DNA from: a virus
Lineage: Duplodnaviria; Caudoviricetes
Length of the DNA stretch: 64,000 bases
Direction: 5' to 3' (one strand)
IMG/VR virus record: IMGVR_UViG_2775506835_000006
Span: 17,517 to 81,516 of that record
Under the pieces are notes generated by a model. That model did not search any database. It was not told where the DNA came from and was given only the letters and a program-made list of their open reading frames with translations. Below are positions 1 to 64,000 of this stretch, piece after piece. Positions within the stretch are counted from its first letter, which is position 1. Each line of letters starts with the position of its first letter. The position numbers were made by a program, and so were the translations under genes.

Positions 1-2
1 TC

Positions 3-446
3 AATGGAATCTACGGCTATAGACCGGATGGGTCCAAGATAGTCATCCCGGTTAAGGCCGGCGAGGTTGTCGAGGTATCTGAAGAAGAGGCTGCTCGGCT
101 CATCAGCCTTGGCGTTGCCGCCTGCGATGACAAGGCGCCGCCTGAATTCCCGGCCATACCTGTTGCAATGCCCGGAGAGAGCGGGAATGGCGAGCCGGTT
201 GGCGAAAACCCATCTGATGTAAATGACGGTCCAGAAGAGAGGGAAGAGGCTCACTTTAAAGAGCATCTGGAAGAGTGGACCAATGCCGAACTGAAAGAGC
301 TGGCAGAAAACATGTGTATCGATACTGCCAAACTCAAGACAAAGGCAGCACTTATCAACGCTATTCGTTCAATTGAATTTGGGCTTGGCTCCAAAGGCGA
401 CCACGAAGGAATGCCTAAGATCGACGTGGAGAAACCCGTGGTATGA
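3..446 (+). CDS. Phage hypothetical protein, 5'-truncated by window edge; C-terminal Rho_N/HeH-like helix pair
   Basis: Frame of ORF 168..446 is open back to position 3 (NGIYGYRPDG...EEEAARLISLGVA); C-terminal 'TNAELKELAENM...KTKAALINAI'. Confidence 0.7.
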   Translation, partial: NGIYGYRPDGSKIVIPVKAGEVVEVSEEEAARLISLGVAACDDKAPPEFPAIPVAMPGESGNGEPVGENPSDVNDGPEEREEAHFKEHLEEWTNAELKELAENMCIDTAKLKTKAALINAIRSIEFGLGSKGDHEGMPKIDVEKPVV

Positions 447-811
447 GTAGCTTTAAAGATATGGTTGATATCGACAACTGTAATGTATTTATGAACTTAA
501 ATGAGTTTGCAGAAAGCCGTACAGTGTTTTATGATGATGTATTTTATGAAGATATTCCGGTTGTGATTACGGGCATTAGCGAAAAAAGCCGGAGACAATT
601 GGTATCAGATCATGCGCAGGGGTTGTATCTGGTTTCTGCCGTTTTACATTGCGCGGCGGCAGATCTGGGTGGAAATCAACCAGAAAAGGGACAACGCATC
701 AAAATCAATGACCAGCAAGGTGGCGTAGGATTTTTCCGAGAATTTTATGTCGCGTCCTCGGTCTGCGAGATGGGAATGTTACGCGTGGAATTGGAGGCGG
801 TGGATGAATGA
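443..811 (+). CDS. Putative head-tail joining protein
   Basis: 122 aa, 'FMNLNEFAE' start, ATGA overlap, synteny before tail genes. Confidence 0.6.
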   Translation: MSSFKDMVDIDNCNVFMNLNEFAESRTVFYDDVFYEDIPVVITGISEKSRRQLVSDHAQGLYLVSAVLHCAAADLGGNQPEKGQRIKINDQQGGVGFFREFYVASSVCEMGMLRVELEAVDE

Positions 812-1383
812 GTGTTGTACGTGTTGATCAGGTAGGCAGCAATAGTTTGGACCGAGTGAACAAGCTGCTTGCCGGAATCCCTGGCGGGGTATACAAGGCA
901 ACCTATGCCGCCCTAAAGCGCGCCGGTGATACTGCCAAGACTAAGGCGGGTCAGTTTGCTGCCGCCGAGTATACCATTAACAAAGGGACGTTTGTGCGGA
1001 ACGTCAACATGAAGTCCCACATTAGTAGTAGCGGGGGAAGCATCGTGGAGATGAAGATTTCATACGCTAGCAGCGTTCTTCCCTTGTTGACTTTCAACAC
1101 CAAATTTTCCCGGAATGGCCAGGTGCAAACCCAAGTCAAGCGCAACGGTGGGGCGTCGATGCTGGAACACGCTTTTGTAGCCAGCATCTACGGACCTATT
1201 GCCGTCTATGAGCGCGTGGGTATACCTCGTTTCCCGGTGGAGCAAAAGTTTGGTCCGTCCACTGGCCACATGATGCAAAATGACCGAGTCATTGAGAAAA
1301 TGGACGAGACTATCCGGCAGACCTATGAAGCCCGTGTGGAACATGAGATTCTGCGCGTGCTCAACGGCTGGGGAGGTAGGTAA
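808..1383 (+). CDS. Tail completion / lambda gpZ-like minor tail protein
   Basis: 'ERVGIPRFPVEQKFGPS' motif, basic, synteny. Confidence 0.65.
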   Translation: MSVVRVDQVGSNSLDRVNKLLAGIPGGVYKATYAALKRAGDTAKTKAGQFAAAEYTINKGTFVRNVNMKSHISSSGGSIVEMKISYASSVLPLLTFNTKFSRNGQVQTQVKRNGGASMLEHAFVASIYGPIAVYERVGIPRFPVEQKFGPSTGHMMQNDRVIEKMDETIRQTYEARVEHEILRVLNGWGGR

Positions 1384-1875
1384 ATGACACGGACTATCCT
1401 GTTGGAATGCTTGCGTGATGAGACCATGGAGGCTGTACACGACATCATTATGCCGGTATCCATGCAGAAAGGTGATGTTGACCAGGCATACCGGCCAGCT
1501 GATACCTACTTGGCCCGGTTGCCGGACAGCTCGGCCGCCAAGAAAAAAGTCCCTTATATTCTGCATCAGATCATCACCGGTAAGGACGCCCAGACATCGG
1601 GACAGAAGGTTCTGTCCACGGCTACCGTTCGTACCATCTTCTGTGTGTACAACAACGATGAACAGGAGGGTGGTCTTACGCTGCTCAACCTCATGGAACG
1701 GCTGCGTATCCAACTGCTCCGCAAGGTCGTTATCGGTAACCAGTTCACTCTTGACTTGGAGGCAGGACTGGAAGTGCTAGTTTATCCCGAGGATACCGCC
1801 CCGTATTATGCCGGAGAGATGATAAGCGTTTGGAAACTCCCGGCAGTAGAAAGAGAGGTAAGACAATGGCTGTAA
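1384..1875 (+). CDS. Putative tail terminator/completion protein
   Basis: 163 aa, GGAGG RBS, position upstream of sheath. Confidence 0.55.
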   Translation: MTRTILLECLRDETMEAVHDIIMPVSMQKGDVDQAYRPADTYLARLPDSSAAKKKVPYILHQIITGKDAQTSGQKVLSTATVRTIFCVYNNDEQEGGLTLLNLMERLRIQLLRKVVIGNQFTLDLEAGLEVLVYPEDTAPYYAGEMISVWKLPAVEREVRQWL

Positions 1876-2225
1876 ATGATAAAATTGCCGAGCCGGCCCC
1901 CGCGGCGGATATTGAGGTTACCACAACCAAGGCTGATGATCAGTCGGCCAAAAAGAACATCTTGCAAAAGAAACCTGATGGTTTTTCCGGATTTTGCTGT
2001 TACATAGGACCAACCATCATCGGGGTTATTCAGTCCGGAACAATCTACCCCAAGTCCAAAGCAGAGGTGCTGAAGGACCTCGAGTCCGAAGTCAAGAAGC
2101 ATCCGCTAATTGCTTCGCTGGTGGTGGGCGGCGAGACACTGGCCACTGACCGAATCAAGGTGAAAACGCCTGGAAACTTGCTTTTTGTAAACTATAGAAA
2201 ACTTGCTTCCGGAAAGAACAAATAG
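1866..2225 (+). CDS. Phage hypothetical protein
   Basis: ATG at 1866 after GAGG; 'YIGPTI..VIQSGTIY' small pre-sheath gene. Confidence 0.65.
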   Translation: MAVNDKIAEPAPAADIEVTTTKADDQSAKKNILQKKPDGFSGFCCYIGPTIIGVIQSGTIYPKSKAEVLKDLESEVKKHPLIASLVVGGETLATDRIKVKTPGNLLFVNYRKLASGKNK

Positions 2226-2238
2226 GGAGGAAACACAT

Positions 2239-3657
2239 ATGAATCACAGCGTATTTATCTCCGAACAAGCGACGAGTGTTAGCACGCCTATTGTAGCTGA
2301 ATCCGGCGTTCCTTTTGTCGTGGGCTTAGCGCCGGTACAGAGTGCAATTTCCCCGGGAAAGGCCGGTGTACCTGTACTCTGTACCAGCTGGACAGAAGCG
2401 GTAGAAAAGCTTGGATATTCGGACAATTGGGAAGATTACACCCTTTGTGAATTTATGTATTCGCATTTCAAATTGTTTGGGTGTCAGCCTGCAGTCTTCT
2501 GCAATGTGTTGGATATTTCCAGTATGAAGGAAAGTGCAGCGGCAGCGGATGTGGAACTATCCGATCACAAAGCGAAACTGCCTATTGAGGCCATTGACGA
2601 TGCAAGATTAGTGCTCAAAGCTTCCGGCGCAACCGGCGCAGCCTATGTCAAGGGTACTGACTATAGCACCTATTATGACGGGGAACATCTGGTCATCGAA
2701 GTGCTTGCCGGTGGCGCCTGTTATGATGCCGAAACAATCAGTGCAGCATACAACAAGGTTACCCCTTCTTCGGTTAACGCCGTCAATATCGCCGCTGCAA
2801 TGGAAAGCATTGAACTGTGCATGACCACCTTGGGAGTGGTTCCCGATTTGATCTGTGCCCCGAGATTTTCCAGTGAGAGCACAGTGGCAGCTGTTATGGC
2901 AACCAAGGCGGGGAGTATCAACGGAATGTTCAAAGCAAAAGCCCTGATCGACATTAGTTCTAAAGAGGGCGGGGCAGAAAGCTACACCGAGGCAATTTCC
3001 TTGAAGAAGGCCAACAACTTTATCGATACGAATGAAATCCTCTCCTGGCCGATGTTAAAACTGGGTGATTACACCTTCCATATGTCCACGCAGCAAGCGG
3101 GCTTAATGGCTCAGGTGGACAGCAACAACGGCTGTCCTTATGAGAGTCCTTCCAACAAGGCATTTCGGTGCGATGCAATGGTTTTGGAGGACGGTTCGGA
3201 AGTCAACTTGACGTTGGAGCAAGCCAACATGCTGAATTTCAACGGAATTGGAACCGCGCTGAACTTTATGGGTGGTTGGATGTGTTGGGGCAATTACACT
3301 GCCTGTTATCCGGCCAGTACGGATGTTAAAGATTATTTTATCCCTGTGTCCCGGATGTTCGGCTGGATCGGCAATTCGCTTGTACGTTCTTTCTGGAGCA
3401 AACTTGACAAGCCCATGAATCGCCGCTTGATTGATACAATTTTAGACTCTGCAAACATTTGGCTTAACGGTTTGGCCGGCGCCGGTTATCTGCTTGGCGC
3501 GCGAGCGGAAATGCTGGAGTCCGAGAATCCGGAAACCAGCCTGATGGCGGGGGTGATTAAAATTCATATTTATATGACGCCTCCCAGTCCTGCGCAGGAA
3601 ATCGAATTTGTTCTGGAATACGATGCCGAGTATGTAGCCAGTGCGCTTCAGCCCTGA
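2239..3657 (+). CDS. Phage tail sheath protein (FI-like)
   Basis: GGGAGG RBS; 'PDLICAP', 'YESPSNK', 'WGN', 'PPSPAQEIEF' sheath motifs. Confidence 0.9.
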   Translation: MNHSVFISEQATSVSTPIVAESGVPFVVGLAPVQSAISPGKAGVPVLCTSWTEAVEKLGYSDNWEDYTLCEFMYSHFKLFGCQPAVFCNVLDISSMKESAAAADVELSDHKAKLPIEAIDDARLVLKASGATGAAYVKGTDYSTYYDGEHLVIEVLAGGACYDAETISAAYNKVTPSSVNAVNIAAAMESIELCMTTLGVVPDLICAPRFSSESTVAAVMATKAGSINGMFKAKALIDISSKEGGAESYTEAISLKKANNFIDTNEILSWPMLKLGDYTFHMSTQQAGLMAQVDSNNGCPYESPSNKAFRCDAMVLEDGSEVNLTLEQANMLNFNGIGTALNFMGGWMCWGNYTACYPASTDVKDYFIPVSRMFGWIGNSLVRSFWSKLDKPMNRRLIDTILDSANIWLNGLAGAGYLLGARAEMLESENPETSLMAGVIKIHIYMTPPSPAQEIEFVLEYDAEYVASALQP

Positions 3658-3672
3658 AAGGAGGGTTAATCA

Positions 3673-4182
3673 ATGGATCAAAGTGTTATTAACTTTGCAG
3701 TTTATGAAGACAGTGTAGAGTATATCGGCATGGCAAAGGCAACCCTGCCGGATCTCACCGCACTGACACAATCCATATCCGGTGCAGGAATCGCCGGAAA
3801 TATAGAAGCTGTCATTCTGGGGCATTACGACGCAATGACGCTTGGACTGAGCTTCCGTACCACCAGTGAGCAGGCGGTTAAACTGTCCGAGCCCCGTCGT
3901 CATACGATTGATCTCCGGGTTGCACAGCAAACAGAGGATACCGTGGCCGGCGAAGTTAAAGTGCAAAAAATCAAACATATTTTAGTGGTGGTCCCGAAGT
4001 CGGATAAAGGCGGTTCCATTGCTCCCGCTGCTCCTACAGACGGCTCCGGAGAATATGCGGTTCGCTATTGGGCTACTTACATTAATGGAAAAAAGAAGCG
4101 GGAAATCGACCCACTCAATTTCATTTGTTATGTGAACGGCGTCGATTATTTGGACGATGTCCGCAAAGCTCTCGGAAAGTAA
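3673..4182 (+). CDS. Phage major tail tube protein (FII-like)
   Basis: 'ATLPDL..ISGAGIAG' and 'EIDPLNFI..VNGVDYL' P2-type tube motifs. Confidence 0.9.
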   Translation: MDQSVINFAVYEDSVEYIGMAKATLPDLTALTQSISGAGIAGNIEAVILGHYDAMTLGLSFRTTSEQAVKLSEPRRHTIDLRVAQQTEDTVAGEVKVQKIKHILVVVPKSDKGGSIAPAAPTDGSGEYAVRYWATYINGKKKREIDPLNFICYVNGVDYLDDVRKALGK

Positions 4183-4189
4183 ATAAATG

Positions 4190-4218
4190 CCCGGAACAGC
4201 CGTTCCGGGTTATTTTTT
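4190..4218 (+). terminator. Intrinsic terminator after tube gene
   Basis: CCCGGAAC-agcc-GTTCCGGG hairpin followed by TTATTTTTT. Confidence 0.6.
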
Positions 4219-4261
4219 AATCAATACAGTCTGGTCTTCGACTGAAAAAAGGAGTGTCGTT

Positions 4262-4639
4262 ATGAACAGTAACGTTAAAAACGATTATGGAGTTAATGTA
4301 AAGGAATTTTCTGCTGCTGAAAAAGAGGCGGAGAAAAGCGTCTTTGTGTATACTCATAAATTTACTTTGCCTTTTACATATGAAGACAAAACTTATGAGG
4401 AATTGATTTTCGATTGGGGAAGATTAACCGGTGAGGACGGGTTGTCCATTGAAAACGAGATGCAGGCATTAGGGAAACCGGTTATTGTGCCGACTTTCTC
4501 CGGCGAATACTTGGTGCGTATGGCAGCCCGTGCCTGCACAATGCCCATTGGCGACGATGCTATCCGGGCCATGTCCATTTCCGACTACAATAAAATTCGG
4601 AGCGCCGCGCGGTCTTTTTTGCTGAAATCGGAGCTGTAA
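4262..4639 (+). CDS. Tail assembly chaperone (P2 gpE-like), with predicted -1 frameshift extension to 4794
   Basis: AAGGAG RBS; between tube and tape measure; T TTT TTG at 4615-4621. Confidence 0.8.
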   Translation: MNSNVKNDYGVNVKEFSAAEKEAEKSVFVYTHKFTLPFTYEDKTYEELIFDWGRLTGEDGLSIENEMQALGKPVIVPTFSGEYLVRMAARACTMPIGDDAIRAMSISDYNKIRSAARSFLLKSEL

Positions 4640-4812
4640 TTGGCGATGGCGGAGAGTGGCTCCGAAAACAGTGTTTGATCTTGGCGCAGACAAATAACAC
4701 TCCCGTTCCATTCTGGTTGTCTTTGCCGCTCTCAGATTTAAGTAAATGGATTCAAACGAGTAACAAGATTGTAGAAATCAGGAATAAACGATAGCGGAAA
4801 GGAGGACTTTGA

Positions 4813-7800
4813 ATGGCGAGCAGAAGAGAATATGAAATGCTGTTTCATCTGAACGCACAGCTCGGAAGCAGCTACAACGGCACCTTTAAGTCAGCGCAAA
4901 GCACTTTGTCGTCCATGCAAAAGGAAGTCTTAAATCTTAGCAAGACTCAATCAGATATCTCAGCATTTCAAAAGCAACAGGGTGCGGTAGAAGCAACCCG
5001 CCAAAAGTTATCCGTTTTGCAGCAGCAGTACGACAATATCCAAAAGGAAATAAAGGAAACGGAAGGATACTCCTCCTCACTGGAAAACAAGCTGCTTTCC
5101 AAACAACAGCAGATAGATCGGACATCCTCTTCTTTGGAGCAACAGACCCAAAAGCTGAATCAAATGGACACAGCTTTGCGGGAAGCTGGCGTTGACACCG
5201 GAAACCTTGATAAAGAGAGCGCCCGGCTCAGTACGCAAATGACTGAGCTGAAACAGAGTCAGGAGGATGCCGCCGAAGGGGCCAAGGACTTTGGAGAAGC
5301 ATCTTCCGAAGCTTTTTCTGCTGTACAACAAGCTATTGTGGCGGCTGGTGTTGCAACAGCGCTTAAAGAGATTTACGAAGCTTTCATGGAGTGTGTTACT
5401 ATTGCTGGAGATTTCGAGGAAGCGATGTCCAATGTTGAAGCCCTATCGGGAGCTACAGCTATGGACATGGCCGATTTAAGCGCCAAAGCCAAAGAACTTG
5501 GTGCGACTACCAAATTTACCGCCCAAGAATCTGCCGATGCCATGGGATACATGGCAATGGCCGGTTGGGATGCTGTCGACATGCTTTCCGGCATGGACGG
5601 TGTACTGCAATTGGCTGCTGCGTCCGGCGAAGACCTGGCCATGGTGTCTGATATTGTTACCGATAGTCTGAGTGCCTTTGGTCTGACAGCGGCAGATACT
5701 GCACATTTTTCTGATGTATTGGCAGCCACAGCAACCAATTCCAATACCAACGTGTCTATCATGGGCGAGACATTCAAGATGTCTGCATCCGTTGCAGGAG
5801 CGCTGGGATATTCCATTGAGGATGTGGCGACGGCAGTTGGCTTGATGGCAAACAGTGGTATCAAAGGGAGCATTGCTGGCACCGCGTTGAAGAACACCTT
5901 TAACGGTCTGTTGGAAGGCGTAACGCTGACCGGTGCAGCTTTTGGAGAGTATGAATATTCAGCAATTAAAGCCGATGGCAGTATGAAATCCTTTGGCGGT
6001 ACGATCAATGAACTGCGTAATTATTTTGACCAGATGACAGAAGCGGAACGCGTTAATAACGCGATGACGATTGCTGGACAACGCGGGTACAATGGTTTGC
6101 TCGCCATTCTAAATGCAACCGACGAGGATTATACTTCTCTGACTGACAGCATCAATAATTGCACCGGTGCAGCTGCAAAAATGGCAGCCATTAAATTGGA
6201 CAACATGAACGGCCAATTGACCTTAATGAATTCCGCGTGGGACGCCTTAAAAACTACGATAGGTGAACAATTCACACCAGAAATGCGTGGCCTGTACAGT
6301 ATTGGAACGGATGTATTTGGGATGCTGAATGATTTTGTAGCGAAACATCCAGCGTTGGTTAAGGCAGTGATGGCATTTGTAGCGGTTCTCGGCACCGCTA
6401 CTTTAGCGCTCACCGCTTATGCGACGATCTCAAAGGTAGTGAAAGCGTTGGATTTGGTCACTTTGTTTACAGGACCGGCCGGCGTAATTATCGGTGTGAT
6501 TTCCGGTGTTGCCGCTCTCACTGCCGCGATAGTCGCGTTTGCGACTGCTACCAATGAAGCAATTCCCTCTGTCAGAGAATTGACGACCGCTGCACAGGAA
6601 ATGAACCAGGCAATGGAAGAGGCAAACAATATCTTTAACGAGACGGTAACTTCAACGCTAGCGACTGTCGATGTTGCTGAGACCTATATCAGAAAGCTGG
6701 AGGAACTGGAAGCAGCCGGTATTACCACAGACGAACAGGCCAAACAATATCACAACACCCTAGCGCTTTTGTGCCGTACCGTTCCGGAACTCACGGACTA
6801 TATTGACTTGGAAAAAGATACGATTGAAGGCGGTACAGAAGCTTTGCGCACCCATACCAAGGCATGGAAAGAAAATGCCAAAGCACAGGCGTATCAAGAG
6901 TATATGAACTCGCTCTATGATGAGTATAACGACGTTTTGCTTGAAGCTGCAGAGAATGAAATAGGACTGACAAAAGCTCAAATGCAGCTGGAAGATGCCA
7001 ATAAAAAGCATGGCGACACGCTGGGTAAGATGAATAAGCTGTACGCTGAAGCTCAGAAATCCGCAGGAGATTACAATGAAAAGTACGGTGGCTGGACGGA
7101 GGCAACAGATTATCTTACACAGGAATACTACGATCTGCAGGATACCCTCATCAGCATCAATGAAGAGGTTTACACGGCTGAACAGTGTGTGAATAATTAC
7201 ACCAAAGCAATTGAGGAAGATGGTAAAGCGACATCTGAAGCACAGAAAGCGATTGATTCGGCAGAAGAGGCATATAACCGGTTAACGGGGACCACAGAAG
7301 AAAGCATTGAGGCCACAAAGGAAGCAGCTCGACAGGAGCAGGAGCTGCAATTTGTGATTGAAGACATTACCGGAAAAATGAACGATCTTGCGGAAGCATA
7401 TTCGTCTGCCTACTTTGAAGCGCTTAACAGCGTATCTGGTCAATACGAGCTCTGGGATAAGACGGAAAAGGTCGTTGCAACGAGCACGGATAAAATGAAC
7501 GCCGCCATTGAAAGCCAAATTACATATTGGCAGAATTACAACTCCAATCTTCAATCTTTAACAGAGCGCAGCGGCGATATTGAAGGTTTAAGCGACGTCA
7601 TAGCCAGCTTTGCAGATGGAAGCGAAGACAGTGTAAACGCGATTGCGGGTATGGCGAACGCCAGCGATAAAGACTTGGCTAAAATGGTTGAAAACTGGCA
7701 GGCATTAAAAAAAGAGCAGGATACTACTGCCGGAAGTATTGCAGATCTTAAAACAGATTTTTCTGCGACTATGGACGAGCTGCAGAAAGAACTTGCCGCG

Positions 7801-8385
7801 GATATTGAAGCGATGAACCTTGGGCCTGAGGCGGCTGAAAGCGGAAAATCCACGATTCAGGGATTTATTGACGGCGCGGCTGATATGCTGGGACCGGTAC
7901 AGGCAGCGTACGCCCGTATTGCCAAAGCTGCACAAAATGCGCTTAATCCAGGAACAGGAGGCGGTTCATCTGGAATTCCTGGCTATGCCGTCGGAACGCA
8001 GTCCGCAGCTCCCGGTTTCGCTATGGTTGGAGAAAACGGGCCGGAAATTGTTTATTTTAACGGCGGGGAACAGGTCATGACTGCAACCGAAACAGCAGTA
8101 ATGCAAAGAGGTTTACCTACATCTGAACTCCAAACAGTAACCTTTGCGCCTCAGCTATTAGAAGCATTGTCCTCCATGCGCGGTACAAATGCACTTTCGG
8201 CGCAAGGAAACAGTGCGGGAAACAATATTCATTTGACGGTTGCCCCGACTTATACCATTTCCGGCGTTACCAGCTCCAGAGGAATAGAGGATATTCTTCG
8301 CCGGCATGACGAGGATCTGCGCAATTACATTTTGGAGATTATGCAACAGGCTGATATTGACTCGACCAGGAGGGCTTACCGATGA
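4813..8385 (+). CDS. Phage tail tape measure protein (TP901 family core)
   Basis: 1190 aa, 'AKELGATTKFTAQESADAMGYMAMAGW', C-terminal 'GYAVGT...VGENGPE'. Confidence 0.95.
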   Translation: MASRREYEMLFHLNAQLGSSYNGTFKSAQSTLSSMQKEVLNLSKTQSDISAFQKQQGAVEATRQKLSVLQQQYDNIQKEIKETEGYSSSLENKLLSKQQQIDRTSSSLEQQTQKLNQMDTALREAGVDTGNLDKESARLSTQMTELKQSQEDAAEGAKDFGEASSEAFSAVQQAIVAAGVATALKEIYEAFMECVTIAGDFEEAMSNVEALSGATAMDMADLSAKAKELGATTKFTAQESADAMGYMAMAGWDAVDMLSGMDGVLQLAAASGEDLAMVSDIVTDSLSAFGLTAADTAHFSDVLAATATNSNTNVSIMGETFKMSASVAGALGYSIEDVATAVGLMANSGIKGSIAGTALKNTFNGLLEGVTLTGAAFGEYEYSAIKADGSMKSFGGTINELRNYFDQMTEAERVNNAMTIAGQRGYNGLLAILNATDEDYTSLTDSINNCTGAAAKMAAIKLDNMNGQLTLMNSAWDALKTTIGEQFTPEMRGLYSIGTDVFGMLNDFVAKHPALVKAVMAFVAVLGTATLALTAYATISKVVKALDLVTLFTGPAGVIIGVISGVAALTAAIVAFATATNEAIPSVRELTTAAQEMNQAMEEANNIFNETVTSTLATVDVAETYIRKLEELEAAGITTDEQAKQYHNTLALLCRTVPELTDYIDLEKDTIEGGTEALRTHTKAWKENAKAQAYQEYMNSLYDEYNDVLLEAAENEIGLTKAQMQLEDANKKHGDTLGKMNKLYAEAQKSAGDYNEKYGGWTEATDYLTQEYYDLQDTLISINEEVYTAEQCVNNYTKAIEEDGKATSEAQKAIDSAEEAYNRLTGTTEESIEATKEAARQEQELQFVIEDITGKMNDLAEAYSSAYFEALNSVSGQYELWDKTEKVVATSTDKMNAAIESQITYWQNYNSNLQSLTERSGDIEGLSDVIASFADGSEDSVNAIAGMANASDKDLAKMVENWQALKKEQDTTAGSIADLKTDFSATMDELQKELAADIEAMNLGPEAAESGKSTIQGFIDGAADMLGPVQAAYARIAKAAQNALNPGTGGGSSGIPGYAVGTQSAAPGFAMVGENGPEIVYFNGGEQVMTATETAVMQRGLPTSELQTVTFAPQLLEALSSMRGTNALSAQGNSAGNNIHLTVAPTYTISGVTSSRGIEDILRRHDEDLRNYILEIMQQADIDSTRRAYR

Positions 8386-8594
8386 AGAGGACTTACACAA
8401 CGGTTCAGGGAGATATGTGGGACAGCATCGCCAATGCACAACTGGGCGATGTGTCTTATACCGATAAGTTAATGAATCTCAATCAGCAATACCGTAATTT
8501 TTTTACATTCCCAGCCGGAATCGAACTGATCCTTCCAGATCCGGTTGAAACGGTTGGCAATGCACTGCCGCCCTGGAAGGCGGCGGTTGGATGA
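8382..8594 (+). CDS. Tail protein X (LysM-like)
   Basis: 'YTTVQGDMWDSIA...LPPW' signature. Confidence 0.9.
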   Translation: MKRTYTTVQGDMWDSIANAQLGDVSYTDKLMNLNQQYRNFFTFPAGIELILPDPVETVGNALPPWKAAVG

Positions 8595-10123
8595 GCCGGG
8601 TGGAACAAGCCCGCCGTACAACGGCAGAAATTGCATTTGACGGGGTGAATATTACATCATCCATTCGGCCCTATCTGCTGTCGGTTACATATACGGATAA
8701 CGAAGAGGATGAAACGGATGACCTTCAACTTCGTATTCAGGACCGGGATAATGTATGGATGTGTAAATGGCTGAACGATGCAATACAGGCAGCTGCTGCA
8801 ACAGCCGAAGTGCCTACTGCAAACAAAGCATCTTCCAAAAGTTATACGGTTACGGCGAAAAGTGGATTGAATGTGCGCTCCGGACCAGGGACGAGTCACG
8901 GCAGGTTGGGAACGCTTGCCTACGGCACAGTTGTCGATGTGTCTTCTATTTCCAATGGGTGGGCGAAGATCCAGTACAGTGGAAAAACGGCCTATATCAG
9001 CGCCGGCTATATCGCACAAGGCAGTTCCAGCGGGATTACGTCGACTTGGAACATTGGAGATTCTGTGATTGCAAATGGGCGCCCGCAGTATACAAGCTAT
9101 GGTAACGGTACGCCAGGCAAAAATGTTACAAATTACAGAGGAAACATTACACATCTAAACCTGAAAAGCGGAGTTCCATACCCCATCCATGTCGGAAACT
9201 TGGGGTGGTTTGCAGAGAGTCAAATCACAAAAGCTACATCTACAGAAGCAGGGGGGAGTTCTGGGACAAAGGGTCTTCGGATTCAGGCGGTGATTGTACG
9301 TGAAAATTGGACAGGTGATGGAAAAGACCTTATTCTTGACTGCGGACAATTTGCTCTCGATTCAATTGATGCGTCCGGACCACCCGCCGTTATCACCATA
9401 AAAGGGACATCGCTTCCATATAGCTCCCAAATTCGTCAGACCAAAAAGTCCAAGGCGTGGGAATCCTACACATTATCCGGCCTTGCCAATGAGATGGCCG
9501 CATCCAACGGAATGACCTGCCTTTATTTGGCAGCGAATGTTCCTTTCTACGAGAGGGTAGAACAGTACAATACCAGCGATATCAACTTCCTCTCCACGCT
9601 TTGCCATAACGCTGGGATTTCCCTCAAAGCAACCAACAACGTTCTTGTACTGTTCGATCAAGCTTCTTATGAGGCGAAGAGCGCAGTGTTGACCATCAAG
9701 CGGGGGGACGGTACCTATACCAAATATAAACTGAGTGTCGGGCAAGCTGATATCCAATATTCCTCCTGCCGTGTCAGCTATGTGAATCCGTCTACCGGAA
9801 AGTGTATCCAGGCCATAGCCTATGTTGAGGAATACAAATCGGATTCCAAAAAGAATCAACAATTGGAAGTGAAAGCGAAGGTATCCAGTATTGCAGAAGC
9901 GAAAGATTTGGCCGAAAAACGGTTAAGGCTGCACAACAAATATGAACGGACTGCAACGTTTACTTTGCCGGGCAATCCCAATTTGGCGGCTGGCGTCACC
10001 GTCTTTCTTTCCGGTTGGGGAGCATGGGACGGGAAGTATATCGCCAAACAGGCGAAACATTCTGTAACTGACAGCGGATATACGGTGCAGGTACAGCTCC
10101 GCCGTGTATTGGAGGGATATTGA
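8591..10123 (+). CDS. Late control D / baseplate hub protein with inserted SH3b domain
   Basis: 'SVTYTDNEEDETDDL' N-terminus; SH3b 'LNVRSGPGT...GWAKI'; 'LPGNPNLAAG...WDGKY...H' C-terminus. Confidence 0.85.
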   Translation: MSRVEQARRTTAEIAFDGVNITSSIRPYLLSVTYTDNEEDETDDLQLRIQDRDNVWMCKWLNDAIQAAAATAEVPTANKASSKSYTVTAKSGLNVRSGPGTSHGRLGTLAYGTVVDVSSISNGWAKIQYSGKTAYISAGYIAQGSSSGITSTWNIGDSVIANGRPQYTSYGNGTPGKNVTNYRGNITHLNLKSGVPYPIHVGNLGWFAESQITKATSTEAGGSSGTKGLRIQAVIVRENWTGDGKDLILDCGQFALDSIDASGPPAVITIKGTSLPYSSQIRQTKKSKAWESYTLSGLANEMAASNGMTCLYLAANVPFYERVEQYNTSDINFLSTLCHNAGISLKATNNVLVLFDQASYEAKSAVLTIKRGDGTYTKYKLSVGQADIQYSSCRVSYVNPSTGKCIQAIAYVEEYKSDSKKNQQLEVKAKVSSIAEAKDLAEKRLRLHNKYERTATFTLPGNPNLAAGVTVFLSGWGAWDGKYIAKQAKHSVTDSGYTVQVQLRRVLEGY

Positions 10124-10458
10124 TGGAACTGGAAAGTATTTTATTGAGGTTGGTACAGATTGGGACTGTCAGTGCTGTGGACAACGACAAACGGAAAGTC
10201 CGTGTGATCTTTCAGGACACAGGAGCTACTTCCGGCTGGTTGTATGTGCTGCAGCATTATGCGGCCGGTCTTTACATTGAGCCGGATGCAGAACACACAC
10301 ATACCATTACGGGAAGTAATAGTGCAAGCACCTGTCCTGCCCACGACCACATTCCAGGTTCGTATCTGGCCTATTGGATGCCAAAGGTCAATGATATCGT
10401 GTTGGTCCTGTATTTGCCCCTGGAAGACTCGGACGGATTCATATTGGGAGGGATGTAA
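10123..10458 (+). CDS. Baseplate spike (gpV-like)
   Basis: 'IGTVSAVD..KVRVIF...SGWL', 'WMPKVND.VL...DGFILG'. Confidence 0.8.
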   Translation: MELESILLRLVQIGTVSAVDNDKRKVRVIFQDTGATSGWLYVLQHYAAGLYIEPDAEHTHTITGSNSASTCPAHDHIPGSYLAYWMPKVNDIVLVLYLPLEDSDGFILGGM

Positions 10459-10860
10459 ATGGCGCAGGTTGGATGCCTTGGAGTGATCCCCTTCGTTGTG
10501 TCTGCCGACATGATCCAGACCATCAATAACGTTGCCTGGTCCGGCTCCGTGCGATATGGAGAACATCAGCGACACCTTTCCAGTACGCTTACAGAATTTA
10601 CAGGCGTGAATCCGGATACGTTTTCCTTTGAAATGATACTTTCCGCTTATCTTGGCGTTGATCCAATGACCGCAATCGTTCAGCTTTGTCAGTATGAAAA
10701 CAATGGAATTGCGGTGCCAGTGGTCATCGGAACTAGATCATATGGGAAGTATCGATGGACCGTGCAAAAGCATCAAATTAAAATGACTGACTATGATAAG
10801 AGCGGCAACCTCGCTATTGCTGCTGTATCAGTTGAATTACTGGAATACCTGAAAGAATGA
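10459..10860 (+). CDS. Phage tail protein (P2 gpU-like)
   Basis: 'GCLGVIPF', 'EFTG', 'VELLEY' motifs. Confidence 0.8.
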   Translation: MAQVGCLGVIPFVVSADMIQTINNVAWSGSVRYGEHQRHLSSTLTEFTGVNPDTFSFEMILSAYLGVDPMTAIVQLCQYENNGIAVPVVIGTRSYGKYRWTVQKHQIKMTDYDKSGNLAIAAVSVELLEYLKE

Positions 10861-10868
10861 GGTGCTCT

Positions 10869-11189
10869 ATGAGATACACAGTCAGTGCTCAAAGCTCCGG
10901 AATCGTTCAAATTAACGAGACTGACACGGTAGCTTCTATCCTGCAAAATGTAGCAATAATCCTTGCCACCCGAAAAGGAAGCGTGCCGTTATATCGTAAT
11001 TTCGGACTCTCTCAAGAATTCGTGGATAAACCGATTTCCGTTGCAAAGTCCATGCTTTATGCGGAAATCAAGGAGGCCGTAGAGGCGTATGAACCACGTG
11101 CGGAGATCGTTAATATTTCTTTTCAGGAGGACGCGGCAGCGTTAGGCCGGCTGATTCCAGTGGTGGAGGTGGAGATTGTCAATGAGTAG
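10869..11189 (+). CDS. Baseplate wedge GPW/gp25 family protein
   Basis: 'ILATRKGSVPLYRNFG...YEPRA'. Confidence 0.9.
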   Translation: MRYTVSAQSSGIVQINETDTVASILQNVAIILATRKGSVPLYRNFGLSQEFVDKPISVAKSMLYAEIKEAVEAYEPRAEIVNISFQEDAAALGRLIPVVEVEIVNE

Positions 11190-12318
11190 GAATGTTGAGT
11201 ACCAATTTGTCAGCACAGATACGGAAACACTGATTGCGGACTTGGTGTCTGCATATGAAAAAATCACTGGCACCAGTGTGAAACCAGCCAGTCCCGAAAA
11301 GCTGTTTATTCAATGGGTCGCATCTATAATCCTCCAGGAACGTATCCTGAACAACTACACCGGCAATCAAAACATTCCCAGCAGGGCGGAAGGAGAAAAT
11401 CTGGACGCCTTGGGAGAATTGTTCTTTGTTACAGAACGCCCGGAAGCGCAAAGTGCAGTGTGTACCGAACGGTTTTATATTTCAGCGACTCAAAGCACCG
11501 CCATTCTGATTCCATCCGGTACGAGGGTAACCGATACAAGTAATGCACTGGTATGGGAAACGGTTTCCGACGTATATGTCCCTATTGGCTCTCTCTATGT
11601 TGATGCACAGTTGAGGTGCCAAACACCAGGAGCAATAGGCAATGGATACGCGATCGGGCAGCTCAATAACCTAGTTGATTTGTTTGATTACTATGACCAT
11701 TGCGAAAATATTACGGTCAGTGACGACGGCGCCGATGAAGCGACCGATGATGAATATTATGAATTGATGCGTGCCAGTACGGATGGATATAGCTGCGCCG
11801 GCGCCAAGGGCGGATATGTTTACTTTGCCAAACAGGTATCCACTGAAATTGCAGATGTTGTTGCCAACCGTCCCAGCGACGGCTGCGTAGCTCTGTATAT
11901 CTTGATGGATGACGGATCCATAGCTACTACAGAAATCAAGAATGCCGTGTTGGCAGCTTGCAATCCGGATTATGTCCGTCCACTGACGGATCGAATTTCT
12001 GTCGCTGATCCTGAAACAGTAAATTACAATATCACTTTTACCTATTACATATCCCGTGACACTTCTATTAGCTCTACGGAGATTCAACAGTCTGTCGATG
12101 CAGCTGTAAAGGAGTATACAGTGTGGCAATGTGGAAAATTGGGCCGAGATATCAATCCGTCTTATTTGATCGGACTGTTGATGCAAACCGGGATCAAACG
12201 GGTGGAATTGACAAGCCCGTCCTTTATTGCGTTGCGGGACGGCGCGGATAACACTGTTCCTCAGGTTGCCGCAGTAAATACGATTGCGGTGACGGATGGA
12301 GGGCATGAGGATGAATAG
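11182..12318 (+). CDS. Baseplate J-like protein
   Basis: 'AEGENLDALG', 'DGADEATDDEY', 'RPLTD'. Confidence 0.9.
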   Translation: MSRNVEYQFVSTDTETLIADLVSAYEKITGTSVKPASPEKLFIQWVASIILQERILNNYTGNQNIPSRAEGENLDALGELFFVTERPEAQSAVCTERFYISATQSTAILIPSGTRVTDTSNALVWETVSDVYVPIGSLYVDAQLRCQTPGAIGNGYAIGQLNNLVDLFDYYDHCENITVSDDGADEATDDEYYELMRASTDGYSCAGAKGGYVYFAKQVSTEIADVVANRPSDGCVALYILMDDGSIATTEIKNAVLAACNPDYVRPLTDRISVADPETVNYNITFTYYISRDTSISSTEIQQSVDAAVKEYTVWQCGKLGRDINPSYLIGLLMQTGIKRVELTSPSFIALRDGADNTVPQVAAVNTIAVTDGGHEDE

Positions 12319-12898
12319 CCAGCATGATATCTCAGTTGAAAATCTATTGGTTGTTCTTCCTGACGTGCTCCGGAACGATGAAAACATGCGAGCTTTAGCG
12401 ACCTCAATTTCCAGTGTATTGGCAAAACGGACGGAAGAAATTCAAAGGCTGATGATATACTCCCGGATCAATGAGCTTCCGGAAGAATTGCTGGATATAT
12501 TGGCCCATGATTTCAAAGTCGATTGGTGGGATGGAGATTACACGCTGGAGGAAAAGCGTAAGACGTTAAAAGAAAGTTGGCGTGTTCACCGAACCCTCGG
12601 TACAAAAGCAGCGGTAGAGACGGCAATTTCAGCTATTTATCCTGATACACAGGTAAGCGAGTGGTTTCAATACGGCGGTGCCCCTTATCATTTTAAACTG
12701 CTGATCGACGCCACATATGAAGATGTAGATCCTGAGAAGTATCGACGTGTTCTCGAAAAAGTGGACTACTACAAAAATTTACGTTCTGTGCTGGATGAAG
12801 TGGAATATTACGACTCAGGCGGCACGGCTGCTGTCTATGCGGCAGCCGCTTGCATCGGATGTGAAGTTGAAGATGGAGCAACGGCAGAGCATTATTAG
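12311..12898 (+). CDS. Phage tail protein I (P2 gpI-like)
   Basis: 'LPEELLDILA', 'HRTLGTKAAV', 'EWFQYGGAPYHF'. Confidence 0.9.
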   Translation: MNSQHDISVENLLVVLPDVLRNDENMRALATSISSVLAKRTEEIQRLMIYSRINELPEELLDILAHDFKVDWWDGDYTLEEKRKTLKESWRVHRTLGTKAAVETAISAIYPDTQVSEWFQYGGAPYHFKLLIDATYEDVDPEKYRRVLEKVDYYKNLRSVLDEVEYYDSGGTAAVYAAAACIGCEVEDGATAEHY

Positions 12899-12915
12899 AC
12901 GGAGGTGTTTTTTCT

Positions 12916-14586
12916 ATGGCAAATTGGATCGGCGTCGTCACAAACGTCGGTAATGCACTCTTTTCTCAATGGCTCGTTGGGACCAAACTAAATATTAGTA
13001 GCGCTGCAGCAGGTACAGGAACTGTTCCACCCGCAGCTTTGCTTGCGCAGACGGCTCTTGTAAATCAAAAGCAGGTAGCGAGCATAGTGTCTTACGAACG
13101 TATGGAAAAGGGAATTAAACTCAAAGTGCAAATCACTGCACCGCAAACTGGCTATTTTCTCAATCAGTTTGGCTTATGGGGAACTTTGGACAGCGGAACG
13201 CCAACGATGGTTGCTATTTTCCAGAACGAAGACAGCATTCCAATTCCCAATCATGCAGATTCCCCTGACTTTGTGTATACTTTCTACGGTATTATTGCCA
13301 TGTCTAACACGGGAGATTTTTCGGTAACGGTTGATGCCAGTGCAGTAGTTTCGATGTCTACAATGACTGCAGCTATTTCTGAAGCTGTTGCAACGAAGCA
13401 AGAGGCAATTAAAACTGTCGGTGTATTAAAAGGACAGGGAAACGGTTCTGTGTCTGCAGCGCTCGCTGGAACAGACTATGTTACACCAAGCAACCTGAAC
13501 AGCGCAGTAGAAACGCACAGCACTAATTCAGCTGCTCATAGAGATATCCGGCAAGCAGTTGAAACAGCACAGACGGCGGCAAACGACGCAAAGGCGGTTG
13601 CGAATGGAATCACTTTAGGGTCAATTTCCGGAATATTGCCGGTCAGCCGCGGGGGTACGGGAAAGACAAGCTGGGTTGCCAATCGTTTGGCTTATCCTTC
13701 GGGTAGCACGACGATGACGCAACTTCTTAATCCGACGACATCCGGTTCGTTTCTGCGTCAAAACACCAGCGGCGCTCCATTTTGGACAGGACCAGCCGAT
13801 GTGCTTGGAGCAATCGGCGCCGTACCAGAAACACGCACAATAAATGGGAAGGCTCTAACAGGCAATATCACTTTGACCGCACCAGAGATGGGCGCTCCGT
13901 CTTTGGGGAATGACGGGAAAATCTCATTGGAGCAGATGCCCAATATTCCGCCTGCTGTCACTACATCGGGAAGTGGAAGTGCGTATACCGCTACGATTGA
14001 TGGTATCACAGAAATTTCAAAAGGATTGCTTATCACAATTATCCCACACACATCGAGCACCAGCGTCAGTCCTACACTCAACCTCAACGGAATGGGCGCA
14101 AAGACGATCAAACGGCGATACAGCTATACCAATGATAGTATGGCAAGCGGACAAACCAGCAGCTGGCTTTATTCTGGCAGAACTCAATTGTTGCAGTATG
14201 ACGGCGGTTATTGGATTGCCATTGGTGCCAATAAACCTTATGGTCCGGATATGTACGGTACAGTGGGAATTTCCAATGGCGGTACTGGGAAGACAAGCTG
14301 GACCAGCAATCGCTTGGTTTATGCTTCCACAAGTTCTACGTTAACACAGTTAGCGCCGCCAACTTCTGGAACAGGATATTTATCGCAGGGTGTAAGCGGT
14401 GCACCATCCTGGGTTTTTCCAGCTAATATGGAAGTTGGCAGAGCAGATTTTTCAACAGAATCTGCTTCTGCAACTGAGGCGGTTCATGCTTTGGATTCCG
14501 ATAGTGTAAACGGATACACAATTGTCGTTTCTGATTCAGCACCAACCGATGTTGTGCCTGGGCGGATCACTCTTGTATATGAATAG
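12916..14586 (+). CDS. Tail fibre protein
   Basis: Follows gpI; repeated 'GGTGKTSW.. NRL' units and 'INGKALTGNITL'; C-terminus homologous to 57108..58871. Confidence 0.8.
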   Translation: MANWIGVVTNVGNALFSQWLVGTKLNISSAAAGTGTVPPAALLAQTALVNQKQVASIVSYERMEKGIKLKVQITAPQTGYFLNQFGLWGTLDSGTPTMVAIFQNEDSIPIPNHADSPDFVYTFYGIIAMSNTGDFSVTVDASAVVSMSTMTAAISEAVATKQEAIKTVGVLKGQGNGSVSAALAGTDYVTPSNLNSAVETHSTNSAAHRDIRQAVETAQTAANDAKAVANGITLGSISGILPVSRGGTGKTSWVANRLAYPSGSTTMTQLLNPTTSGSFLRQNTSGAPFWTGPADVLGAIGAVPETRTINGKALTGNITLTAPEMGAPSLGNDGKISLEQMPNIPPAVTTSGSGSAYTATIDGITEISKGLLITIIPHTSSTSVSPTLNLNGMGAKTIKRRYSYTNDSMASGQTSSWLYSGRTQLLQYDGGYWIAIGANKPYGPDMYGTVGISNGGTGKTSWTSNRLVYASTSSTLTQLAPPTSGTGYLSQGVSGAPSWVFPANMEVGRADFSTESASATEAVHALDSDSVNGYTIVVSDSAPTDVVPGRITLVYE

Positions 14587-14592
14587 GAGGAT

Positions 14593-15546
14593 TTGCTCAT
14601 GCCTTTATATTTGGATTCAAGCTCAACCAATCAAAAAATTTCTAAAATTTATATTGATTCTTCGGATAGTGTGCAAAAGGTAGTAAAAGAAGCGTGGCTG
14701 GCAGATGAAGCGGGTGTAAACCGAAAAATATTCAGTATGGGTATTCCTATTGGTCAGCTTCCTATTGGTAGTGTCGTAAAAGATATAAACACAAAATACA
14801 ATGATGCAGTTATAAGGTTCATTGTAGGGTATAAGGATGTAAATGCCGTACGACTGATTACAGAACGAATTATTACCTTAAAGTGCTTTGACGCAAAGGA
14901 ACCTACAAATCCAAACAGCCAGAGGAAAAGCTATGGAAATAACCGTTATAGCCAATCTAATATAGATCAATGGTTGAACAGTACTGCTACTGCTGGCACA
15001 TGGTATAATGCACGCCATGAATACGATACACCTCCTGCAAGTGCAAACGTTAGCAGTAACTATTACGATCAACAGCCTGGGTTTTTAGTGGGCTTTTCAG
15101 AACCTCTTAAAAACATCCTTCAGGATGATACTGTTGTAATCGCTTTAAATACAGTCTCGGATGGAGGAGGGTCGGAAACAATCACTAGAAAGGTTCGCCT
15201 TATCACCAGGACAGAAGCAGGAAAAGGAAATGAAAATGGAATTGTTGAAGGGGCTCAATGGGAATATTTTAAAAGTTACCAAAACCGCCAAGCATTTCCT
15301 ACATATGAAGCAGCTCAACAGTCTGAATATTCTGTATCGGCCTCCCAACCTTGGTGGTGGTTTTTGGCTACACCGTATATTGGGCGTGCAGGATCTGTTC
15401 GATTTATCTCGGAAAATGATGATCCGATTAGTTTCAAGAATGCTTATGACGGAAGTGGTGGGATTCGACCAGCAATATTTTTGTCGCCTACTACCTTAGT
15501 ATTTCCGAAGCCAGATACGGACGGCGCATATATGTTGCAATTTTAA
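14593..15546 (+). CDS. DUF6273-like tail-associated protein
   Basis: 'CFDAKEP...GNNRYSQSNIDQWLNS', 'WWFLATP...GIRPA'. Confidence 0.7.
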   Translation: MLMPLYLDSSSTNQKISKIYIDSSDSVQKVVKEAWLADEAGVNRKIFSMGIPIGQLPIGSVVKDINTKYNDAVIRFIVGYKDVNAVRLITERIITLKCFDAKEPTNPNSQRKSYGNNRYSQSNIDQWLNSTATAGTWYNARHEYDTPPASANVSSNYYDQQPGFLVGFSEPLKNILQDDTVVIALNTVSDGGGSETITRKVRLITRTEAGKGNENGIVEGAQWEYFKSYQNRQAFPTYEAAQQSEYSVSASQPWWWFLATPYIGRAGSVRFISENDDPISFKNAYDGSGGIRPAIFLSPTTLVFPKPDTDGAYMLQF

Positions 15547-15559
15547 GAGGAACATAAAT

Positions 15560-16327
15560 ATGGATATAAAAAAGGATCTTTTGACAATTAATTCCTACAG
15601 CCGGCCCGGTACAAAGCTTAGCAAAGTTACCAAGATTGCAGTACACTACGTCGGCAATCCAGGAAGCACGGCACAGGCCAATCGGAACTATTTTGAATCG
15701 CTAAAGGAAGGAAAGTGCAACAGTAGCGGCCAGCTGATTTATGCATCATCCCACTATATCGTTGGATTGGATGGAGAGATTCTCCAGTGTATCCCGGAAA
15801 TGGAGATCAGTTACGCGACGAACCAAGCCAACCTGTATAGCATCAGCATTGAGTGCTGCCACCCGGCGGCGGACGGCAAGTTTACAGTGGCCACAGAACG
15901 GGCGCTGGTTGTCCTCTGCGCCGATCTCTGCCAGCGGTACAAGCTCGATCCTCTGAAAGATATCATTCGTCATTACGATGTGACGAAAAAGGTGTGTCCA
16001 AAGTACTATGTTGATCATCCGGAGGCCTACGAGGATTTCAGGCAACGCGTGCGAAGCTTAATGGTTATTGAGATTGACACCACCATGGACGTCGTACGGC
16101 GGCACGGAGACTGCTACACGGTAGCTATGAAATGTGTAGACAAGCCGGTGATCTATCCCGGCACAGAAAAGGTTGTGACGGTCTGCCCACCCTACCCCTA
16201 CGGCGGCGGCTGGCGGGCGAATATCGTTGCGATAAACCAGGCAGGGAGCAGCACGGGGATTTATACGCGCCTTCCGGATCAGGATAAGACGGACGGTGTA
16301 CTGCGGTTTGAGTTTAAAATTACATAA
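15560..16327 (+). CDS. N-acetylmuramoyl-L-alanine amidase endolysin (Amidase_2)
   Basis: 'AVHYVGN', 'ASSHYIV', 'SISIECCH', 'RHYDVTKKVCP'. Confidence 0.9.
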   Translation: MDIKKDLLTINSYSRPGTKLSKVTKIAVHYVGNPGSTAQANRNYFESLKEGKCNSSGQLIYASSHYIVGLDGEILQCIPEMEISYATNQANLYSISIECCHPAADGKFTVATERALVVLCADLCQRYKLDPLKDIIRHYDVTKKVCPKYYVDHPEAYEDFRQRVRSLMVIEIDTTMDVVRRHGDCYTVAMKCVDKPVIYPGTEKVVTVCPPYPYGGGWRANIVAINQAGSSTGIYTRLPDQDKTDGVLRFEFKIT

Positions 16328-16342
16328 TAGGAGGATGGACTT

Positions 16343-16831
16343 ATGAACGAACACACCATTATTGGAATCAAAGCAACTATTACTGCGGCCTGCGCCGCTA
16401 TGTCTGCCTGGCTGGGTTGGTTTGGGTGGCTCGTCGTCGCTTGGGCTGCATGCATGGTCTTGGATTACCTCACCGGATCGGCGGCGGCATGCAGAGCCGG
16501 CGAATGGAGTAGCGCAATAGCAAGGGACGGACTGTGGCATAAAGCAGGAGCAATCGTTGCAGTCGCTGCATCTCTACTAACGGATATTTTAGTTGGTTTG
16601 GTTGTCAATCACATTCCTGCTATTTCTCTGCCGTTTGCATACACAGTGCTCTTCTGCCCAGTTGTAATCGTGTGGTATATTTTAACTGAATTAGGATCAA
16701 TTGTCGAAAATGCCGGTAAGCTGGGCGCTCCCGTTCCGCCTTTTTTGGCGCGAGTAATTACCATTTGCAAGGGAAGCGTGGATGCTGCCGGAGATAAGAT
16801 CTCAGAAGAAAAAGAGGATAAACAGGACTGA
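16343..16831 (+). CDS. Phage holin (phage_holin_4-like)
   Basis: Multiple TM segments, 'DYLTG', 'ELGSIVENAGKLG.PVP'. Confidence 0.9.
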   Translation: MNEHTIIGIKATITAACAAMSAWLGWFGWLVVAWAACMVLDYLTGSAAACRAGEWSSAIARDGLWHKAGAIVAVAASLLTDILVGLVVNHIPAISLPFAYTVLFCPVVIVWYILTELGSIVENAGKLGAPVPPFLARVITICKGSVDAAGDKISEEKEDKQD

Positions 16832-16893
16832 CAACAACAGCGCCCTGCTTCGTGAGTGGAGCAGGGCGCTTTCGTTATTTTGGGGGTATTCAT

Positions 16894-18882
16894 ATGATTA
16901 CTTTAAATGACAAGTGGATATTATTAGGCAATTGGGGGGATACGGATCTCGGATATGCAGGCGAAAACGAGGTGCGTATCATGCATATACAAATGCCCGA
17001 AGTTCTGTATAACGATTGGAGCATTGTTATAGACGTCAAATACGATAATACGAAAAAGAATATTTGGGCAACTGAAAAGAGCATAGACAATGGGAAACTG
17101 ATTCTGTCAACTGTGATCAGAAAGGAGTATATTCCAAAAGAAGGAAATATCCATATTCAGGTTCGTGCGTCAAGCTCTGATGGCAGAGTTAAAAAATCGT
17201 CCTTACTTACCCTAAACATTAAAGATAGCATTAATGCCCCGGATATGGTTCCATTGCCACTTCCATCCGAGTTCTATGAATACGAACAGAATGTCATAAG
17301 TGCAAAATCTGCGGCTGAAATTGCAGCAAGTCGTGCTGGACTATCTGAACAGTCTGCGGAAAACTCGGTAGCAGAATGTGAACGCATTCTTGAAGAGGTA
17401 AAGGACAATAACACTTGGCGTGAATATGGACAAACACCTTGCAAATTTAATTTATCATTATTTGGAGAAGTAAAGTTAAAATCAGAAGGAGAATGTTCAT
17501 ATTGTATCTATTCCGATACGGTTAAGGACATGGCGAGCCAAGAACGAAATTATTATGGCAGCATTACGGAAGACACCAGCCGTGGTTACTATGAGTTTAC
17601 GTTGGGCAGCAAAGCAACTGCCTGGTATAATGTGTACTTCAAAATGACTTTCTCTAAACTGGAAATAGGGAAGGCGTACAAGATTTATGTTGATACTACC
17701 GGGTTGCAGCCAGGCTCTACGACTGCAACCATGATGTATGGACAATTTCTTTTGGCTGAATTGATCAACGGTCAAAAGGGAAATCAAATCATGGCGCCAA
17801 CGCGTATATCTTCAGCAGGGCTACATGGATTCGAGTTTGTGCCAACGACTGCTGATATTATCTTGGAGTACTATCCGGGCAATGTATTAGCAGAACTTGT
17901 TGCAGGTTACCAGTTCCGTTTTCGTGATTTATATGTAAACCGATCGGGTAGCGGGGATGAGCACACACCTATTTATGAAAAGAGGGGCATATTTAATGGC
18001 GAGACTATAATACAGGATGCAGTTTCCGGTTTGAATCTTGAATCGGTTCCGGTTTGCACTGTATGGTATTCTAAAGCACAATCTAACGTTTATACAGTCA
18101 ACGGTATTCGCCCGGACGATACCGGGAACGTACTGCTCCAGAAACCTCCTTTATCGAGGCTGGAGGGTAAGATACTGGCCTGCTTTGGAGACAGTATTAC
18201 AGGGAATTTTCAGCCGCCGGTGGACTATCCTTCCGTAATTGCAAAGCTGACCGGTATGCAGGTATATAACTTTGGGGTGGGCGGCTGCCGGATGTCTCAG
18301 CACCCGGATCAGTATTATGACGCCTTTAGCATGTACCGGCTGGCAGACGCCGTAACTACTGGAAATTTTGCGTTACAGGAAGCGGCGGTGGGGCATACCG
18401 CAAATTATGCAGCCGACCGCGTGACATCATTAAAATCTATTGACTGGACAAAAGTGGACTATGTTACCATTCTATTTGGAACAAACGATATTCAGGGAGG
18501 CGTGTCACTGGATATCGTAAATGATCCCAAAGATGTCACAACTTACCTGGGTGCTGCCCGGTACAGCCTGGAAGCGCTCTGGAACCGCTATCCGAATCTG
18601 CGGGTTTTGCTTTTGACTCCCATTTATCGCTACTGGGATAATGAACGTATTGATAGCGATGAAAAAATGTTTGGAAACAGGCACTTTTACGAATTTGGAA
18701 ATGCGCTTCTTCAGTTGGCAAAGGATTACAAAACACCAGCGCTGGATTTATATTATACTTTGGGAATCAACAAATACAACCGGGGGCAGTATTTCTCAAC
18801 TGGCGATGGGACACATCCAAATGATGCGGGCCGCGTGTTGTTGGGAGAAAAGGTCGCATGGAAGCTGCTGAGTGAGTTTTAA
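16894..18882 (+). CDS. SGNH/GDSL hydrolase with BppU-like N-terminus
   Basis: Blocks FGDS(IT), GVGG, GTND, DGTHP; N-terminal 'GYAGENE'. Confidence 0.85.
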   Translation: MITLNDKWILLGNWGDTDLGYAGENEVRIMHIQMPEVLYNDWSIVIDVKYDNTKKNIWATEKSIDNGKLILSTVIRKEYIPKEGNIHIQVRASSSDGRVKKSSLLTLNIKDSINAPDMVPLPLPSEFYEYEQNVISAKSAAEIAASRAGLSEQSAENSVAECERILEEVKDNNTWREYGQTPCKFNLSLFGEVKLKSEGECSYCIYSDTVKDMASQERNYYGSITEDTSRGYYEFTLGSKATAWYNVYFKMTFSKLEIGKAYKIYVDTTGLQPGSTTATMMYGQFLLAELINGQKGNQIMAPTRISSAGLHGFEFVPTTADIILEYYPGNVLAELVAGYQFRFRDLYVNRSGSGDEHTPIYEKRGIFNGETIIQDAVSGLNLESVPVCTVWYSKAQSNVYTVNGIRPDDTGNVLLQKPPLSRLEGKILACFGDSITGNFQPPVDYPSVIAKLTGMQVYNFGVGGCRMSQHPDQYYDAFSMYRLADAVTTGNFALQEAAVGHTANYAADRVTSLKSIDWTKVDYVTILFGTNDIQGGVSLDIVNDPKDVTTYLGAARYSLEALWNRYPNLRVLLLTPIYRYWDNERIDSDEKMFGNRHFYEFGNALLQLAKDYKTPALDLYYTLGINKYNRGQYFSTGDGTHPNDAGRVLLGEKVAWKLLSEF

Positions 18883-18991
18883 TGTCATAAATTACCTCTA
18901 GCCCCCGGTGAATGTGGCAGTCTCTTCATGGGGACAAAGCGCTCGACCTCTTTATTGCCAAAATTGCAGGTTAGGGGCTCTTTTATATTTA

Positions 18992-19020
18992 ATGACTATT
19001 ACACAAAATCTTGATATAAT
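18992..19020 (+). promoter_or_regulatory. Putative sigma-A promoter for the endonuclease gene
   Basis: ATGACT-N17-TATAAT with extended TGn. Confidence 0.45.
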
Positions 19021-19057
19021 AGGACACACCAAGATAAGTTTGGAAGGGAGTAGTGGT

Positions 19058-19642
19058 ATGTCTAATACTGGAAAATTGTTTGAAGACCTTGTGTACAATA
19101 TAGTTGTAAGCCAAGTCAATAAGGGGCAATTTTTACTATCTGACCCTAATGTACGTGTTTGCAGGAATGCAAAATACTACTCGAAAGATAGAGAGGCAAA
19201 TATTGAGTGCGAAATATCCGTAGAAAAATATCTAATAGATCCAAGTACTAACACTGATGTGCGACCGTCTATTATTGTAATTATAGAATGCAAAGACTAT
19301 TCAGGACCTATTCCAGTCAGTGATGTAGAAGAGTTTCATGCTAAGTTGCAGCAGATCGGTGCGGACAACACGAAAGGTATTATAATTATAAGATCGGGAT
19401 ACTATCAAAAGAGTGCTTTAAAGTATGCGCTATCAAAAGGGATTACCTTAGCAAGGATAATGCCTGAAAATCAAGTGAGCTATATTTTGTATAGAAGGGC
19501 AAACAGCTTTTCGAACGTTTTAGGTGCAAGCATGTTCCGAGCGCTCACTGAGCCGGGTTTTTGTTCAGATGATGGCGAGGAATTTTTTTCATTATCCGGA
19601 GAAAAGTGCTTATGTAGCCTTATTGATAATTTAATAAAATAA
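19058..19642 (+). CDS. Mrr-like / PD-(D/E)xK restriction endonuclease
   Basis: 'GKLFEDLV', 'IIECKDYSGPIPVSDVEEF', 'KGIII...YQKSALKYA'; AT-rich. Confidence 0.75.
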   Translation: MSNTGKLFEDLVYNIVVSQVNKGQFLLSDPNVRVCRNAKYYSKDREANIECEISVEKYLIDPSTNTDVRPSIIVIIECKDYSGPIPVSDVEEFHAKLQQIGADNTKGIIIIRSGYYQKSALKYALSKGITLARIMPENQVSYILYRRANSFSNVLGASMFRALTEPGFCSDDGEEFFSLSGEKCLCSLIDNLIK

Positions 19643-19691
19643 ACAATTCTCCTGATCAGCTGTAACAGCCTATCAGGAGAATTGTTTATTT
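19641..19691. terminator. Bidirectional terminator between convergent endonuclease and hsdS
   Basis: AAACAATTCTCCTGAT...ATCAGGAGAATTGTTT inverted repeat. Confidence 0.65.
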
Positions 19692-19813
19692 TACGTTATA
19701 TTGAGTTTTAGTTGCCTTCCGCCCATAATTTCAAGGGTAGCTTCCGTATCCATAATCCACTGGTCTTTTTCTTTGCGCGACACGATCACCGGAATGGGGG
19801 CCAGTTTTCCATT

Positions 19814-21178
19814 TTATAGGATGCTTTTTAAAAGTTCCACCGCACTTTCTTCGGTGGGATCGTTTGTACCAAGCTCCCCGCGAAAAGCACGGGAGAGGAT
19901 AGATTTTTTAATGAGGTCAATGTTGTCAAGCATAGAACAGAGTTCCTTTGCCTTTTGCTCTTTGGCAAAGAAGTCGTCAAGGATACGGACGATTTCGGTT
20001 TGCTCAACTAAAGGAGGTAGATATAGGGGATATGTTTCCATGAAATCTTTTGGTACACGTTGTTGCCCCACTGCGCCGCTCATAACTGCTTGTGCTTTAT
20101 CCCTAAAAGTACGGTTACGTACAATGTAATATAAATATCGGTTATATAACTCTTTTTCGCACCTTAATACAAAAAATTCAGTTGATCCATAGCCAATGTC
20201 GTTTATTAATTTACCAATTATGGCCGACTTTCCGTTCTCCATACAAGGAGTAATTTTCGCAAATACAACGTCACCTTCTGAAAAATTTGTAAATCCAGTA
20301 CGAACGTCTTTCAGCTTTCGCTTTTGCGGTGCCACTATTGCTCCGTGGATTTCGGACAATGAAGCCATTGGAAAAAAAGAGACATCAAGACTGTCAGGCA
20401 GATCTTTTGTATTGGCTTTTTTGGGGTTGACAGTACAAACTTGGCGCAATTCAAATTTTTTCCATGTTTCTATATCCACATCGTTTTCCCTGCGCCATTT
20501 GGTAGTCAGCTCGCCAGTAAAGGCTTTATGGAGAATGGCGGCCTTACGGGTTTCAAAACTGTCTAGTGCTGCCTGTGCCTTTTCCTTGACCTCGTCCAGC
20601 TTGGAAAATAGTCTTTCGATACGGCCAACGATACGTTGTTGCTCGGCAAGGGGAGGTAGTGGTATAGGATAATTTTGAACGTACTTTGGCTGTGCTCTCA
20701 TCAAAGATCCACCAACACCAGATACATTTGAAAGCATAAATTCTCTAAAATACTTTGATTGGTAACACCACATTAAATAGTCTGGACTAATCTGGGGCGC
20801 ACGAATTATAATCCATTCTGATGATGCCAAAAGAATATTTTCTGTATGCTTGGACACTTTCCATACGCGGTTAATTCGAGGATTGATTTTGCACAACAAA
20901 ATATCGTTCTTCTCTACCAGTTGTTTCGTTGAGCCAATTTCGCTTCCATATACAATTTCAGGGGAATTTTCTGCACTGCTTGGAACACTGTATAATTCAA
21001 ATGTTGAATCTGGTGACTGTATTGGATTAATTGAAGTACCTCGATATTTATTTATTGCTACAACTCTCGTCCAACACCAATTCCCCGGCACAGGATATGG
21101 TTGCTCTGCCTCTGGCACCAACGCCTGTTCCAGCCGTTCCTCCAATGTGAGGTCATCTGCTTTTTTTGCTTTTGCCAT
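19814..21178 (-). CDS. hsdS: Type I R-M specificity subunit
   Basis: Two TRDs each followed by 'PLPPLAEQQRIV' or 'LPPLVEQTEIV' conserved regions; 'AFRGEL'. Confidence 0.95.
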   Translation of the reverse strand: MAKAKKADDLTLEERLEQALVPEAEQPYPVPGNWCWTRVVAINKYRGTSINPIQSPDSTFELYSVPSSAENSPEIVYGSEIGSTKQLVEKNDILLCKINPRINRVWKVSKHTENILLASSEWIIIRAPQISPDYLMWCYQSKYFREFMLSNVSGVGGSLMRAQPKYVQNYPIPLPPLAEQQRIVGRIERLFSKLDEVKEKAQAALDSFETRKAAILHKAFTGELTTKWRRENDVDIETWKKFELRQVCTVNPKKANTKDLPDSLDVSFFPMASLSEIHGAIVAPQKRKLKDVRTGFTNFSEGDVVFAKITPCMENGKSAIIGKLINDIGYGSTEFFVLRCEKELYNRYLYYIVRNRTFRDKAQAVMSGAVGQQRVPKDFMETYPLYLPPLVEQTEIVRILDDFFAKEQKAKELCSMLDNIDLIKKSILSRAFRGELGTNDPTEESAVELLKSIL

Positions 21179-22593
21179 TACTCTACCTCCAATGCTCGCA
21201 GCTCTTTCACCACGCTCATCAGAAGGTCAACGGCTTCTTCCAGCTGTGCAATGGCTTCTTCCGCACTGTCAGCAGGGTCGGGGAGGTCGTTATAGTCCAA
21301 AACGCTGTCGTCCCGAATCAAACCGAGATCAAGGCTGTTGCTCTTGGCGGCAATCTCCTCGCGCGTGAAACAGTTCCAGCGTTCATCCTGTACCGTGTGA
21401 CGGTCATCCGAGCGGTAAGCCGCCTCAAAGCTCGTAAAATGTTCCGTTTTTAGTGGATTTGTCTTGCCGAAGGAAGGCATATTGGTGCGCAAATCATAGA
21501 ACCAGACCTCTTTTGTATTGCCCTTATCCGCCGCTCCGCGCGTGAAAAACAGCACATTGGTTTTTACGCCCTGCGCATAAAAAATTCCGGTGGGCAGACG
21601 CAACACCGTATGCAGATTGCATTTTTCCATCAAGTCCTCACGGATCTTCTCTCCATCACCGTCGGCAAACAAGACGTTATCTGGTAGCACCACAGCGGCG
21701 CGCGATTTCCCATTTGGTTTCAAGCTTCGATAAATGTGTTGCAAGAAATTAAGCTGCTTATTGCTGGTGGGGTAGGTAAAGTCGTCACGGGTAGCTCGCT
21801 CACCGCCCTTCTTAGTACCGAAAGGCGGATTGGTCAGCACCACATCAAATCCGCTCATTTGCTTACCGAAGTTGGAGAGGGTATCACCCAGCAAAATTTG
21901 TCCGTCAATATCATGGAGCATGGCGTTCATCAAAGCGAGACGGTGGGTTTCGTGCACCAGCTCACATCCGGTGAAGGCCGCTTCTCGCTGAAATTTGGCG
22001 GTATCGGCATCCAAATCGAAAAGCTGATCAGTGTGTTCTTTAATATAGCGGTCGGCGGCGATCATAAAGCCAAACGTGCCGCAGGCAGGGTCGTTGCATT
22101 TTTCTCCGGCCTGTGGGTCAACAAGGCGGGTCATTACATCGATCAGTACGCGAGGCGTAAAATACTGTCCGGCGCCAGACTTCTTTTCATTGGCATTCTT
22201 TTCAAGCAATCCTTCATAGAGATTGCCCAACCCCTCTTCCCGGGCGGAATACCAGTCCAGAGAATCGATGGTGGCAATGATTTTTTCAAGGTTTTTCGGT
22301 TCTTCGATGTTGGAGGAAGCCCCTTGGTAAATCTCCCGGACACGTCCGGTGCATTGCTCACCCAGGTGGTTAAGCAGTTCTTTGTAAAAATGTTTCAACT
22401 CCGTACCGCTTAAAGCAGTCAGTTTATTCCAGCGATAATCCTCTGGAATGTGCTCTTCGGTACCTGTTTCTTTTGCCATTTTTAAAAAAAGAATATACGT
22501 GAGTTCGGTGACATATTGGTGGTAGGTAATCCCATCATCCCGCAGTACGTTACATAAGTTCCATAGTTTTGATACGATTTCTTGGGTTGTCAT
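21178..22593 (-). CDS. hsdM: Type I R-M N6-adenine methyltransferase
   Basis: 'GQYFTPR', 'DPACGTFGF', 'NPPF'. Confidence 0.95.
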   Translation of the reverse strand: MTTQEIVSKLWNLCNVLRDDGITYHQYVTELTYILFLKMAKETGTEEHIPEDYRWNKLTALSGTELKHFYKELLNHLGEQCTGRVREIYQGASSNIEEPKNLEKIIATIDSLDWYSAREEGLGNLYEGLLEKNANEKKSGAGQYFTPRVLIDVMTRLVDPQAGEKCNDPACGTFGFMIAADRYIKEHTDQLFDLDADTAKFQREAAFTGCELVHETHRLALMNAMLHDIDGQILLGDTLSNFGKQMSGFDVVLTNPPFGTKKGGERATRDDFTYPTSNKQLNFLQHIYRSLKPNGKSRAAVVLPDNVLFADGDGEKIREDLMEKCNLHTVLRLPTGIFYAQGVKTNVLFFTRGAADKGNTKEVWFYDLRTNMPSFGKTNPLKTEHFTSFEAAYRSDDRHTVQDERWNCFTREEIAAKSNSLDLGLIRDDSVLDYNDLPDPADSAEEAIAQLEEAVDLLMSVVKELRALEVE

Positions 22594-25500
22594 GCAGTTT
22601 TTCCTCCGTCGTCGTATAGATATTCATTGAGTTCTATTACAATGCTCTCTAATTTATTATGAAACACTTTGTTTATCTTTGAAAAACCGCCCTGCGATTT
22701 GAAACGTCCGTCCTCGTCAAACACAGATATATTTAGAACAGATTCCTCCATTAGGTACTTTTCCATGCGACCAATCCAGCCCATCTCCATTTTGGAAAAA
22801 GAGTGCGATTTTTTTAACCTGTCTACTGCGCGGCGAATGCGGGCTTCGTGGCTTAGAAGTGTGGAACCGATGGCATACCGGCGAATCAAACTGATAATGT
22901 CCGCAGCAATTTCTTCGTTGGTAAGCTCAGAGAGCGCGGTATTCAGCTGCTGGGCAGTAAAGCCCTCCCGGTCTAATGAGAGCCGCAAAGTTTTAAGCGT
23001 GTCCCGTGTCAGCTCCTTAGGGCGGGTGCAGACGATGCTTAAAGCGGCAATCTCGTTCATGTTGTTTTTTACGTAGTCGGCAAACGCATCCAGATAATCT
23101 TCTGGCTTGTTGCCTTTCCCATATCCGCGCTCATGGCTGATGAGGCGGTCTTCTTTGTCGGAAATCACTACGGGGCGGCGGCCATTGGTGTGTATCTCAT
23201 CCAATAGGGCAAAGAGCATGTCACCGTTTAAGAGGTGGGTTTTGGCATCTTCGGGGCTGCGTTCCAGCACGTCACCAATAAACTGTGTTGGGTCAAGCCC
23301 TCCGGACAAATCTATAAAGTGCTCCATTGCCTTTGCGTCCATATCGCGCTTTTTGCGCTGTATCTTGGCAAGTATCTGGTTGATTTGATATTGGACCTGC
23401 TGTGGTTCCTACATCGTTTCCAGACCGTTCAGAAGTTGCTCAAAGGTAGCAGAGGGATTTACGACAACGGGTTTCATAGTATTCAGTTTGTCCAAGTCCT
23501 CATACACGCCCACCGCATCGTAAATCTCGAAATGGGTCTTATGTATATCCGGACAGAGACGGGTGGCACGCCCCAGCATCTGCTCGTACAGGATACGGGA
23601 TTTTACCTTGCGCATAAACACAAGGCTTGTGATTTCCGGCACGTCGATACCGGTCGTCAATAAATCCACCGTCACAGCGATGCTGGGAAATCGTTCATTT
23701 TTAAAACGTTTGATTGCTTCCAGTACCTTTTTCTTGTTGCCGCCGCCCACACTGCCGGTGATTTTCATAATGGCGTCGTTATCGACGCCGCGTTCAGTGT
23801 ATAACTCTTTTAAGATCTTTACAATCAAATCCGCATGCTGGTCGTCCACGGCATAAATCAAGGTTTTACCTTGTTCCGGCGATTCAGGGTCGATATCTTG
23901 GGAAATTTCTTCCAGTATTGCTCGGTTAAACGGCTCGGTGATAACCTGTCGGTTAAATGTTTCTACATCAAACTGTAATTCGTCCTCAAGCGCATCGCTG
24001 TTGGTTATTTCACCTGTTACCGGATCGTAGATGGCCAATGTTTCGCCTTTGGTGTAGTGAATGCCATTTTTACTGAGGTCTGTTCCCAAAAGATGAGGCG
24101 CATCGTGATCCACCAAATAGCCTTCGATGACTGCTTCCCGGTAAGAATAGGTGAATACCGGACGGCCAAAAATCTCCGTTGTGTGCTTGGCAGGAGTTGC
24201 GGTAAGGGCGATCTTGACGGCATCAAAATAGTCAATTACCGTACGGTATTTACTGACATAATCCCGCTGGTCACGATACAAAAGTTCATCTTCACCCATT
24301 TCTTTATCCAATATGTAGCCACGGTGCGCTTCGTCAATGATAATTAGGTCATAATCCGTTACGGCGGGCATGCTTTCTTCATCGTTATACAGGAGGCGCT
24401 TGACCATTCCCTGTACGGTACTTATTTGAACGCGGGTTTCCGGATCTATGGATTTTTCATCCAGACCTTTAATGTTATATATGTCGTCCAGCGTCATCAA
24501 TTCTTCCAGCTTAACTTCTTTGAAAACATCCTGCGCTTGTTCACCCAAGGCAGTTCGGTCGACCAAGAAAAGGATTCGACGGAAACGCCCCGTTTTTAGG
24601 AAACGATAGATCATTCCTAAAATGGTTCTGGTTTTGCCGGTACCGGTTGCCATGGCGAGCAAAGCCGTGTTTTGTCCATCTATAATTGCCTGTTCAACGG
24701 CACGGATTGCCTTTAGCTGGTATTCACGCAAATTCAGTCCGTCTTTATCACGCAATAAATCGTAGGGCGCTGCTTGGAGCGTTTGATTTGCGCTTGCAAT
24801 GTCTTTTTTTAATAGTTCCATCATGCCGGAAGGGCTGATCCAGCCTTGCAACGCTCTGGGGGAATTTGACGGCTGACGCAGATCAAGAAACCATATACCG
24901 GACTTTGTTTCCAACTGCTTCAAATAGGGTCTGCCGTTGGTAGCAAATGTAAAGGGAACTTTGTAAGCTCCCCATGTGCCAATTAGATAATTTGTATCCT
25001 CTTCCCGGATGCAGCGGGGGTAATCCTTGCCTTGATAATCAATGACCGATGGAATGTCCTTGTGTTCGGCTTTGGCTTCAATGATACCCACCAGTTTCGT
25101 GTCAATGAATAAGGCGTAATCGGCAAATCCCTTCGCTCCCAGTTTTGATTTTGTTGGCCACTCGGCAATGGCAAGGTTCCGCCCCTTCGTCGGGCGGGTC
25201 CCCTTGGAATAACGAAGATGGATTGTATCTGCCTCCCAGCCAACTTTCCGCAATTGTTCATCTATTAAATATCTTGTTTCGGCCTCTGATTTTTGCCGCT
25301 GGCTGGCAGCCTTGCTGGCGCGTGCCTTACGATCAGTTTGAGAAACCGACGGGGCAGAAGCCGCTTGCGCTTCGGCTTGTTTTAGCAGCAATTTTTCTTG
25401 CTCGTCTATGGTTTTGGTGTCCGGGAGATTTGTTTCCGGCGCTTGCCGCGGCAACGTAAAAGGCTGATTTTGATAATTCCAATCGCCGTAAGTTTGCATA

Positions 25501-25853
25501 AACCATTCGCAAAGGCTGTGCGCCATTTGCAACAGGGTCTTTCCGTCTTCGATAGACGCATAGTTTTCATGTACCGCACGGTTGCGTGCTTTTCGCAAAG
25601 CGTGAAGAACATCTATGATATCTCGTGTAAGTAAGCCTTCGTTACTTAAACGGTTAATGCGGGCAATGGCTGTATTTTCTGTAGGTAATGATATTTTATC
25701 GTAGGTGAACATAAGGTTTGCAATTGTTTCGCCTACCATTCCCAGCTTCATCAGGCAGGAATTAGGATCTGAATAAAGATAGGCTTCTGCTGTTTTCCCC
25801 AGCTGAGATAAAACTGGAAACTCCTGATCCATAAAGCTGAAATTACTTCCCAT
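22590..25853 (-). pseudogene. hsdR: Type I R-M restriction subunit interrupted by a single in-frame TAG (23409-23411)
   Basis: 'ADYALF..IIEAK', 'ATGTGKT', 'DEAH', 'QMLGRATR'; 22590..23342 continues in the same frame. Confidence 0.85.
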
Positions 25854-26358
25854 CTTTTAATCCTCCTCTAAAAGATTGAATAATCCATTTACTAGCTTTT
25901 AAGTATTGCATGAAATAACCCATATTTTCCCCAACGGGCGGCCCCTGAAATTTTTATGTACTCACGTGAAATCTGAACTTAGCACATAGTAAGTTGCCAT
26001 GGCTCTGTCAGTCCCTTTGCAGTAACATAATCCTAGAGATATCACCATATTCCACCATTTTCTTCATTATAATTCATTAATGCGAGCAATACAAGCAGAG
26101 TATGGAAAAGCTGTCAAAGACAAAACCTCGGTGGCCATTTGTAGCCTCAAGAGATTAATCAAATAGGGTGTTTTCTGCTACCATAAATGTACCGAAAAAC
26201 AATCCGATATCAAGCGATAAATGCGATTTAAAAAAATGATAAAATAATTGCTTATGATAAAAATATTTGGTATAGTTAATACAAAGATTATTTAAAGATT
26301 TACGTTTTAATGAGTAAGCATTTATTAAGTTATCTGGCAGGGAAATCAACAGAATGAG

Positions 26359-29300
26359 GTGGCAATTGTGGGGCAAGGGAAAGAGAATATTTATCTGCGC
26401 ATAGAAATGATGACGGTGGTCAATTATGCACTGCAGCAAAATTCTGTGCCGGTAATCCAGGAAATTAAAATTGAAAACGCTACAAAACAAGACATTACTG
26501 ATGTTACAATTCAGGTACAAAGCAGTCCAGCTATTGTATGTCCTTTTGCTTTAAATATAGCTGCGCTTTCAGCAGGAGAATCTTATTCTATTAGGGAGCC
26601 TTCGCTTGTATTAGACGGCGCGTATTTAGCGGGATTAACAGAGCGTATCAACGTAATATTGCAAATTTTTGTAAAAAAAGAGTCAAATACTTTAGCTTCC
26701 TTTGAAAGGTCTCTGACAGTTCTGGCTTTTGACGAGTGGCCGGGAATAACGGTTCTCCCGGAACTCCTGACTGCATTTATCTTACCAAACCATTCGGAAG
26801 TAGTACAAATAAATGCGAAAGCGGCAAAATTTTTGGAACAGTGGAGTGGAGATCCTTCCTTAGATGCATATCAGTCTCGCGACCCCAACCGAGCCCGGTT
26901 GCAGGCAGCCGCCATATACGGTGCTTTGCAGGCGCAAAATATTGTATATTCGGTTCCGCCAGCCAGTTTTGAAGCAATTGGCCAACGTATACGATTATGC
27001 GATGCTGTTATGCAGCAAAAGATGGGGACCTGTATGGACTTAACGTTACTCTATGCCGCCTGTTTGGAGGCCGCTGGATTGCATCCGTTGCTTCTATTGC
27101 AGCCGGGCCATATTTTTGCAGGCGTATGGTTGGAGGACTTAACGTTTCCGGAGGCAATACAGGATGATCCTTCTCTAATAACAAAGCGTTTGGCGGACGG
27201 TGTCAACGAAATTGCTGTTGTGGAATGTACCGCGTTTACAGCTGGCAAAGGGTTAAGCTTTGAACAGGCATCTTCTGCTGCGGAACAGAAACTGACGGGA
27301 GGGTCGTTGGACTGCCTGATTGATGTTTTTCGTGCAAGATTAAGTGGAATTCACCCTCTACCTTTGCGCGTTTTGGATGGAAATCAATGGACGATTGCTC
27401 GTGATGAAGTAGATATTGAAAAGATTACAAAGGCTCCTGCGTCAAAGATCGAAACCGTTCGCGTTTTGGAAGGCCATCCAGAGAATGCTGGAAAAATGGC
27501 GCAGTGGGAACGAAAATTGCTTGACTTAGGAATGCGGAATACATTGCTAAATCTCCGTCTTACGCGAACGGTTATTCCAATTCTGTCTCCGTCTCTCCGC
27601 GATTTAGTGGAGGCACTGGTGGATCGAGGCGAATTTGGTATTGCGTCGCGTCCGGATGAATGGTCTGTCCGTGAGGAAGATCAAAAGGATCCGGAAAAGC
27701 TCGTGTGTACAAGCAATATACATCATTTAATTAAGTGTGAATTTCATAATATGCGATTGCGTACGTCTCTCAGCGAAGGGGAATTGGCCCGGTCTGTCAT
27801 CCATTTATACCGTTCCGCTAGAACCGCTTTGGAGGAAAACGGGGCAAATACGCTGTATTTAGCCATAGGTTTGCTGCGATGGTATGAAACGAAAACAAGT
27901 CAAACAGCGAGATATGCGCCGGTCGTGTTGTTGCCAGTGGAGATTGTCCGGAAATCTGCCTTGAAAGGCTATGTAATCCGCTCCCGAAGTGATGAGGAAC
28001 CACAGATAAACGTTACACTTTTGGAGAAGCTCAAACAAGATTTTGAAATTACCATTAGCGGGTTGGACCCATTGCCGCAGGATGAAAACGGCTTAGATAT
28101 TCGGCTTATTTTGGTCAGGATGCGTAGGGCAATTATGGATCAACGCGGATGGGATGTTCTGGAAACAGCAGTTCTTGGAGTTTTCTCTTTTTCCCAGTTT
28201 GTAATGTGGAATGATATACGTAATCGTGCGGAAGATTTGCAAAAAAATAGACTTGTGCGCAGTTTAATGGATGGAAAACTGGCGTGGATGCCACCGGCAA
28301 TGCAATTGGGAGCATGCGTTCCGGAAGAAGGTGTTTTGTTGCCTATTCCAGCGGATGCATCCCAGCTTTATGCTATCGAAGCGGCGGCCCGTGGAGAGAG
28401 TTTTGTATTGCATGGCCCGCCAGGCACAGGCAAATCCCAGACAATTACGGCCATGATAGCCAATGCGGTTGCACAGGGTAAGACGGTTCTTTTTGTTGCA
28501 GAAAAAATGGCGGCTCTATCGGTTGTACAGCGCCGGTTAGAAGAAATAGGCATTGGACCGTTTTGCTTGGAATTACATTCTAATAAGTCTCAAAAGCATG
28601 CTGTATTGGAGCAACTGCGTATGGCAACAGAAATCGCCAATCGAAATGAATCCGCGAACTATAAAGAACAAGCGGAGCAAGCAGCGCAAATGCGTAAGGA
28701 GTTGGATGCGTACGCGCGTTCTCTACATCAAAAGAGAGCGTCGGGCCTATCTCTTTTTGAGATGATCAGTGGCTATGAAAAATGCCGGCTTGCGCCGGAT
28801 ACCGTTCATTTCTCCGATGAATTTGCCTTTTCAGCTAATTGCTCTGTGTTGGCTAAGTATAAACTGTTGATTGGTCAGCTTATCGCTGCTGGCAAGGCGA
28901 TTGGACATCCATATGGAAACCCGTTGCGTTTGATTCCTTTATCCGTTTATACGCAGCAGTTGCACTTCGGTTTGCCTAACGCGCTGATTTCTTACCGATC
29001 TGCTTTAGAGCAGCTTGAAGAGGCAGGGACGCAGTTTTCAGAAGCTTTGGATCGGAAGGTACCGGATAGTTTGGAAGAGTGGAAACAACTTTATCAGATA
29101 GCCGAAGCGTTAATGAAATGGATTTTCATTCCAAGAGCTTGGGCAAAGGATGAAACCTTTTCTTATTCCATGCAGAAGATGAGAGAAATGTCACGGCATT
29201 ACCAAAAGGCACGCGAACTTTCCGATGATTTAAACGGTTCGTGGAACAAAGAGTTTTTAAAACAAGATGGCGAAGCTTTACTTACACAATGGCGGCAAAT

Positions 29301-32151
29301 TTCTAGTCAATGGTTTTTAACAAAGGCGTTAGGTCAAAACAAAATAGAGAGTCAACTTTCGCCGTTTGCCCGCAGAATTGTAAATAAAACGTTGTTGGAA
29401 CGGGACCTAGAACGATTGGTCAATTATCAAAAGGAGCAGTCTGCTGCCAATGAGTTGTTTACGTTCTATAAAGAGTATTTGGAGCCAGTTTTTAAGGGCG
29501 AAGATACGGACTGGAAACAACTCGAAACACAAATTGAACAGGCATTGCACGATGCGTCTGAGTTAGCTGAATTGACTGGTGGAGAGGAAATGCGTCTCCG
29601 TTTTGCTGCCCGAAAAGAACTTCAGGGCACAATCGGGCAAATGATAGAATCTTATTCTGTTATGCAAGACGCCAAATCCTCGCTGTACTCCCTGCTGGAG
29701 GTATATGACGGAGAATGGGGGCCAGCTGATTGGTTACATGGGCAATTGCAATTTTGTAATCAGATGGAAAAACATATTGAGATGCTGCGTGATTGGATTT
29801 TATGGAATCGCACCTGCCAGGAAATAGAAAAAGAGGGACTTGGACCGTTGGTGAGAGCTTATGAAAATGGGCTGGAACATGAAAATGTTGAAAGTGCTTG
29901 TTTTCGAGGCATTTATAAAGCGTTAATTGAGCATACCATTGACGAGGATCCTGCACTGTTGCGGTTTTCCGGCGCGATGTTCAATGAAAAGATTCAGCAA
30001 TTTAAACAAATGGATCAAAAATTGCAGAAATTGGCGAAGGTTGAAATATACAACCAATTGACAGCCAAGATGCCTCATTTTGAGCTGGAGGCAGTGCAAA
30101 GTTCGGAAGTGGGTATACTGCAAAGAGCCATTCGCAGTGGTGGCCGAGGAATCAGTATCCGACGGTTGTTTGAACAAATTCCTGAACTTTTGACTAGATT
30201 GTGTCCCTGCATGCTTATGAGTCCTATTTCAGCGGCGCAATACTTGAATCCGAAATGTAAGCCTTTTGATATTGTGGTGTTTGACGAAGCTTCTCAAATG
30301 CCAACTTGCAAAGCAGTAGGAGCGATCGCCAGGGGGAAGAGTGCGGTGATTGTGGGTGATCCCAAACAGATGCCACCGACCAGTTTTTTCTCCGGCAATA
30401 CAGTAGATGAAGATAATTTACAGCAAGAAGATTTGGAAAGCATTCTGGATGATTGCCTGGCGATCCAATTGCCGCAGGCGTATTTGCTCTGGCACTATCG
30501 AAGCCATCATGAAAGCCTGATCTCTTTTAGTAATAGTCAATTTTATGAGAACAAACTTTATACGTTTCCATCGGCGGATGATTTGGCATCCAAAGTTTCG
30601 TTAGTGCATGTAGAAGGCTTTTTTGATCGGGGAAAAACAAGACAAAATAAAGCAGAAGCGAAAGCGGTCATCCATGAGTTACAAAGGCGTTGCCACAATC
30701 CAGTTTTTGCAAACCAGAGTGTGGGCGTTGTAACGTTTAATATAACACAACAGAGTCTGATCGAAGATCTTTTGACAGATGCTTGTAAAGAAGATGCGGA
30801 TTTAGAAGATTGGGCATACAACCGGCCTGAGCCACTGTTTATAAAAAATCTGGAGAATGTACAGGGTGATGAGCGGGACGTTGTATTGTTTTCTGTGGGA
30901 TATGGTCCTGATGAGCAAGGCCGTATTACTATGAATTTTGGACCGCTCAATCGGGACGGCGGTTGGTGCAGGTTAAACGTAGCTGTTTCCCGAGCGCGGG
31001 AAGAAATGATAGTGTTTTCTACTATCACTGCGGAGCAGATCAATTTATCCAGGTGCGGCGGGGCAGGTGTAGCTGCCTTAAAAGCATTTTTAAGGTATGC
31101 CAACGGTGAGCGAATCGCGGAACAAAAAGAGACAGGACAGGAGCATACGATTCGTAATGGGATTGCGGACATGCTTTGTTGTAAGCTGACCGATGAGGGA
31201 TATGAAACCCGGACAATGATTGGCCGTTCCGACTTTCGGATAGATGTAGGTGTTGTGGATCCAAGTCAGCCGAAACAATATTTGCTGGGTATTTTGTTAG
31301 ACGGCCCTATGTACGGCGCAGCTAAAACAACGCGTGACCGTGAAATTGCTCGAGCGGATGTATTAAAAAAGCTGGGGTGGGAGCTTCATCGCATTTGGTC
31401 AATAGATTGGTGGATCAACAGTCAAAAAGAATTTGATCGTTTACTGGAACATATAAAGCAAACCGTTGAGAGTCGTAAAAAGCTCCAAGCGGATCCAGAG
31501 TACAACCTGTCCGTTAAATCAAGTAAGCGCTTGGTGGCAGATAGCTGCGCGCAGTATGCACCATGTGTCCAGGAATCATGTATTTTACTTTATGAAGCCG
31601 CCTCGTTGGCGAAAGAGACGCTCTCTTCCGACGCTTTTTTATTGCCGCAGTATGATAATCGAATTAAAGAGGCGTTTGAACAAGTCCTGAGTGTAGAGGC
31701 TCCTATTAGAGAAAGTTTACTAATCCGGCGCGTTCTGCAAAGTTTTGGATTTGGAAGGACTGGCGCCCGGCTGCAGGAACGGGCAGAGATTTTGTTGAAG
31801 CAGATGGGTCTTTCCTATACAATGCAGCGAGGCGAAAAATTTTACTGGCGCAATGACCAGAACCCCGATACATATTCAGAATTCCGTCAATCTGGTATAG
31901 GAAATCACAAGCGAGACGCGCAGGATCTACCTGTAGAAGAAGTGTCGAATGCGGTTTGCAGGGTTTTGCAGGATAAGGTTGGTCTGCAAAAAGAGGACCT
32001 TATTCGTGAAACTGCAAGGCTGCTAGGCTATGCGAGATCGGGTAATGTTGTCGTTGAAGTTGTGACCTACGGAATAAAACATGCCTTAAAGACAAGTAAA
32101 ATACTTGTAGACGACACAGCCCATTTGTATAACTTAAAACAAAATAGATAA
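26359..32151 (+). CDS. DUF4011 / SF1 helicase / Vsr-like nuclease / DUF3320 protein (Hhe-type anti-phage architecture)
   Basis: 'WERKLLDL..RN.LLN', 'GPPGTGKSQT', 'FDEASQ', 'GDPKQMPP', 'ENVQGDERD', 'RLNVAVSRAR', 'LGWELHRIWS'. Confidence 0.85.
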   Translation: MAIVGQGKENIYLRIEMMTVVNYALQQNSVPVIQEIKIENATKQDITDVTIQVQSSPAIVCPFALNIAALSAGESYSIREPSLVLDGAYLAGLTERINVILQIFVKKESNTLASFERSLTVLAFDEWPGITVLPELLTAFILPNHSEVVQINAKAAKFLEQWSGDPSLDAYQSRDPNRARLQAAAIYGALQAQNIVYSVPPASFEAIGQRIRLCDAVMQQKMGTCMDLTLLYAACLEAAGLHPLLLLQPGHIFAGVWLEDLTFPEAIQDDPSLITKRLADGVNEIAVVECTAFTAGKGLSFEQASSAAEQKLTGGSLDCLIDVFRARLSGIHPLPLRVLDGNQWTIARDEVDIEKITKAPASKIETVRVLEGHPENAGKMAQWERKLLDLGMRNTLLNLRLTRTVIPILSPSLRDLVEALVDRGEFGIASRPDEWSVREEDQKDPEKLVCTSNIHHLIKCEFHNMRLRTSLSEGELARSVIHLYRSARTALEENGANTLYLAIGLLRWYETKTSQTARYAPVVLLPVEIVRKSALKGYVIRSRSDEEPQINVTLLEKLKQDFEITISGLDPLPQDENGLDIRLILVRMRRAIMDQRGWDVLETAVLGVFSFSQFVMWNDIRNRAEDLQKNRLVRSLMDGKLAWMPPAMQLGACVPEEGVLLPIPADASQLYAIEAAARGESFVLHGPPGTGKSQTITAMIANAVAQGKTVLFVAEKMAALSVVQRRLEEIGIGPFCLELHSNKSQKHAVLEQLRMATEIANRNESANYKEQAEQAAQMRKELDAYARSLHQKRASGLSLFEMISGYEKCRLAPDTVHFSDEFAFSANCSVLAKYKLLIGQLIAAGKAIGHPYGNPLRLIPLSVYTQQLHFGLPNALISYRSALEQLEEAGTQFSEALDRKVPDSLEEWKQLYQIAEALMKWIFIPRAWAKDETFSYSMQKMREMSRHYQKARELSDDLNGSWNKEFLKQDGEALLTQWRQISSQWFLTKALGQNKIESQLSPFARRIVNKTLLERDLERLVNYQKEQSAANELFTFYKEYLEPVFKGEDTDWKQLETQIEQALHDASELAELTGGEEMRLRFAARKELQGTIGQMIESYSVMQDAKSSLYSLLEVYDGEWGPADWLHGQLQFCNQMEKHIEMLRDWILWNRTCQEIEKEGLGPLVRAYENGLEHENVESACFRGIYKALIEHTIDEDPALLRFSGAMFNEKIQQFKQMDQKLQKLAKVEIYNQLTAKMPHFELEAVQSSEVGILQRAIRSGGRGISIRRLFEQIPELLTRLCPCMLMSPISAAQYLNPKCKPFDIVVFDEASQMPTCKAVGAIARGKSAVIVGDPKQMPPTSFFSGNTVDEDNLQQEDLESILDDCLAIQLPQAYLLWHYRSHHESLISFSNSQFYENKLYTFPSADDLASKVSLVHVEGFFDRGKTRQNKAEAKAVIHELQRRCHNPVFANQSVGVVTFNITQQSLIEDLLTDACKEDADLEDWAYNRPEPLFIKNLENVQGDERDVVLFSVGYGPDEQGRITMNFGPLNRDGGWCRLNVAVSRAREEMIVFSTITAEQINLSRCGGAGVAALKAFLRYANGERIAEQKETGQEHTIRNGIADMLCCKLTDEGYETRTMIGRSDFRIDVGVVDPSQPKQYLLGILLDGPMYGAAKTTRDREIARADVLKKLGWELHRIWSIDWWINSQKEFDRLLEHIKQTVESRKKLQADPEYNLSVKSSKRLVADSCAQYAPCVQESCILLYEAASLAKETLSSDAFLLPQYDNRIKEAFEQVLSVEAPIRESLLIRRVLQSFGFGRTGARLQERAEILLKQMGLSYTMQRGEKFYWRNDQNPDTYSEFRQSGIGNHKRDAQDLPVEEVSNAVCRVLQDKVGLQKEDLIRETARLLGYARSGNVVVEVVTYGIKHALKTSKILVDDTAHLYNLKQNR

Positions 32152-32229
32152 TTATCTTGCAGTTCGTTCTCACTTTATTCTTTATCTTTTACTGAAGATA
32201 TTGCATAGGGCCTACATTGAATCATCATT

Positions 32230-32332
32230 CTAAGGAAGTAAGCCGGTCAACTGGCACAAGGATTCAAATCCCTTTACCCTCCGACAAAAGCCGCATGGTT
32301 AAGCCGTTTTCGGACAACCATGCGACTTTTTT
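32230..32332 (+). repeat. Degenerate tRNA-Ser 3' fragment plus terminator (relict att site)
   Basis: Diverged copy of 32657-32759 including the GCCGCATGGTT...AACCATGCG hairpin. Confidence 0.7.
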
Positions 32333-32650
32333 ATTGCTTTCAGGCAGGTTCAACAAAAACAGCGCGAAGCTATCCGGAAATGGATAGTTGCGCCACGATT
32401 GACAGATTCCAGTTTCGGGTGCAAAATATTTTATAATGTAAAGAAAATCTAATCGAACTCATCTAAAATATCGAGGAGTTCAGAACCATGCAGTGATGGG
32501 GAGAAGATCGTCGGGAAGCTTCTGAGCGAGTGTAATGGCAAAAATAAAAGCGCAGCTATTCATTGCGGACGGCTGTATTAAAATTTTAGCCATTCCCACT
32601 CTATTCCCACTTTATGTTCAAAGTATTGCATAAAGCCACAAAATAAATCA

Positions 32651-32712
32651 CCCCTGCTAAGGGAGTAGGTCGGGCAACTGGCGCAAGGGTTCAAATCCCT
32701 TCTTCTCCGCCA
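32651..32712 (+). tRNA. tRNA-Ser(GCT) 3' fragment from anticodon arm to CCA; att site, not an intact tRNA
   Basis: CCCCT-GCT-AAGGGAG, long variable arm, GGGTTCAAATCCC T-arm, TTCTCCGCCA end; acceptor 5' strand and D arm absent. Confidence 0.85.
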
Positions 32713-32760
32713 AAAGCCGCATGGTTAAGCCGTTTTTCGGACAACCATGCGGCTTTTTTG
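32713..32760. terminator. Terminator between att site and integrase 3' end
   Basis: AAAGCCGCATGGTT...AACCATGCGGCTTTTTT. Confidence 0.75.
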
Positions 32761-32836
32761 TTATGCAAAAGTACGCGGTTTGTGGCACTGCCGCGTGCAA
32801 AAAATGAAGCTATTACACACCTATTACACACAGGAT

Positions 32837-33951
32837 TTAAAGCTGATCCACAGCTTTTAAGAGTTCTTCCAAAGGAGTATGAATGTAGTTCTCGTAGGTG
32901 GTTTCAAAATCAGCGTGCCCGCCCGCTTCTGCAATCACCGCTGGGGCAATGGTGCTCTTGCTTGCGAGGCGCGTGAAATAGGTATGCCGGCAAGTGTAGG
33001 GAACAAGGTGCCGGACGCCTACACGCTCTACAGTCTCCCAATAGGCAGCATAGAAATTGTCTTCATTCATTTCAAGTAGCTTGCGGCGTCGGGAATGCAT
33101 GAGTTCCCGGATGATGGGGACGATCTTTGTGGCGATCGGGATTCTTCGGTTTGTGCCTGCTTCGGTTTTGTTTCCTCCGATCATATACCGTTCATCCAGA
33201 TAAATGTTTTTTAAAAGGATGTCGAAGAGTTCTCCCGGGCGCATACCGGTATATAGAAGAATCAGTATGTATCCGGTAAAAGGGTGCAGCCTCTGGCCGA
33301 TGTCGTTGAGCTCATTAAAGTCTTTCCAAAAACGCTGCACTTCCAGATCGTCAAACGCTTCTCGCTGTTTCTTTTTTAACTCAGGAAGTTCCAGATTCTC
33401 TGTTTTATTATAGGTGCAGATTTCTTTTTTCATCGCCAGTTTGTACAGGTGCGAAAGCATGTCTCGCATATCCCTGGCGGGGTAATAGGTATTCGTCATT
33501 CTATTGATAACGGTTTGCATATCATCCACACCGGTTTCGGAAATTGGCTTCCGATGCAGGGCGGCCAGTCGCTTCCAGGCATACCCAAGCTTGTCCTTCT
33601 GCGATTTGCTGAGCTTTTGGTATTTGCGCGATTCCAGAAACTCGTTGTGCAATTGTTCAAAGGTGATACCTGCTTTGTCGCTTGTGCCCGCCAAAGTAGG
33701 GAGGTAGTCCACCGCATCCTTTTTCCTTTCAAAGGTTTTGGTGGCCTTCTTCCGATGAAGATTTCCGTCGTCTCCTATGTAGTAGTAAAGCGTGACTTCG
33801 GCAACGTACTTCTTACCGCGCTGATATACGGTTCCGGTACCGTTCCCCCTGGACTTAGGTTTGCGCTCCCTGGCAGCGAGACCCCGCAGTAAAGGCAATA
33901 TGCAGAACTGTCGGGAATCTCCTTTCCGCATTTTTTGTTTTTACAAATCAC
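32837..33951 (-). CDS. int: Tyrosine integrase; N-terminal zinc ribbon appears to be in a different frame (probable frameshift near 33870-33885)
   Basis: 'YTGMRPGEL', 'KTEAG', 'YTCRHT', 'GH', 'YIH'; AAGGAGG RBS precedes GTG at 33951. Confidence 0.85.
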
Positions 33952-34513
33952 GTTGTACCTCCTTGGAAAAGGGCGCAAAAAAGCAGCCCCTTGATTCAAA
34001 GGGCTGTGCATGGTACAATATGACTGCGAAATCTTATCGTACCGGCAGCCCGATCGGGTTTGTTGGTCAGCCGCTTCATCCTGTTGGCGCAGGGTGGGGC
34101 GGCTTTTTTATTTTGCTGGGTGAAACTTTTTGACATTTTCCAAATATTAGGTAATAATTCGCTAAATTGGTAAATATTACATGTCCGTAAAATTGCATCT
34201 CAATCGTTGTAGGGGTAGAAGGGGATTTGTTTAATCCACAATGCCCTGAAACTTCAACGAAGGGGATGAACAATATATGCGGTCAGAATTACCAAAAATT
34301 AACATGTCGCCTTTTACCTCGCCCAATCGTTACATTTATAGAGGGATATTTAAATTTAACCTACAGGTTCCCACGGAGCCTGTCTTGTGCGGACTGGGGG
34401 CTATTACAATGCGGATAATTTGCATTTCCACAATAGGTCGTAGTTAGTTTATTCAATCCATAAGCTTGCATGGAACCTGACTTTAAAAATACGGGGAATG
34501 AGAGGGCTGCACA

Positions 34514-34627
34514 ATGAATGAATTAGAGTTTAAGCAACATATTACCGAAATGGTGAATCACATACATAAAATTAGCAGCTTGGAAAGAATATTGAATCTT
34601 ATTCTATATTTGATAACAAAAGAATAA
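34514..34627 (+). CDS. 37-aa hypothetical peptide convergent with the repressor
   Basis: GAGG-like RBS; MNELEFKQHITEMVNHIHKISSLERILNLILYLITKE*; hairpin follows. Confidence 0.4.
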   Translation: MNELEFKQHITEMVNHIHKISSLERILNLILYLITKE

Positions 34628-34650
34628 ACTGGGGCCGGAGAAATCCGGCC

Positions 34651-35031
34651 TTATTTTTTTTGTCTTAAAGATTCTGCAACGTCGCAAATTACTTTATAAA
34701 TGACCTGCCATTCATCGTCTCCCAGCTTTGCCAAAGCTTTAAAAAGCGCCTTTGCTGTTTCGTTGCTGCCGGCCATGATGCGGTCAAACATCGCAGTTGT
34801 ATCCGCTTCATCGGAAAGAAATGTGTCTCCGATGCCTTTTGTGAGCCATAAAAAAGAGACGTTAAATTCTCGGCTAATAGATTTTAAAGATTGTTCAGAG
34901 AAATTTCGTCTTCCATTTTCCCATGCACAGACTGATGATCTTGTAACACCTATTCTATCTCCGAATTCTTCTTGGCTTAGGTTTAGCCTTTGTCTTACTT
35001 CAATTACACGATCTTTTATAGATTGCTCCAA
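34651..35031 (-). CDS. XRE-family HTH phage repressor
   Basis: 'RQRLNLSQEEFGDRIGVTRSSVCAWENG...WLTKG'. Confidence 0.85.
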   Translation of the reverse strand: MEQSIKDRVIEVRQRLNLSQEEFGDRIGVTRSSVCAWENGRRNFSEQSLKSISREFNVSFLWLTKGIGDTFLSDEADTTAMFDRIMAGSNETAKALFKALAKLGDDEWQVIYKVICDVAESLRQKK

Positions 35032-35165
35032 TGGTTACACCACCTTTTACTAACATCATATACTATGTTGTAAGCTATGTCAACATTTAAGTAAAAAAAG
35101 TTGTTCACAATGTAATCTTAGTATACTATAATGTAAGCGTAGTAAACAGAAGGGGGTGACATAGA

Positions 35166-35333
35166 ATGGCGAGCATTGAACTCATGACTAAGGTCGCAGT
35201 GAAATTTGCTGGAATGCCGAAAGAGGGGCAAGATACAGCGGAAATCTTATTGTGCGGAATGAAACTTATGTACGATGCCTTGAAGGATAAGCTTCCTCCG
35301 GATCCCAGCCCGCCCGAAAAGAAACCTGCATAG
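35166..35333 (+). CDS. 55-aa first lytic-side protein, divergent from the repressor
   Basis: AGGGGGTGA RBS; MASIELMTKVAVKF...EKKPA*; AT-rich divergent promoter region 35040-35140. Confidence 0.5.
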   Translation: MASIELMTKVAVKFAGMPKEGQDTAEILLCGMKLMYDALKDKLPPDPSPPEKKPA

Positions 35334-35415
35334 AAAAAGCTGCCCGAAGGCGTCAAGGAGATGGTGAAAATATACGAGTTTGAAATTGCCAGATTAGTTT
35401 TGGCTGTCACAGCTA

Positions 35416-35928
35416 TTATTCTTTCTGTTGCAACAATTGCTTTACGTCGGAGAATATAGGAACTTCTATTTCCTTCTGAAGGTTTCCTCTATTGGTATAT
35501 ATGAAAATAATTATCTTTTGATATGGAAGTAAAAAGGATTCAGATGTTGTACTCAATTTAAAAAGATTACCACTTGCTTCTAACCCTTGGAGCGAAAGAG
35601 GAAAGGAAGTCGATCGAATGATTCTTTGATTCAGAAGTTCGGTACCTTTATGATTATTAATTTCCATTATAATTTTGGAATCGTATTCAACATTGTGTGT
35701 AACCGACCCATCTGATATAGCTAACTTTGTAATAGAAATTGGTAACTGTGACTTATTGGATATTGTAAAACGTAACGCATATGCTGAGTTTTTATCATTG
35801 AGATTTAAGGGGTAAATTTTGTCAAGGAATATATCTACCTTTTTTCTGTTCGAAATTACACTGTATACAAAATTATAAACTGACAAAGCAAATGCTGCGA
35901 TTGTTAAAATATTTAAAAATAAGTTCAT
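35416..35928 (-). CDS. AT-rich moron, membrane-anchored hypothetical protein
   Basis: N-terminal hydrophobic helix, GGAG RBS, opposite strand to neighbours. Confidence 0.65.
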   Translation of the reverse strand: MNLFLNILTIAAFALSVYNFVYSVISNRKKVDIFLDKIYPLNLNDKNSAYALRFTISNKSQLPISITKLAISDGSVTHNVEYDSKIIMEINNHKGTELLNQRIIRSTSFPLSLQGLEASGNLFKLSTTSESFLLPYQKIIIFIYTNRGNLQKEIEVPIFSDVKQLLQQKE

Positions 35929-36344
35929 GTTTTTTATCTCCTCTCATCAAAATTTTACCACTCAAAAGAGGTCGATGCAATGATGAAATCTTGCAAAGTA
36001 AAAAAGCCGCCCGAAGGCGGCGAGGGGGTGAACATAGTTGGACTCGTCATATTTAAGCCAGCTCAAAGATGAGCTCGCAGACGCATACAAAAGGTATTCA
36101 AACTCCAATAAGGTTGGACGTGGAGAGGTGGCACATCAAATTCGGCAGATAAAGCGAGATATTCGGTGTAATTCTATGAAATCGGGAGATACGTAATTTT
36201 TATGTAAACTCAAAGTTGCACAAAGTTTTGAGAAGTGATTTTTAGCCGAAAAGTTTATTCTTGGGAAATAAAAATTGTCCCATATCAAATTTGAGAAAGT
36301 AAAGCAAACGCGAGACAATTGAAAAGTAAATGAGGTGAATAAAA

Positions 36345-36566
36345 TTGACTAAAGAAGAAATTATGGCGTCTGAAAAAGACCCATTGACCCCGGCAGATAT
36401 AGCCCCAATTCTTGGTTGCGATCCGCAGCTTATTCGTGTGGCTGCCAAAGATAAGGAAAACCGGCACCTGTTGTCCTTTCCAGTGGACATCATAGGGAAC
36501 CGCGTGAAAATTCCACGCATTCCGTTTATTCGATCGCGTGGATGGAAGTCAGGTGAAGAATACTGA
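36345..36566 (+). CDS. Excisionase-like winged-HTH protein
   Basis: 'LTPADIAPILGCDPQLIR...VKIPRIPF'; GAGGTG RBS. Confidence 0.6.
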   Translation: MTKEEIMASEKDPLTPADIAPILGCDPQLIRVAAKDKENRHLLSFPVDIIGNRVKIPRIPFIRSRGWKSGEEY

Positions 36567-36648
36567 TCAAATCAATTGAAAAAATTGTCTTCTATGTGGT
36601 CAGACAACGGGAGACGAGCAGAAATCACGCAATGAAGGAGAACAAGCC

Positions 36649-36870
36649 GTGAACAAAGACAGTCCATACATAAAGCACAGCCGTCTGGGCGTGATCTTGT
36701 TTGTTACCGGCCTGATCGGGGCCTTCCTCACAGCCATGGCGTCGGACAGCGGAATGCTGACCGTCTACCAAGTGTTGATTATGACAACGGCAGAGAGTTT
36801 GGCTATGGGGATTGGCGGGTTGCTGCGTGATAAAGATTCACAGAATGGAGGTCGAGAAAAACAAAAATGA
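36649..36870 (+). CDS. Small two-TM membrane protein
   Basis: AAGGAG RBS, two hydrophobic segments. Confidence 0.55.
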   Translation: MNKDSPYIKHSRLGVILFVTGLIGAFLTAMASDSGMLTVYQVLIMTTAESLAMGIGGLLRDKDSQNGGREKQK

Positions 36871-37982
36871 AAAGCTGTATGGAGAGAATGAAGGAGAATC
36901 ACACAGACGAGAAAATCGCTTCGTTTCGGGTAAAACAGAAACTACCGTATGAAGCAAAAATAAACTATGCATACACACGCGCATGGGAGTTCTACAACGA
37001 GTGTGGCAAGCGAGGACTGAACTGTCATGTATCCGTAGGTGGTCTGGACAGCATTACTTTGCTGTTGTTTTTGCGGTCCATTGGGATAGATGTTCCAGCG
37101 GTTTCGGTATCGACCCTGGAGGACAAGAGCATTCAGGCCATACATAAAACATTGGGAATCATTTCACTGAAACCTTTAAAGAGCAAAACACAAGTTCTGC
37201 AGGAATGTGGGTTCCCGGTACTGTCTAAAGAAACGGCGTCGAAGATCGAGCTGCTACAGAATCCATCTCCAAAGAATGCCACAGTCCGGCATGCAATCAT
37301 CACAGGAGAAACCGGAGCATACGGAGGAAACCGGACAGGCACCCGGATGAAGATGGCTCAGAAATGGCTGGAACTGTTTGCAGGAGGTGAAAATGAACGG
37401 GAGGATGTGCAATATCAATGTGCGCCGTTTAAAGTATCCGCCAAGTGTTGCTATTACCTCAAAGAGAAGCCATGTGATGACTGGGCGAAAGAACACAACA
37501 GTGTACCGTATCTGGGTCTCATGGCGTCCGAAGGAGGTCGCCGCCAAAAGTCGCTCATGATGAATGGATGCAACTACTTTGGAAAGACAGCGATACGGTC
37601 AGCGCCATTTGCGATATTTGACCGCCAAGATCTGTTGCAGCTTGCCCTTGACCTGGATGTACCTGTTCCAGAGGTATACGGCACCATAGAATGCCAAGCA
37701 GATGGCACGCTTTACACAACAAGAGCACAGAGGACAGGCTGCTCCATGTGCGGGTTTGGAATCCAGCTCGAAAAGAGACCGCATCGATTTGACCGGCTCT
37801 ACGAAGACAACCCGAAAGAATGGAATTTTTGGATGCACCGATGTGTGAAAGATCCAGTTACAAATGAAGTATATGGGTGGGGTAGGGTGCTGGACTACAT
37901 AGGGGTACATTGGACACAGGGATCATTACAAACAGATCTGGACTTGCAAGCAGGGAAAACTGCCAGCAGAAAGAAAGGATGA
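36867..37982 (+). CDS. PAPS-reductase-like (PP-loop, Fe-S) phage protein
   Basis: 'SVGGLDS' PP-loop, 'KCCYYLKEKP', 'RTGCSMCGFG'. Confidence 0.8.
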   Translation: MKSCMERMKENHTDEKIASFRVKQKLPYEAKINYAYTRAWEFYNECGKRGLNCHVSVGGLDSITLLLFLRSIGIDVPAVSVSTLEDKSIQAIHKTLGIISLKPLKSKTQVLQECGFPVLSKETASKIELLQNPSPKNATVRHAIITGETGAYGGNRTGTRMKMAQKWLELFAGGENEREDVQYQCAPFKVSAKCCYYLKEKPCDDWAKEHNSVPYLGLMASEGGRRQKSLMMNGCNYFGKTAIRSAPFAIFDRQDLLQLALDLDVPVPEVYGTIECQADGTLYTTRAQRTGCSMCGFGIQLEKRPHRFDRLYEDNPKEWNFWMHRCVKDPVTNEVYGWGRVLDYIGVHWTQGSLQTDLDLQAGKTASRKKG

Positions 37983-37989
37983 CGAAGAC

Positions 37990-38253
37990 TTGAGATTGCG
38001 AGAATATCCATTGGGGAACCGCAATATTGTAGGTGCCCGTGTTACGGAAGCACGCCGCCGTGTGAACATGCCTCAAAGAGTCTTACTTGCAAAAATGCAG
38101 GTCAAAGGCATAGAACTGAACACATCCGGTTTATCCAAATTGGAAGGGCAGCACCGGTATGTTATGGATTTTGAACTTGCGGCGCTGGCTGATGTTTTGG
38201 ATGTAAAAGTGGATTGGCTCCTTGGAAGAGACGACTACATAAAGGGGAAGTAG
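37990..38253 (+). CDS. XRE-family HTH protein
   Basis: 'NIVGARV...LSKLEGQHRYVMDFEL..LADVLDV'. Confidence 0.75.
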   Translation: MRLREYPLGNRNIVGARVTEARRRVNMPQRVLLAKMQVKGIELNTSGLSKLEGQHRYVMDFELAALADVLDVKVDWLLGRDDYIKGK

Positions 38254-38255
38254 AA

Positions 38256-38549
38256 ATGCAGAAGGACAAAAAAGAAGCCGCCCTGGGCGTTACGAGCACC
38301 CAAAGCGGCAAAGCGAAATGCGACAACATTTCTAATCAAAGTGTAGAGCAGAATAGCGTGAATGTCAAGACGCTGGAAATGGTAAAGGAATTGGTTTGGT
38401 TAAAGGAAAACGTGGAAAAGCGGTATACCGCCGGCAAGGTGGATTCCTGTTATGTGTATACCCATGACGATGATAACGGTGCACAGGCAGGTGTTTCCTT
38501 TACGTGTGCGGGAGAGCTGTACACGTTGACATTGCATCATGAGGTTTAA
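38256..38549 (+). CDS. Phage hypothetical protein
   Basis: ATG 38256 after GGGG RBS; tight operon. Confidence 0.55.
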   Translation: MQKDKKEAALGVTSTQSGKAKCDNISNQSVEQNSVNVKTLEMVKELVWLKENVEKRYTAGKVDSCYVYTHDDDNGAQAGVSFTCAGELYTLTLHHEV

Positions 38550-38560
38550 ATGGTAGAGAT

Positions 38561-39046
38561 ATGACACGTGCAGAGTTGATATCCATCTTAAATACGACAC
38601 TGGATGCTACCTTGAGAGACTGTAAAGAGGACAACCCCATTGTATTCTGGACGTTCTTCATGAATCACTTTGACGGAACAGTTCGCCGCAAAATCGGTGA
38701 TGATCTGGAACGCAAGGGAAAGAACCGATACACAGGAGAACCAGCAAAAGCCAAACAGACAGAATCTGCGGTAATAAGCAAATGTGACCAGTGCTGGTGT
38801 GACACATGCAAGAACTTTGATGACTGTGTGATTGATATGGAGGACTGTGATGCAGAGGTGGAGCCATGTCCCTGTGATGCATGTGTAGACAGAGACTGCC
38901 CACCTTATTCACCCATTACAGCGGAACCGCCATGCGGCAAATACCGCGCACACGAAGCAGGAAGGATGGAACATGCCCAAGAAAAAGAACAGAAACAGAA
39001 TATTTATCAGCCAAAAAGAAGCCTGCGAAAACTGCCAGTGCCATGA
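38561..39046 (+). CDS. Cys-rich hypothetical protein
   Basis: CxxCxCxxC...CPCxxC...C cluster. Confidence 0.55.
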   Translation: MTRAELISILNTTLDATLRDCKEDNPIVFWTFFMNHFDGTVRRKIGDDLERKGKNRYTGEPAKAKQTESAVISKCDQCWCDTCKNFDDCVIDMEDCDAEVEPCPCDACVDRDCPPYSPITAEPPCGKYRAHEAGRMEHAQEKEQKQNIYQPKRSLRKLPVP

Positions 39047-39209
39047 CTGCGCAAAGCGGGAAATCTGCCGGCTGCGCCGTCCACCGCCTCCGCCACCAGA
39101 ACGGGAAATGCTGCCATATCCCTGTCAGGGCTGCGGGAGGGATGGGGTTTACCAGCCCTTTGTCCCGAGGACTACGGCGGCGATCTGCCAGATGTGCATA
39201 ACGTCGTAG
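38973..39209 (+). CDS. Cys-rich hypothetical protein (paralogous motif to upstream gene)
   Basis: CxxCxCxxC...PYPCxxC...CxxC; AGGA RBS. Confidence 0.5.
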   Translation: MPKKKNRNRIFISQKEACENCQCHDCAKREICRLRRPPPPPPEREMLPYPCQGCGRDGVYQPFVPRTTAAICQMCITS

Positions 39210-39223
39210 GGGGGACCGGTGAA

Positions 39224-39418
39224 ATGAAACCGCCCTATGATAATACAATTTGCCCACTATGCGGAAAGGACGTGCAACAAACGCGTGTCTGGACACATTG
39301 TCCATTGTATGAAGCTATGATTTGTCAGGATCACTGCTATGCCGGCTGTTCTTCCAGAAATGAATGGTCCCCGCACTGCAGGTACGATGCCGCATTGGGA
39401 CAGGTAAACGGCAATTGA
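39224..39418 (+). CDS. Small Cys/His-rich protein
   Basis: CxxC...C...CxxHCxxxC...C. Confidence 0.5.
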   Translation: MKPPYDNTICPLCGKDVQQTRVWTHCPLYEAMICQDHCYAGCSSRNEWSPHCRYDAALGQVNGN

Positions 39419-39616
39419 ATATGAATAAAAATCACCCATCGACATGAGGCCCGGCAGCCGTCGATGGGTGAAGCATTACCCGGATAGTATCCGGAGCAAA
39501 TACATTGTACACCATCTGCTCCATGTGTATTATCCCAATAGGCAAAAGTCCGGGCCTTTTCTGCCTTGGTTGAGGTATTAACATTACGGGCATAACTGGG
39601 AGAGGGAGGAAGAGCG

Positions 39617-40420
39617 GTGTACCTGAAGAAGACCTGTAAAGCTGGAATCACTATAGAAGTACACAAGAGCTATTCCGCCCGGTACGGCCGAAACATCCCA
39701 AGGGGAAAAAGAGAAAGCCGCACACCGGAGGCGATGAAAAAATACAACGAGAAGATGGCGTGGAGAAAGCTCACCCGGCAGATCAACGCGAACTTTGTTC
39801 CCGGGGATCTATTCCTGACCTGCACCTACCGGAAGGAGGTGCGTCCGGATCCACAGCGGGCGAAGCAAAATATAGAGAATTTCCTGGACCGTGTACGTAG
39901 GCGTTTCAAAAAGGCAGGGGTGGAGTTTAAATACATTCTGGTGACAGCCTATGGAAAGCAGGGCGGGATCCATCATCACGTGATCATTCCTGCATTTGAT
40001 TATCAGGTTGTTACAGCATGTTGGCCGCACGGAGCTATGCGGTTTGAGGCCCTGTATCCAGATGGCGAATACTCCGCCCTTGCCTGGTATCTTATCAAAC
40101 AATCCCGCCTGTCCCCAGATGGAAGGGAATCCATTCCCGGGAATCGATGGTCCGGAAGCCGGAATCTTATCAAGCCGGTGGAGAAGGTGCAGGAGGTAGA
40201 CGCCAGGGAGTGGCGCGAGGAACCGAAACCTGTTAAAGGCTATTACATAGATCCGAATTCTGTAGAGAATGGGATTTCGCCGGTCACGGGGATTCCATAT
40301 CAGTTCTACAGGATGATTCAAATACAGTCATTACAAAAGGAAAGAGAAAGTTTAACAAATACAAAGCGATCCAAGGGAGAGAAACTAAAAGATAAACGAA
40401 GTAAAGGACATTCTAAATAG
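39617..40420 (+). CDS. HUH-superfamily rolling-circle replication initiator-like protein
   Basis: Motif I 'FLTCTY', motif II 'IHHHVII', motif III 'YLIKQ', 'RWSGSRNL'; GGAGG RBS. Confidence 0.75.
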   Translation: MYLKKTCKAGITIEVHKSYSARYGRNIPRGKRESRTPEAMKKYNEKMAWRKLTRQINANFVPGDLFLTCTYRKEVRPDPQRAKQNIENFLDRVRRRFKKAGVEFKYILVTAYGKQGGIHHHVIIPAFDYQVVTACWPHGAMRFEALYPDGEYSALAWYLIKQSRLSPDGRESIPGNRWSGSRNLIKPVEKVQEVDAREWREEPKPVKGYYIDPNSVENGISPVTGIPYQFYRMIQIQSLQKERESLTNTKRSKGEKLKDKRSKGHSK

Positions 40421-40688
40421 AATTAAAAGTAAAATCAACCGGTCGTAAGTGTTTAAAGTACAGCGGCTTAAAGAGCAAAAGTCACGTGCGTTGAGCTTTT
40501 TCTAACGAGCATATAGATAAAGTGCGAATCGCAAGCTCACATAGATTTCTTAAGAGATTCGCACCTCGCATAGTTACTGGATTTTTTGCATTTTAATTCT
40601 CATACAGGGGAATTGTTTTCTCATTTTTATGGGATTCGCATTTTAGGCCTTTACAACCCGCATGGTTACTGGGTATAATAGGGGTGCA
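40421..40688 (+). promoter_or_regulatory. CRISPR leader with promoter
   Basis: AT-rich; inverted repeat GTGCGAATC (40522-40530) / GATTCGCAC (40556-40564); TTTACA (40650)-N18-TATAAT (40674) just before repeat 1. Confidence 0.75.
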
Positions 40689-41056
40689 GTCAAAATCCAC
40701 GCCCCGTAAGGGGACGGAAACCCCCTGCTTCCCGATGCGGTAAATCCCGAAGTCGTGTCAAAATCCACGCCCCGTAAGGGGACGGAAACAGCTCTTTCTA
40801 CATCCAACTGATAAGTTTCATAGGTCAAAATCCACGCCCCGTAAGGGGACGGAAACGGCTGACCGCCAAGCCGCACCAGTAAAATGCGCGTCTAAATCCA
40901 CGCCCCGTAAGGGGACGGAAACATTCCAAAGCTGCTTTAGCTTTGTAGGATTACCGGTCTAAATCCACGCCCCGTAAGGGGACGGAAACCCGCCCTGAAT
41001 ATCATTCGTCCCATAAAAGATGGGTCTAAATCCACGCCCCGTAAGGGGACAAAAAG
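40689..41056 (+). CRISPR. CRISPR mini-array, 6 repeats and 5 spacers, no cas genes in window
   Basis: 33-nt repeat GTC(A/T)AAATCCACGCCCCGTAAGGGGACGGAAAC at 40689, 40757, 40824, 40890, 40957 and 41024 (last degenerate at its 3' end); unique spacers of 35, 34, 33, 34, 34 nt. Confidence 0.97.
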
Positions 41057-41097
41057 AAGCGCCCATTCCGGAAACTTGCCGGAATGGGCGCTTTGTT
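41057..41097 (+). terminator. Terminator closing the CRISPR transcript
   Basis: Perfect 15-bp stem AAGCGCCCATTCCGG / CCGGAATGGGCGCTT then TGTT. Confidence 0.7.
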
Positions 41098-41199
41098 CGC
41101 GTCTAAAAACTGCATCTGTTCCATTTGTGCGATACTTAGAAATAATAGAAGGTATCAATATATCGCATACCACAGCGGTTAAGAATGGAGGCAGGCAGC

Positions 41200-41610
41200 G
41201 TGGGGCGCAGAGACCTGAATTTGGATGAATACAATATCACAAAACTACAGTATCGAGAACTTCATAACTTTTGTTTGCAATATGCTGATAAGAAACAGCA
41301 GCTTGCGGAACTGAAAAATCCATATGGGAGTTCACAGGGTTACAATACGCCGACTGGCTGTACAATAGGAGATCCAACTGCAAGGACAGCGGAACGAATC
41401 ATAATCCTTTCTAAAGAGATTGAAGCAATTGAACAAACCGCTATGGAGATCGCCCCGGAAGAATACCAGAATATTCTGTTGGCGGTAACGGAGGACGTTC
41501 CCTGGCATTTCCTACAGCTGTTAAAAGGGTTAGAAATGGGAAGGCATGACTTTGAATGTGCTAGAAGGCGCTTTTACTATAATCTTGCACAAAGAAAAGG
41601 GATGATATAA
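41200..41610 (+). CDS. ArpU/RinA-like late transcription regulator
   Basis: 'GDPTARTA...IEQTA...RRRFYYNLA'; position just before terminase. Confidence 0.6.
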   Translation: MGRRDLNLDEYNITKLQYRELHNFCLQYADKKQQLAELKNPYGSSQGYNTPTGCTIGDPTARTAERIIILSKEIEAIEQTAMEIAPEEYQNILLAVTEDVPWHFLQLLKGLEMGRHDFECARRRFYYNLAQRKGMI

Positions 41611-41769
41611 GGAAATATTTTATATTGCTTGGCGTTCTGAACACATACCTATGGTTTATGATAGAATTACCGAAAACAAAATAAAATACAAGATCTTCTT
41701 CTCTTCCTTCCGTGATAGCGCTCTGCATTCGCAGGGCGCTATTTCTTTACCTGAAAGGAGGCCATTGTA

Positions 41770-41976
41770 TTGAATTACAAAGAAACGATAGCAGAATGTG
41801 AGGCCGAAATAGCCGTTATTGACGCAAAGCTTGCCCAGATCAGAACCAGCAACAATTGGCTGGAGAACGCCCGATACAATCAGCTCTCTTGTATGCGCGG
41901 GGACCTGTGTCTGCAGCTCCACGCGGCACGGATCGCAGCGAGCAGGGGCCGGCCACCGGATGGAGGTGATCCGTAA
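41770..41976 (+). CDS. Hypothetical protein
   Basis: AAAGGAGG RBS, TTG start, overlaps terminase start. Confidence 0.55.
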   Translation: MNYKETIAECEAEIAVIDAKLAQIRTSNNWLENARYNQLSCMRGDLCLQLHAARIAASRGRPPDGGDP

Positions 41977-42497
41977 TGGCATTAAAAGCAAAACAAAAAC
42001 GATTCGTTGAAGAATACCTTGTTGATTTAAATGCAACGCAGGCGGCAATCCGCGCCGGATATTCTCCGGAATCTGCTGGATCAATCGGGAGTGAAAACCT
42101 GCATAAACCTGAAATCCGCACGCGTATAGACAAGGCTATGGCCGAACGCTCGAAACGGACCGGAATCAACGCCGACCGTGTCCTTATGGAATTGGGTAAG
42201 ATTGCCTTCATCAATGCCACCGACGTGATCAATATGGATGATGCGACAATCTTGTCTGAAGCCAATCGCGACGACACAGCCGCAATTGCATCCGTGAAAG
42301 TCAAGACCATACCCGGAGAAGATGGAGATGGTGTCGAACGGGAAATCCGCTTGGCTGATAAACTAAAAGCTTTGGAATTGCTGGGTAAACATTTGGGCCT
42401 CTTTACCGATAAGGTAGAAGTGAAAGGGCAGATCGACACCGGGCAGAAAAAGCTTGAGGACATTTTAAGCCAGCTGCGAGGGGATTCCGGTGAATGA
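41976..42497 (+). CDS. terS: Terminase small subunit
   Basis: 'KQKRFVEEYLVDLNATQAAIRAGYS', 'DKLKALELLGKHLGLF'. Confidence 0.95.
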   Translation: MALKAKQKRFVEEYLVDLNATQAAIRAGYSPESAGSIGSENLHKPEIRTRIDKAMAERSKRTGINADRVLMELGKIAFINATDVINMDDATILSEANRDDTAAIASVKVKTIPGEDGDGVEREIRLADKLKALELLGKHLGLFTDKVEVKGQIDTGQKKLEDILSQLRGDSGE

Positions 42498-43854
42498 GCG
42501 CCTGATACTTTCAGAAAAGTATAAAGCCTTTCTCCGGTGCCGGGCACCGTATGAGTTCCTGGAGGGGACCACGGCCGCCGGCAAAACCACGGTGGGGCTG
42601 TTCAAATTCATGCTTCGCGTTGCGGAAAGCCCGAAGAAAATACATATCCTTTCCGGCCTTGACCTTGGCACAATCGAGAAGAACATTATCAACAAAGACC
42701 TGGGGATTCTTGACGACTTCGGCCCGCTGGTGGAATACAATGCGTCCGGCCGCGGACAGAATTCCTTGCCGCATTTGCTTTTCCATGCGCCGTCAGAGGA
42801 CAAAATCGTTTACGTGCTTGGCTACGATAACAAGGCCCGCTGGAAAAAGGCTCTGGGCGGACAGTACGGGTGCCTGTACATTGATGAGATCAATATTGCA
42901 GACATGGAATTCGTCCGTGAAGCGTCTATGCGTTGCGACTACCTGTTGGCCACGCTCAACCCGGATAATCCGGATCTTCCTATCTACTCGGAATACATCA
43001 ACCATGCCCGTCCTTTGCCGGAGTGGGAAAACGAGACACCAAAAGAAATATTGTCGATGCTCAACGAAAAACCAAAGCCAGGCTGGGTGCATTGGTTCTT
43101 TTCTTTTGAACATAATCTCGGGTTGCCAGCGGAAAAGGTGCAGCAGATCAGGGACAGCGTCCCGAAGGGTACAAAGCTTTATAAAAACAAAATTCAGGGC
43201 CTGCGCGGCCGCGCAACAGGGCTGGTGTTCAACTTGCAGCCGCATAATCTGGTTTCCGCCAAGTGGCTTCTGGAACAGATGCAGAGCAATCAAATTAAAT
43301 TTCTGCAAGTGTCTGCAGGCGTAGATACATCGTATTCGCAGCAGTCAGCCGATACATTTGCATTCGTGTTTTCCGGTATTACGACCGACAGGCGGAAGAT
43401 CACGCTGGCCACGGAGGTACACAACAACCGGGGTCTAACAACGCCGCTGGCGCCCAGCGATATACCACCTCTGCTGATCACGTTCTTGGAGAAGTATCGC
43501 ACCATCTTTGATCTGTTCGCCCGCAGCGTCTTCATCGATTCCGCGGATGAGGCCACGATCATTGAATGCCAGAAATACAAACGTCTGCACGGAAGCGTCT
43601 ATGAGTTTTGCCCGGCCTGGAAGAAGACAAAAATCATTGACCGTATCAATTTACAGTCCGGCTGGCTGGCGAGCGGGGATTATCTCCTTGTAACAGAATA
43701 TTGCAGAGCGGAGATTGATGAACTGAATGCATATAGCTGGAAGGAAGACAAAGACAATGAGCCGGAGGACGGCAACGACCATACGATCAACGCAGACCAG
43801 TACAGCTGGCTGCCGTACAAAGGCAGGATAGGGGGCAAGGTGATGGTTACTTGA
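42490..43854 (+). CDS. terL: Terminase large subunit
   Basis: Walker A 'GTTAAGKT', Walker B 'YIDE', 'TLNP', nuclease 'GVD' and 'DGNDHTINA..Y'. Confidence 0.92.
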   Translation: MNERLILSEKYKAFLRCRAPYEFLEGTTAAGKTTVGLFKFMLRVAESPKKIHILSGLDLGTIEKNIINKDLGILDDFGPLVEYNASGRGQNSLPHLLFHAPSEDKIVYVLGYDNKARWKKALGGQYGCLYIDEINIADMEFVREASMRCDYLLATLNPDNPDLPIYSEYINHARPLPEWENETPKEILSMLNEKPKPGWVHWFFSFEHNLGLPAEKVQQIRDSVPKGTKLYKNKIQGLRGRATGLVFNLQPHNLVSAKWLLEQMQSNQIKFLQVSAGVDTSYSQQSADTFAFVFSGITTDRRKITLATEVHNNRGLTTPLAPSDIPPLLITFLEKYRTIFDLFARSVFIDSADEATIIECQKYKRLHGSVYEFCPAWKKTKIIDRINLQSGWLASGDYLLVTEYCRAEIDELNAYSWKEDKDNEPEDGNDHTINADQYSWLPYKGRIGGKVMVT

Positions 43855-45326
43855 AATTGAGGGAGAAGGTGAAAGATATGCTGCGCAATTGGCTGCAAAT
43901 CCAGCCCGCAACGCCGAACGGGATCGTAATCCAGGAGCCCTTGGATTTTCAGGCGTCGGTGATACGCAATCAAATTTGGTATCGCGGGGAGGCTGCGGAG
44001 CTGGAGCAGCTCTACAAGCAGCTTGGAGCGCAGGACAGTACGAACGCATCCCGGTTTTGGGCTGCCGTGCCCGCCAACGCGATGAAACTGCGCAAAATTC
44101 ATTCCGGCCTGCCCGCGATCCTGGTAGACACACTGGCGTATTTGGTCAAGTCGGATATGGATGATGTAGCTTTTAAAGACAACTGCGGGGAAGCAGAGTG
44201 GAAGGCGATCACAGAAGAACTGGATTTTCAAGATACCGTTGGACAGGGTGTCGCCGGCGCGCTGAAAGCAGCGGACGGGGCCTGGAAAATATCCATAGAT
44301 ATAACCGTATCTCAGTACCCGATCGTCGAGTTTTATGAAGCGGACCGCGTGGAATACATCCAAAGCCGCGGGCGTGTAATAGGTGTGAAATTTTGGTCGG
44401 ACCATTCAGACGGCTATAAGGTGTACCGGCTATGTGAGGAATACGGGAAGGGGTATGTTTCGTACGCCCTGTATGACGGGACCAGTGAAGTCCCGCTCGA
44501 CCGCATACCGGAGCTGGCGGAATTGAAACCGGTTGCTTTTGATGGGGACTTCATGATGGCGGTGCCGTTCAAAGTCTTTGAGAGCGCCAAATTCCCAGGC
44601 CGCGGAAAAGCTCTGTATGAAAGCAAACTGGACAGCTTTGACGCGCTGGATGAAGTCATCAGCCAATGGTGGGACGCCATGCGCGCGGGCCGGGTGAAAA
44701 AGTATATCCCACGCGACCTGTTGCCGGTAGACCCCAAAACAGGAAATCTGTTGCCGCTGAATGATTTTGGCAGCGAGTACATCACTACGGAATCGCTGAC
44801 GGATGAAAACGGCGTGAGTAGAATCGATACCATACAGCCGGAAATCCGGTATGAAGCGTTTCTGTCTTCCTATACGGCCGCGCTGGACATGTGCCTGCAG
44901 GGGGTTGTTTCCCCGGCCACTCTGGGCATTGACGTTGGTAAGATGAGCAGCGCGGAGGCCCAGCGGGAAAAAAAGGATGTCACAGGGTATACGCGCAATA
45001 CCATAACCGGAGTTCTGGAAAAAGTGCTGCCGCAGCTGGTGTCGACGATCCTGATGGTCAACGATCTTATGCAGGGACGCGCCCCGGGAAACTACGAGCC
45101 ATCTGTGGGCTTTGGCGAATATGGCGCACCGTCTTTTGATAGCCGGGTGGAGACAGTCAACAGGGCCGCCGCCGCCAATACCATGAGCATAGAAACACAG
45201 GTGGATGAGCTGTGGGGGAACAGTAAAGACGACGGATGGAAGACCGGTGAAGTTGCCCGCATCAAGCAACTGCGCGGGATCGAGACGGTAGATGGACCGC
45301 CCGCGGTGGGGGATGAGCTGGCATGA
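43851..45326 (+). CDS. Portal protein (A118-like)
   Basis: 491 aa after TerL; 'SPATLGID', 'AQREKK'. Confidence 0.8.
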   Translation: MKLREKVKDMLRNWLQIQPATPNGIVIQEPLDFQASVIRNQIWYRGEAAELEQLYKQLGAQDSTNASRFWAAVPANAMKLRKIHSGLPAILVDTLAYLVKSDMDDVAFKDNCGEAEWKAITEELDFQDTVGQGVAGALKAADGAWKISIDITVSQYPIVEFYEADRVEYIQSRGRVIGVKFWSDHSDGYKVYRLCEEYGKGYVSYALYDGTSEVPLDRIPELAELKPVAFDGDFMMAVPFKVFESAKFPGRGKALYESKLDSFDALDEVISQWWDAMRAGRVKKYIPRDLLPVDPKTGNLLPLNDFGSEYITTESLTDENGVSRIDTIQPEIRYEAFLSSYTAALDMCLQGVVSPATLGIDVGKMSSAEAQREKKDVTGYTRNTITGVLEKVLPQLVSTILMVNDLMQGRAPGNYEPSVGFGEYGAPSFDSRVETVNRAAAANTMSIETQVDELWGNSKDDGWKTGEVARIKQLRGIETVDGPPAVGDELA

Positions 45327-46984
45327 CTTGGCGTCAAATCGCGGCACTCTTCGAGAAAATAGAACTGCGCCTGATCGCGTCCCTGAAACGGAATCTGGCT
45401 GCACACAAGCGCTGGGAGTGCGACGAAGGTTTTAAGTGGCCTGCCTGGCAGGCGGAGAAACTTCATAATCTGGAACGCTTTCGTAAGGAAAATCAGGAGA
45501 TTTTAAATGAGTACCAGAACGTGATTGATGAAGAAACACAGGCCATGTTGCAGGCGCAGTTTGCAGAGGGTGCGGAAGCACCCGAAGAAAGCCTCCCTGA
45601 ACCCACTTTCTTCGGCGTCAATGAGCCGCGATTAGAAAACCTGATCGAGGATATCCAACATGTGGAGGGGAAAGCCGAAAGCGCTGCACTGCGCATGATG
45701 GACGACGTCTATCGTCGGACCATACTGCAGGCGGAAACGGCTATGTCGGCAGGTGCGGTAACTTTGCCGCAGGCGATCGACCTGGCGGTCAAAGACTTTT
45801 TAGAACGTGGGATCACCTGCATTGAGTACAAAGACGGCAGCCGCCACAATATCACCGATTATGTCCAGATGGCTCTGCGCACAGCGGCAACGCGTTCCTA
45901 CCTGCAAGGGGAGGCACAACGCCGGGAAGATCTGGGAATCGATACCGTACTGGTCAGCCAGTACGGGCAGTGCTCAGAAACCTGCCTCCCCTGGCAAGGG
46001 CGCGTATACATTGACGATGTTTGGGGGAGCTGGAACGGGGAACGGGCGGGAGACCGAGGGAAAAGCGTAAACGGAAAATGGTATCCGTTGCTTTCTGTGG
46101 CTGTGAAAAACGGGCTTTTTCACCCCAATTGCCGCCACACGCTCTCCACCTGGTACGAAGGGATCAGTACGGTGCCGGAGCCGATGGACGCTAAAAAAAT
46201 CCGCAGGGACGCCGCTCTTGAGCAAAAACAGCGGGCGATAGAACGGAACATCCGACGCCTGAAACGCCTCTCAGAGGGCACGCAGGAGCCGGAAAAAGCG
46301 AAAGAATACCGAAGGCAGGTCAAACAAGCCCAGAAAGAGCTGCGGGACATTATCGCGGAGCACGACGACGTATTGCGCCGCGACTATTGGCGTGAAAAGA
46401 CCTACGGTGTGCCGGAGGTTGAAAAGCCCGCAAAAACTGCTATACTGAGGGATATAAACACAGACTATCTGCCGGTGACCAATGCTGCAATCCAGCGTGT
46501 GCCGCTGTTAAAATCATCTCTACTGACAGACCAACAGAACAAGGAACTGCGGAAAAAGCACAGGGATCTTTTGAGATACGTTCAGGAAGATGCGGTCGGC
46601 ACAGAAGCGGTTGCCTCGTATGACATGCAGCTTACGGAGCTGAACTGTTGGAAAGGGACGGAGGAGGGGAAGGTGAAACCTCCCAGAGAATCGGTCCCTT
46701 ATATGGTCATTCACAATCATCCAAGCGACGGTATTTTGGCGGTCGACGATCTTTTGGAGATGCTGCGGCAAGACAACCTGCTGCTGATCACAGCGATTGG
46801 AAACGCTGGCCATGTCAGTATGATGGAACGACTTCCGAATAACGATCCGGGCGCCTATTTGGGTTTTGTTGTCCAGGAGGCCGCCCGGAAATCCGGCTGG
46901 GACCCCTCGCCGGAAGAGTGGGTGGAATTCACAGAACATATTTTGAAAGCGGGGAAAGACTATGGCTTCAGGTTTATCCGATGA
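45323..46984 (+). CDS. Minor capsid protein (head morphogenesis) with C-terminal JAB/MPN-like extension
   Basis: 'CLPWQGRVY', 'GLFHPNCRH', 'LRRDYWREK'; extension containing E...HNHPSDGILAVDD. Confidence 0.8.
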   Translation: MTWRQIAALFEKIELRLIASLKRNLAAHKRWECDEGFKWPAWQAEKLHNLERFRKENQEILNEYQNVIDEETQAMLQAQFAEGAEAPEESLPEPTFFGVNEPRLENLIEDIQHVEGKAESAALRMMDDVYRRTILQAETAMSAGAVTLPQAIDLAVKDFLERGITCIEYKDGSRHNITDYVQMALRTAATRSYLQGEAQRREDLGIDTVLVSQYGQCSETCLPWQGRVYIDDVWGSWNGERAGDRGKSVNGKWYPLLSVAVKNGLFHPNCRHTLSTWYEGISTVPEPMDAKKIRRDAALEQKQRAIERNIRRLKRLSEGTQEPEKAKEYRRQVKQAQKELRDIIAEHDDVLRRDYWREKTYGVPEVEKPAKTAILRDINTDYLPVTNAAIQRVPLLKSSLLTDQQNKELRKKHRDLLRYVQEDAVGTEAVASYDMQLTELNCWKGTEEGKVKPPRESVPYMVIHNHPSDGILAVDDLLEMLRQDNLLLITAIGNAGHVSMMERLPNNDPGAYLGFVVQEAARKSGWDPSPEEWVEFTEHILKAGKDYGFRFIR

Positions 46985-47138
46985 GCGCCGAAAACAGTTG
47001 AAAAAGATAGCGTCCATGGCAGAACATTACCCTATGGATTCGGATGAGATGAACATGCTGGACGGCGGCGGGGATCTGCTCAGAAAATGCGCTACGCTTG
47101 CCCAGGAATTACTCGATAAAAATACCGCCAAGCCGTGA
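46962..47138 (+). CDS. 58-aa protein overlapping the minor capsid 3' end (candidate immunity protein)
   Basis: MASGLSDERRKQLKKIA...KNTAKP*; terminator-like hairpin 47121-47155 follows. Confidence 0.5.
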   Translation: MASGLSDERRKQLKKIASMAEHYPMDSDEMNMLDGGGDLLRKCATLAQELLDKNTAKP

Positions 47139-47231
47139 GGCCGGGCGGTATTTTTATGCCCAAAACATGCTGACGGCATAAAACTCTGCAAGGGAATTTA
47201 AGCCGACAGGCTATAAAAGGAGCGGAAAACA

Positions 47232-47825
47232 ATGCGTGATACGTACATGGAACCCAATATCCAACTGTTTGCCGAGAAGCCGGAGGACGGCGAAGAGACA
47301 AAGCCTGCGGGTACGCAGGAAGACGAAACCGAAGAAACGGAAACCGGCTTACCCAAATCGCAGGAGGAACTTGACCAGCTGATCAACGAGCGCCTTCGCC
47401 GCGCGAAAAAAGATTGGGCGAAGAAAATCCAATCCAAGGCACCGGAAGGTGAACCGAAAGTGCAACAGACATCTCAGGCGACCGATGCGCCGCCAGTTAA
47501 TCTGGAAACTGACGCTATGCGCATGGAGCTGCTGCAGAGCCGCGCGGAACTGGCCGCCTACCGGGCGAACGTGAAGTCAGAAGCAGTGGAGGACGCGGTT
47601 GTGCTGGCCATGCGTCAGGTGGAAAAGGATGGCGATGATCTGGACGACGAAACCATAGCCGAGGCATTGAAAAACATCCTCAAAAGGCACCCGGAGTGGA
47701 AAAAAGAGGATGAGAAAAAACAGGGCAGCGGATTTAAAGTTGGTGCCGGGAAAAAAGATTCCCTGGGCGCGGACGATGATACGCTGTCCTCCATCTTTGG
47801 TAATGTAAAGAAACTGAAAGGATGA
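47232..47825 (+). CDS. Scaffold protein
   Basis: 'NIQLFAE' N-terminal motif, acidic coiled coil, before major capsid. Confidence 0.8.
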   Translation: MRDTYMEPNIQLFAEKPEDGEETKPAGTQEDETEETETGLPKSQEELDQLINERLRRAKKDWAKKIQSKAPEGEPKVQQTSQATDAPPVNLETDAMRMELLQSRAELAAYRANVKSEAVEDAVVLAMRQVEKDGDDLDDETIAEALKNILKRHPEWKKEDEKKQGSGFKVGAGKKDSLGADDDTLSSIFGNVKKLKG

Positions 47826-47831
47826 TTTTAA

Positions 47832-48725
47832 ATGGCAGTATATGATTATGCGGAACTGTTCACCCGTCAGCTTGCGCAGAAATACGAAAGGGAACTGTGC
47901 TCCGACGCACTTACCAAAAGCAACTTAGGGGTGCAGTTTATCAACGCACAGACAATCAAACTTCCGCGTATGACCCTGAGCGGATACAAGGACCACACCC
48001 GCACGCCGGGCTTCAACGCCGGCACACTGTCCAACGACTGGGAACCGAAAAAGCTGGAGCATGACCGCGACGTGGAATTCTTCATCGATCCGATGGACAT
48101 CGACGAAACCAATCTGGTCACGTCCGTAGCGAATATCCAGAACACCTTTGAGGAGGAACAGGCGATCCCGGAAAAGGATTCTTATCGCTTCTCCAAACTG
48201 CATGCAGAGCTGTTGCAATACAGCGTGACGCCGGATTCCACGGCGATCACCGCGCAGAATATTTTGGAGATGTTCGACGAGTATATGGCCAAAATGGACG
48301 AGGCCGGCGTCCCGGAAGAAGGCCGTATCATCTACGCAACGCCCGCGGTGAGGAAGGTTATCAAAGAGGCAGAGGGTGTACAGCGCATGATGGGTGTCAC
48401 GTCCGTCGGCGGCATCAACCGCCAGGTGCACAGCCTGGATGATGTTCAGATCAAGATGGTTCCGGCCGCCCGCATGAAGACGAAGTATGACTTTACCGCT
48501 GGGTGCGTTCCGGCTTCTGATGCAAAGCAGATTAATTTCATTCTCCTGCATCCGTCTGCGGTCATTTGTCGGGATAAGTACAGCTATATCAAGCTGTTCA
48601 CGCCGGGCACCGACAGCCGCACCGCCGACGGATACCTGTACCAGAACCGTAATTACGGAGACTTGTTCCTGATTGAGCGGAAGGTTGCGGGTGTTGTAAT
48701 GAATGCGAAAGCTGCGGGCGCATAA
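47832..48725 (+). CDS. Major capsid protein
   Basis: 'HDRDVEFFIDPMDIDETN', 'IPEKDSYRFSKL', 'YQNRNYGDLF'. Confidence 0.9.
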   Translation: MAVYDYAELFTRQLAQKYERELCSDALTKSNLGVQFINAQTIKLPRMTLSGYKDHTRTPGFNAGTLSNDWEPKKLEHDRDVEFFIDPMDIDETNLVTSVANIQNTFEEEQAIPEKDSYRFSKLHAELLQYSVTPDSTAITAQNILEMFDEYMAKMDEAGVPEEGRIIYATPAVRKVIKEAEGVQRMMGVTSVGGINRQVHSLDDVQIKMVPAARMKTKYDFTAGCVPASDAKQINFILLHPSAVICRDKYSYIKLFTPGTDSRTADGYLYQNRNYGDLFLIERKVAGVVMNAKAAGA

Positions 48726-48739
48726 CAGGAGGGATTGAC

Positions 48740-48973
48740 ATGAAAGCAGTAAAAGCGAATAAGGAATACACGATCGACGAAGCACGGAAGGCACAGTATA
48801 TCAAGGACGGCTTCGATATCATCGGTGATGACGGAAAAGTGGTACAGCAGGGGGCGGGTAAAACCGTCCCCTTTGCAAAATATCAGGCGGCGCTCGATGA
48901 GAACACAGCACTGAAGCAGCAGGTGGAAGACCTGCGGACGATGCTTGCTGAAAAAGAGACGCCTAAAAAGTAA
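48740..48973 (+). CDS. Hypothetical head-associated protein
   Basis: GGAGG RBS; 'KANKEYTI...YIKDGFDI'. Confidence 0.65.
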   Translation: MKAVKANKEYTIDEARKAQYIKDGFDIIGDDGKVVQQGAGKTVPFAKYQAALDENTALKQQVEDLRTMLAEKETPKK

Positions 48974-48984
48974 GCGGTGGTGAA

Positions 48985-49359
48985 ATGATGCGGTATATCT
49001 CGCTGGAAGACTATTGGAGACTGTACCCTGAAGGACAAGCCTCCGTAGAGGAAATGGAACAAGCTGAGGATGACATTGACGCGCTGACGCTTAACCGCAT
49101 CGTCGCTCGTGGTATCGAGGCTTTGCCGGAGTTTCAGCGCCGGCTGGTGGTTCGGGCGGTGTGCCGGCAGGCAGAATTCCTGCACGACTACGGGGAGGTT
49201 TTAAGCAATCCGTTATCGTCCTACGGTATCAACGGCGTGTCCATGTCCTGGGACAAGAAAACGTTGGTACCGCGGGGACCGGTGCGGACCACAAACGCCG
49301 TATACGCCCTCCTGCAGCAGTCCGGACTTACCTATTGTGGATTGGACGGGAGGGGATAG
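48985..49359 (+). CDS. Head-tail adaptor
   Basis: 'IDALTLNRI', 'AVCRQAEF', 'SGLTY'. Confidence 0.7.
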   Translation: MMRYISLEDYWRLYPEGQASVEEMEQAEDDIDALTLNRIVARGIEALPEFQRRLVVRAVCRQAEFLHDYGEVLSNPLSSYGINGVSMSWDKKTLVPRGPVRTTNAVYALLQQSGLTYCGLDGRG

Positions 49360-49362
49360 CAT

Positions 49363-49710
49363 ATGGCAAAATGGCCTAAGCTTGTTCCTCCCGCCGCTTG
49401 CAACACGCCGATCACCGTGCGGCTGCAGGAAGGCGTGGAGGACGACGGCAGCCCAAAATATACCGTGGTGTGGGAAGGCAAGTGCAATTACTCCGAAAAA
49501 TCCCGGCAGGTGCTGGATGAAAAGCGGCAGCTAGTGGAGCTGCAGGCCCGCACGTTGATCGATGGGGACATTGCCCCGGGGCAGGATATCGCAGGCGAAG
49601 CGGAGATCACGTCCGTAGGATCTCCTGGGGTTATACGGCGTATTTATAGCGCATCCCGTGCGCGGTATCCCGACGGGACAGTGAATTTTACACAGCTGGA
49701 GTTGATGTGA
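49363..49710 (+). CDS. Head closure protein
   Basis: 'RYPDGTVNFTQLEL'; synteny. Confidence 0.6.
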   Translation: MAKWPKLVPPAACNTPITVRLQEGVEDDGSPKYTVVWEGKCNYSEKSRQVLDEKRQLVELQARTLIDGDIAPGQDIAGEAEITSVGSPGVIRRIYSASRARYPDGTVNFTQLELM

Positions 49711-49711
49711 T

Positions 49712-50089
49712 ATGCCCGGCATCCAAATTGTGTTGGATCAGGTTGCAATTGCCCGTCTGGGAGAGGCTGCGGAACGTGCGGCGAGGATGGCGATAGACGC
49801 CCTGAAGACAGACGTTGTATCCGCGCAGGTGATGCCCTATGATATGGGCGACATGCAGGACACCCAGACATTCGTGGACGTTATACGCGAAGGGGACCGG
49901 ATTCTGGCCACGCTGACCACCGGTGCCCCGCAGGCCCGCCGGCTTTACTATCACCCGGAGTACAATTTCCAGAAGGGCAACAATCCAAACGCCGGTGGGT
50001 TGTGGTTGCAGCCCTGGTTGAATGGAGAGAAGAAGAGTTTCGTTCAAGATGCGTTCGCAGAGTTCTACCGGAAGGAGGCGGGATTGTGA
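49712..50089 (+). CDS. Neck / tail completion protein
   Basis: 'PQARRLYYHPEYNF...NPNAGGLW'. Confidence 0.65.
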   Translation: MPGIQIVLDQVAIARLGEAAERAARMAIDALKTDVVSAQVMPYDMGDMQDTQTFVDVIREGDRILATLTTGAPQARRLYYHPEYNFQKGNNPNAGGLWLQPWLNGEKKSFVQDAFAEFYRKEAGL

Positions 50090-50496
50090 TGCTGATGCTG
50101 AAGCAGGTGGCAGAATGGATCAAAGAAATTGATACAGAACTGCCCGGTTGCATTGCCGTCGGGACAATTGACGGAAACAAAGAAAAATATATCGGCGTCT
50201 ACAACGACCCGAACGCCTCCGGAAAGCAGCGCGTCTGCCTCGGGGGCATAGCGCAGACAACGTACCGGGAAAAGCGCGTCACGCTGCTGGTGCATTGGAC
50301 AAACTCGGCGGTACAGGCGGAAAAAAAGGCCGCGGAGCTATATGAAAAGCTCTGCGGCCGATCCGGATTTCAAATCGGTGAAGTGAAAATTGTGTACTTG
50401 GATCCCGGTGCGGCGCCTGTCTCTGTGGGACGAGATGTGCGGGGTATATACGAGTACGTTATAAACATGAAGATCATTTATGAAAGGATGGGATGA
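50086..50496 (+). CDS. Tail terminator protein
   Basis: AAGGAGG RBS; 'GRDVRGIYEYVIN'. Confidence 0.6.
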   Translation: MMLMLKQVAEWIKEIDTELPGCIAVGTIDGNKEKYIGVYNDPNASGKQRVCLGGIAQTTYREKRVTLLVHWTNSAVQAEKKAAELYEKLCGRSGFQIGEVKIVYLDPGAAPVSVGRDVRGIYEYVINMKIIYERMG

Positions 50497-50497
50497 C

Positions 50498-50944
50498 ATG
50501 GCTAAGACAGGTGTATTCCCGGTTTTTGACAACAAATTTAAAATTGGGACTAGTGGCAGATCGAGCGCGGACTCCGACATGGTGACCATCAAGGAGATGG
50601 AAACATTCTCAGTGAAGATCGACGGCAAAGTGCAGGAGTGGAGCCCGATGGAGGAACAGGGGTGGACCAAGCGCATGACCACCGGTAAGGCAATTACGTT
50701 GTCTCTTTCTGGCAAACTGTGCCCCGGTGATCCCGGGAACGATTATGTAGCCGCGGCTGCGTGGAAAAGCGGTACGGACTGCGACACCAAGTTTGAATGG
50801 GAATTCCCCAGTGGCGCGAAGCTGGCGTTTGACGCGGTATTGAACGTGACGGATATCGGTGGTGGTGACAGCACCGCTGTGGCGGCCTTGGCATTTGACT
50901 GCATGTCACACGGCAAGCCGGTGTATACGCCTGCGCCGGAATGA
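50498..50944 (+). CDS. Major tail tube protein (siphovirus)
   Basis: 'EWSPMEEQGW...GDPGNDY...SHGKP'. Confidence 0.8.
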   Translation: MAKTGVFPVFDNKFKIGTSGRSSADSDMVTIKEMETFSVKIDGKVQEWSPMEEQGWTKRMTTGKAITLSLSGKLCPGDPGNDYVAAAAWKSGTDCDTKFEWEFPSGAKLAFDAVLNVTDIGGGDSTAVAALAFDCMSHGKPVYTPAPE

Positions 50945-50952
50945 GCATAAAA

Positions 50953-50985
50953 ATAACCGCGCCCCCAAAAAAGGGACGCGGTTAT
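50953..50985. terminator. Bidirectional terminator
   Basis: ATAACCGCG...CGCGGTTAT between convergent genes. Confidence 0.6.
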
Positions 50986-50992
50986 AATTCAT

Positions 50993-51541
50993 TTATTTTT
51001 TTAGGAAACAACCAGCGGAATCGGTAAAACTTCCGCAAAGAATTGTAATTAAATCTATAATCCAGCCAAACCAAAAAAGCCCGCCGGTAAAAAGCCAAAT
51101 AATCCCTGTTCCTACTTTACCTACATAGAATCTATGAAAACCAAAGAATCCTAAAAATAAGCATAAAAAGAATGCCAGCCATTTGCTTTTAATACTAATT
51201 CCACCTCTGCCAGTACCGGTATTGGCCATATTCGTATTGGTGTTCGTATTATTAATAATTATTGTTGGCTGTTGTGGCATCTGGGTGGTATATGGATTTG
51301 CTGAGAACTGCGTCGGGCTCTGATGCGATTGCACGGGATTCTGGTAGGAGGGCTGCATTGGGGTGGGGTACGAAGGGGCGGGCGAGTTTGGCAATATATC
51401 GGGTTTCTGAGGTTGATATGTCGGTTGCTGGTTTATGGGTTGGGCACTGGCTGGTTCAGCTGCTTTTTGCTCTATATCAGCTCCACAAAATGGACAGAAT
51501 TTGAAACCGCCGACATTTTCGCCGCACTTGGGACATTTCAT
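50993..51541 (-). CDS. Zinc-ribbon plus TM2 domain membrane protein (moron)
   Basis: 'CPKCG...FCPFCG', Pro/Gln linker, '[25 protein letters not shown]'. Confidence 0.85.
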
Positions 51542-51721
51542 AAATTCTACCTCCCAAAAGTTCATTATTTGTTCATATTATAAGGTATAACGACAATTTC
51601 TGCAATAGAAAAGAAAAATTATCTTGTTTCGTATTTGAGTTTGAATAGGCAGGAAAACCGCACTTTGTTTTGAGTGCGGTTTTCTTATACCTGAATTTTT
51701 TATCTAATGGAGGAATTTTAG

Positions 51722-52054
51722 ATGAAGCTTTACACACTTGATGAAAAACTTCTCACCGAACGCCCGGAAATCCGGATTGGAGATAAGGTGTATCCGGTGG
51801 ATGACAGGCAGAAAACCGTAGAACAGGTTACTAATCTGACGACGAAATACAGCGAGGAAAAAGATTTGAACAAAGGTATAAAAGAGACGTTCAAACTGGC
51901 CTTTGGCGACGCTGCCGCGAAAGAAATTGACGAAATGAACCTGCCGTTTGTCGCATATCAGCAGGTGTTCCAGCTTGTTATGGCGGCGATCATGGGAGAA
52001 ACACCGGAAGCTGTGGCTAAACGATTTCAGGAAGCCACAAAAGCCGAAAAGTGA
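51722..52054 (+). CDS. Tail assembly chaperone
   Basis: GGAGG RBS; between tube and tape measure. Confidence 0.75.
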   Translation: MKLYTLDEKLLTERPEIRIGDKVYPVDDRQKTVEQVTNLTTKYSEEKDLNKGIKETFKLAFGDAAAKEIDEMNLPFVAYQQVFQLVMAAIMGETPEAVAKRFQEATKAEK

Positions 52055-52391
52055 TGCCTGGTATGATCTCGAATACGACCGCATCCTGATCGAGCAGTCC
52101 ATTGCCAAGCAGTACGGTGTATTGCCGTCCGATCAGCCAGACCTGCATTACGCGGACTGGGCAAAGCTGGTTTCCGGATTGATGGACGATACGCCGCTGG
52201 GCCGGGTAGTGGCCGTGCGGTCGGAGGACGACCCGGATATGCTGAAAGCTTTTACACCGGAACAAAACCGCCTGCGCACGGAGTGGAAACAGTTCTGCGG
52301 ACAAAAGGTCCTACGGGAATCAGATGAAGAAAGTGTGCGGTTGCAGATGAAAAACCTTGAAAGAATGATTGCGTCGATGTTTGGGGGGTGA
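52025..52391 (+). CDS. Gp15-like tail chaperone extension, probably expressed by +1 frameshift
   Basis: 'WYDLEYD..LIEQS..KQYG...TPLG.VV.VRSE.D'; no own RBS or start. Confidence 0.65.
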
Positions 52392-52395
52392 ACTT

Positions 52396-55063
52396 ATGCC
52401 GGAAGCAACAGGAACTACAGTAGGTACAATATTTCTTGACCTGCAAATTCTGAACAACGTCAACAAGCAGCTATCTGATATTGCGTCCCGCGCACAGGCA
52501 AGTGTTGGACAGGCAATAAAGCGGACCGGAGAAACGGTGCAAGAAGCTTTCACACAGCCTATGGAGCGGGCAATGGAGGCGGTCAACGCGCCGCTTAAAC
52601 AGACGCGCGATCAGGTGGAGCAAACCGACAGGGAGATTGCGGAGATTGCTGCACGCGCCGCGAGGCGTGTAAACTCCATTAATCCTGAAGCGGCGCTGCC
52701 GACTTCGGCCCCGCGAATACTATCGGCTATGGCCTCGCAAATTCAGCGGGGCAGCGGTGATACCAGCACCCCTTCTGCGTTGCCAGACGTTGCCGATACC
52801 TTCCGTCCTTCCATCAACGCAGCGGAGCTGTTGCGGCAAAAAATTCAGAATATCAACCTGCAGATGGATGCGGAGTATAGAAAGCTAGGGCAACTGAATT
52901 CTGAGTTTGAGAAACTGTCCTTCGGAACAAAAGCATGGGATGACATGTCAGCGAAAATTACAACGTCGGAATCGCGCCTGATCTCCATGCAAGGGACACT
53001 TAATGCAGCTCAGGACAAAATGGAAGCAATGGTTCAAAAAGCGATGGAAAGCCAGGAGGAATCGGACGGGTTAAGCTCCAGAATTTCCGACTCGATACAG
53101 GAGCAGCAGGACCGGGCAGCAGAAGCTATGGAAAATGCGGCCGAACGCGCGAGAAACGCAACACAGGCGACGGCGCGCATGCAGGCAAACGCATTTTTAT
53201 CAGCTGCGAGCAGCCAGGCGACAGGGATTGCGCGTATCGGTGCGATTGGAAGAACCGCGCTTGCCAGTTTGCGAGGATTGGCGACGGCTTTGCCGATGGC
53301 GGCGGCGTTGGGAGCGCTGAAAGTCCTGCAAAAAGGGTTTGAACTCGCCAGCGAACATTCCAAAGAATTGAAGTCTAATCTGAACGCTTTACAAGCAAAT
53401 TTGCAAGTGGCCTTCACGCCGATCTATCAGGCGATATTGCCCGCGCTAAACTCGCTTGTGAGTGCGCTCTCCAGGGCTCCCGAGGCTATGGCATCCCTTC
53501 ATCGCCGGTATATTTGGCACAACCTACAAAAAGGCTCTGGACGCCACGAAGGACATGAAGAAGGAAACTGGTTCTGGATCAGGAGGCGGCAGCGCAAAAC
53601 AAGGGACGCTTACAAGTTTTAACCAAATTCATACCTTGCAGAAAGAATCGTCCAGCGGGGGGAGCGCAGCGACTGGTGGAGTTGATTTCGGCAAATTGGA
53701 ATCAGAAGGTAACGCGGCCGCTGAAGGGCTCGGCGCAAAATTTCGGGAATTTGGACAACTGGTGAAAGAAAATATCCCAACAGAAGCTATAGAGAGTTTG
53801 GCCAAGGCGTTTGAAAAATTGAAAAAGGCCTGGGACGAGCTTACGGAGGGATTTGATGTTCCCGAATTTGTTGCTCGACTAATCGCACTAGTGCCTACAA
53901 ATGTGATTAATGCCATTACAGATTTACTCTTGCTTTTATCGGGGTTATTGGAAATTATGAACGGCTTGAAAAATGCGGATTTTGGAGAAGTTCTTGAGGG
54001 TTTAAAAGATGCGCTCTTGGGACTTCTGTCTTTACCAATAGATGCCCTAACAGCTTTAATAGATGCTTGGTTTGGAACAAATCTAAGTGAAGAATGGCAG
54101 AAGCTAAAACAAGCCATTATGGATTTTGATCTCGCCGAATGGTGGAATGAAAATGTTAAACCTTGGTTTACGTTAGAGCGTTGGCAGCAACTTGGTGAAG
54201 ATATGAAAAAAGGAATATCCGAAAAATGGAATGAATTTATAACATGGTGGCAGACTACAGGGATTTTTAAATGGTGGCAGGAAAATGTTGCTCCGTGGTT
54301 TACAAAAGAAAAGTGGCAAAAGCTAGGAGAAGACATGAAAAGGGGCCTGTCCGATAAGTGGAACGAATTTACGACTTGGTGGGGAAATACCGGTGTGGTG
54401 AAATGGTGGAATCAAAATGTCGCTCCATGGTTTACGAAGGAGAAATGGCAGCAATTGGGGAAAGATGCAATTGGAGGCCTGAAAGGAAAATATGAGGACT
54501 TCCAGAGATCATTTGATCCTATCAAACAGTGGTGGAGTACCAATATTGCCCCTTGGTTTACAGCTGAAAAATGGCGATCAGTTGGGCAGCAGGCTATCGA
54601 TGCCCTCACCTCACCGTTTCGGAACATCAAATGGCCCACGCTCAAAATGCCCAAAATCACATGGACCAAAGGCGCTGAAGCCACCGGGTGGATTGCGAAC
54701 ATCTTAAAGGCCATAAACCTTCCCACGTCCTTACCTAAATTGCAGGTTCAGTGGCTTGCACGCGGAGGTATCATCGATCAGCCCACCCTGTCTATGATCG
54801 GTGAACGCGGTAAGGAAGCGGTCGTGCCGCTCGAAAACAATACCGGCTGGATTGCACAGCTCGCACAGCAGGTTGCCGCATACATCGGTACCGGTCAGCC
54901 GCTTACAGAAGACTCGTTGTACCGTGTCGGAAGGCGTCTGATTTCAGAATTGCCGGCGCAGAGCGCGACCTTTGTCGCCACCATGAACAATCGCATCATT
55001 GCCCAAGAGGTCATAAAAGAAATGAAGCGTCAGAACATGCGGTATAGTCCAGTGGGAGGATAA
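52396..55063 (+). pseudogene. Tape measure protein split by an apparent 1-nt insertion near 53495
   Basis: Two overlapping ORFs; Trp-rich repeats 'WW.ENV.PWFT.EKW'; C-terminal 'LARGGII..PT..IGE.GKEAVVPLE'. Confidence 0.75.
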
Positions 55064-55064
55064 G

Positions 55065-55421
55065 ATGACACTGCTTAAAATAAACGGCGTGGAGGTGGAA
55101 GGGCTTGTCAGCGTTGAATTCGGGCTGCAAGACCTTTCCAGCGAGAATTCCAAACGTGATTTGTCAGGAATCATGCACAAGGATGTGGTGGCGCAGAAAC
55201 GCACGCTGAATTGTAAATGCGGTGTGCTAACACTTGCGCAGGGCTCCAAATTGCTGAAGCTTTTAAACGGTGTCACGTTCAACGTCACCTATCCTGATCT
55301 TCTGGATGGTAAGCCGGAAATACGAAAATTTTATGTAGGAGACCGTACCGCCCCGTATTTTACGACTGAGGACGATACGGTCTTTGTCAATGATTTGGCC
55401 TTCAGCCTAATCGAGGTGTGA
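55065..55421 (+). CDS. Distal tail protein-like
   Basis: 'FNVTYPD...FYVGDRTAP...SLIEV'; follows tape measure. Confidence 0.65.
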   Translation: MTLLKINGVEVEGLVSVEFGLQDLSSENSKRDLSGIMHKDVVAQKRTLNCKCGVLTLAQGSKLLKLLNGVTFNVTYPDLLDGKPEIRKFYVGDRTAPYFTTEDDTVFVNDLAFSLIEV

Positions 55422-55423
55422 TT

Positions 55424-57091
55424 ATGCATCAAACGACAGAGTTATACAAACAACTGATTCGACGGACCGCCCGGCGGCAGATCGTGGGCGGGACCATAAC
55501 GTTGTCCAGCGGGGAAACGATCGATCTCACCCCGCGAAATGTCGCAGAGGGCGGCCTGGAAATCTCCTGCGCCACCAGCCAGCAGGGCGCGTTTACGATT
55601 GGCGCGGCAGTGATCGGGGAACTCACCCTCACCCTCATTAACCATGAAAAGCAATTCGAGGCATCAGATTTCACAGGAGCCGTCATCCGATCTTCCATAG
55701 GCCTCCTGACGCAGCAAAAGTGGGACGGCACGAAAACGGTGGAGTGGGTGCCGTTGGGCGTCTACACGGTCGACGAGGCCGTGAAAACCAACGCCACAGT
55801 GACCATCACCGCGCTGGACAACATGGCCCGGTTCGAGCGACCGTACAGCGACAGCAAGCTTACCTATCCGGCCACACTGAAGCAGATTGTAACCGACGCC
55901 TGTACCGTCTGCGGCGTAACGCTGGCGGCGCCGGACTTCCCGGGCTCCGGCTACACGGTGTCCAGGCGGCCGGAGGAGAAGTCCATCACCTGCCGGGAGA
56001 TACTCAGCTATGCCGCGCAGCTCGCGGGCTGCTATGCCCGCTGCAACCGCGAGGGGGCGCTGATGGTTGGGTGGTACGACATTGCGGCAGCGCCGTATGA
56101 ACCGGTCGGCATCCAGTCCTCTGATGTGGCTGCGGCAGACATTGCTGTCACTGGGGTGCAGATCATCCCGCAGGACACGGAAGCCGCCCCTGTCAATTCC
56201 GGCGGTGAGGGTTATGTGGTCAAGATAGAAAATAACCCGCTTGCACAGAATAATTTGCAGGTGTTGGCGGACGATCTTGGCGCGCGTCTCGTCGGCTTCA
56301 CCTTCCGGCCATATACCGTGCAATGCCTGTCCAATCCGTCCCTTGACGTGGGCGACACTGTGCGTGTGACGGACCGGCACGGTACCGTACATACAAGTTT
56401 TGTGAGCAATATCAGCTATGCACCGGATGGTTCCATGACCCTGACAGCGGACGCGGAGAGCAAGCTGAGCAATGCTTCCACGCGCTTCACCGCTGCGGAG
56501 AAGTTGCAGGAGCAGGTCAATAAGGTGGAAGATGCGGTCACAGAGCAGGGCACGGAGATCAGCCAGACTAAACAGGAAATAGAATTGAAAGCGTACAAAG
56601 ATGAACTGATTTCCCTCATCAATATCAGCCCGGAAACCATTAAGATCAAAGCGAACCGCATCGAGATATCGGGTGTCATCACTGCGGAGGATTTGGAGGG
56701 CGAAGGGACTACCACCATTAACGGCGCCAATATCAAGACAGGGCGAATTGAATCGGTAGACGGAGATTGGTGGCTGGATTTGGAATCTGGGGTAGTATAT
56801 CTGTCGAAAGGGACTTTCGCTGGCCGCATCGAGTGGGGAGATAATAGCTACATCGATGTGAATAGCAAAGGCCAAACAGTTTTGAAATCAAATAAAGGAG
56901 TATCGGTAGTAGCACCTGTCCTTGATGTAGATGGTGATGTTGAATGCACTGATATTATTTGCCGCAAAATTGAGTTTGGTGGCACAAGTCCTACTAGGGA
57001 CGGATATGACGGGGAGGTGGGTATAACACGTAGCGACAGAAGCAAAAGAGTAATGCTATTTGAAAACGGAATTTTTGTTGGTTATGTGTAA
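55424..57091 (+). CDS. Tail hub / minor structural protein
   Basis: 'FTIGAA..EL', 'VPLGVYTVD', 'NPSLDVGD'. Confidence 0.7.
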   Translation: MHQTTELYKQLIRRTARRQIVGGTITLSSGETIDLTPRNVAEGGLEISCATSQQGAFTIGAAVIGELTLTLINHEKQFEASDFTGAVIRSSIGLLTQQKWDGTKTVEWVPLGVYTVDEAVKTNATVTITALDNMARFERPYSDSKLTYPATLKQIVTDACTVCGVTLAAPDFPGSGYTVSRRPEEKSITCREILSYAAQLAGCYARCNREGALMVGWYDIAAAPYEPVGIQSSDVAAADIAVTGVQIIPQDTEAAPVNSGGEGYVVKIENNPLAQNNLQVLADDLGARLVGFTFRPYTVQCLSNPSLDVGDTVRVTDRHGTVHTSFVSNISYAPDGSMTLTADAESKLSNASTRFTAAEKLQEQVNKVEDAVTEQGTEISQTKQEIELKAYKDELISLINISPETIKIKANRIEISGVITAEDLEGEGTTTINGANIKTGRIESVDGDWWLDLESGVVYLSKGTFAGRIEWGDNSYIDVNSKGQTVLKSNKGVSVVAPVLDVDGDVECTDIICRKIEFGGTSPTRDGYDGEVGITRSDRSKRVMLFENGIFVGYV

Positions 57092-57107
57092 AAAGAGGTG
57101 ACAGCAA

Positions 57108-58871
57108 TTGACCAATGAAGCAATCAAACTGAATGAGTGGGAAGTCAGCAGCGATACCGTCATGGCTGTGCAAGGCGAGGTCAATGGCCGCACGCTTGCC
57201 ATTACGATCATCGATCGCAGCGGTGAACTGGACAGCACCAGCAACGCCGAAGTGATCGATCGGCCTCTCAGTCTCACAGGGAAAACATTACAATTGTACG
57301 TCGGGAAACCGGATGGAAAGGCCTGCCTTCTGGATGGAACGATCAAAGACGCTGCGAATGGCGTGGCGGAATTCGTGTTGTCGCAGCAGAGCACCGCGGT
57401 CAAGGGCAAAGCGTCCTTGGAGGTCTGGATAACGGATGCGCAGGAGAGCACGCTGAAGATCATCGGTCTTACGCTGGATGTGAAGGCGTCCGGGGAAGCT
57501 GAGATCGAGAGTTCAAATGAGTTCCAGACATTGAAACAGGCAACAGGAGCCGCATTGGAAGCCGCCGCTGCTGCCAATACCGCGGCGAAAGATGTACAGA
57601 CAGCGACGACTGCTGCCAATACCGCCGCAGGGAAAGCGAACACAGCAGCGGCAACGGCGAACCAGGCGGCGGCAGACGTCGGAGATGCGGTAACACGCGC
57701 CAATACCGCAGCCTCAAATGCAGATAAGGCTACCAGGGACGCCAACACCGCGACAGGCGCTGCAAATACGGCGGCGACCAGCGCGAACACCAAAGCACAG
57801 ACAGCGCAGAGTGCAGCAACCGCCGCCAATACAGCGGCGACTGCGGCCACGACTGCAGCCGAATCCGCCAATTCAGCCGCGACAAATGCCAACAGCAAAG
57901 CAACGTTAGCTAACAATGCTGCAACCGCGGCCAACAACGCCGCATCCAGCGCGAGCAGTGCCGCGACAAACGCCAATAGCAAAGCGACCTTAGCCAACAA
58001 TGCGGCGTCGGCTGCTAACACAGCGGCTTCCAACGCAAACACCAAGGCAGATGCCGCGGATGCGGCGGCGACCCGCGCCAATGTGGCGGCAGAAGCGGTG
58101 GACGGCGCACTGTCAGGGGAAATTGGCCCAGCTATCACGCAGGTAATCAATGAACTGAAGGGAGCGCCAGTGGGGCTGGCTGAGCTTGACATTGCCGGAA
58201 CCGTACCAATGGAACAATTGCCGATGCTACCGCCTGTTGTAAAGACAGCAGGGTCCGGCAGCGCTTACACGGCGCAGATCGAGGGGATTGGCAGTCTCGC
58301 GAAGGGCCTCATGATCGTAATCATCCCGCACGCGTCAAGCACATCTACGTCGCCCACGCTCAACCTCAACGGACTGGGCGCGAAAACGATCAAACGCCGG
58401 TACAGCTATACAAAAAGCGTTACGACGTCCGGACAGTCGAGCAACTGGCTTTCAACCAACCAGCCGCAGGTTTTGCAATATGACGGCACCTACGGGATAG
58501 CGGTCGGCGCGAACAAGCCGTATGGGCCTGACATAAATGGAACTGTCGGGGTGAGCAACGGCGGTACGGGCAAAACCAGTTGGACCAGCAACCGACTGGT
58601 TTACGCATCCAGCACCACAGCACTGACGCAGCTGGCGCCGCCGACATCCGGAACGGGCTATTTGACGCAGAGCGCGAGCGGCGCGCCTTCGTGGGTGTCA
58701 CCTGCCGATATGGAGGTTGGCAAGGCAGATTACTCCACAGAATCCGGATATGCTACCACGGCGTCATACGCTCAGAGTGCATTCATTGTGGGGGAATACA
58801 CTTTACTTGTTAGCGATACCACTCCAACAAACGCCCCGGCTGGCCAGATCACCTTTGTCTATGAGTCGTAA
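57108..58871 (+). CDS. BppU-like baseplate/tail fibre with Ala/Thr/Asn heptad stalk
   Basis: N-terminal 'AVQGEVNGR...KPDG'; (AANTAA)n; C-terminus homologous to prophage 1 fibre. Confidence 0.8.
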   Translation: MTNEAIKLNEWEVSSDTVMAVQGEVNGRTLAITIIDRSGELDSTSNAEVIDRPLSLTGKTLQLYVGKPDGKACLLDGTIKDAANGVAEFVLSQQSTAVKGKASLEVWITDAQESTLKIIGLTLDVKASGEAEIESSNEFQTLKQATGAALEAAAAANTAAKDVQTATTAANTAAGKANTAAATANQAAADVGDAVTRANTAASNADKATRDANTATGAANTAATSANTKAQTAQSAATAANTAATAATTAAESANSAATNANSKATLANNAATAANNAASSASSAATNANSKATLANNAASAANTAASNANTKADAADAAATRANVAAEAVDGALSGEIGPAITQVINELKGAPVGLAELDIAGTVPMEQLPMLPPVVKTAGSGSAYTAQIEGIGSLAKGLMIVIIPHASSTSTSPTLNLNGLGAKTIKRRYSYTKSVTTSGQSSNWLSTNQPQVLQYDGTYGIAVGANKPYGPDINGTVGVSNGGTGKTSWTSNRLVYASSTTALTQLAPPTSGTGYLTQSASGAPSWVSPADMEVGKADYSTESGYATTASYAQSAFIVGEYTLLVSDTTPTNAPAGQITFVYES

Positions 58872-58881
58872 GGAGAGTTAT

Positions 58882-59835
58882 ATGGCTATTTATTTTCCTG
58901 ATAACAGCGGCGTACAGCATGAAATAACCTTGGTCGCTGTTGTGACATCAGACGGCATAACCCGGGAGATAACGGAAGCCTGGCATACCGGTTCGGATAA
59001 TGTAAACCGGATGGTATACCAGTCTGGTCCAAAAACGCTTGGGAGATTGCCAATCGGTTCCATAGTTGTAGACCCGGATAGTAGATATAACGGTGAGACG
59101 ATTCGGTGGATGGTGGGCGATCAGCAAAGCGGAGCAACCAAACTAATTTCAAAAGATATATTGACTCTAAAATGCATAGATGCAACTGAACCTGAAAATC
59201 TTGATGGGTTGCGTCGTACGCTTGGTAATAATCGTTACACACTGTCAAACATAGACCAATGGCTAAATTCTTCTGCTGTTGACTGGTATACTGCAAGACA
59301 TACCTATGATCAACCGCCAACAGAATCGCGGGTAATGATGGGAAATCCATATCAAGATGAAAGCGGATTTTTAACCAATTTGAGTTTGAATCTACAAAAT
59401 GCTATGCTGAATAATACTTTTATAGCTGTAAAGAGTGTTATAGATGGTGGAGGATATGACTCATTAATCAGAAAAGTTTATTTGTTATCGCTAACGGAAG
59501 TGGCAGGTGGTACCATAAATGGAATAAGTGAAGGAGCCCAATGGGAGTGTTTTACAGATGATAAAAGCCGGAACGCAAACCCAACAATCCAGGCTGTAGA
59601 ACGATCTACTTACAGACCTGAAGGGCTGAGAGCAGATAAAAGCTGGGCTTGGATACTAAGATCGATTCAAGATAATGATGAGCGAGGAGCTGGGACAACC
59701 TATGTCACAAGTACGGGCTCCATTATGAATTCAATGCCAAATTCTGGTGGACACGGTCTGCGTCCGGCGATAACTTTATCAAAAAACCTATTGACCGTAA
59801 AAAATCCAGATGGAACACGCGTAATTCAATTTTAA
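58882..59835 (+). CDS. DUF6273-like tail-associated protein
   Basis: AAGGAG RBS; 'CIDATEP...GNNRYTLSNIDQWLNS...GLRPA'. Confidence 0.7.
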   Translation: MAIYFPDNSGVQHEITLVAVVTSDGITREITEAWHTGSDNVNRMVYQSGPKTLGRLPIGSIVVDPDSRYNGETIRWMVGDQQSGATKLISKDILTLKCIDATEPENLDGLRRTLGNNRYTLSNIDQWLNSSAVDWYTARHTYDQPPTESRVMMGNPYQDESGFLTNLSLNLQNAMLNNTFIAVKSVIDGGGYDSLIRKVYLLSLTEVAGGTINGISEGAQWECFTDDKSRNANPTIQAVERSTYRPEGLRADKSWAWILRSIQDNDERGAGTTYVTSTGSIMNSMPNSGGHGLRPAITLSKNLLTVKNPDGTRVIQF

Positions 59836-59856
59836 AGATTGAAAGGAAAATACATT

Positions 59857-60609
59857 ATGAAACTTACACTTGCAGATAAATCCCAGTTGGAAATGATCGG
59901 AAACCGTGAAGAGCGGCAGCAATACAAGGGGTTGTACCGGGACGGCGTGCGGTTGATCTTCGACGCCGGTACATATACAGACGCTGAATTGCGTGAAATC
60001 TTCACAAATTCCGAAAAGACGCAGACCATGACGATCGATGAAGCAGAAAAGTCCCTAAAAGGTTATACGATGTTCGTGCGGTCGGTCTATGAAGAAGAGA
60101 AAATCAGTGTCACCATGGTCAAAGTGGAAAGCAGCCGTGAAGTGCAGCTTATGACGCAGGTTGAACAGCAGACCGAAGCGATTGTAACGGTGTTTGGGGC
60201 AACCCCTGACAACTTAGCAGAGGAGGCACCCAAGATCCGTGCCGGCATTGAGGCCATGAGCGCATTCGCGCCGGACGCCATTGTACTCCAACATCCGACA
60301 CTGCTGCCCGCGTGGATCAGCGAGGACCATGAATACACCATTGACGACCGTGTACAGTACGGCGGCCTGCTCTATCGCTGTCTGACGGCCCATACATCGC
60401 AGGCCAGTTGGTCGCCAGATGCAGCCCCGTCGCTCTGGGTGCGCATCGACGATCCTTCCGTCGAGTGGCCGGAGTGGAGGCAGCCTGCCGGCAGCACGGA
60501 CGCTTATCCTGCTGGGGCCAAAGTCAGTCACAACGGCAAGCGGTGGACCAGCGACGTTGACGCCAATGTGTGGGAACCGCCGGCCCAATGGACGGAGGTA
60601 GTCGAATGA
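59857..60609 (+). CDS. Protein with C-terminal CBM5/12-like carbohydrate-binding modules
   Basis: 'YGGLLYRCLTAHTSQASWSPD..PSLW', 'AYPAGAKVSHNGKRW...NVWEP'. Confidence 0.7.
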   Translation: MKLTLADKSQLEMIGNREERQQYKGLYRDGVRLIFDAGTYTDAELREIFTNSEKTQTMTIDEAEKSLKGYTMFVRSVYEEEKISVTMVKVESSREVQLMTQVEQQTEAIVTVFGATPDNLAEEAPKIRAGIEAMSAFAPDAIVLQHPTLLPAWISEDHEYTIDDRVQYGGLLYRCLTAHTSQASWSPDAAPSLWVRIDDPSVEWPEWRQPAGSTDAYPAGAKVSHNGKRWTSDVDANVWEPPAQWTEVVE

Positions 60610-61373
60610 ATATTGTAAAAGATCTGCTGACGATCAATCCTTACAGCCGTCCGGGAACGAAGCTTGGCAAGGTGACCAAGATAGCCGTGCACTACGTCGG
60701 CAATCCAGGTACCAGCGCGCAAGCCAACCGGAACTATTTTGAGAGCCTGAAAGCAGGAAGCAGGGACAGTAAAGGGCAATTTGTCTATGCATCCTCCCAT
60801 TACATAATCGGGCTGGGCGGCGAAGTGGTCCAGTGCATTCCGGAGAGCGAAGTCAGCTATGCGACCAATCAGGCTAATCCCTACAGCATCAGCATTGAGT
60901 GCTGCCACCCTTCCATAGACGGCAAGTTTACAGTCGAGACGGAACAGACGCTGGCAGAGCTTTGCGCGGCGCTGTGCCTCCGGTACAGGCTTGACCCGAT
61001 CGGGGACATCGTCCGCCACTACGATGTGACGGGGAAGTGCTGCCCAAAGTATTATGTTGATCATCCGGATGCCTTTGAAGCCTTCAGGCAACGCGTGAAG
61101 GCGATAATGGGGACGGATATTCAGAGCGACACCAGCGGTACCGTGCAGATCAGGCGCGGCGCCTACTACACAGCAAAGTTTACGGGAGTCAATGCAGGTA
61201 AGCTTACGGTGACAGCAGGGACTGGAGGCGTGGTGACTGTCGTGCCGATCAACCGCGGCGCGGACAAGCTGGCGGCGATTGTACCAATCGGCAAGCCCGG
61301 AGATACAACGGGGATTTACACCACGCTCCCCGGCGGCAAACCGATGAAGCGGTTTGTTGCACAGGTTATTTAA
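60606..61373 (+). CDS. N-acetylmuramoyl-L-alanine amidase endolysin
   Basis: Catalytic domain closely similar to 15560..16327. Confidence 0.9.
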   Translation: MNIVKDLLTINPYSRPGTKLGKVTKIAVHYVGNPGTSAQANRNYFESLKAGSRDSKGQFVYASSHYIIGLGGEVVQCIPESEVSYATNQANPYSISIECCHPSIDGKFTVETEQTLAELCAALCLRYRLDPIGDIVRHYDVTGKCCPKYYVDHPDAFEAFRQRVKAIMGTDIQSDTSGTVQIRRGAYYTAKFTGVNAGKLTVTAGTGGVVTVVPINRGADKLAAIVPIGKPGDTTGIYTTLPGGKPMKRFVAQVI

Positions 61374-61436
61374 AGCGTGCTTTCATTGTTGACAAAGAGA
61401 CTGCCAGTAATTAAAGAAGATGGAGGATTATTTTAA

Positions 61437-61931
61437 ATGAACATGGACGAACATGTTGTGATTGGAATCAAAACAACCGTCACAGCGGCCTGCGCGGCCT
61501 TGTCCGCCTGGCTGGGCTGGTTTGGGTGGCTTGTCGTCGCTTGGACCGCCTGTATGGTAATGGATTACATAACAGGCTCTGCAGCGGCCTGCCGGGCGGG
61601 GGAGTGGAGCAGCGCGGTTGCACGGGATGGTATTTGGCATAAGACAGGGGCCATGGTCGCGATGGTTGCCGCAGCGCTGGCCGACTGGATGATCGGTTTG
61701 GTTGTCAACAACATTCCGGCGGTTGTCCTGCCGTGGGACTACTCCGTGCTGCTGTGCCCCGTGGTCCTGGCATGGTACATCCTCACAGAACTGGGGTCGA
61801 TCGTGGAGAATGCCGGCAAGCTGGGCGCGCCCGTCCCGGCATTCCTGGCCAGGATCATTGCCGCCTGCAAAGGCAGCGTGGACGCGGCAGGGGATAAGCT
61901 CGCCGGCGGAGAAGAAAAAGAAGACCAGTGA
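61437..61931 (+). CDS. Phage holin
   Basis: Closely similar to 16343..16831. Confidence 0.9.
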   Translation: MNMDEHVVIGIKTTVTAACAALSAWLGWFGWLVVAWTACMVMDYITGSAAACRAGEWSSAVARDGIWHKTGAMVAMVAAALADWMIGLVVNNIPAVVLPWDYSVLLCPVVLAWYILTELGSIVENAGKLGAPVPAFLARIIAACKGSVDAAGDKLAGGEEKEDQ

Positions 61932-61984
61932 AAACAAAGCCCTGCTTCTCACGAGGCAGGGCGATTTTCTGTATGGAGGGACAC

Positions 61985-64000
61985 ATGATTGTTTTAAACG
62001 AAGACTGGACATTTACGTCGAAGGGCGGTACCTCACTTGGCTACGTCGGTGAAAACGAAGTCTGCACCCTGAAAATCCAGAAGCTTGGAACGGAATACTT
62101 GGACTGGGATATTGTGCTGGATGTATCCCAGCCAGGCAAGAAGAACATCTGGGCCGTGGAGAAAACAGAAGAAGCCGGTAATATGGTCCTGTCAGTGCTG
62201 ATCAAACGGGAGTACATTGCTGCCGCCGGGAGCATCACGATCCAGCTGCGGGCCACGCATGCGGACGGCCGTGTCAAAAAGTCTGCGCAGCTCACATTGT
62301 CCGTAAGCCCAAGTATCAACGCCCCGGATGTGGTTCCGTCGCCGCTGCCGTCGGAATTCGCGGAATATGAGCTGCGGATTCTGGACGTCAAAGAGGCGGT
62401 GGAGGCGGACGCCGACCGGGCCGCTAAGGCAGCGCTCTGTTCACCGCAAATTGGCGAGAATGGCAACTGGTACACATGGAACAGTACAACCGGAGAGCTG
62501 AGTGATACCGGAATTCCGGCCAGCGGAAACGCGGAGTGGAACTTCTTTGGAACGACGCCCTGCCGGGTGTCAGGTCCGTCCATCAGTGGGGTGAAAATGG
62601 TATCCTCCACGGAGTGCAGTTACCGGCTGTACTCCGATACCGTGAAGGATATGGACAGTGCGGGCCGGACGATGAACTGGCTGACTGAGAGCCATTCCAA
62701 CGGCGTATATGAGTTTACCGTCAGCATTGTAAATAATAAGCCCAGCGGATGGTATCAGGTCTTCTGGTCCATGAAGTTCACCGGTCTGGAGATAGGGAAG
62801 GCGTATAAGCTGTACATCGATACAACAGGCCTTACGCCGGATTCCACGACCACAGGGATGCATTTTGGACGATTTTTGTTGGCCAGTGTAAACAATGGGT
62901 CTAAAGGTGATTTGCTTATAAACACCACAGAAGTCGATCATGCCAGATTGAGTTCCTGGGAGTTCATAGCAACGACGCCAGATGTACTCTTGGAATATTA
63001 CGCGGGAAAAGAAATCTCAGAGTTGGTAAATGGCTATCAAGTTCGCTTCAAGGATTTGTACATCAATTACGCGGACGCGGAGAGCGGACATACCCCAATC
63101 CTGAATCAGTCCGGTTCATTTACGGGGGAGCTGGTATTCCCGGAATATACGGACAAATTGCATTATGAATCTACGCCGTCCTGTTCTGTGTACTATTCTG
63201 AAGCCAAGTCCAAGCTTTTTACAATTAATGGCAAGGGACCGGATGCAAGCGGCAATATAGAGATTCCAGTCAGCCGGCTGCAGAGCAGGACGCTGGCCTG
63301 CTTTGGAGACAGTATTACAGGGGATTTTCAGCCGCCGATGGACTATCCCTCCGTAATTGCAAAGCTGACCGGTATGCAGGTATATAACCTTGGGGTGGGT
63401 GGCTGCCGTATGTCGCAACACACGGACCAGTACTATGACGCCTTTAGTATGTATCGGTTGGTGGACGCCATAACCTCCGGAGATTACACATTGCAGGAAG
63501 CGGCGGTGGGGCATACCGTAAATTATGCAGCCGACCGTATAGCGTCATTAAAATCCATTGACTGGACAAAGATAGACTATGTCACCATTCTATTTGGAAC
63601 GAATGATATTCATGGAGGCGTATCACTGGATCACGCAGATGCCCCCAAAGATGTTACAACCTACCTGGGCGCGGTCCGATATAGCTTGAAAGTACTTTGG
63701 AGTCGCTATCCGCATCTGCGGGTTTTGCTTTTAACTCCTATCTACCGTTACTGGGATAATGAACAGGTAGACAGTGATGAAAAAATGTTTGGAAACAAGC
63801 ATTTTTACGAATATGGAAACGCGCTCCTTCAGTTGGCAAAGAATTACAAAACGCCGGTGTTGAATTTGTATGACACTTTGGGAATCAACAAATGGAATCG
63901 GAGACAGTATTTCTCGAACGGGGATGGGACACATCCAAATGATTTGGGTCGTGCGCTGTTGGGGGAAAAGATTGCAGGAAAGCTTTTGGGCGATTTTTAA
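61985..64000 (+). CDS. SGNH/GDSL hydrolase with BppU-like N-terminus
   Basis: FGDS, GTND, DGTHP blocks; homologue of 16894..18882. Confidence 0.85.
   Translation: MIVLNEDWTFTSKGGTSLGYVGENEVCTLKIQKLGTEYLDWDIVLDVSQPGKKNIWAVEKTEEAGNMVLSVLIKREYIAAAGSITIQLRATHADGRVKKSAQLTLSVSPSINAPDVVPSPLPSEFAEYELRILDVKEAVEADADRAAKAALCSPQIGENGNWYTWNSTTGELSDTGIPASGNAEWNFFGTTPCRVSGPSISGVKMVSSTECSYRLYSDTVKDMDSAGRTMNWLTESHSNGVYEFTVSIVNNKPSGWYQVFWSMKFTGLEIGKAYKLYIDTTGLTPDSTTTGMHFGRFLLASVNNGSKGDLLINTTEVDHARLSSWEFIATTPDVLLEYYAGKEISELVNGYQVRFKDLYINYADAESGHTPILNQSGSFTGELVFPEYTDKLHYESTPSCSVYYSEAKSKLFTINGKGPDASGNIEIPVSRLQSRTLACFGDSITGDFQPPMDYPSVIAKLTGMQVYNLGVGGCRMSQHTDQYYDAFSMYRLVDAITSGDYTLQEAAVGHTVNYAADRIASLKSIDWTKIDYVTILFGTNDIHGGVSLDHADAPKDVTTYLGAVRYSLKVLWSRYPHLRVLLLTPIYRYWDNEQVDSDEKMFGNKHFYEYGNALLQLAKNYKTPVLNLYDTLGINKWNRRQYFSNGDGTHPNDLGRALLGEKIAGKLLGDF

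What the first reader, a model, noticed from the sequence alone, without database searches (positions are those of the whole stretch)
40421..41097. Self-contained, cas-less CRISPR mini-array carried by a prophage
Seen: a full expression unit (leader, TTTACA-N18-TATAAT promoter, 6 repeats and 5 unique spacers, degenerate last repeat, 15-bp-stem terminator) between the replication and late-regulator genes, with no recognisable cas gene in 64 kb. Known: some viruses carry mini-arrays that program host Cas effectors. Inference: this prophage supplies guides that redirect host CRISPR machinery against competing phages.
Basis: partly seen in the sequence, partly recalled or inferred. Interest (0 to 1): 0.88.

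Follow-up and report, generated by a model that had tools for sequence, protein, structure and literature searches.

The report
Prophage CRISPR array matching host Csm
A prophage in a gut-type Clostridia genome carries a complete CRISPR array without cas genes, whose repeats and leader match a host type III-A system lying next to the prophage and whose spacers match other phages' genes; this is a good new example of a known trick.

Summary
Window 40421-41097 holds a leader, a TTTACA-N18-TATAAT promoter, six 33-nt repeats, five unique spacers and a strong terminator hairpin. It sits inside a prophage, between the replication initiator gene and the terminase genes.

Its 13-repeat array has a repeat 32/33 identical to the phage repeat and a leader 137/170 identical.

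Two of five phage spacers match phage genes at 30/34, both antisense to the mRNA as type III targeting requires. One hits a terminase lineage in three other genera. The other hits the tail/GDSL gene of sibling prophages, while the prophage's own copy matches only 27/34.

None of 38 prophage ORFs hit a Cas model.

Cas-less prophage arrays that rely on host Cas are known from C. difficile and from archaeal viruses, so this is a new member of a known kind. The scan had already noted this stretch in an overlapping window.

The parts
32837..33931 (-). Tyrosine integrase of prophage B (left end). tRNA-Ser(GCT) 3' fragments lie just upstream at 32230-32332 and 32651-32723.
   Evidence: PF00589, 53.1 bits. 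The 73-nt fragment is identical to C11:429695-429767, inside tRNA-Ser.
39617..40420 (+). Replication initiator (HUH/rolling-circle type). Its stop codon abuts the leader.
   Evidence: PF23343, 57.4 bits; phrog_3584, 1e-59. Homology to sibling prophages (92-97% over 36650-40372) ends here.
40421..40688 (+). Leader of the phage array. The last ~170 nt are homologous to the leaders of the host type III-A arrays.
   Evidence: 137/170 identical to the host array leader and 128/170 to the 'empty' leader; the best of 200 shuffles reached 109. Alignment A1.
40522..40564 (+). 43-nt inverted-repeat leader element, GTGCGAAT-N27-ATTCGCAC.
   Evidence: 9 occurrences in the genome, and 9 of 9 lie upstream of CRISPR arrays; shuffles give 0-1.
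40650..40679 (+). Sigma-70-type promoter TTTACA-N18-TATAAT, 9 nt upstream of repeat 1.
   Evidence: 11 of 12 consensus positions. The same boxes are present in both host leaders.
40689..41056 (+). CRISPR array of 6 repeats of 33 nt (40689, 40757, 40824, 40890, 40957, 41024; the last is degenerate) and 5 spacers: S1 40722-40756, S2 40790-40823, S3 40857-40889, S4 40923-40956, S5 40990-41023.
   Evidence: The three leader-proximal repeats share A at position 4 and the three distal ones share T, which fits polarised growth.
40790..40823 (+). Spacer 2, which matches large-terminase genes of prophages in three other genera.
   Evidence: 30/34 in L030, L031 and L032, each inside a ~585-aa ORF with PF20441 and each antisense to the ORF.
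40990..41023 (+). Spacer 5, which matches the GDSL/SGNH tail-type gene of sibling prophages.
   Evidence: 30/34 at C11:22380 (prophage P2), antisense to the ORF; 28/34 at C12:173403; 27/34 for the prophage's own copy.
41057..41093 (+). Terminator hairpin closing the array unit.
   Evidence: Stem of 15 pairs (scan) or 16 pairs (fold); -38.8 kcal/mol, z = -5.3.
41185..41610 (+). First gene after the array (phrog_11237, function unknown). It is followed by the small and large terminase, portal and major head genes.
   Evidence: phrog_51 TerS 41976-42497, TerL 42490-43854, portal 43851-45326, major head 47832-48725.
61928..64000 (+). GDSL/SGNH tail-fibre-type gene, the last gene of prophage B. Its own site homologous to spacer 5 is at 63585-63618.
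   Evidence: PF13472; phrog_5240 tail fibre; 81% aa identity to the P2 copy; self-match 27/34.

Best explanation
This is a genuine, transcription-competent CRISPR array carried as cargo by a temperate siphovirus-like prophage (prophage B, window ~32.7-64.05 kb). It has no cas genes of its own and works through the host's type III-A (Csm) system, which lies directly to the right of the prophage.

Proposed mechanism, step by step:
1. The leader promoter (40650-40679) drives a ~400-nt pre-crRNA that ends at the hairpin at 41057-41093.
2. Host Cas6 cuts in the repeats. Their hairpin and 3' handle are identical to the host repeat, which should give crRNAs with an 8-nt ACGGAAAC 5' tag.
3. The crRNAs load into host Cas10-Csm2-5.
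4. When another phage transcribes a matching late gene (terminase, tail/GDSL gene), the complex binds that RNA.
5. The Cas10 GGDD cyclase makes cyclic oligoadenylate, which activates the NucC DNase encoded in the locus. Cas10 here shows no N-terminal HD motif.
6. The infection is stopped, probably by an abortive route that protects the lysogen population.

The prophage's own homologous site is diverged, so it is spared.

What is shown: the anatomy, the repeat and leader homology, the cas gene content, and the spacer matches with their orientation. What is inferred: transcription, processing, loading, signalling and exclusion.
For: Array anatomy.

It lies inside a phage. The integrase, Rep, TerS, TerL, portal, major head, tape measure, holin and GDSL tail genes flank it on both sides. 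Three sibling prophages printed (C11:438k, C12:158k, C9:55k) have protein-coding genes in the same slot. Two IMG/VR relatives (L048, L049) show the same gene arrangement as the C9 and C12 siblings.

The prophage is cas-less: 0 of 38 ORFs hit a Cas model.

Host partner. cas10/csm1 scores 490 bits (cut-off 170), csm2 54 (30.6), csm3 199 (90), csm4 207 (55) and csm5 101 (38.3). cas6 is PF10040 at 59 bits (cut-off 25). NucC has E = 3e-72. GGDD is present at residue 528.

Compatibility. The phage repeat is 32/33 (copies 1-3) or 31/33 (copies 4-5) identical to the host repeat, and the last 24 nt are identical. The leader is 137/170 identical, against a shuffle maximum of 109.

Targets. S2 matches 30/34 in 3 of 401 family genomes, all three inside TerL ORFs (PF20441 in 3 of 3), and all antisense. 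S5 matches 30/34 in a co-resident sibling prophage, antisense, against 27/34 for its own copy, and the mismatches fall mostly at third codon positions.

In-situ growth. The polarised repeat variants (A at position 4 in repeats 1-3, T in repeats 4-6) are what leader-end growth would produce.

Precedent from passages read. Prophage arrays of C. difficile lack cas operons, are highly expressed and rely on host Cas (PMC4556805). Virus mini-arrays with host-like leaders target related viruses (PMC6858448). NucC is a cA3-activated DNase associated with type III systems (PMC8284326).
Against: No perfect protospacer was found for any spacer. 3 of 5 spacers (S1, S3, S4) have no match better than 26/35 in the own genome, and none turned up in the phage collection, the plasmid collection or the 401 family genomes searched.

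The exact repeat was not found in IMG/VR (0 stretches), so no second phage with this array type is known.

The array-bearing form was seen only in this prophage. The two IMG/VR relatives of its Rep gene have no array.

Prophage B has no detectable right-hand att copy. It may therefore be a grounded prophage whose array now serves the host rather than a mobile phage.

The + strand U-tract of the terminator is weak.

The absence of an HD motif in Cas10 rests only on a text search of the first 120 residues and on the NCBIfam match starting at model position 62.

NucC-based immunity would also kill the lysogen, so any benefit is at population level (inference).
Confidence: 0.62

Rival explanations
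1. The type III-A locus is itself cargo of prophage B. The element would then run from the integrase to the tmRNA gene (about 40.3 kb) and encode its own Csm-Cas6-NucC system with three array units. The array in question would be one array of a phage-encoded CRISPR-Cas system, not a cas-less hijacker.
For: The terminator hairpin that ends the phage GDSL gene is shared with siblings P2, C and C12a. In prophage B it is fused, with no intervening DNA, to a CRISPR repeat plus leader that precede cas10.

The whole 90.6-kb block between tRNA-Ser and ssrA (two prophages plus the csm locus) is replaced by 5.4 kb in the same-genus genome G002.

Sibling prophage A carries 13 kb of defence genes (Mrr-like, type I R-M, Hhe/PDC-S37) in the same post-GDSL slot, inside its att-bounded region.

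Sibling P2 has a Cas12f-like gene plus array in that slot.

No attR for prophage B lies between the GDSL gene and cas10.
Against: No att copy lies at the ssrA side either.

The same-genus genome G001 has the same array-csm-array architecture at 65-69% nt identity. It sits next to clpB, with no GDSL or holin homologue in the 34 kb examined.

0 of 10 other family csm loci show GDSL or holin in their fetched loci, which run to about 1.5 kb either side of cas10.

No Cas10 relative was found in IMG/VR.

The phage leader is only 75-81% identical to the two host leaders, so the three units are not recent copies of one another.
Confidence: 0.15
2. The array is a passive relic: a host array unit picked up by illegitimate or homologous recombination into a variable phage slot. 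It is carried without selected function, and may be silent or unprocessed.
For: It sits in a slot that varies among siblings. It is seen in only one prophage. 3 of 5 spacers have no target. The prophage may be grounded.
Against: Every functional part is intact: the promoter at 11/12, five undamaged repeats, and the terminator. The 24-nt hairpin and handle part of the repeat is fully conserved with the host, while the leader has diverged to ~80%, which suggests constraint. Both matched spacers have the antisense orientation required by type III systems.
Confidence: 0.12
3. The array acts as a decoy or RNA anti-CRISPR. Its repeats would titrate host Cas6 or Csm and blunt host type III-A immunity against prophage B or its relatives.
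For: Single repeat units in phages are known inhibitors (review PMC11656645, passages read). The array shares the Cas6 recognition part of the host repeat.
Against: It has five unique, normally sized spacers, two of them with phage targets, unlike solitary repeat units. None of the 12 host-array spacers matches prophage B or anything else in the genome beyond 18 nt, so there is nothing evident to suppress.
Confidence: 0.05

Closest known systems
Prophage-located subtype I-B CRISPR arrays of Clostridioides difficile (phiCD630-1/-2, phi027, skin element; Boudry et al. 2015, PMC4556805, passages read; Hargreaves et al. 2014, seen only as a citation in that paper)
   Same: Multi-spacer arrays sit inside prophages of a gut Firmicute with no cas operon in the prophage. 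They rely on the host Cas set, many spacers target phages or prophages, and the authors raise the idea of preventing infection by competing phages.
   Different: Those arrays are subtype I-B (DNA targeting, PAM-dependent), and their expression is shown by RNA-seq. This array is type III-A-associated (RNA-guided, cOA/NucC signalling) and has no expression data. Here the host cas locus is physically fused to the prophage end.
Virus-borne mini-CRISPR arrays of Saccharolobus portogloboviruses SPV1/SPV2 (Medvedeva et al. 2019, PMC6858448, abstract and passages read)
   Same: Cas-less arrays preceded by promoter-containing leaders similar to host leaders. Repeats are similar to the host's. Spacers target related viruses while the carrier's own locus is diverged. 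The proposed role is heterotypic superinfection exclusion.
   Different: Those are archaeal viruses with 1-2 spacers, perfect or near-perfect reciprocal targeting, and competition data. This is a bacterial prophage with 5 spacers and only 30/34 matches. That paper's discussion states that the bacteriophage mini-arrays described elsewhere lack leader regions; this one has a full leader.
[quoted passage not shown] 2023 seen only as a citation there
   Same: Minimal CRISPR components on phages whose repeats match host systems. The leader-plus-one-repeat unit next to cas10 resembles a single repeat unit in form.
   Different: The review defines mini-arrays as holding one or two spacers; this array has five. 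The solitary repeat here belongs by position to the host csm locus (same place as an array in G001), not clearly to the phage.
Type III CRISPR systems with a NucC ancillary nuclease (review PMC8284326, passages read)
   Same: The host partner locus combines a Cas10 carrying GGDD with a NucC-family protein.
   Different: Signalling molecule and activity are not tested here. The locus has no adaptation genes; the only cas1 in the genome is in a I-C locus on another contig.

Membership tests
CRISPR array | Three or more near-identical direct repeats of 23-50 nt, separated by unique spacers of similar length | tested here: met
   6 repeats of 33 nt and 5 different spacers of 33-35 nt. Each spacer is unique in the genome.
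CRISPR array | Repeat shared with a cas-associated array | tested here: met
   32/33 identity to the 13-repeat array beside the csm operon. Rfam CRISPR-DR families match only below threshold (19.8 bits against a gathering score of 38).
CRISPR array | AT-rich leader with a promoter at one end and a degenerate terminal repeat at the other | tested here: met
   Promoter at 11/12. Leader homologous to the host leaders. The last repeat is degenerate in its final 6 nt.
Virus-borne cas-less (mini-)array using host Cas | Located inside a viral or proviral genome | tested here: met
   Flanked by the Rep gene on the left and by TerS, TerL, portal and head genes on the right. Flanking DNA is homologous to sibling prophages on both sides.
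Virus-borne cas-less (mini-)array using host Cas | No cas genes in the virus | tested here: met
   0 of 38 ORFs between 32.8 and 64.0 kb hit a Cas model in PADLOC. Caveat: the host csm locus abuts the prophage, and its ownership is not settled.
Virus-borne cas-less (mini-)array using host Cas | Repeats match those of a host CRISPR-Cas system | tested here: met
Virus-borne cas-less (mini-)array using host Cas | Spacers target other (related) viruses but not the carrier | tested here: inconclusive
   2 of 5 spacers match phage genes at 30/34. The carrier's own copy matches at 27/34 for S5, and S2 has no in-genome match above 22/34. No perfect target was found.
Virus-borne cas-less (mini-)array using host Cas | Only one or two spacers ('mini', as defined in PMC11656645) | tested here: not met
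   Five spacers. It is better called a prophage-borne array than a mini-array.
Virus-borne cas-less (mini-)array using host Cas | crRNAs are produced and direct interference | not testable with these tools
   This needs RNA and interference data from the strain, which these tools cannot supply.
Type III-A (Csm) CRISPR-Cas system (host partner) | cas10/csm1, csm2, csm3, csm4 and csm5 in one operon, plus cas6 | tested here: met
   All five are above NCBIfam cut-offs. Cas6 is PF10040 above its cut-off, although TIGR01877 is below its cut-off.
Type III-A (Csm) CRISPR-Cas system (host partner) | Cas10 cyclase (GGDD) and HD nuclease motifs | tested here: inconclusive
   GGDD is found at residue 528. 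No HD or HN dipeptide occurs in the first 120 residues, but this is a text search only.
RNA anti-CRISPR / solitary repeat unit | A single repeat without spacers | tested here: not met
   The array has 6 repeats and 5 spacers. Only the separate unit beside cas10 has this form.

The most novel reading that the evidence does not exclude
The prophage array is not a static trophy. It would be an adaptation-competent satellite of a genome-wide CRISPR network. At least ten arrays of three types exist: III-A, I-C and Cas12f-like. Two of them lie inside prophages and one abuts a prophage end. Nine of them (9 of 9 motif occurrences) carry the same 43-nt inverted-repeat leader element, and the prophage C array has a copy with a degenerate left arm. 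The genome has a single Cas1-Cas2-Cas4 module. Phages of this family would thus plug arrays into the host's shared adaptation and interference machinery. The precise fusion of prophage B's terminal hairpin to a spacer-less leader-repeat unit upstream of cas10 would record either loss of self-targeting spacers after lysogeny or capture of the whole III-A/NucC locus as phage cargo.
Probability: 0.25. Interest if true: 0.7.

Novelty: new member of a known kind. Interest (0 to 1): 0.45.

Why it matters
If it functions as proposed, this prophage uses a host type III-A/NucC system to exclude competing phages. Most documented cas-less phage and prophage arrays are tied to type I systems or to archaeal viruses. 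This locus is unusually complete: leader, promoter, five spacers, terminator, a matching host effector next door and identifiable targets. It would therefore be easy to test in a gut anaerobe.

The surrounding genome adds several things worth a dedicated look. It holds many related prophages and at least ten arrays. All the arrays found through the 43-nt motif share that leader element across CRISPR types. One array leader is fused to a phage end. Together these bear on how arrays move between hosts and phages, and on how one adaptation module might serve several systems.

Tried and rejected
Tandem Repeats Finder reported nothing at 39500-42000. This is expected for repeats separated by unique spacers and is not evidence against the array.

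Rfam at gathering thresholds gave 0 matches in the whole window. At E <= 1 there were only sub-threshold CRISPR-DR matches.

An exact scan of IMG/VR for the repeat found 0 stretches. The scan of genome contigs found only two contigs of one uncultured Oscillibacter MAG, with a related repeat. The scan of metagenome contigs found one 1.9-kb human-gut contig with a small related array. None of these informs on phage carriage.

Rep-protein relatives in IMG/VR: 2 loci, both without an array.

The plasmid collection returned only two weak matches, to cyanobacterial plasmid records, read here as repeat-like similarity. In the phage collection only S2 gave weak TerL hits (33/37 and 31/37); the rest was noise.

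RNA evidence: no RNA holder was listed for 40300-41300. I laid contigs of two runs, X1 and X2. X1 has a 463-nt contig covering 40301-40705 with 9 differences that stops in repeat 1. X2 has pieces of the flanks and a repeat with other flanking letters. This shows that a close variant of the leader junction exists in other data (possibly the source sample), and nothing about expression.

Cas10 relatives: none in IMG/VR and none in metagenome contigs. In 401 family genomes, 10 others have a Cas10 at no more than 39% identity, and none of their fetched loci (about 1.5 kb either side of cas10) holds GDSL or holin.

I searched for a right-hand att site of prophage B. There is no further copy of the tRNA-Ser fragment and no copy of the ssrA 3' end. 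The only direct repeat of 11 nt or more between the left junction and 511300-521000 is a 13-mer, which I treat as probably chance.

Rejected idea: that the phage array is the missing content of the 'empty' host array. Their leaders are only 128/170 identical.

Rejected idea: that other arrays in the genome target resident prophages. No spacer among the 38 tested from 6 other arrays, and none of the 12 host III-A spacers, matches elsewhere in the genome at 80% or more. The 3-repeat array at C12:1,070k was not parsed by that script and its spacers were not tested.

Supplementary files of the papers were not opened. The supplementary tables of PMC4556805 and PMC6858448 may list further prophage arrays relevant to novelty.

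I ran no search for a prior description of type III-associated arrays on prophages beyond. I therefore claim only that I did not find one in those listings.
Full report
OBSERVATION. The stretch 40421-41097 is a textbook CRISPR unit. The repeat finder reports one family of six direct repeats starting at 40689, 40757, 40824, 40890, 40957 and 41024. Read at 33 nt, copies 1-3 are GTCAAAATCCACGCCCCGTAAGGGGACGGAAAC. Copies 4-5 carry T at position 4, and copy 6 is degenerate in its last six bases. The five spacers (35, 34, 33, 34 and 34 nt) are all different, and each occurs once in the 3.51-Mb genome.

A TTTACA-N18-TATAAT promoter with 11 of 12 consensus positions ends 9 nt before repeat 1. A hairpin closes the unit at 41057-41093, with a 15-pair stem by the consensus scan and a 16-pair stem in the fold (-38.8 kcal/mol for 41024-41100, z = -5.3, 0 of 200 shuffles as good). 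Its + strand U-tract is weak. The repeat RNA forms a small GC hairpin. Rfam gives only sub-threshold CRISPR-DR matches, all on the + strand.

IT IS IN A PROPHAGE. To the left lie a tyrosine integrase (32837-33931, PF00589) and a rolling-circle-type replication initiator (39617-40420; PF23343, phrog_3584) whose stop codon abuts the leader. To the right lie phrog_11237, the small and large terminase, portal, minor capsid, major head, tape measure, a holin and a 690-aa GDSL/SGNH tail-fibre-type protein that ends at 64000.

The genome is a poly-lysogen. Prophage B has relatives at about ten other places. The replication module 36650-40372 is 92-97% identical to three of them, but homology stops at 40372 and resumes near 41700. 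In the same slot the three sibling prophages I printed carry protein-coding sequence instead of an array. Two IMG/VR relatives of the Rep gene show the same arrangement. The array is therefore cargo in a variable slot. None of 38 ORFs of prophage B hits a Cas model in PADLOC.

THE HOST PARTNER LIES JUST OUTSIDE THE WINDOW. The window is C11:447398-511397. Cas10/csm1 starts 398 nt beyond its end. It is followed by csm2, csm3, csm4 and csm5, all above NCBIfam cut-offs. Next come cas6 (PF10040) and a 299-aa DUF6602 protein that PADLOC identifies as NucC (E = 3e-72). Then, on the minus strand, comes a 13-repeat array at C11:519141-519977.

The host repeat GTCAAAACCCACGCCCCGTAAGGGGACGGAAAC differs from phage copies 1-3 at one position. 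The 24 nt of hairpin plus 3' handle are identical. The 170 nt upstream of the first repeat are 137/170 identical between the phage and host arrays (shuffle maximum 109), including the same -35 and -10 boxes.

Cas10 has GGDD at residue 528. It shows no HD motif in its first 120 residues by a text search only, and the NCBIfam match begins at model position 62. The only cas1 in the genome belongs to a type I-C locus on contig C12, with cas3, cas5d, csd1, cas4, cas1 and cas2.

SPACER TARGETS. Two of five spacers have credible targets.

Spacer 2 matches 30/34 in three of 401 family genomes searched (G070, G316, G167). Each hit is inside a ~585-aa ORF carrying the terminase large-subunit nuclease domain PF20441 (3 of 3). 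Each lies at the conserved peptide YETYQLDVERAE, and in each the spacer sense is opposite to the ORF. Weaker hits to TerL genes of Rhodococcus and Faecalibacterium phages come from the same motif. This terminase lineage has no close homologue in the genome (23% identity at best).

Spacer 5 matches 30/34 in the GDSL gene of a co-resident sibling prophage (P2, C11:22380-22413), again antisense to the ORF. It matches the homologous site of other siblings at 28, 26, 26, 25, 24 and 24 of 34. Prophage B's own copy matches 27/34, with the mismatches mostly at third codon positions. The true donor of spacer 5 is thus an unsampled relative.

By my own estimate, a 30/34 match has a chance expectation of about 1e-7 in this genome and about 2e-5 in the 401 genomes. 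Spacers 1, 3 and 4 have no match.

MECHANISM. Taken together, the simplest reading is that prophage B supplies crRNAs to the host Csm complex. The leader promoter transcribes the array. Host Cas6 cuts at the conserved repeat. Csm binds late transcripts of incoming or induced competitor phages. Cas10 then signals to NucC.

NucC is described as a cA3-activated dsDNase associated with type III systems and is expected to cause abortive infection (PMC8284326, passages). The prophage's own GDSL site is diverged. Only the anatomy, the homologies and the matches are shown; every biochemical step is inferred.

The repeat variants also hint at in-situ growth. The three leader-proximal repeats share one variant and the three distal ones another. 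The host array shows the same pattern, with five proximal repeats ending GGAAGT.

WHOSE LOCUS IS THE CSM OPERON? This is the main uncertainty.

The terminator hairpin after the phage GDSL gene is shared with siblings P2, C and C12a. In prophage B it is fused directly to a single CRISPR repeat, degenerate at the junction. On the minus strand that repeat is preceded by a full leader (135/170 identical to the host array leader) that points away from cas10. The unit is an 'empty array'.

In the same-genus genome G001 the homologous csm locus (65-69% nt identity) has multi-spacer arrays on both sides. It sits next to clpB, with no GDSL or holin homologue in the 34 kb examined. The array-csm-array layout is therefore ancestral, and the empty unit is a truncated host array.

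In G002 (about 91% nt identity in the flanks), tRNA-Ser(GCT) and the tmRNA gene are 5.4 kb apart. In this genome they are separated by 90.6 kb holding prophage A, prophage B and the csm locus.

Prophages A and B have related integrases (53% aa identity), each next to a tRNA-Ser fragment. No att copy lies to the right of prophage B.

I favour a deletion that removed B's attR, the intervening DNA and the spacers of the upstream array. Selection may have favoured it because those spacers targeted a resident prophage, which is speculation. Costly type III-A targeting of prophages is the subject of PMC5754349, of which I saw only the title and the start of the abstract.

The alternative is that the csm locus is phage cargo, and I keep it at about 0.15. 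Prophage A carries Mrr-like, type I R-M and Hhe/PDC-S37 genes in the same post-GDSL slot. P2 carries a Cas12f-like gene with a 9-10-repeat array there.

COMPARISON WITH WHAT IS KNOWN. In C. difficile, five of twelve arrays of strain 630 lie in prophage regions. None of the prophage arrays has a cas operon, some are among the most abundant transcripts, and the authors raise prevention of infection by competing phages (PMC4556805, passages).

Archaeal portogloboviruses carry cas-less mini-arrays with host-like leaders that target each other. The same paper says that the bacteriophage mini-arrays described elsewhere lack leaders (PMC6858448, passages). The 2024 review defines mini-arrays as holding one or two spacers, and describes single repeat units as RNA anti-CRISPRs (PMC11656645, passages).

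The present case fits this kind. It differs in being tied to a type III-A/NucC system, in having five spacers and a complete leader, and in lying against the host locus. In the listings I did not see a type III-linked prophage array described. That is not proof that none is in print.

WIDER CONTEXT SEEN IN PASSING. A 43-nt element, GTGCGAAT-N27-ATTCGCAC, occurs nine times in the genome (0-1 in shuffles). All nine lie about 125-210 nt upstream of the first repeat of a CRISPR array. Three are III-A-type (phage B, host, empty), five are I-C-type and one is Cas12f-like. Sibling prophage C carries a 7-repeat I-C-type array at C11:122133-122560, inside its structural region. With a single adaptation module in the genome, a shared leader element across types is worth following up.

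VERDICT. It is a new member of a known kind. The scan had already noted this stretch in an overlapping window. Interest is moderate at 0.45. The side findings, namely the leader element and the phage-CRISPR fusion, carry most of the remaining novelty.

Noticed in passing
Just beyond the window end: C11:511413-511650 (window-relative 64016-64253), minus strand: An 'empty array': a full leader with TTTACA-N18-TATAAT, then one CRISPR repeat that is degenerate at its 3' end. The repeat is fused with no intervening DNA to the terminator hairpin of prophage B's last gene. The unit lies just upstream of cas10, where the same-genus genome G001 has a multi-spacer array.
   Followed up: partly
Genome-wide: C11:24454, 487919 (window 40522), 511606, 520101; C12:233173, 1063578, 1070570; C9:380732; C10:507245: A 43-nt inverted-repeat element, GTGCGAAT-N27-ATTCGCAC. 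All 9 genome occurrences lie upstream of CRISPR arrays of three different types (III-A, I-C, Cas12f-like); shuffles give 0-1. The genome has only one cas1. The element may be a shared leader signal for adaptation or regulation.
   Followed up: partly
C11:122133-122560 (outside the window), inside sibling prophage C (att repeats at C11:97610 and 139110): A second prophage-borne array: 7 repeats of a type I-C-like repeat with a degenerate last repeat and a terminator. A type I-C cas locus with only a 3-repeat array lies on contig C12 (233225-240717). The five full spacers I extracted have no match elsewhere in the genome.
   Followed up: partly
C11:22941-25236 (outside the window), directly after the GDSL gene and hairpin of sibling prophage P2: A 509-aa ORF with Cas12f/Cas12u4-like PADLOC matches (3e-13) and a weak OrfB_IS605 match. 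It is followed by a 9-10-repeat array with a 33-nt repeat and the common leader element. This is a candidate compact type V system at a prophage end.
   Followed up: partly
window 18908-32151: Defence cargo at the right end of the neighbouring prophage A. It holds an Mrr-like nuclease (244 aa), a type I R-M system (hsdS 454 aa, hsdM 471 aa, hsdR split into 814 + 250 aa ORFs) and a 1930-aa DUF4011 helicase-nuclease matching Hhe/PDC-S37.
   Followed up: partly
window 32230-32332 and 32651-32723; C11:429667-429756; C11:520394-520741: Two tRNA-Ser(GCT) 3' fragments sit between prophages A and B; one is 100% identical over 73 nt to the real tRNA 50 kb to the left. The whole 90.6 kb between tRNA-Ser and the tmRNA gene is replaced by 5.4 kb in the same-genus genome G002. 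Prophage B has no right-hand att copy.
   Followed up: partly
C11:519141-519977 (host array, outside the window): The five leader-proximal repeats end GGAAGT and the eight older ones end GGAAAC, which would change the crRNA 5' tag. Spacers 10 and 11 are identical duplicates. None of the 12 spacers matches elsewhere in the genome.
   Followed up: no
window 32743 and window-relative 64106: A 13-nt identity, AACCATGCGGCTT, between the terminator after the tRNA-Ser fragment at the left end of prophage B and the -35/-10 spacer of the empty leader at its right end. My rough chance expectation is 0.15, and its meaning is unclear.
   Followed up: no
window 36650-40372 versus C11:434356-438073: A 3.7-kb stretch, 93.9% identical, is shared by the tandem prophages A and B about 50 kb apart. 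It is a substrate for homologous recombination between them.
   Followed up: no

Follow-up and report, generated by a model that had tools for sequence, protein, structure and literature searches.

Which host machinery would fill, and which would read, a CRISPR array that is carried by a prophage and whose leader and repeat resemble different CRISPR subtypes? The array studied here lies in a window of 64,000 nt, the whole stretch of viral DNA that was analysed, and all positions refer to this window unless another locus is named. The leader, the array and the hairpin that follows it consist of the following features.

40523–40565: 43-bp palindromic leader element GTGCGAAT-N27-ATTCGCAC, an I-C leader signature
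40633–40640: second half-site GATTCGCA; the -35 box follows after 10 nt
40650–40679, + strand: predicted promoter TTTACA-18-TATAAT, matching the consensus at 11 of 12 positions, from which the array would be transcribed in III-A orientation
40686–40691, + strand: leader-repeat junction GCA/GTC, fitting the I-C consensus G-C-W/G-T-C
40689–41056, + strand: CRISPR array of six repeats and five spacers
40689, 40757, 40824, 40890, 40957 and 41024, + strand: starts of the repeats, 33 nt each
40722–40756, 40790–40823, 40857–40889, 40923–40956 and 40990–41023, + strand: spacers 1 to 5 (35, 34, 33, 34 and 34 nt)
41024–41056, + strand: degenerate terminal repeat, its 3' end degenerate (..GACAAAAAG; ..GGGGACAAAAAG)
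41057–41093: terminator-like hairpin with a 15-bp stem, directly 3' of the array, which would close the array transcript

On the + strand the repeat reads GTCAAAATCCACGCCCCGTAAGGGGACGGAAAC. The spacing of the repeats (66–68 nt) and the five unique spacers are those of a CRISPR array, and the 21-nt repeat core has six matches in the window versus none in 100 shuffles. Five of the six repeats are intact; repeats 4–6 start with GTCT and the other repeats with GTCA. The repeat contains the hairpin CCCC-GTAA-GGGG followed by ACGGAAAC, with a predicted fold of -10.2 kcal/mol. The repeats, the hairpin, the 3' ending, the reverse-strand motif and the leader palindrome described in an earlier note on this DNA are all present in the sequence. 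The span given there, 40520–40721, does contain the leader and the first repeat, but the array continues to 41056. At gathering thresholds, Rfam gave no match; ranked by E-value, the CRISPR-DR matches are all sub-threshold and nearly all on the + strand, including the best ones. The exact repeat core has no copy in IMG/VR, and the search of the GenBank phage collection with the array returned no real match, only a 37-nt chance match in Rhodococcus phages.

The setting of the array, which the earlier note did not mention, is a prophage.

~32260 and ~32690: two tRNA-Ser 3' fragments, just left of the integrase
32837–33931, - strand: tyrosine integrase at the left prophage end (PF00589, 4e-14; XerA-like NCBIfam match)
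39617–40420, + strand: phage replication initiation protein of the rolling-circle type (phrog_3584, 1e-59; PF23343, 2e-15)
41185–41610, + strand: 141-aa phage ORF (phrog_11237)
41976–46984, + strand: packaging and head module with small terminase, large terminase, portal and minor head protein
47832–64000, + strand: rest of the prophage, with major head protein, tape measure, tail proteins and lysis genes
60570–61373, + strand: endolysin
61437–61931, + strand: holin
61928–64000, + strand: GDSL-domain tail-fibre-like protein (Pfam GDSL match)

The array is located between the replication initiator, whose gene is directly upstream of the leader, and the small terminase. The packaging and head genes match phrog_51 (5e-48), terminase large-subunit families, phrog_533 (2e-79) and phrog_581 (5e-88). 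No direct repeat marking the right prophage end was found, a 13-nt match being probably due to chance. None of the 10 ORFs neighbouring the array has a Cas family match, and in whole-genome searches the only Cas1, Cas2 and Cas6 of the genome were located outside the window.

The genome that carries the array (G000; completeness 99.9%) is that of a polylysogen: it holds at least five sibling prophages, of which just one contains the array. Two siblings, L187 and L188, both 100% matches to G000, show the equivalent region with no array in it. L187 is 92.5% identical to window positions 36633–40372, and L188 is 96.5% identical over 36635–38545 and 80.9% over 38957–40372; in both, similarity resumes from 41694 at a weaker level (68–77%). 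In place of the array these siblings have a 178-aa ORF, and the second gene in their equivalent slot is a weak homolog of the 141-aa ORF next to the array (33% over 98 aa to L187:5164–5676). The cassette fills a defined accessory (moron) slot, and the phage that carries it looks complete. An origin by specialised transduction, in which faulty excision captured an adjacent "empty" host leader-repeat, was rejected because the cassette lies mid-genome, at the boundary of replication and packaging, and not at an attachment end. The array is, in the explanation that we consider probable as a whole, an accessory cassette of a temperate tailed prophage outside the host's own CRISPR locus, and a complete CRISPR transcription unit comprising leader, predicted promoter, six repeats, five spacers and predicted terminator.

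The repeat relates this cassette to a type III-A system of the host. Its last 8 nt, ACGGAAAC, are identical to the crRNA tag published for the S. thermophilus III-A system, as the earlier note had recognised, and a csm operon with the sole Cas6 of the genome lies beside an array of near-identical repeats. This second array, G000:C11:519135–519976, has 13 repeats, is 31 kb from the phage array and adjoins cas10/csm1 (490 bits), csm2, csm3, csm4, csm5 and cas6, an operon at 23 kb from the phage array. The two repeats are identical at 32 of 33 positions, differing only at position 8, and both position-8 variants occur together within one array of the same-genus genome G001. The leader is also shared over ~170 nt, promoter included. 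As in the classical III-A systems of S. thermophilus, S. epidermidis and S. aureus, the 8-nt tag comes after a hairpin and the host has a csm operon with cas6. However, the repeat is 33 nt and not 36 nt long as in characterised III-A systems (36 nt is the published length for S. aureus and S. epidermidis), its loop has 4 nt, and the leader is of the I-C type. A metagenome scan found the repeat family in four contigs, three G001-like and one from a more distant relative, none obviously viral, and the arrays of G000, G001 and the unrelated MAG G335 gave no match in the GenBank phage collection.

The leader points elsewhere. Between the end of the palindrome and repeat 1 there are 123 nt, so that the repeat starts at the 124th. 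In 80 Firmicute loci the palindrome has 83 copies; 66 of the 83 have an array downstream, at a median distance of 126 nt, with 65 of the 66 within 110–140 nt. Of these arrays 65 are I-C and one, beside csm6, is III-A-like, which bears out the earlier suggestion that the palindrome is a real feature of I-C leaders. I-C leaders are described as having subtype-specific motifs 100–200 bp upstream, and Santiago-Frangos 2021 (Current Biology) may already cover the motif found here. The junction GCA/GTC is also that of I-C arrays: among 63 of them the last three leader positions are, in order, G in 59, C in 55 and T or A in 55, followed by GTC.

Like Firmicute I-C arrays, the phage array has the palindrome ~125 nt out, a G-C-W/G-T-C junction, a repeat in the 32–33 bp range ending in GAAAC or GAAAT, spacers in the range of 33–36 nt and, for one of its two mapped spacers, a TTC PAM. 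Unlike them, it has no adjoining I-C cas genes, the I-C consensus (GTCGC-stem-GCGTGGATTGAAAT) is missing from its transcribed strand, and its hairpin and handle are a predicted Cas6/Csm substrate. The downstream part of the leader is conserved as well. In an alignment of six leaders from four genomes, the second half-site is retained across the III-A leader family, with single-base variants in some arrays, and the promoter in five of the six leaders; the sixth, L048, has diverged there.

In the host genome the palindrome is not confined to I-C arrays. Its exact form occurs at nine sites in 3.5 Mb, every one upstream of an array, and the tenth array has a degenerate copy, so that all ten arrays are preceded by it. 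They include I-C arrays, III-A arrays and, terminally in another prophage, one array that neighbours a TnpB/Cas12-like gene, and spacers are 33–36 nt long in all classes. In viral contigs of IMG/VR the palindrome leads four non-I-C repeat classes, including the TnpB/Cas12-adjacent array of G000 itself.

Model III-A loci carry their own cas1 and cas2. In G000, the III-A locus has neither, and the genome has a single Cas1 (type I-C, 478 bits) and a single Cas2, both in an I-C operon together with Cas4; a III-A locus and a potential I-C donor thus co-occur, as adaptation in trans presupposes. The I-C operon is on another contig (C12:233–241 kb), and the phage array is therefore not adjacent to I-C cas genes. 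The same arrangement is seen in G001, with a csm locus lacking cas1 and a single I-C-like Cas1 elsewhere, on another contig. In the same-genus genome G003 (88% complete) no Cas1 was found, and the unrelated G335 has an I-C-like Cas1 and a second, weaker one.

Targets could be assigned to two of the five spacers, both imperfectly (30/34) and both in phage genes, one of them in a co-resident sibling-type prophage.

40790–40823, + strand: spacer 2, antisense to a gene like that of the large terminase, in prophages from three other genera
40990–41023, + strand: spacer 5, antisense to a GDSL-domain tail-fibre-like gene of another resident prophage, 30/34

Spacer 2 is identical at 30 of 34 positions in each of G353, G440 and G585. 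A PAM derived from protospacers had been proposed as a check, and it is 5'-TTC in all three; however, these are homologs of one gene and thus count as one independent observation. The protospacer of spacer 5 has the 5' flank ACG. This spacer is also 27/34 identical to the GDSL-domain gene of the carrier phage itself, a self-match with which a type III system that accepts mismatches might have to cope. Both spacers are antisense to the target ORF, the orientation that RNA targeting requires. The other three spacers have no match in GenBank phages, IMG/VR, the host genome or its relatives. For the host III-A array, the 13 spacers have no protospacer in the host genome or the GenBank phage collection, nor in 401 family genomes (400 relatives and G000), the latter a weak negative as two candidates per genome were scored. 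A pooled search with 79 spacers, from the nine of 11 arrays that were parsed, against the host genome and the loci compared with it gave no further credible target.

We suggest that the phage probably borrows one host system for loading spacers and another for using them against rival phages. In the explanation that we judge the probable one, spacers are loaded by the I-C integrase and used by Cas6 and Csm, and the phage turns the two systems against its competitors. From the promoter at 40650–40679, transcription of the + strand would cover the array; the single host Cas6 would cut the transcript into crRNAs with the 8-nt tag; and these would load into host Csm and direct it to the transcripts that competing phages produce, by which the lysogen would gain superinfection exclusion. 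Insertion of the spacers in trans by I-C Cas4-Cas1-Cas2 is suggested by the I-C palindrome at I-C distance, the GCA/GTC junction, the repeat of 33 bp versus 36 bp in model III-A systems, and the I-C spacer length. The earlier proposal of acquisition by I-C Cas1/2/4 and use by a Cas6-dependent effector fits the single I-C Cas1, Cas2 and Cas4, the shared junction, the 33-bp repeat and the TTC flank of one of the two mapped spacers. There are precedents for such a step: type III arrays with distinct repeats can use shared type I acquisition machinery in the cases compiled in PMC8482600, and for I-F it is described that leader motifs direct integration into foreign repeats starting with 5'-GT and that repeat length matters. 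The I-C module would serve the host III-A array likewise and perhaps, as long as the phage array is resident, that array as well.

A broader and more tentative proposal is that the I-C leader module (palindrome ~125 bp upstream, G-C-W/G-T junction, 33-bp repeat) may be a portable "adaptation socket", filled by a single I-C Cas4-Cas1-Cas2 whatever effector reads the array. The array in the prophage might then be a live, self-updating memory.

The palindrome could instead be the binding site of a regulator that co-regulates all arrays, and not a dock for the integrase, the III-A arrays being static or owing their spacers to a Cas1-Cas2 that was lost later on. A position ~85 nt upstream of the -35 box would be plausible for an activator or a repressor, one copy of the palindrome is located in the divergent region upstream of cas10, and spacer 5 lacks a TTC PAM. 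However, a regulator site leaves unexplained the I-C-type junction, the 33-bp repeat, the I-C-like spacer lengths and the TTC flank of spacer 2, and the tightly kept distance between motif and repeat in the Firmicute loci is what integration dependent on DNA shape predicts. Static arrays are also at odds with the leader-proximal repeats, where blocks of repeats share variants in the host, phage and G001 arrays. Such blocks indicate stepwise growth of the arrays, in a genus in which only I-C Cas1 is present (in G000 and G001; none was found in G003). We therefore regard a purely regulatory role as rather unlikely.

An inert hitch-hiker, gained by recombination from a host III-A locus and neither expressed nor used, is a quite improbable reading of the prophage array. 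An inert piece would hardly be expected to retain five intact repeats, a promoter matching 11 of 12 consensus positions, the intact 43-bp motif and a predicted terminator of its own, nor to occupy a defined moron slot in a complete-looking phage. The array is small and its terminal repeat degenerate, as such a remnant could be, and none of its spacers has a perfect protospacer in the phage collections, the host genome or its relatives; yet both mapped spacers match structural or packaging genes of phages, antisense as RNA targeting needs.

The reverse strand of the repeat, GTCCCCTTACGGGGCGTGGATT, had been read as an inverted I-C core. It does contain an I-C-like box: among 54 I-C repeats, 26 have the 9-mer GCGTGGATT and 47 at least GTGGATT. 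The mean longest common substring with these 54 repeats is 7.98 for the reverse complement versus 4.38 +/- 0.35 for 200 shuffles (maximum 5.57), and 4.50, i.e., at the level of the shuffles, for the forward strand. The box lies 5 nt from the repeat end, the mirror of its place in I-C repeats. However, all 54 repeats share this box, so the agreement amounts to a single 9-mer coincidence and not to 54 independent ones. On the transcribed strand the I-C repeat consensus (GTCGC-stem-GCGTGGATTGAAAY) is not present, the agreement being limited to the length and the ends GTC..GAAAC. The motif is thus unusual compared with shuffles, but the reading as a graft from a I-C repeat is not supported, as the classical S. 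epidermidis III-A repeat also has a CCCAC box immediately 5' of its stem; the copy in the host III-A repeat reads GTGGGTT.

Use of the array in both orientations, also proposed earlier, is not supported. The only promoter-like site adjoining the array reads the + strand, and none faces the - strand at the distal end. On the - strand, terminator predictions comprise the distal hairpin and repeats 1–3, in which the hairpin precedes UGGAUUUUGA; repeats 4–6 have UGGAUUUAGA there and by that hairpin are not predicted as terminators. The putative handle of 11 nt departs from the I-C handle of G000 at four of 11 positions, and the + orientation is indicated alike by the leader, the Rfam matches and the degeneration of the terminal repeat. 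A chimeric repeat with an inverted I-C core, its + transcript read by Cas6/Csm and its - transcript by Cas5d/Cascade, is accordingly very hard to credit.

Our preferred explanation, loading by the I-C integrase and use by Cas6 and Csm, has precedents for its separate parts. Mini-CRISPR arrays carried by viruses have been described for the Sulfolobales viruses SPV1 and SPV2 (Medvedeva et al. 2019, PMC6858448; review PMC11656645). There, as here, a leader-bearing array without cas genes lies within a viral genome and its repeats match a host CRISPR system, here at 32 of 33 positions and with a homologous leader. Their spacers match genes in related viruses, a pattern that suggests that competitors are excluded via host Cas; here two of five match phage genes, imperfectly. 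Compared with what these accounts describe, our case is different in that it is a bacterial, temperate tailed prophage with a type III-A repeat, has five spacers versus one or two, bears in its leader the adaptation signature of another subtype (I-C), and resides in a polylysogen in which one of at least five sibling prophages has the array.

The second part, adaptation in trans, is known from the type III arrays listed by Vink et al. 2021 (PMC8482600), in which, as in G000, a III locus without cas1 and cas2 co-occurs with a type I Cas1-Cas2, the repeats are distinct and a type I PAM lies beside a type III protospacer (here that of spacer 2). Under "distinct repeats, shared machinery" that list has I-B/III (15) and I-E/III (3), and I-C/III only under "shared repeats" (3), whereas the pair here is I-C and III-A with distinct repeats. 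Beyond the cases as listed there, we find a specific shared cis-element, the 43-bp palindrome with the junction, and an arrangement that reaches a phage-borne array. In Flavobacterium columnare, adaptation in trans from II-C to VI-B is experimentally proven (Hoikkala et al. 2021, PMC8092290). There too an RNA-targeting locus without cas1/2 receives spacers from the integrase of another type, as we infer here, and repeats are of equal length with shared motifs distal to the junction. However, the F. columnare leaders, as described there, share only poly(A)/poly(T) tracts, while here a long, exact and subtype-diagnostic motif is shared and the evidence is genomic alone. By its sequence, the locus is a variant of known viral mini-arrays and of trans-adaptation, and the functional steps are those proposed above.

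For type III and other CRISPR loci that lack adaptation genes, the source of the spacers has so far mostly been inferred from PAM statistics. This locus supplies a concrete and mutable cis-element, a palindrome diagnostic of I-C leaders that in one genome fronts arrays of three repeat classes, one of them on a prophage. Calls of subtype and orientation that are based on repeats can mislead when leader and repeat stem from different functional lineages. Two questions become testable: (i) whether the leader rather than the repeat determines which integrase serves an array, and (ii) whether a temperate phage can keep an updatable CRISPR memory that excludes its relatives using only host proteins. 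If the reading of the leader module as a portable socket is true, this phage would write its memory via one host CRISPR system and read it via a second, among at least five sibling prophages.

The phage array lies between the replication initiator and the packaging genes of a prophage, and its surroundings in the window are the following.

32837-33931, - strand: tyrosine integrase, left of the array
39617-40420: replication initiator (phrog_3584 at 1e-59), left of the array
40523-40565: leader palindrome GTGCGAAT-N27-ATTCGCAC, upstream of the array
40650-40679: promoter-like TTTACA-18-TATAAT (score 11/12), the only promoter-like site adjoining the array
40689-41056, + strand: CRISPR array, six copies of the 33-nt repeat GTCAAAATCCACGCCCCGTAAGGGGACGGAAAC
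41057-41093: hairpin with a 15-bp stem, directly after the array
right of the array: 141-aa ORF (phrog_11237), a weak homolog (33% over 98 aa) of the second ORF that sibling prophages carry in this slot

The spacers are unique (35, 34, 33, 34 and 34 nt), and the 21-nt core of the repeat has six matches in the window against none in 100 shuffles. Repeats 4-6 start with GTCT, and the sixth is degenerate at its 3' end. The array description in an earlier note is correct, as repeats, spacers, hairpin and leader palindrome are all found in the sequence; its interval covers the leader and the first repeat but leaves out the rest of the array. Four features give the + orientation: where the leader lies, the degeneracy of the distal repeat, the promoter, and the best Rfam CRISPR-DR matches, which are sub-threshold.

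Right of the array are packaging and head genes (small and large terminase, portal, minor and major head proteins), later tape measure, tail proteins, endolysin and holin, and last a GDSL-domain tail-fibre-like protein extending to 64000. Two IMG/VR contigs found via the replication protein, L187 and L188, are other prophages of the same host genome, with 100% identity to its contigs C9 and C12. L187 is 92.5% identical to 36633-40372, and L188 reaches 96.5% over 36635-38545 but 80.9% over 38957-40372; the resemblance resumes, weaker, from 41694 (68.5% and 77.2%). At the position of the array, both contain a 178-aa and a 170-aa ORF instead. The replication module is common to at least five sibling prophages, 92-98% identical (C9 at ~52-60 kb, C12 at ~154-163 kb, and C11 at ~101, ~434 and ~484 kb). 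Since the siblings carry other ORFs in the slot and only one has the array, the array is an accessory cassette, its slot is one whose content varies, and the phage around it looks complete.

The prophage also contains a PAPS-reductase-like gene (36867-37982, phrog_424 at 1e-26), of a kind often found among the accessory (moron) genes of phages. Left of the integrase, at ~32200-32760, the 3' part of tRNA-Ser occurs twice, one exact over ~60 nt and one degenerate, and the intact gene is found 50 kb upstream (C11:~429.7 kb), which suggests tandem integrations at a single tRNA. A right-hand att copy of the prophage was looked for and not found. Between two prophages, at 19814-32151, lies a defence cluster of type I restriction-modification genes hsdS, hsdM and hsdR (19814-25853, - strand) and a 1930-aa DUF4011/AAA_11/AAA_12/MTES_1575 nuclease-helicase (26359-32151, + strand).

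In host coordinates the window is C11:447398-511397, and a csm operon is located at 511795-518213 of the same contig, with cas10/csm1 (TIGR02578, 490 bits), csm2, csm3, csm4, csm5 and cas6, the only Cas6 in a six-frame search of the genome. It is followed by a host array of 13 repeats (C11:519135-519976, - strand), with a degenerate 14th just beyond. Host and phage repeats show a single difference, C for T at position 8, and the phage repeat ends in the 8-nt III-A crRNA tag that a preprint gives for S. thermophilus. A third, "empty" unit at C11:511411-511648 (L011:2411-2648), 14-250 nt past the window end, comprises a complete III-A leader (palindrome and promoter included), a single degenerate repeat and a terminator hairpin. 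The unit is divergent from cas10, abuts the right end of the prophage and could be either what is left of an array or a repeat RNA that stands alone. The leaders of the three units are homologous over ~170 nt, a stretch that takes in the palindrome, the promoter and a second GATTCGCA half-site. This leader family also stands before related arrays of three other genomes, two of the same genus and one an unrelated Clostridia MAG whose array has csm6 (463 bits) behind it.

After cas6, the csm operon contains a 299-aa DUF6602 protein (L011:9048-9947, C11:518048-518947), in a stretch conserved in the same-genus genome G001. As no Csm6 was seen at this operon, the protein may be its ancillary effector. 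In the host array, spacer 11 duplicates spacer 10 exactly (36 nt).

Cas1 and Cas2 are both missing from the csm locus. The host genome (99.9% complete) has one of each, and a complete I-C operon on C12 encodes Cas3, Cas5d, Cas8c (489 bits), Cas7/Csd2, Cas4, Cas1c (478 bits) and Cas2. The 43-bp palindrome is also found in the leader of the I-C array adjoining cas2. A search of the 3.5 Mb host genome for exact arms at 28-nt spacing gave nine sites. Each has a CRISPR array 123-171 nt downstream: five of these are I-C, three are the III-A units and one, next to a TnpB-like gene, has repeats of a third class. In front of a tenth array (I-C), the left arm of the palindrome is degenerate. A wider scan with a 20-position version of the motif, one genome per species, matched at least 119 stretches. 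Among the matches listed, 80 loci, all Firmicutes, contain 83 motif copies, 66 with an array detectable downstream (65 with classical I-C repeats, one the III-A-like array of the Clostridia MAG) and 17 without, 12 of which have less than 260 nt of sequence left; the distance from motif to array in these matches has a median of 126 nt and is 110-140 nt in 65 of 66. The first phage repeat starts at the 124th nt past the palindrome. We consider it unlikely that the palindrome serves a regulator and has nothing to do with integration.

The I-C leader-repeat junction reads G (59/63 arrays), C (55/63), T or A (55/63), then GTC, and that of the III-A arrays in the host genome is GCA, then GTCA. Spacers are 33-36 nt across every array class in this genome. 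At 33 bp, the phage repeat has the I-C length, while S. aureus and S. epidermidis III-A repeats are 36 nt in two papers.

In IMG/VR, 29 viral contigs contain the palindrome and 24 arrays lie behind it, six of them non-I-C and of four repeat classes, i.e., the host genome's own array beside the TnpB-like gene and three further classes. On L196, L198, L200, L206 and L210, all viral contigs, it precedes short non-I-C-like arrays of 3-5 repeats. At C11:22941-25218 (L035:10941-13218, also L208), outside the window, the TnpB-like ORF (509 aa, NF040570 at 6e-20) is followed by its 9-repeat array, with the palindrome 171 nt upstream. Both are at the end of a different prophage, catalogued as viral in IMG/VR. 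This may be a phage-borne type V-like module, likewise dependent on I-C adaptation.

The best explanation, which we hold to be somewhat favoured and of which we infer every functional step, is that the I-C integrase writes, Csm reads and the phage excludes its relatives. The host III-A arrays and the phage copy would be Cas6/Csm substrates whose leader, junction and repeat length suit the I-C integrase; spacers would be written by the cell's only Cas4-Cas1-Cas2 and read by Csm. The gain for the phage would be exclusion of related phages, as proposed for viral mini-arrays (Medvedeva et al. 2019, PMC6858448; review PMC11656645). Published work supports an arrangement of this sort: type III arrays whose repeats are distinct share the acquisition machinery of type I systems (Vink et al. 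2021, PMC8482600), I-C leaders have subtype-specific motifs 100-200 bp upstream, I-F leader motifs direct integration into foreign repeats with 5'-GT, where repeat length matters, and II-C to VI-B in-trans adaptation is proven experimentally (Hoikkala et al. 2021, PMC8092290).

Five leader-proximal host repeats end in GGAAGT, not GGAAAC, which would alter the crRNA tag of the five newest spacers. Such variants, common to blocks of leader-proximal repeats, are also seen in the phage array (GTCA vs GTCT) and in G001 (loop variants), and show stepwise growth at the leader end. That the phage array is inert cargo seems to us improbable, slightly more so than a regulator site.

Spacer 2 matches (30/34) a ~590-aa large-terminase-like ORF in three genomes from other genera of the family, antisense and preceded by TTC in 3/3. 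TTC is the canonical I-C PAM. As the three targets are homologs, they count as one independent observation. Spacer 5 is antisense to a GDSL-domain gene of another resident prophage (30/34, flank ACG) and matches the carrier phage's own homolog at 27/34, the two proteins being 81% identical. Spacers 1, 3 and 4 have no target in GenBank phages, the own genome or family genomes, and the host III-A spacers none in GenBank phages, the own genome or 401 family genomes (two candidates per genome scored). Because spacer 2 counts once, spacer 5 is flanked by ACG and the others lack a match, the PAM support for I-C acquisition is suggestive, not decisive.

The repeat had also been read as a type III-like handle on an inverted I-C core. 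Of 54 distinct I-C repeats, 26 have the GCGTGGATT of its reverse complement and 47 have GTGGATT or more of it. For this strand the mean longest common substring is 7.98 (maximum of 200 shuffles 5.57), against a background-level 4.50 for the forward strand. Since all 54 share this box, the match amounts to one 9-mer coincidence, roughly 0.5% by our own estimate. The classical S. epidermidis III-A repeat has the same box, as CCCAC, directly 5' of its stem, and the host repeat likewise reads CCCAC; the box is thus a general feature of III-A repeats and no evidence of an I-C graft. As in I-C repeats, 5 nt separate it from an end of the repeat, here the opposite one, and it can be speculated that a two-fold symmetric integrase would see it alike at either end. 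A chimera usable in both orientations is very improbable, as repeats 1-3 and the distal hairpin score as terminators in the - orientation and no promoter-like site was found at the distal end of the array.

Viral mini-arrays and trans-adaptation are both known, and the finding is of these kinds. What would be new is the pairing of I-C with III-A with distinct repeats, an explicit cis-element common to both systems, its carriage on a prophage and, in IMG/VR, its place ahead of four non-I-C repeat classes.

Follow-up and report, generated by a model that had tools for sequence, protein, structure and literature searches.

The window analyzed here, a 64,000-nucleotide stretch of the virus record IMGVR_UViG_2775506835_000006, holds a CRISPR array at 40689 to 41056 on the + strand, in which six repeats of 33 nt (GTCAAAATCC...GGGGACGGAAAC) alternate with five spacers 33 to 35 nt long. 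The array is preceded by a leader (40522–40688, +). Directly upstream of the leader lies a Rep gene of the ORF2/G2P type, identified with Pfam (39617–40420, +), and the genes for the small terminase, large terminase, and portal, identified with PHROGs, are located downstream of the array (41976–45326, +). The array, a mini-array that has a leader of its own and lacks cas genes, is situated inside prophage 2 between the Rep and packaging genes; its five spacers exceed the one or two of the working definition of a mini-array in the excerpted text of PMC6858448. No cas genes were found among the scanned subset of prophage 2 ORFs, and a csm–nucC operon abuts the last prophage gene.

The left end of prophage 2 (32651–33931) is formed by attL (32651–32723), where 73 nt repeat the 3′ part of tRNA-Ser(GCU) without a mismatch, and by an integrase gene on the − strand (32837–33931). 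On the right side of prophage 2, no further copy of the tRNA-Ser att site was detected; the prophage may be grounded. A 13- to 14-nt att match inside an orphan leader was regarded as a chance occurrence and not as attR. In a congener (G173), only 5.5 kb, without a csm locus, lie between the tRNA-Ser and tmRNA genes; this interval contains genes for an ECF sigma factor and a DUF4367 protein, and the comparison does not set the boundary of prophage 2. Inversion or Campbell-type recombination between phage and host arrays was also considered and rejected, since it would leave direct repeats or inverted late genes, neither of which was seen. The Rep gene is common to three sibling prophages with 86 to 95% nucleotide identity, and the array is absent from all three, so that one of the four carriers of the gene has it. 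In addition, a 463-nt contig (run X1) that takes in leader, first repeat, and the 3′ end of Rep shows 10 differences (about 2% divergence), which indicates that the linkage of Rep, leader, and repeat is present in a diverged relative.

The leader contains a near-consensus sigma-70-like promoter, TTTACA-18-TATAAT, at 40650 to 40679 (11 of 12 matches in a promoter scan). It is 77% identical over 202 nt to the orphan leader near the csm operon and 73% identical to the leader of the main host type III-A array, the latter alignment taking in the repeats of that array; about 190 nt can be aligned with both host leaders. The prophage-borne repeat differs from the repeat of the host csm array at 1 of 33 bases, with the hairpin and the tag-forming 3′ end being identical, and from the orphan repeat upstream of the csm operon at 3 bases. 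The repeat folds into a short hairpin, CCCC-GUAA-GGGG, followed by the 8-nt ACGGAAAC. In type III-A systems, the 8-nt repeat end 3′ of the hairpin forms the 5′ tag of the crRNA. A variant beginning with GTCTAAAT occupies repeats 4 to 6, which places the repeat variants in polar order, and the last, leader-distal repeat is degenerate while the other five of the six are intact. Judging from the leader, the promoter, the repeat polarity, and the degenerate last repeat, the array is predicted to be transcribed from the + strand. Rfam CRISPR-DR matches to the array are weak and occur on the + strand only. Immediately 3′ of the array lies a 15-bp hairpin (41057–41093) with a terminator score on the − strand; because its + strand tail is T-poor, termination of the array transcript at this site is presumptive.

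Spacer 2 (40790–40823, +) has weak matches antisense to large terminase genes of unrelated phages. In a blastn search, it matched seven records with 84 to 89% identity over 32 to 37 nt (E from 1e-3 to 0.6), and all six annotated matches fall in TerL. For Faecalibacterium phage FP_oengus, spacer and CDS are on opposite strands, which makes the spacer antisense to TerL. Both spacers with any identifiable target, spacers 2 and 5, are antisense to the coding strand. A 26/35 match of spacer 1 in a formate–tetrahydrofolate ligase-like ORF was isolated and in the noncoding sense and was regarded as due to chance. Among the 46 spacers in the seven arrays of the genome, multiple strong partial self-matches were seen for spacer 5 only. 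The 25-nt core of the repeat had no match in the viral contig collection.

Type III-A locus adjoining the prophage

A type III-A csm operon, composed of cas10, csm2 to csm5, cas6, and a gene for a NucC-type nuclease, begins 398 bases past the end of the window. An array follows it downstream and the orphan leader-repeat precedes it upstream, both with leaders homologous to the prophage-borne leader. The NCBIfam scores are all above the cut-offs (Cas10/Csm1, 490 bits; Csm3, 199; Csm4, 207; Csm5, 101; and Csm2, 54), and Cas6 scores above the Pfam cut-off and below the NCBIfam cut-off. Cas10 has a GGDD motif at residue 528. No HD dipeptide was found in Cas10 residues 1 to 120, and its alignment to the NCBIfam Csm1 profile begins at position 62 of the latter. 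The adjoining 246-residue protein matches NucC with E = 1.7e-72 over profile positions 3 to 239 of 244. GGDD, the lack of an HD motif, and a NucC homologue in the locus are the hallmarks of NucC-coupled type III signaling, which the locus is thus predicted to perform. To judge from these profile matches, the operon that adjoins the window is complete for type III-A effector functions and includes Cas6, and it lies beside arrays that have nearly the same repeat. Beside the csm locus, cas1 and cas2 are absent, and the sole Cas1 match in the genome is the type I-C Cas1c on contig C12, where a complete type I-C operon encodes Cas3, Cas5c, Cas8c, Cas7c, Cas4, and Cas1c.

SGNH genes matched by spacer 5

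Both prophages in the window contain an SGNH-domain gene on the + strand. The gene of prophage 1 (16852–18882) is downstream of an endolysin gene (15560–16327), and that of prophage 2 (61928–64000), which encodes a C-terminal GDSL/SGNH esterase domain, stands last, following the lysis genes. The C-terminal parts of the proteins match Pfam Lipase_GDSL_2 with 60.5 and 65.3 bits against a curated cut-off of 32.9, and Lipase_GDSL likewise scores above its cut-off in both. SGNH proteins are recognized by block I (GDS), block III (GxND), and block V (DxxH); FGDS, FGTND, and DGTHPN are readable in the SGNH translation, and the protein is a predicted esterase. A search with the SGNH protein returned 35 homologues, three of which contain the exact peptide TIFYGTNDIQGG (P0003, P0007, and P0011, the last being from the same genome). 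The N-terminal 445 residues of the prophage 2 protein are fibre- or baseplate-like, which is to be read as a lead only, and an Atlas lead to BppU-type baseplate/fibre proteins (score 0.87) weakly suggests the host-range cassette that the earlier note had proposed for these genes.

Spacer 5 (40990–41023, +) is antisense to the SGNH GxND motif. Of the five spacers, it lies at the greatest distance from the leader and is thus presumably the oldest. Its reverse complement encodes, in frame 3, IFYGTNDIQG, as the earlier note had read it, and aligns without gaps to 18467–18500 in prophage 1 (+; 26/34) and to 63585–63618 in prophage 2, the carrier (+; 27/34), again as claimed. No other site on either strand of the window reached 22/34, and the best window matches of 300 shuffled versions of the spacer were 19 to 24 of 34, with 24 seen once. 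The motif, previously called the SGNH catalytic motif, indeed belongs to an SGNH gene, and we correct the name to block III (GxND), which presumably carries the oxyanion-hole Asn. The site is conserved, and it ranks 186 among 1398 windows of the gene; the idea that spacer 5 sits on the most conserved stretch was therefore dropped.

The earlier note had regarded the two resident prophages as the partial targets. Both do match, but they are neither the only nor the best sites, as eight copies of the SGNH motif occur in the genome and match spacer 5 at 30, 28, 27, 26, 26, 25, 24, and 24 of 34 positions. The best copy belongs to a co-resident element of the same genome, and phage genes neighbor seven of the eight copies, most of which lie in prophage-like regions. 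Mismatches fall mainly at third codon positions, as had been noted for prophage 1 (6 of 8) and prophage 2 (5 of 7); over the eight copies, in the order given above, the fractions are 3/4, 6/6, 5/7, 6/8, 7/8, 5/9, 7/10, and 6/10. Transcription of the array from the + strand would make guide 5 antisense to SGNH mRNA. Relative to the coding strand, the spacer is antisense in each of the eight copies, which bears out the claim that its crRNA would pair with the mRNA, as a type III system needs. The 3′ flanks of the targets show no pairing with the tag (2 of 8 positions pair in a comparison by eye). On the 5′ side, the flank is (G/T/C)(G/T/C)A in all eight copies and never TTC, which is the PAM of type I-C systems.

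Search for the protospacer donor

The exact 34-mer gave no match in the viral, genome, and metagenome contig collections. A pattern with N at the ten third codon positions matched a single viral-contig locus (L002), the sequence of which equals the 28/34 copy at C12:173403, and gave no match in the metagenome and genome contig collections. Likewise, with up to three mismatches allowed, spacer 5 was not found in any of 400 further genomes from the family, and when 50,697 phage records were queried by blastn with leader plus array, spacer 5 had no match at E values up to 1. The closest SGNH protein, used as query against IMG/VR, returned four loci that are 100, 90, 75, and 54% identical and carry one IMG genome id, and these are apparently prophages of the same strain. 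The near-perfect protospacer that a BLASTn search was expected to reveal was thus not present in the collections searched, the nearest match being the 30/34 site in the co-resident element. The "third phage" of the earlier note as donor is for this reason conjectural, and an active target is hypothetical. Every good match lies in an SGNH gene, seven of the eight with phage-gene neighbors, so that the best protospacer is neither outside the SGNH family nor in a nonphage sequence, either of which had been named as grounds for abandoning the idea.

Mismatch pattern in the resident copies

The site in the carrier's own gene is mismatched at guide positions 3, 6, 21, 25, 27, 29, and 30 and perfectly paired at positions 7 to 20, and that of prophage 1 is mismatched at positions 3, 15, 18, 21, 25, 27, 29, and 30. 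A mismatch at position 3 occurs only in these two copies, and positions 1 to 5 are fully paired in the six others. When the every-sixth positions that remain unpaired are disregarded, two mismatches are left in the copy at C12:173021 and three in that at C11:20777; third codon positions have a 1 in 3 chance of overlapping with the unpaired positions. By eye, the carrier and prophage 1 sites are locally alike at 31 of 34 positions, so that the position 3 mismatch in these nearly identical copies counts as one evolutionary event and not as a statistical pattern.

In the excerpted account of the VmeCmr/NucC system, positions 1 to 5 are critical; a mismatch at +1 or +3 nearly abolished cyclase signaling by Cas10, whereas one at position 6 had no effect and mismatches beyond segment 1 were tolerated (PMC8682760). 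The excerpts on the Staphylococcus epidermidis type III-A system report that single point mutations barely affect immunity, which tolerates many mismatches and is escaped by deletion, and that mismatches blocked RNA cleavage by Csm only inside the mismatched segment (bioRxiv 10.1101/369744). Suppression of Cas10 by tag-proximal mismatches is described in the passages available from both sources (PMC8682760; bioRxiv 10.1101/369744). The position 3 mismatch fits a self-exemption that would have arisen through one common change, and the transfer of the VmeCmr mismatch rules to the Csm complex is an assumption of this comparison. If the S. epidermidis findings are the yardstick, the system could still recognize the carrier's own gene.

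Discussion

Our analysis points, with slightly better than even confidence, to spacer 5 being a phage-borne guide against related phages that acts through the host type III-A system. The spacer would have been acquired from an unsampled member of the SGNH gene family, and prophage 2 would borrow the Cas6 and Csm complex of the host. A superinfecting or induced relative that transcribes a sufficiently matching SGNH late gene would be the trigger, upon which Cas10 would make cyclic oligoadenylate, NucC would cut DNA, and the infection would be aborted, and the resident SGNH copies would be tolerated while their late genes are silent. Because the carrier's copy combines a synonymous mismatch at guide position 3 with four effective distal mismatches, it would be a less likely trigger. 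However, spacer 5 is leader-distal and may simply have decayed. From the earlier interpretation, this explanation retains the antisense guide, the type III machinery, and the SGNH targets, and it leaves the donor phage proposed there conjectural.

Several features of the locus would equally be expected of a neutral relic, that is, an array derived from a host type III-A locus in which spacer 5 is an old memory of a relative's SGNH gene without present effect and in which its partial matches to the eight resident genes reflect no more than homology at a conserved protein motif. The best copy reaches 30/34 and no external protospacer was found in the collections searched; the spacer is the most distant from the leader; all mismatches resemble ordinary synonymous drift; the array occurs in just one of the four prophages with the Rep gene; and attR was not found for prophage 2. 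We consider this unlikely but worth serious weight, as the leader promoter is near-consensus, five of the six repeats are intact with hairpins and tag-forming 3′ ends identical to those of the host repeat, and the junction of Rep, leader, and repeat is preserved in a relative that has diverged by about 2%. Moreover, the polar order of the two repeat variants suggests growth of the array after mutation, and the two to three effective mismatches in two co-resident copies are tolerable for type III systems.

The spacer might instead tune expression at the RNA level, with Csm3 cutting the SGNH mRNA of the carrier and its neighbor and thereby lowering expression while Cas10 stays off. The perfect pairing of the carrier's copy at guide positions 7 to 20 would permit this, as would the excerpted findings that Csm cleavage in S. 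epidermidis is blocked only within the mismatched segment (bioRxiv 10.1101/369744) and that tag-proximal mismatches suppress Cas10. Yet plain divergence gives the identical pattern, it is not apparent what would be gained from reduced expression of a late virion gene, and the six other copies, being paired at positions 1 to 5, would trigger Cas10 instead, which makes tuning improbable. RNA anti-CRISPRs made of solitary repeats are known, and a prophage-borne repeat nearly identical to that of the host and under a strong promoter could act as such a decoy and soak up Cas6 and Csm, the identity of the spacers being secondary; from its place just after a replication gene, the copy number of the array would rise with replication. 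A full leader with a five-spacer array, normal spacer lengths, and polar repeat variants is hard to reconcile with a decoy, as is the resemblance of two spacers to phage genes in the antisense orientation that type III systems need. Furthermore, a comparison of the 12 host-array spacers with prophage 2 yielded no match of at least 70% identity, which leaves no visible host guide for a decoy to dilute, and we judge it highly improbable. Hardly any weight falls on a reading of the array from the − strand, by which it would guide DNA cleavage by the type I-C system and the mRNA strand would be irrelevant. The bottom strand does give a hairpin followed by GTGGATTTTGAC, near to the ...GGATTGAAAT ends of the I-C-like arrays in the genome, the spacer lengths of which are similar, and contig C12 provides a complete I-C operon. 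The promoter-bearing leader, on the other hand, is upstream on the + strand with the degenerate repeat at the distal end, the kindred repeat and leader flank the csm operon and not the I-C operon, TTC is absent 5′ of the site in all eight copies, and the weak Rfam repeat matches are confined to the + strand.

Returning to a phage-borne guide that acts through the type III-A system, we find a bolder version of it rather doubtful, namely that one guide vetoes many rivals through a late gene common to at least eight related prophage-like elements while the carrier is exempt. In this version, half of the wobble positions would coincide with the every-sixth nucleotide that Csm never pairs, and this codon register over the unpaired sixths would allow one old spacer still to see several diverged rivals, three of the six other copies having two to four effective mismatches. 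The carrier and its closest sibling would be exempted by a single synonymous change at position 3, which is critical for Cas10, and the carrier could then abort, via the adjoining Csm–NucC system, any cell with an induced or superinfecting rival. Prophage competition would thereby become programmed cell death.

If the guide works, the locus would clearly illustrate, for bacteria, how a temperate phage turns the RNA-sensing type III system of its host, coupled to the DNA-shredding nuclease NucC, on its relatives; if it is inactive, it is an ordinary record of past phage–phage contact. The strain is a natural test bed, with eight graded targets (24 to 30 of 34), a self copy, the effector operon, and the array in one genome. 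It could reveal the number and identity of the mismatches that separate rival from self for type III systems in vivo, as well as whether co-resident prophages police each other's induction.

Guides carried by phages against their relatives are already known, and the array described here would add another case. According to the excerpted texts, viruses carry mini-arrays that have host-like leaders and are directed at close relatives, and the orthologous site of the carrier is mutated (PMC6858448; PMC7099407). Such arrays were described in the interviral conflict of the Sulfolobus viruses SPV1 and SPV2 by Medvedeva et al. 2019 (PMC6858448) and modeled by Iranzo et al. 2020 (PMC7099407). As far as these excerpts describe them, the SPV1 and SPV2 mini-arrays share with ours a cas-less array in a viral genome, a host-like leader with a promoter, repeats of the host system, spacers related to genes of close relatives, and point changes at the carrier's site (27/34 in our case). 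In contrast, the present array belongs to a bacterial temperate phage and has five spacers instead of one or two, and in repeat and leader it corresponds to a type III-A locus that has NucC as its effector. The spacers of SPV1 and SPV2 match the other virus at 100%, whereas the best match here is 30/34, with no perfectly matching rival known, and the related genes reside in seven other elements on the same chromosome set.

The Cas10 without an HD motif, the adjoining NucC, and the prophage-associated locus resemble the system of Grueschow et al. 2021, as excerpted (PMC8682760). That system is of type III-B (Cmr) and is encoded in its entirety by the phage (PMC8682760), whereas the system here is of type III-A (Csm), and of its parts only an array is clearly carried by prophage 2, of which the adjoining csm–nucC locus may or may not be part.

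Coexistence of a guide with matching or near-matching prophages would be explained by conditional tolerance, since type III-A systems reportedly tolerate prophages in a transcription-dependent manner, a finding credited to Goldberg et al. in 2014. Conditional prophage tolerance by type III-A is also the subject of the excerpted Goldberg et al. 2018 (PMC5754349). There, as proposed here, guides to late genes spare the silent prophage and act upon transcription; unlike here, the spacer in the excerpted work (PMC5754349) is in a host array and matches perfectly, whereas ours is prophage-borne and matches at 24 to 30 of 34, and the tolerance is presumed.

The array, which would likewise use a host system, also has counterparts among the cas-less arrays of Firmicutes temperate phages. 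Prophages of Clostridioides difficile carry CRISPR arrays without cas genes, with spacers against other phages. Unlike the array of prophage 2, those arrays are of type I-B and target DNA, with no requirement for mRNA sense.

A cas-less CRISPR array within prophage 2

The CRISPR array in the window comprises six 33-nt repeats and five spacers (40689-41056), with spacer 5 (40990-41023) and the degenerate repeat both at the leader-distal end. To its left are 73 nt identical to the 3' part of tRNA-Ser(GCU) (32651-32723), whose intact gene stands 17.7 kb upstream of the window, a tyrosine integrase gene on the minus strand (32837-33931), and early genes followed by a Rep gene ending at 40420. To its right are a phrog_11237 gene, the small and large terminase genes, a portal gene, and more plus-strand ORFs, the final one being the SGNH gene of prophage 2 (61928-64000, plus strand). 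Since phage genes adjoin it on both sides, the array lies inside prophage 2. No cas genes were found among the prophage 2 ORFs scanned, and the array itself is cas-less. Three further prophages of the same genome share the Rep gene (86-95% nucleotide identity) and all three lack the CRISPR repeat; the slot taken by the array is therefore variable. In independent sequencing run X1, a 463-nt contig joins the Rep 3' end to the leader and first repeat with 10 differences; in run X2, a 161-nt contig carries the repeat flanked by two other spacers, possibly from a host array.

In 32230-32723, the 3' part of tRNA-Ser(GCU) occurs twice in direct orientation, as a decayed (87.5%) and an exact copy, with a remnant of an SGNH gene 3' end between them (32494-32556), which together record repeated integrations at tRNA-Ser(GCU). 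The protein of a PAPS-reductase-like early gene (phrog_424, 36867-37982) is 100% identical at four other genome sites and 94% at a fifth, while the genes adjoining these copies share only 42-95% identity, a pattern that suggests recent exchange between resident prophages.

An adjoining type III-A csm-nucC locus

A genome search located a repeat differing by one base from the phage repeat at two more sites on the same contig, namely a 12-spacer array and a single degenerate repeat that has a leader. These two enclose a type III-A operon encoding Cas10/Csm1, Csm2, Csm3, Csm4, Csm5, and Cas6 with a terminal NucC-type nuclease gene (locus L001 2796-9948, G000:C11:511795-518947); cas10 starts 398 bases past the window's end. 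The 246-aa protein after the csm operon matched NucC with E = 1.7e-72. In Cas10, GGDD occurs at residue 528, and residues 1-120 contain no HD dipeptide. The locus lacks cas1-cas2, and the sole Cas1 of the genome is part of a complete type I-C system on a different contig. The csm locus is absent from both congeneric genomes searched, in one of which the tRNA-Ser and tmRNA genes are 5.5 kb apart versus about 90 kb here.

The phage leader and the two host leaders can be aligned over about 190 nt with 73-77% identity, and share a TTTACA-18-TATAAT promoter whose 3' end is a few bases short of the first repeat. The phage-array repeat contains a predicted hairpin followed by ACGGAAAC. Judging from the leader promoter, the distal degenerate repeat, and this hairpin-ACGGAAAC end, the array would be transcribed on the plus strand. 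In the host main array (L001 10136-10977), two adjacent spacers are identical, and the five leader-nearest repeats end in GGAAGT rather than GGAAAC, so the newest guides would carry an altered crRNA tag.

No attR of prophage 2 was found, so the junction of prophage and CRISPR locus has probably been rearranged or has suffered a deletion. The terminator of the prophage 2 SGNH gene abuts the single degenerate repeat belonging to the upstream host leader (L001 2399-2700, just past 64000), where the full leader is directed back at prophage 2; in other prophages of the family, some 100 nt and an att copy of tRNA-Ser occupy this place. Either prophage 2 may be grounded, or the csm-nucC locus may be its cargo.

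Spacer 5 and the SGNH genes

As the earlier note had read it, the reverse complement of spacer 5 encodes IFYGTNDIQG in one frame, and the ungapped matches hold at 26/34 (18467-18500) and 27/34 (63585-63618), with mismatches mostly at third codon positions (6/8 and 5/7, respectively). No third site in the window reached at least 22/34, and 300 shuffles of spacer 5 gave best window matches of 19-24/34. Each site falls in a plus-strand ORF with a C-terminal part scoring above the curated cut-offs of Pfam GDSL/SGNH families, and the prophage 1 gene is downstream of an endolysin gene. The matched motif is SGNH block III. The plus-strand reading would make guide 5 antisense to the SGNH mRNA, which fits the type III requirement and upholds the pairing predicted in that note.

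A tblastn survey with 23 prophage 2 proteins placed SGNH homologues at 11 genome sites, eight of which have the motif. Lysis or tail homologues adjoin seven of these eight, the eighth (C11:650841) having a weak neighbour only; the source genome is heavily lysogenised. Across the eight copies, spacer 5 matches 30, 28, 27, 26, 26, 25, 24, and 24 of 34 positions, and it alone had several strong partial self-matches among the 46 spacers of the seven arrays scanned. The closest sequence, at 30/34, therefore lies outside the window, in a co-resident element (C11:20777-22795). The near-perfect protospacer that had been envisaged in related phages did not emerge: nothing above 30/34 was found when three collections were scanned for the exact or the wobble-degenerate sequence, none in 400 genomes of the family with up to three mismatches, and none closer in the phage record collection or, at the protein level, in IMG/VR. 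Two external proteins contain the peptide in exact form.

Mismatch positions and self-exemption

In type III complexes, every sixth guide position is unpaired. Numbering from the tag, we marked such positions u and excluded them from the effective mismatches; PMC8682760 gives position 6 as unpaired. The C11:20777 copy (30/34) has mismatches at 9, 18u, 21, and 25 (three effective), and the C12:173021 copy (28/34) at 6u, 9, 12u, 18u, 21, and 30u (two effective). The carrier copy in prophage 2 (27/34) is mismatched at 3, 6u, 21, 25, 27, 29, and 30u (five effective), and that of prophage 1 (26/34) at 3, 15, 18u, 21, 25, 27, 29, and 30u (six effective). Only these two in-window copies have a mismatch within positions 1-5, where the other six pair perfectly. 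In VmeCmr/NucC, signalling was almost lost when +1 or +3 was mismatched, and mismatches beyond segment 1 were tolerated, in agreement, per the authors, with the III-A complexes of S. epidermidis and L. delbrueckii (PMC8682760). As a counterpoint, work on S. epidermidis III-A in vivo describes single point mutations as having little effect and escape as requiring deletion, although tag-proximal mismatches weakened immunity most (bioRxiv 10.1101/369744). The position-3 change (GGC to GGA, both Gly) is common to the prophage 1 and 2 copies, which are locally near-identical, and so represents one event. The unpaired positions would coincide with codon third positions by chance in 1 of 3 cases, and by conservation across the eight copies, the site comes 186th among 1398 windows. 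The mismatch pattern therefore fits self-exemption of the carrier copy and is not proof of it.

Proposed function and alternatives

The sequence establishes a leader-bearing, cas-less phage array adjoining a matching host Csm-NucC locus, with a guide predicted to be antisense to a late gene that related phages share. On the most likely reading, the phage would borrow the Cas6 and Csm proteins of its host; a relative transcribing an adequately matched SGNH gene would trigger Cas10, and the resulting cyclic oligoadenylates would activate NucC and abort infection or induction of that relative. By the conditional-tolerance principle, silent resident targets are spared, and the silent SGNH copies would be tolerated in this way. 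Spacer 2 (40790-40823) resembles, at 84-89% and in antisense, a stretch conserved in large-terminase genes from phages of Rhodococcus and Faecalibacterium and has no counterpart of at least 70% in the source genome; this resemblance to unrelated phages hints, as a second and weaker sign, at anti-phage content.

Among the rival readings, the array could be a decayed neutral relic or, considering the one-base difference from the host repeats, a repeat decoy. Guide 5 might instead tune the resident SGNH genes at the RNA level. Reading the opposite strand as type I-C would draw on a system that the genome does possess, and is to be set against the features that place transcription on the plus strand.

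As an anti-relative device, the prophage 2 array would work like the mini-CRISPR arrays of Sulfolobus viruses, described in PMC6858448 as cas-less, with host-like leaders, spacers against close relatives, and their own site mutated; according to PMC7099407, such arrays exist in bacterial viruses too. Unlike those of Sulfolobus viruses, the prophage 2 array has five spacers, belongs to a type III-A/NucC system, has no known perfectly matched rival, and has SGNH genes related to the spacer 5 target co-resident in its genome.

Other arrays and defence genes

The SGNH gene of the co-resident element with the best spacer 5 match is immediately followed by a gene for a 509-aa TnpB-family protein with weak Cas12f/Cas12u4 matches (E about 1e-13) and then by an array of eight spacers whose 33-nt repeat is unusual (L005 8942-11237, G000:C11:22941-25236). 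Together they may be a compact type V system located at the end of a prophage. Five further type I-C-like arrays with varied repeats are scattered over L017 6264-6498, L018 5914-6410, L019 5419-5649, L020 5871-6439, and L025 8874-9035. One of them (3 spacers) adjoins a phage Rha regulator gene, and the complete I-C cas operon adjoins only the small, two-spacer L025 array. None of 29 spacers from the L017, L018, L019, and L020 arrays and the odd-repeat L005 array had more than one partial self-match. The interval 18908-32151, lying between the SGNH gene of prophage 1 and the att copy that follows, carries defence cargo. Encoded here are an Mrr-like nuclease, the S, M, and R components of a type I restriction-modification system, and a protein of 1930 aa matching the PADLOC candidate PDC-S37 as well as Hhe.
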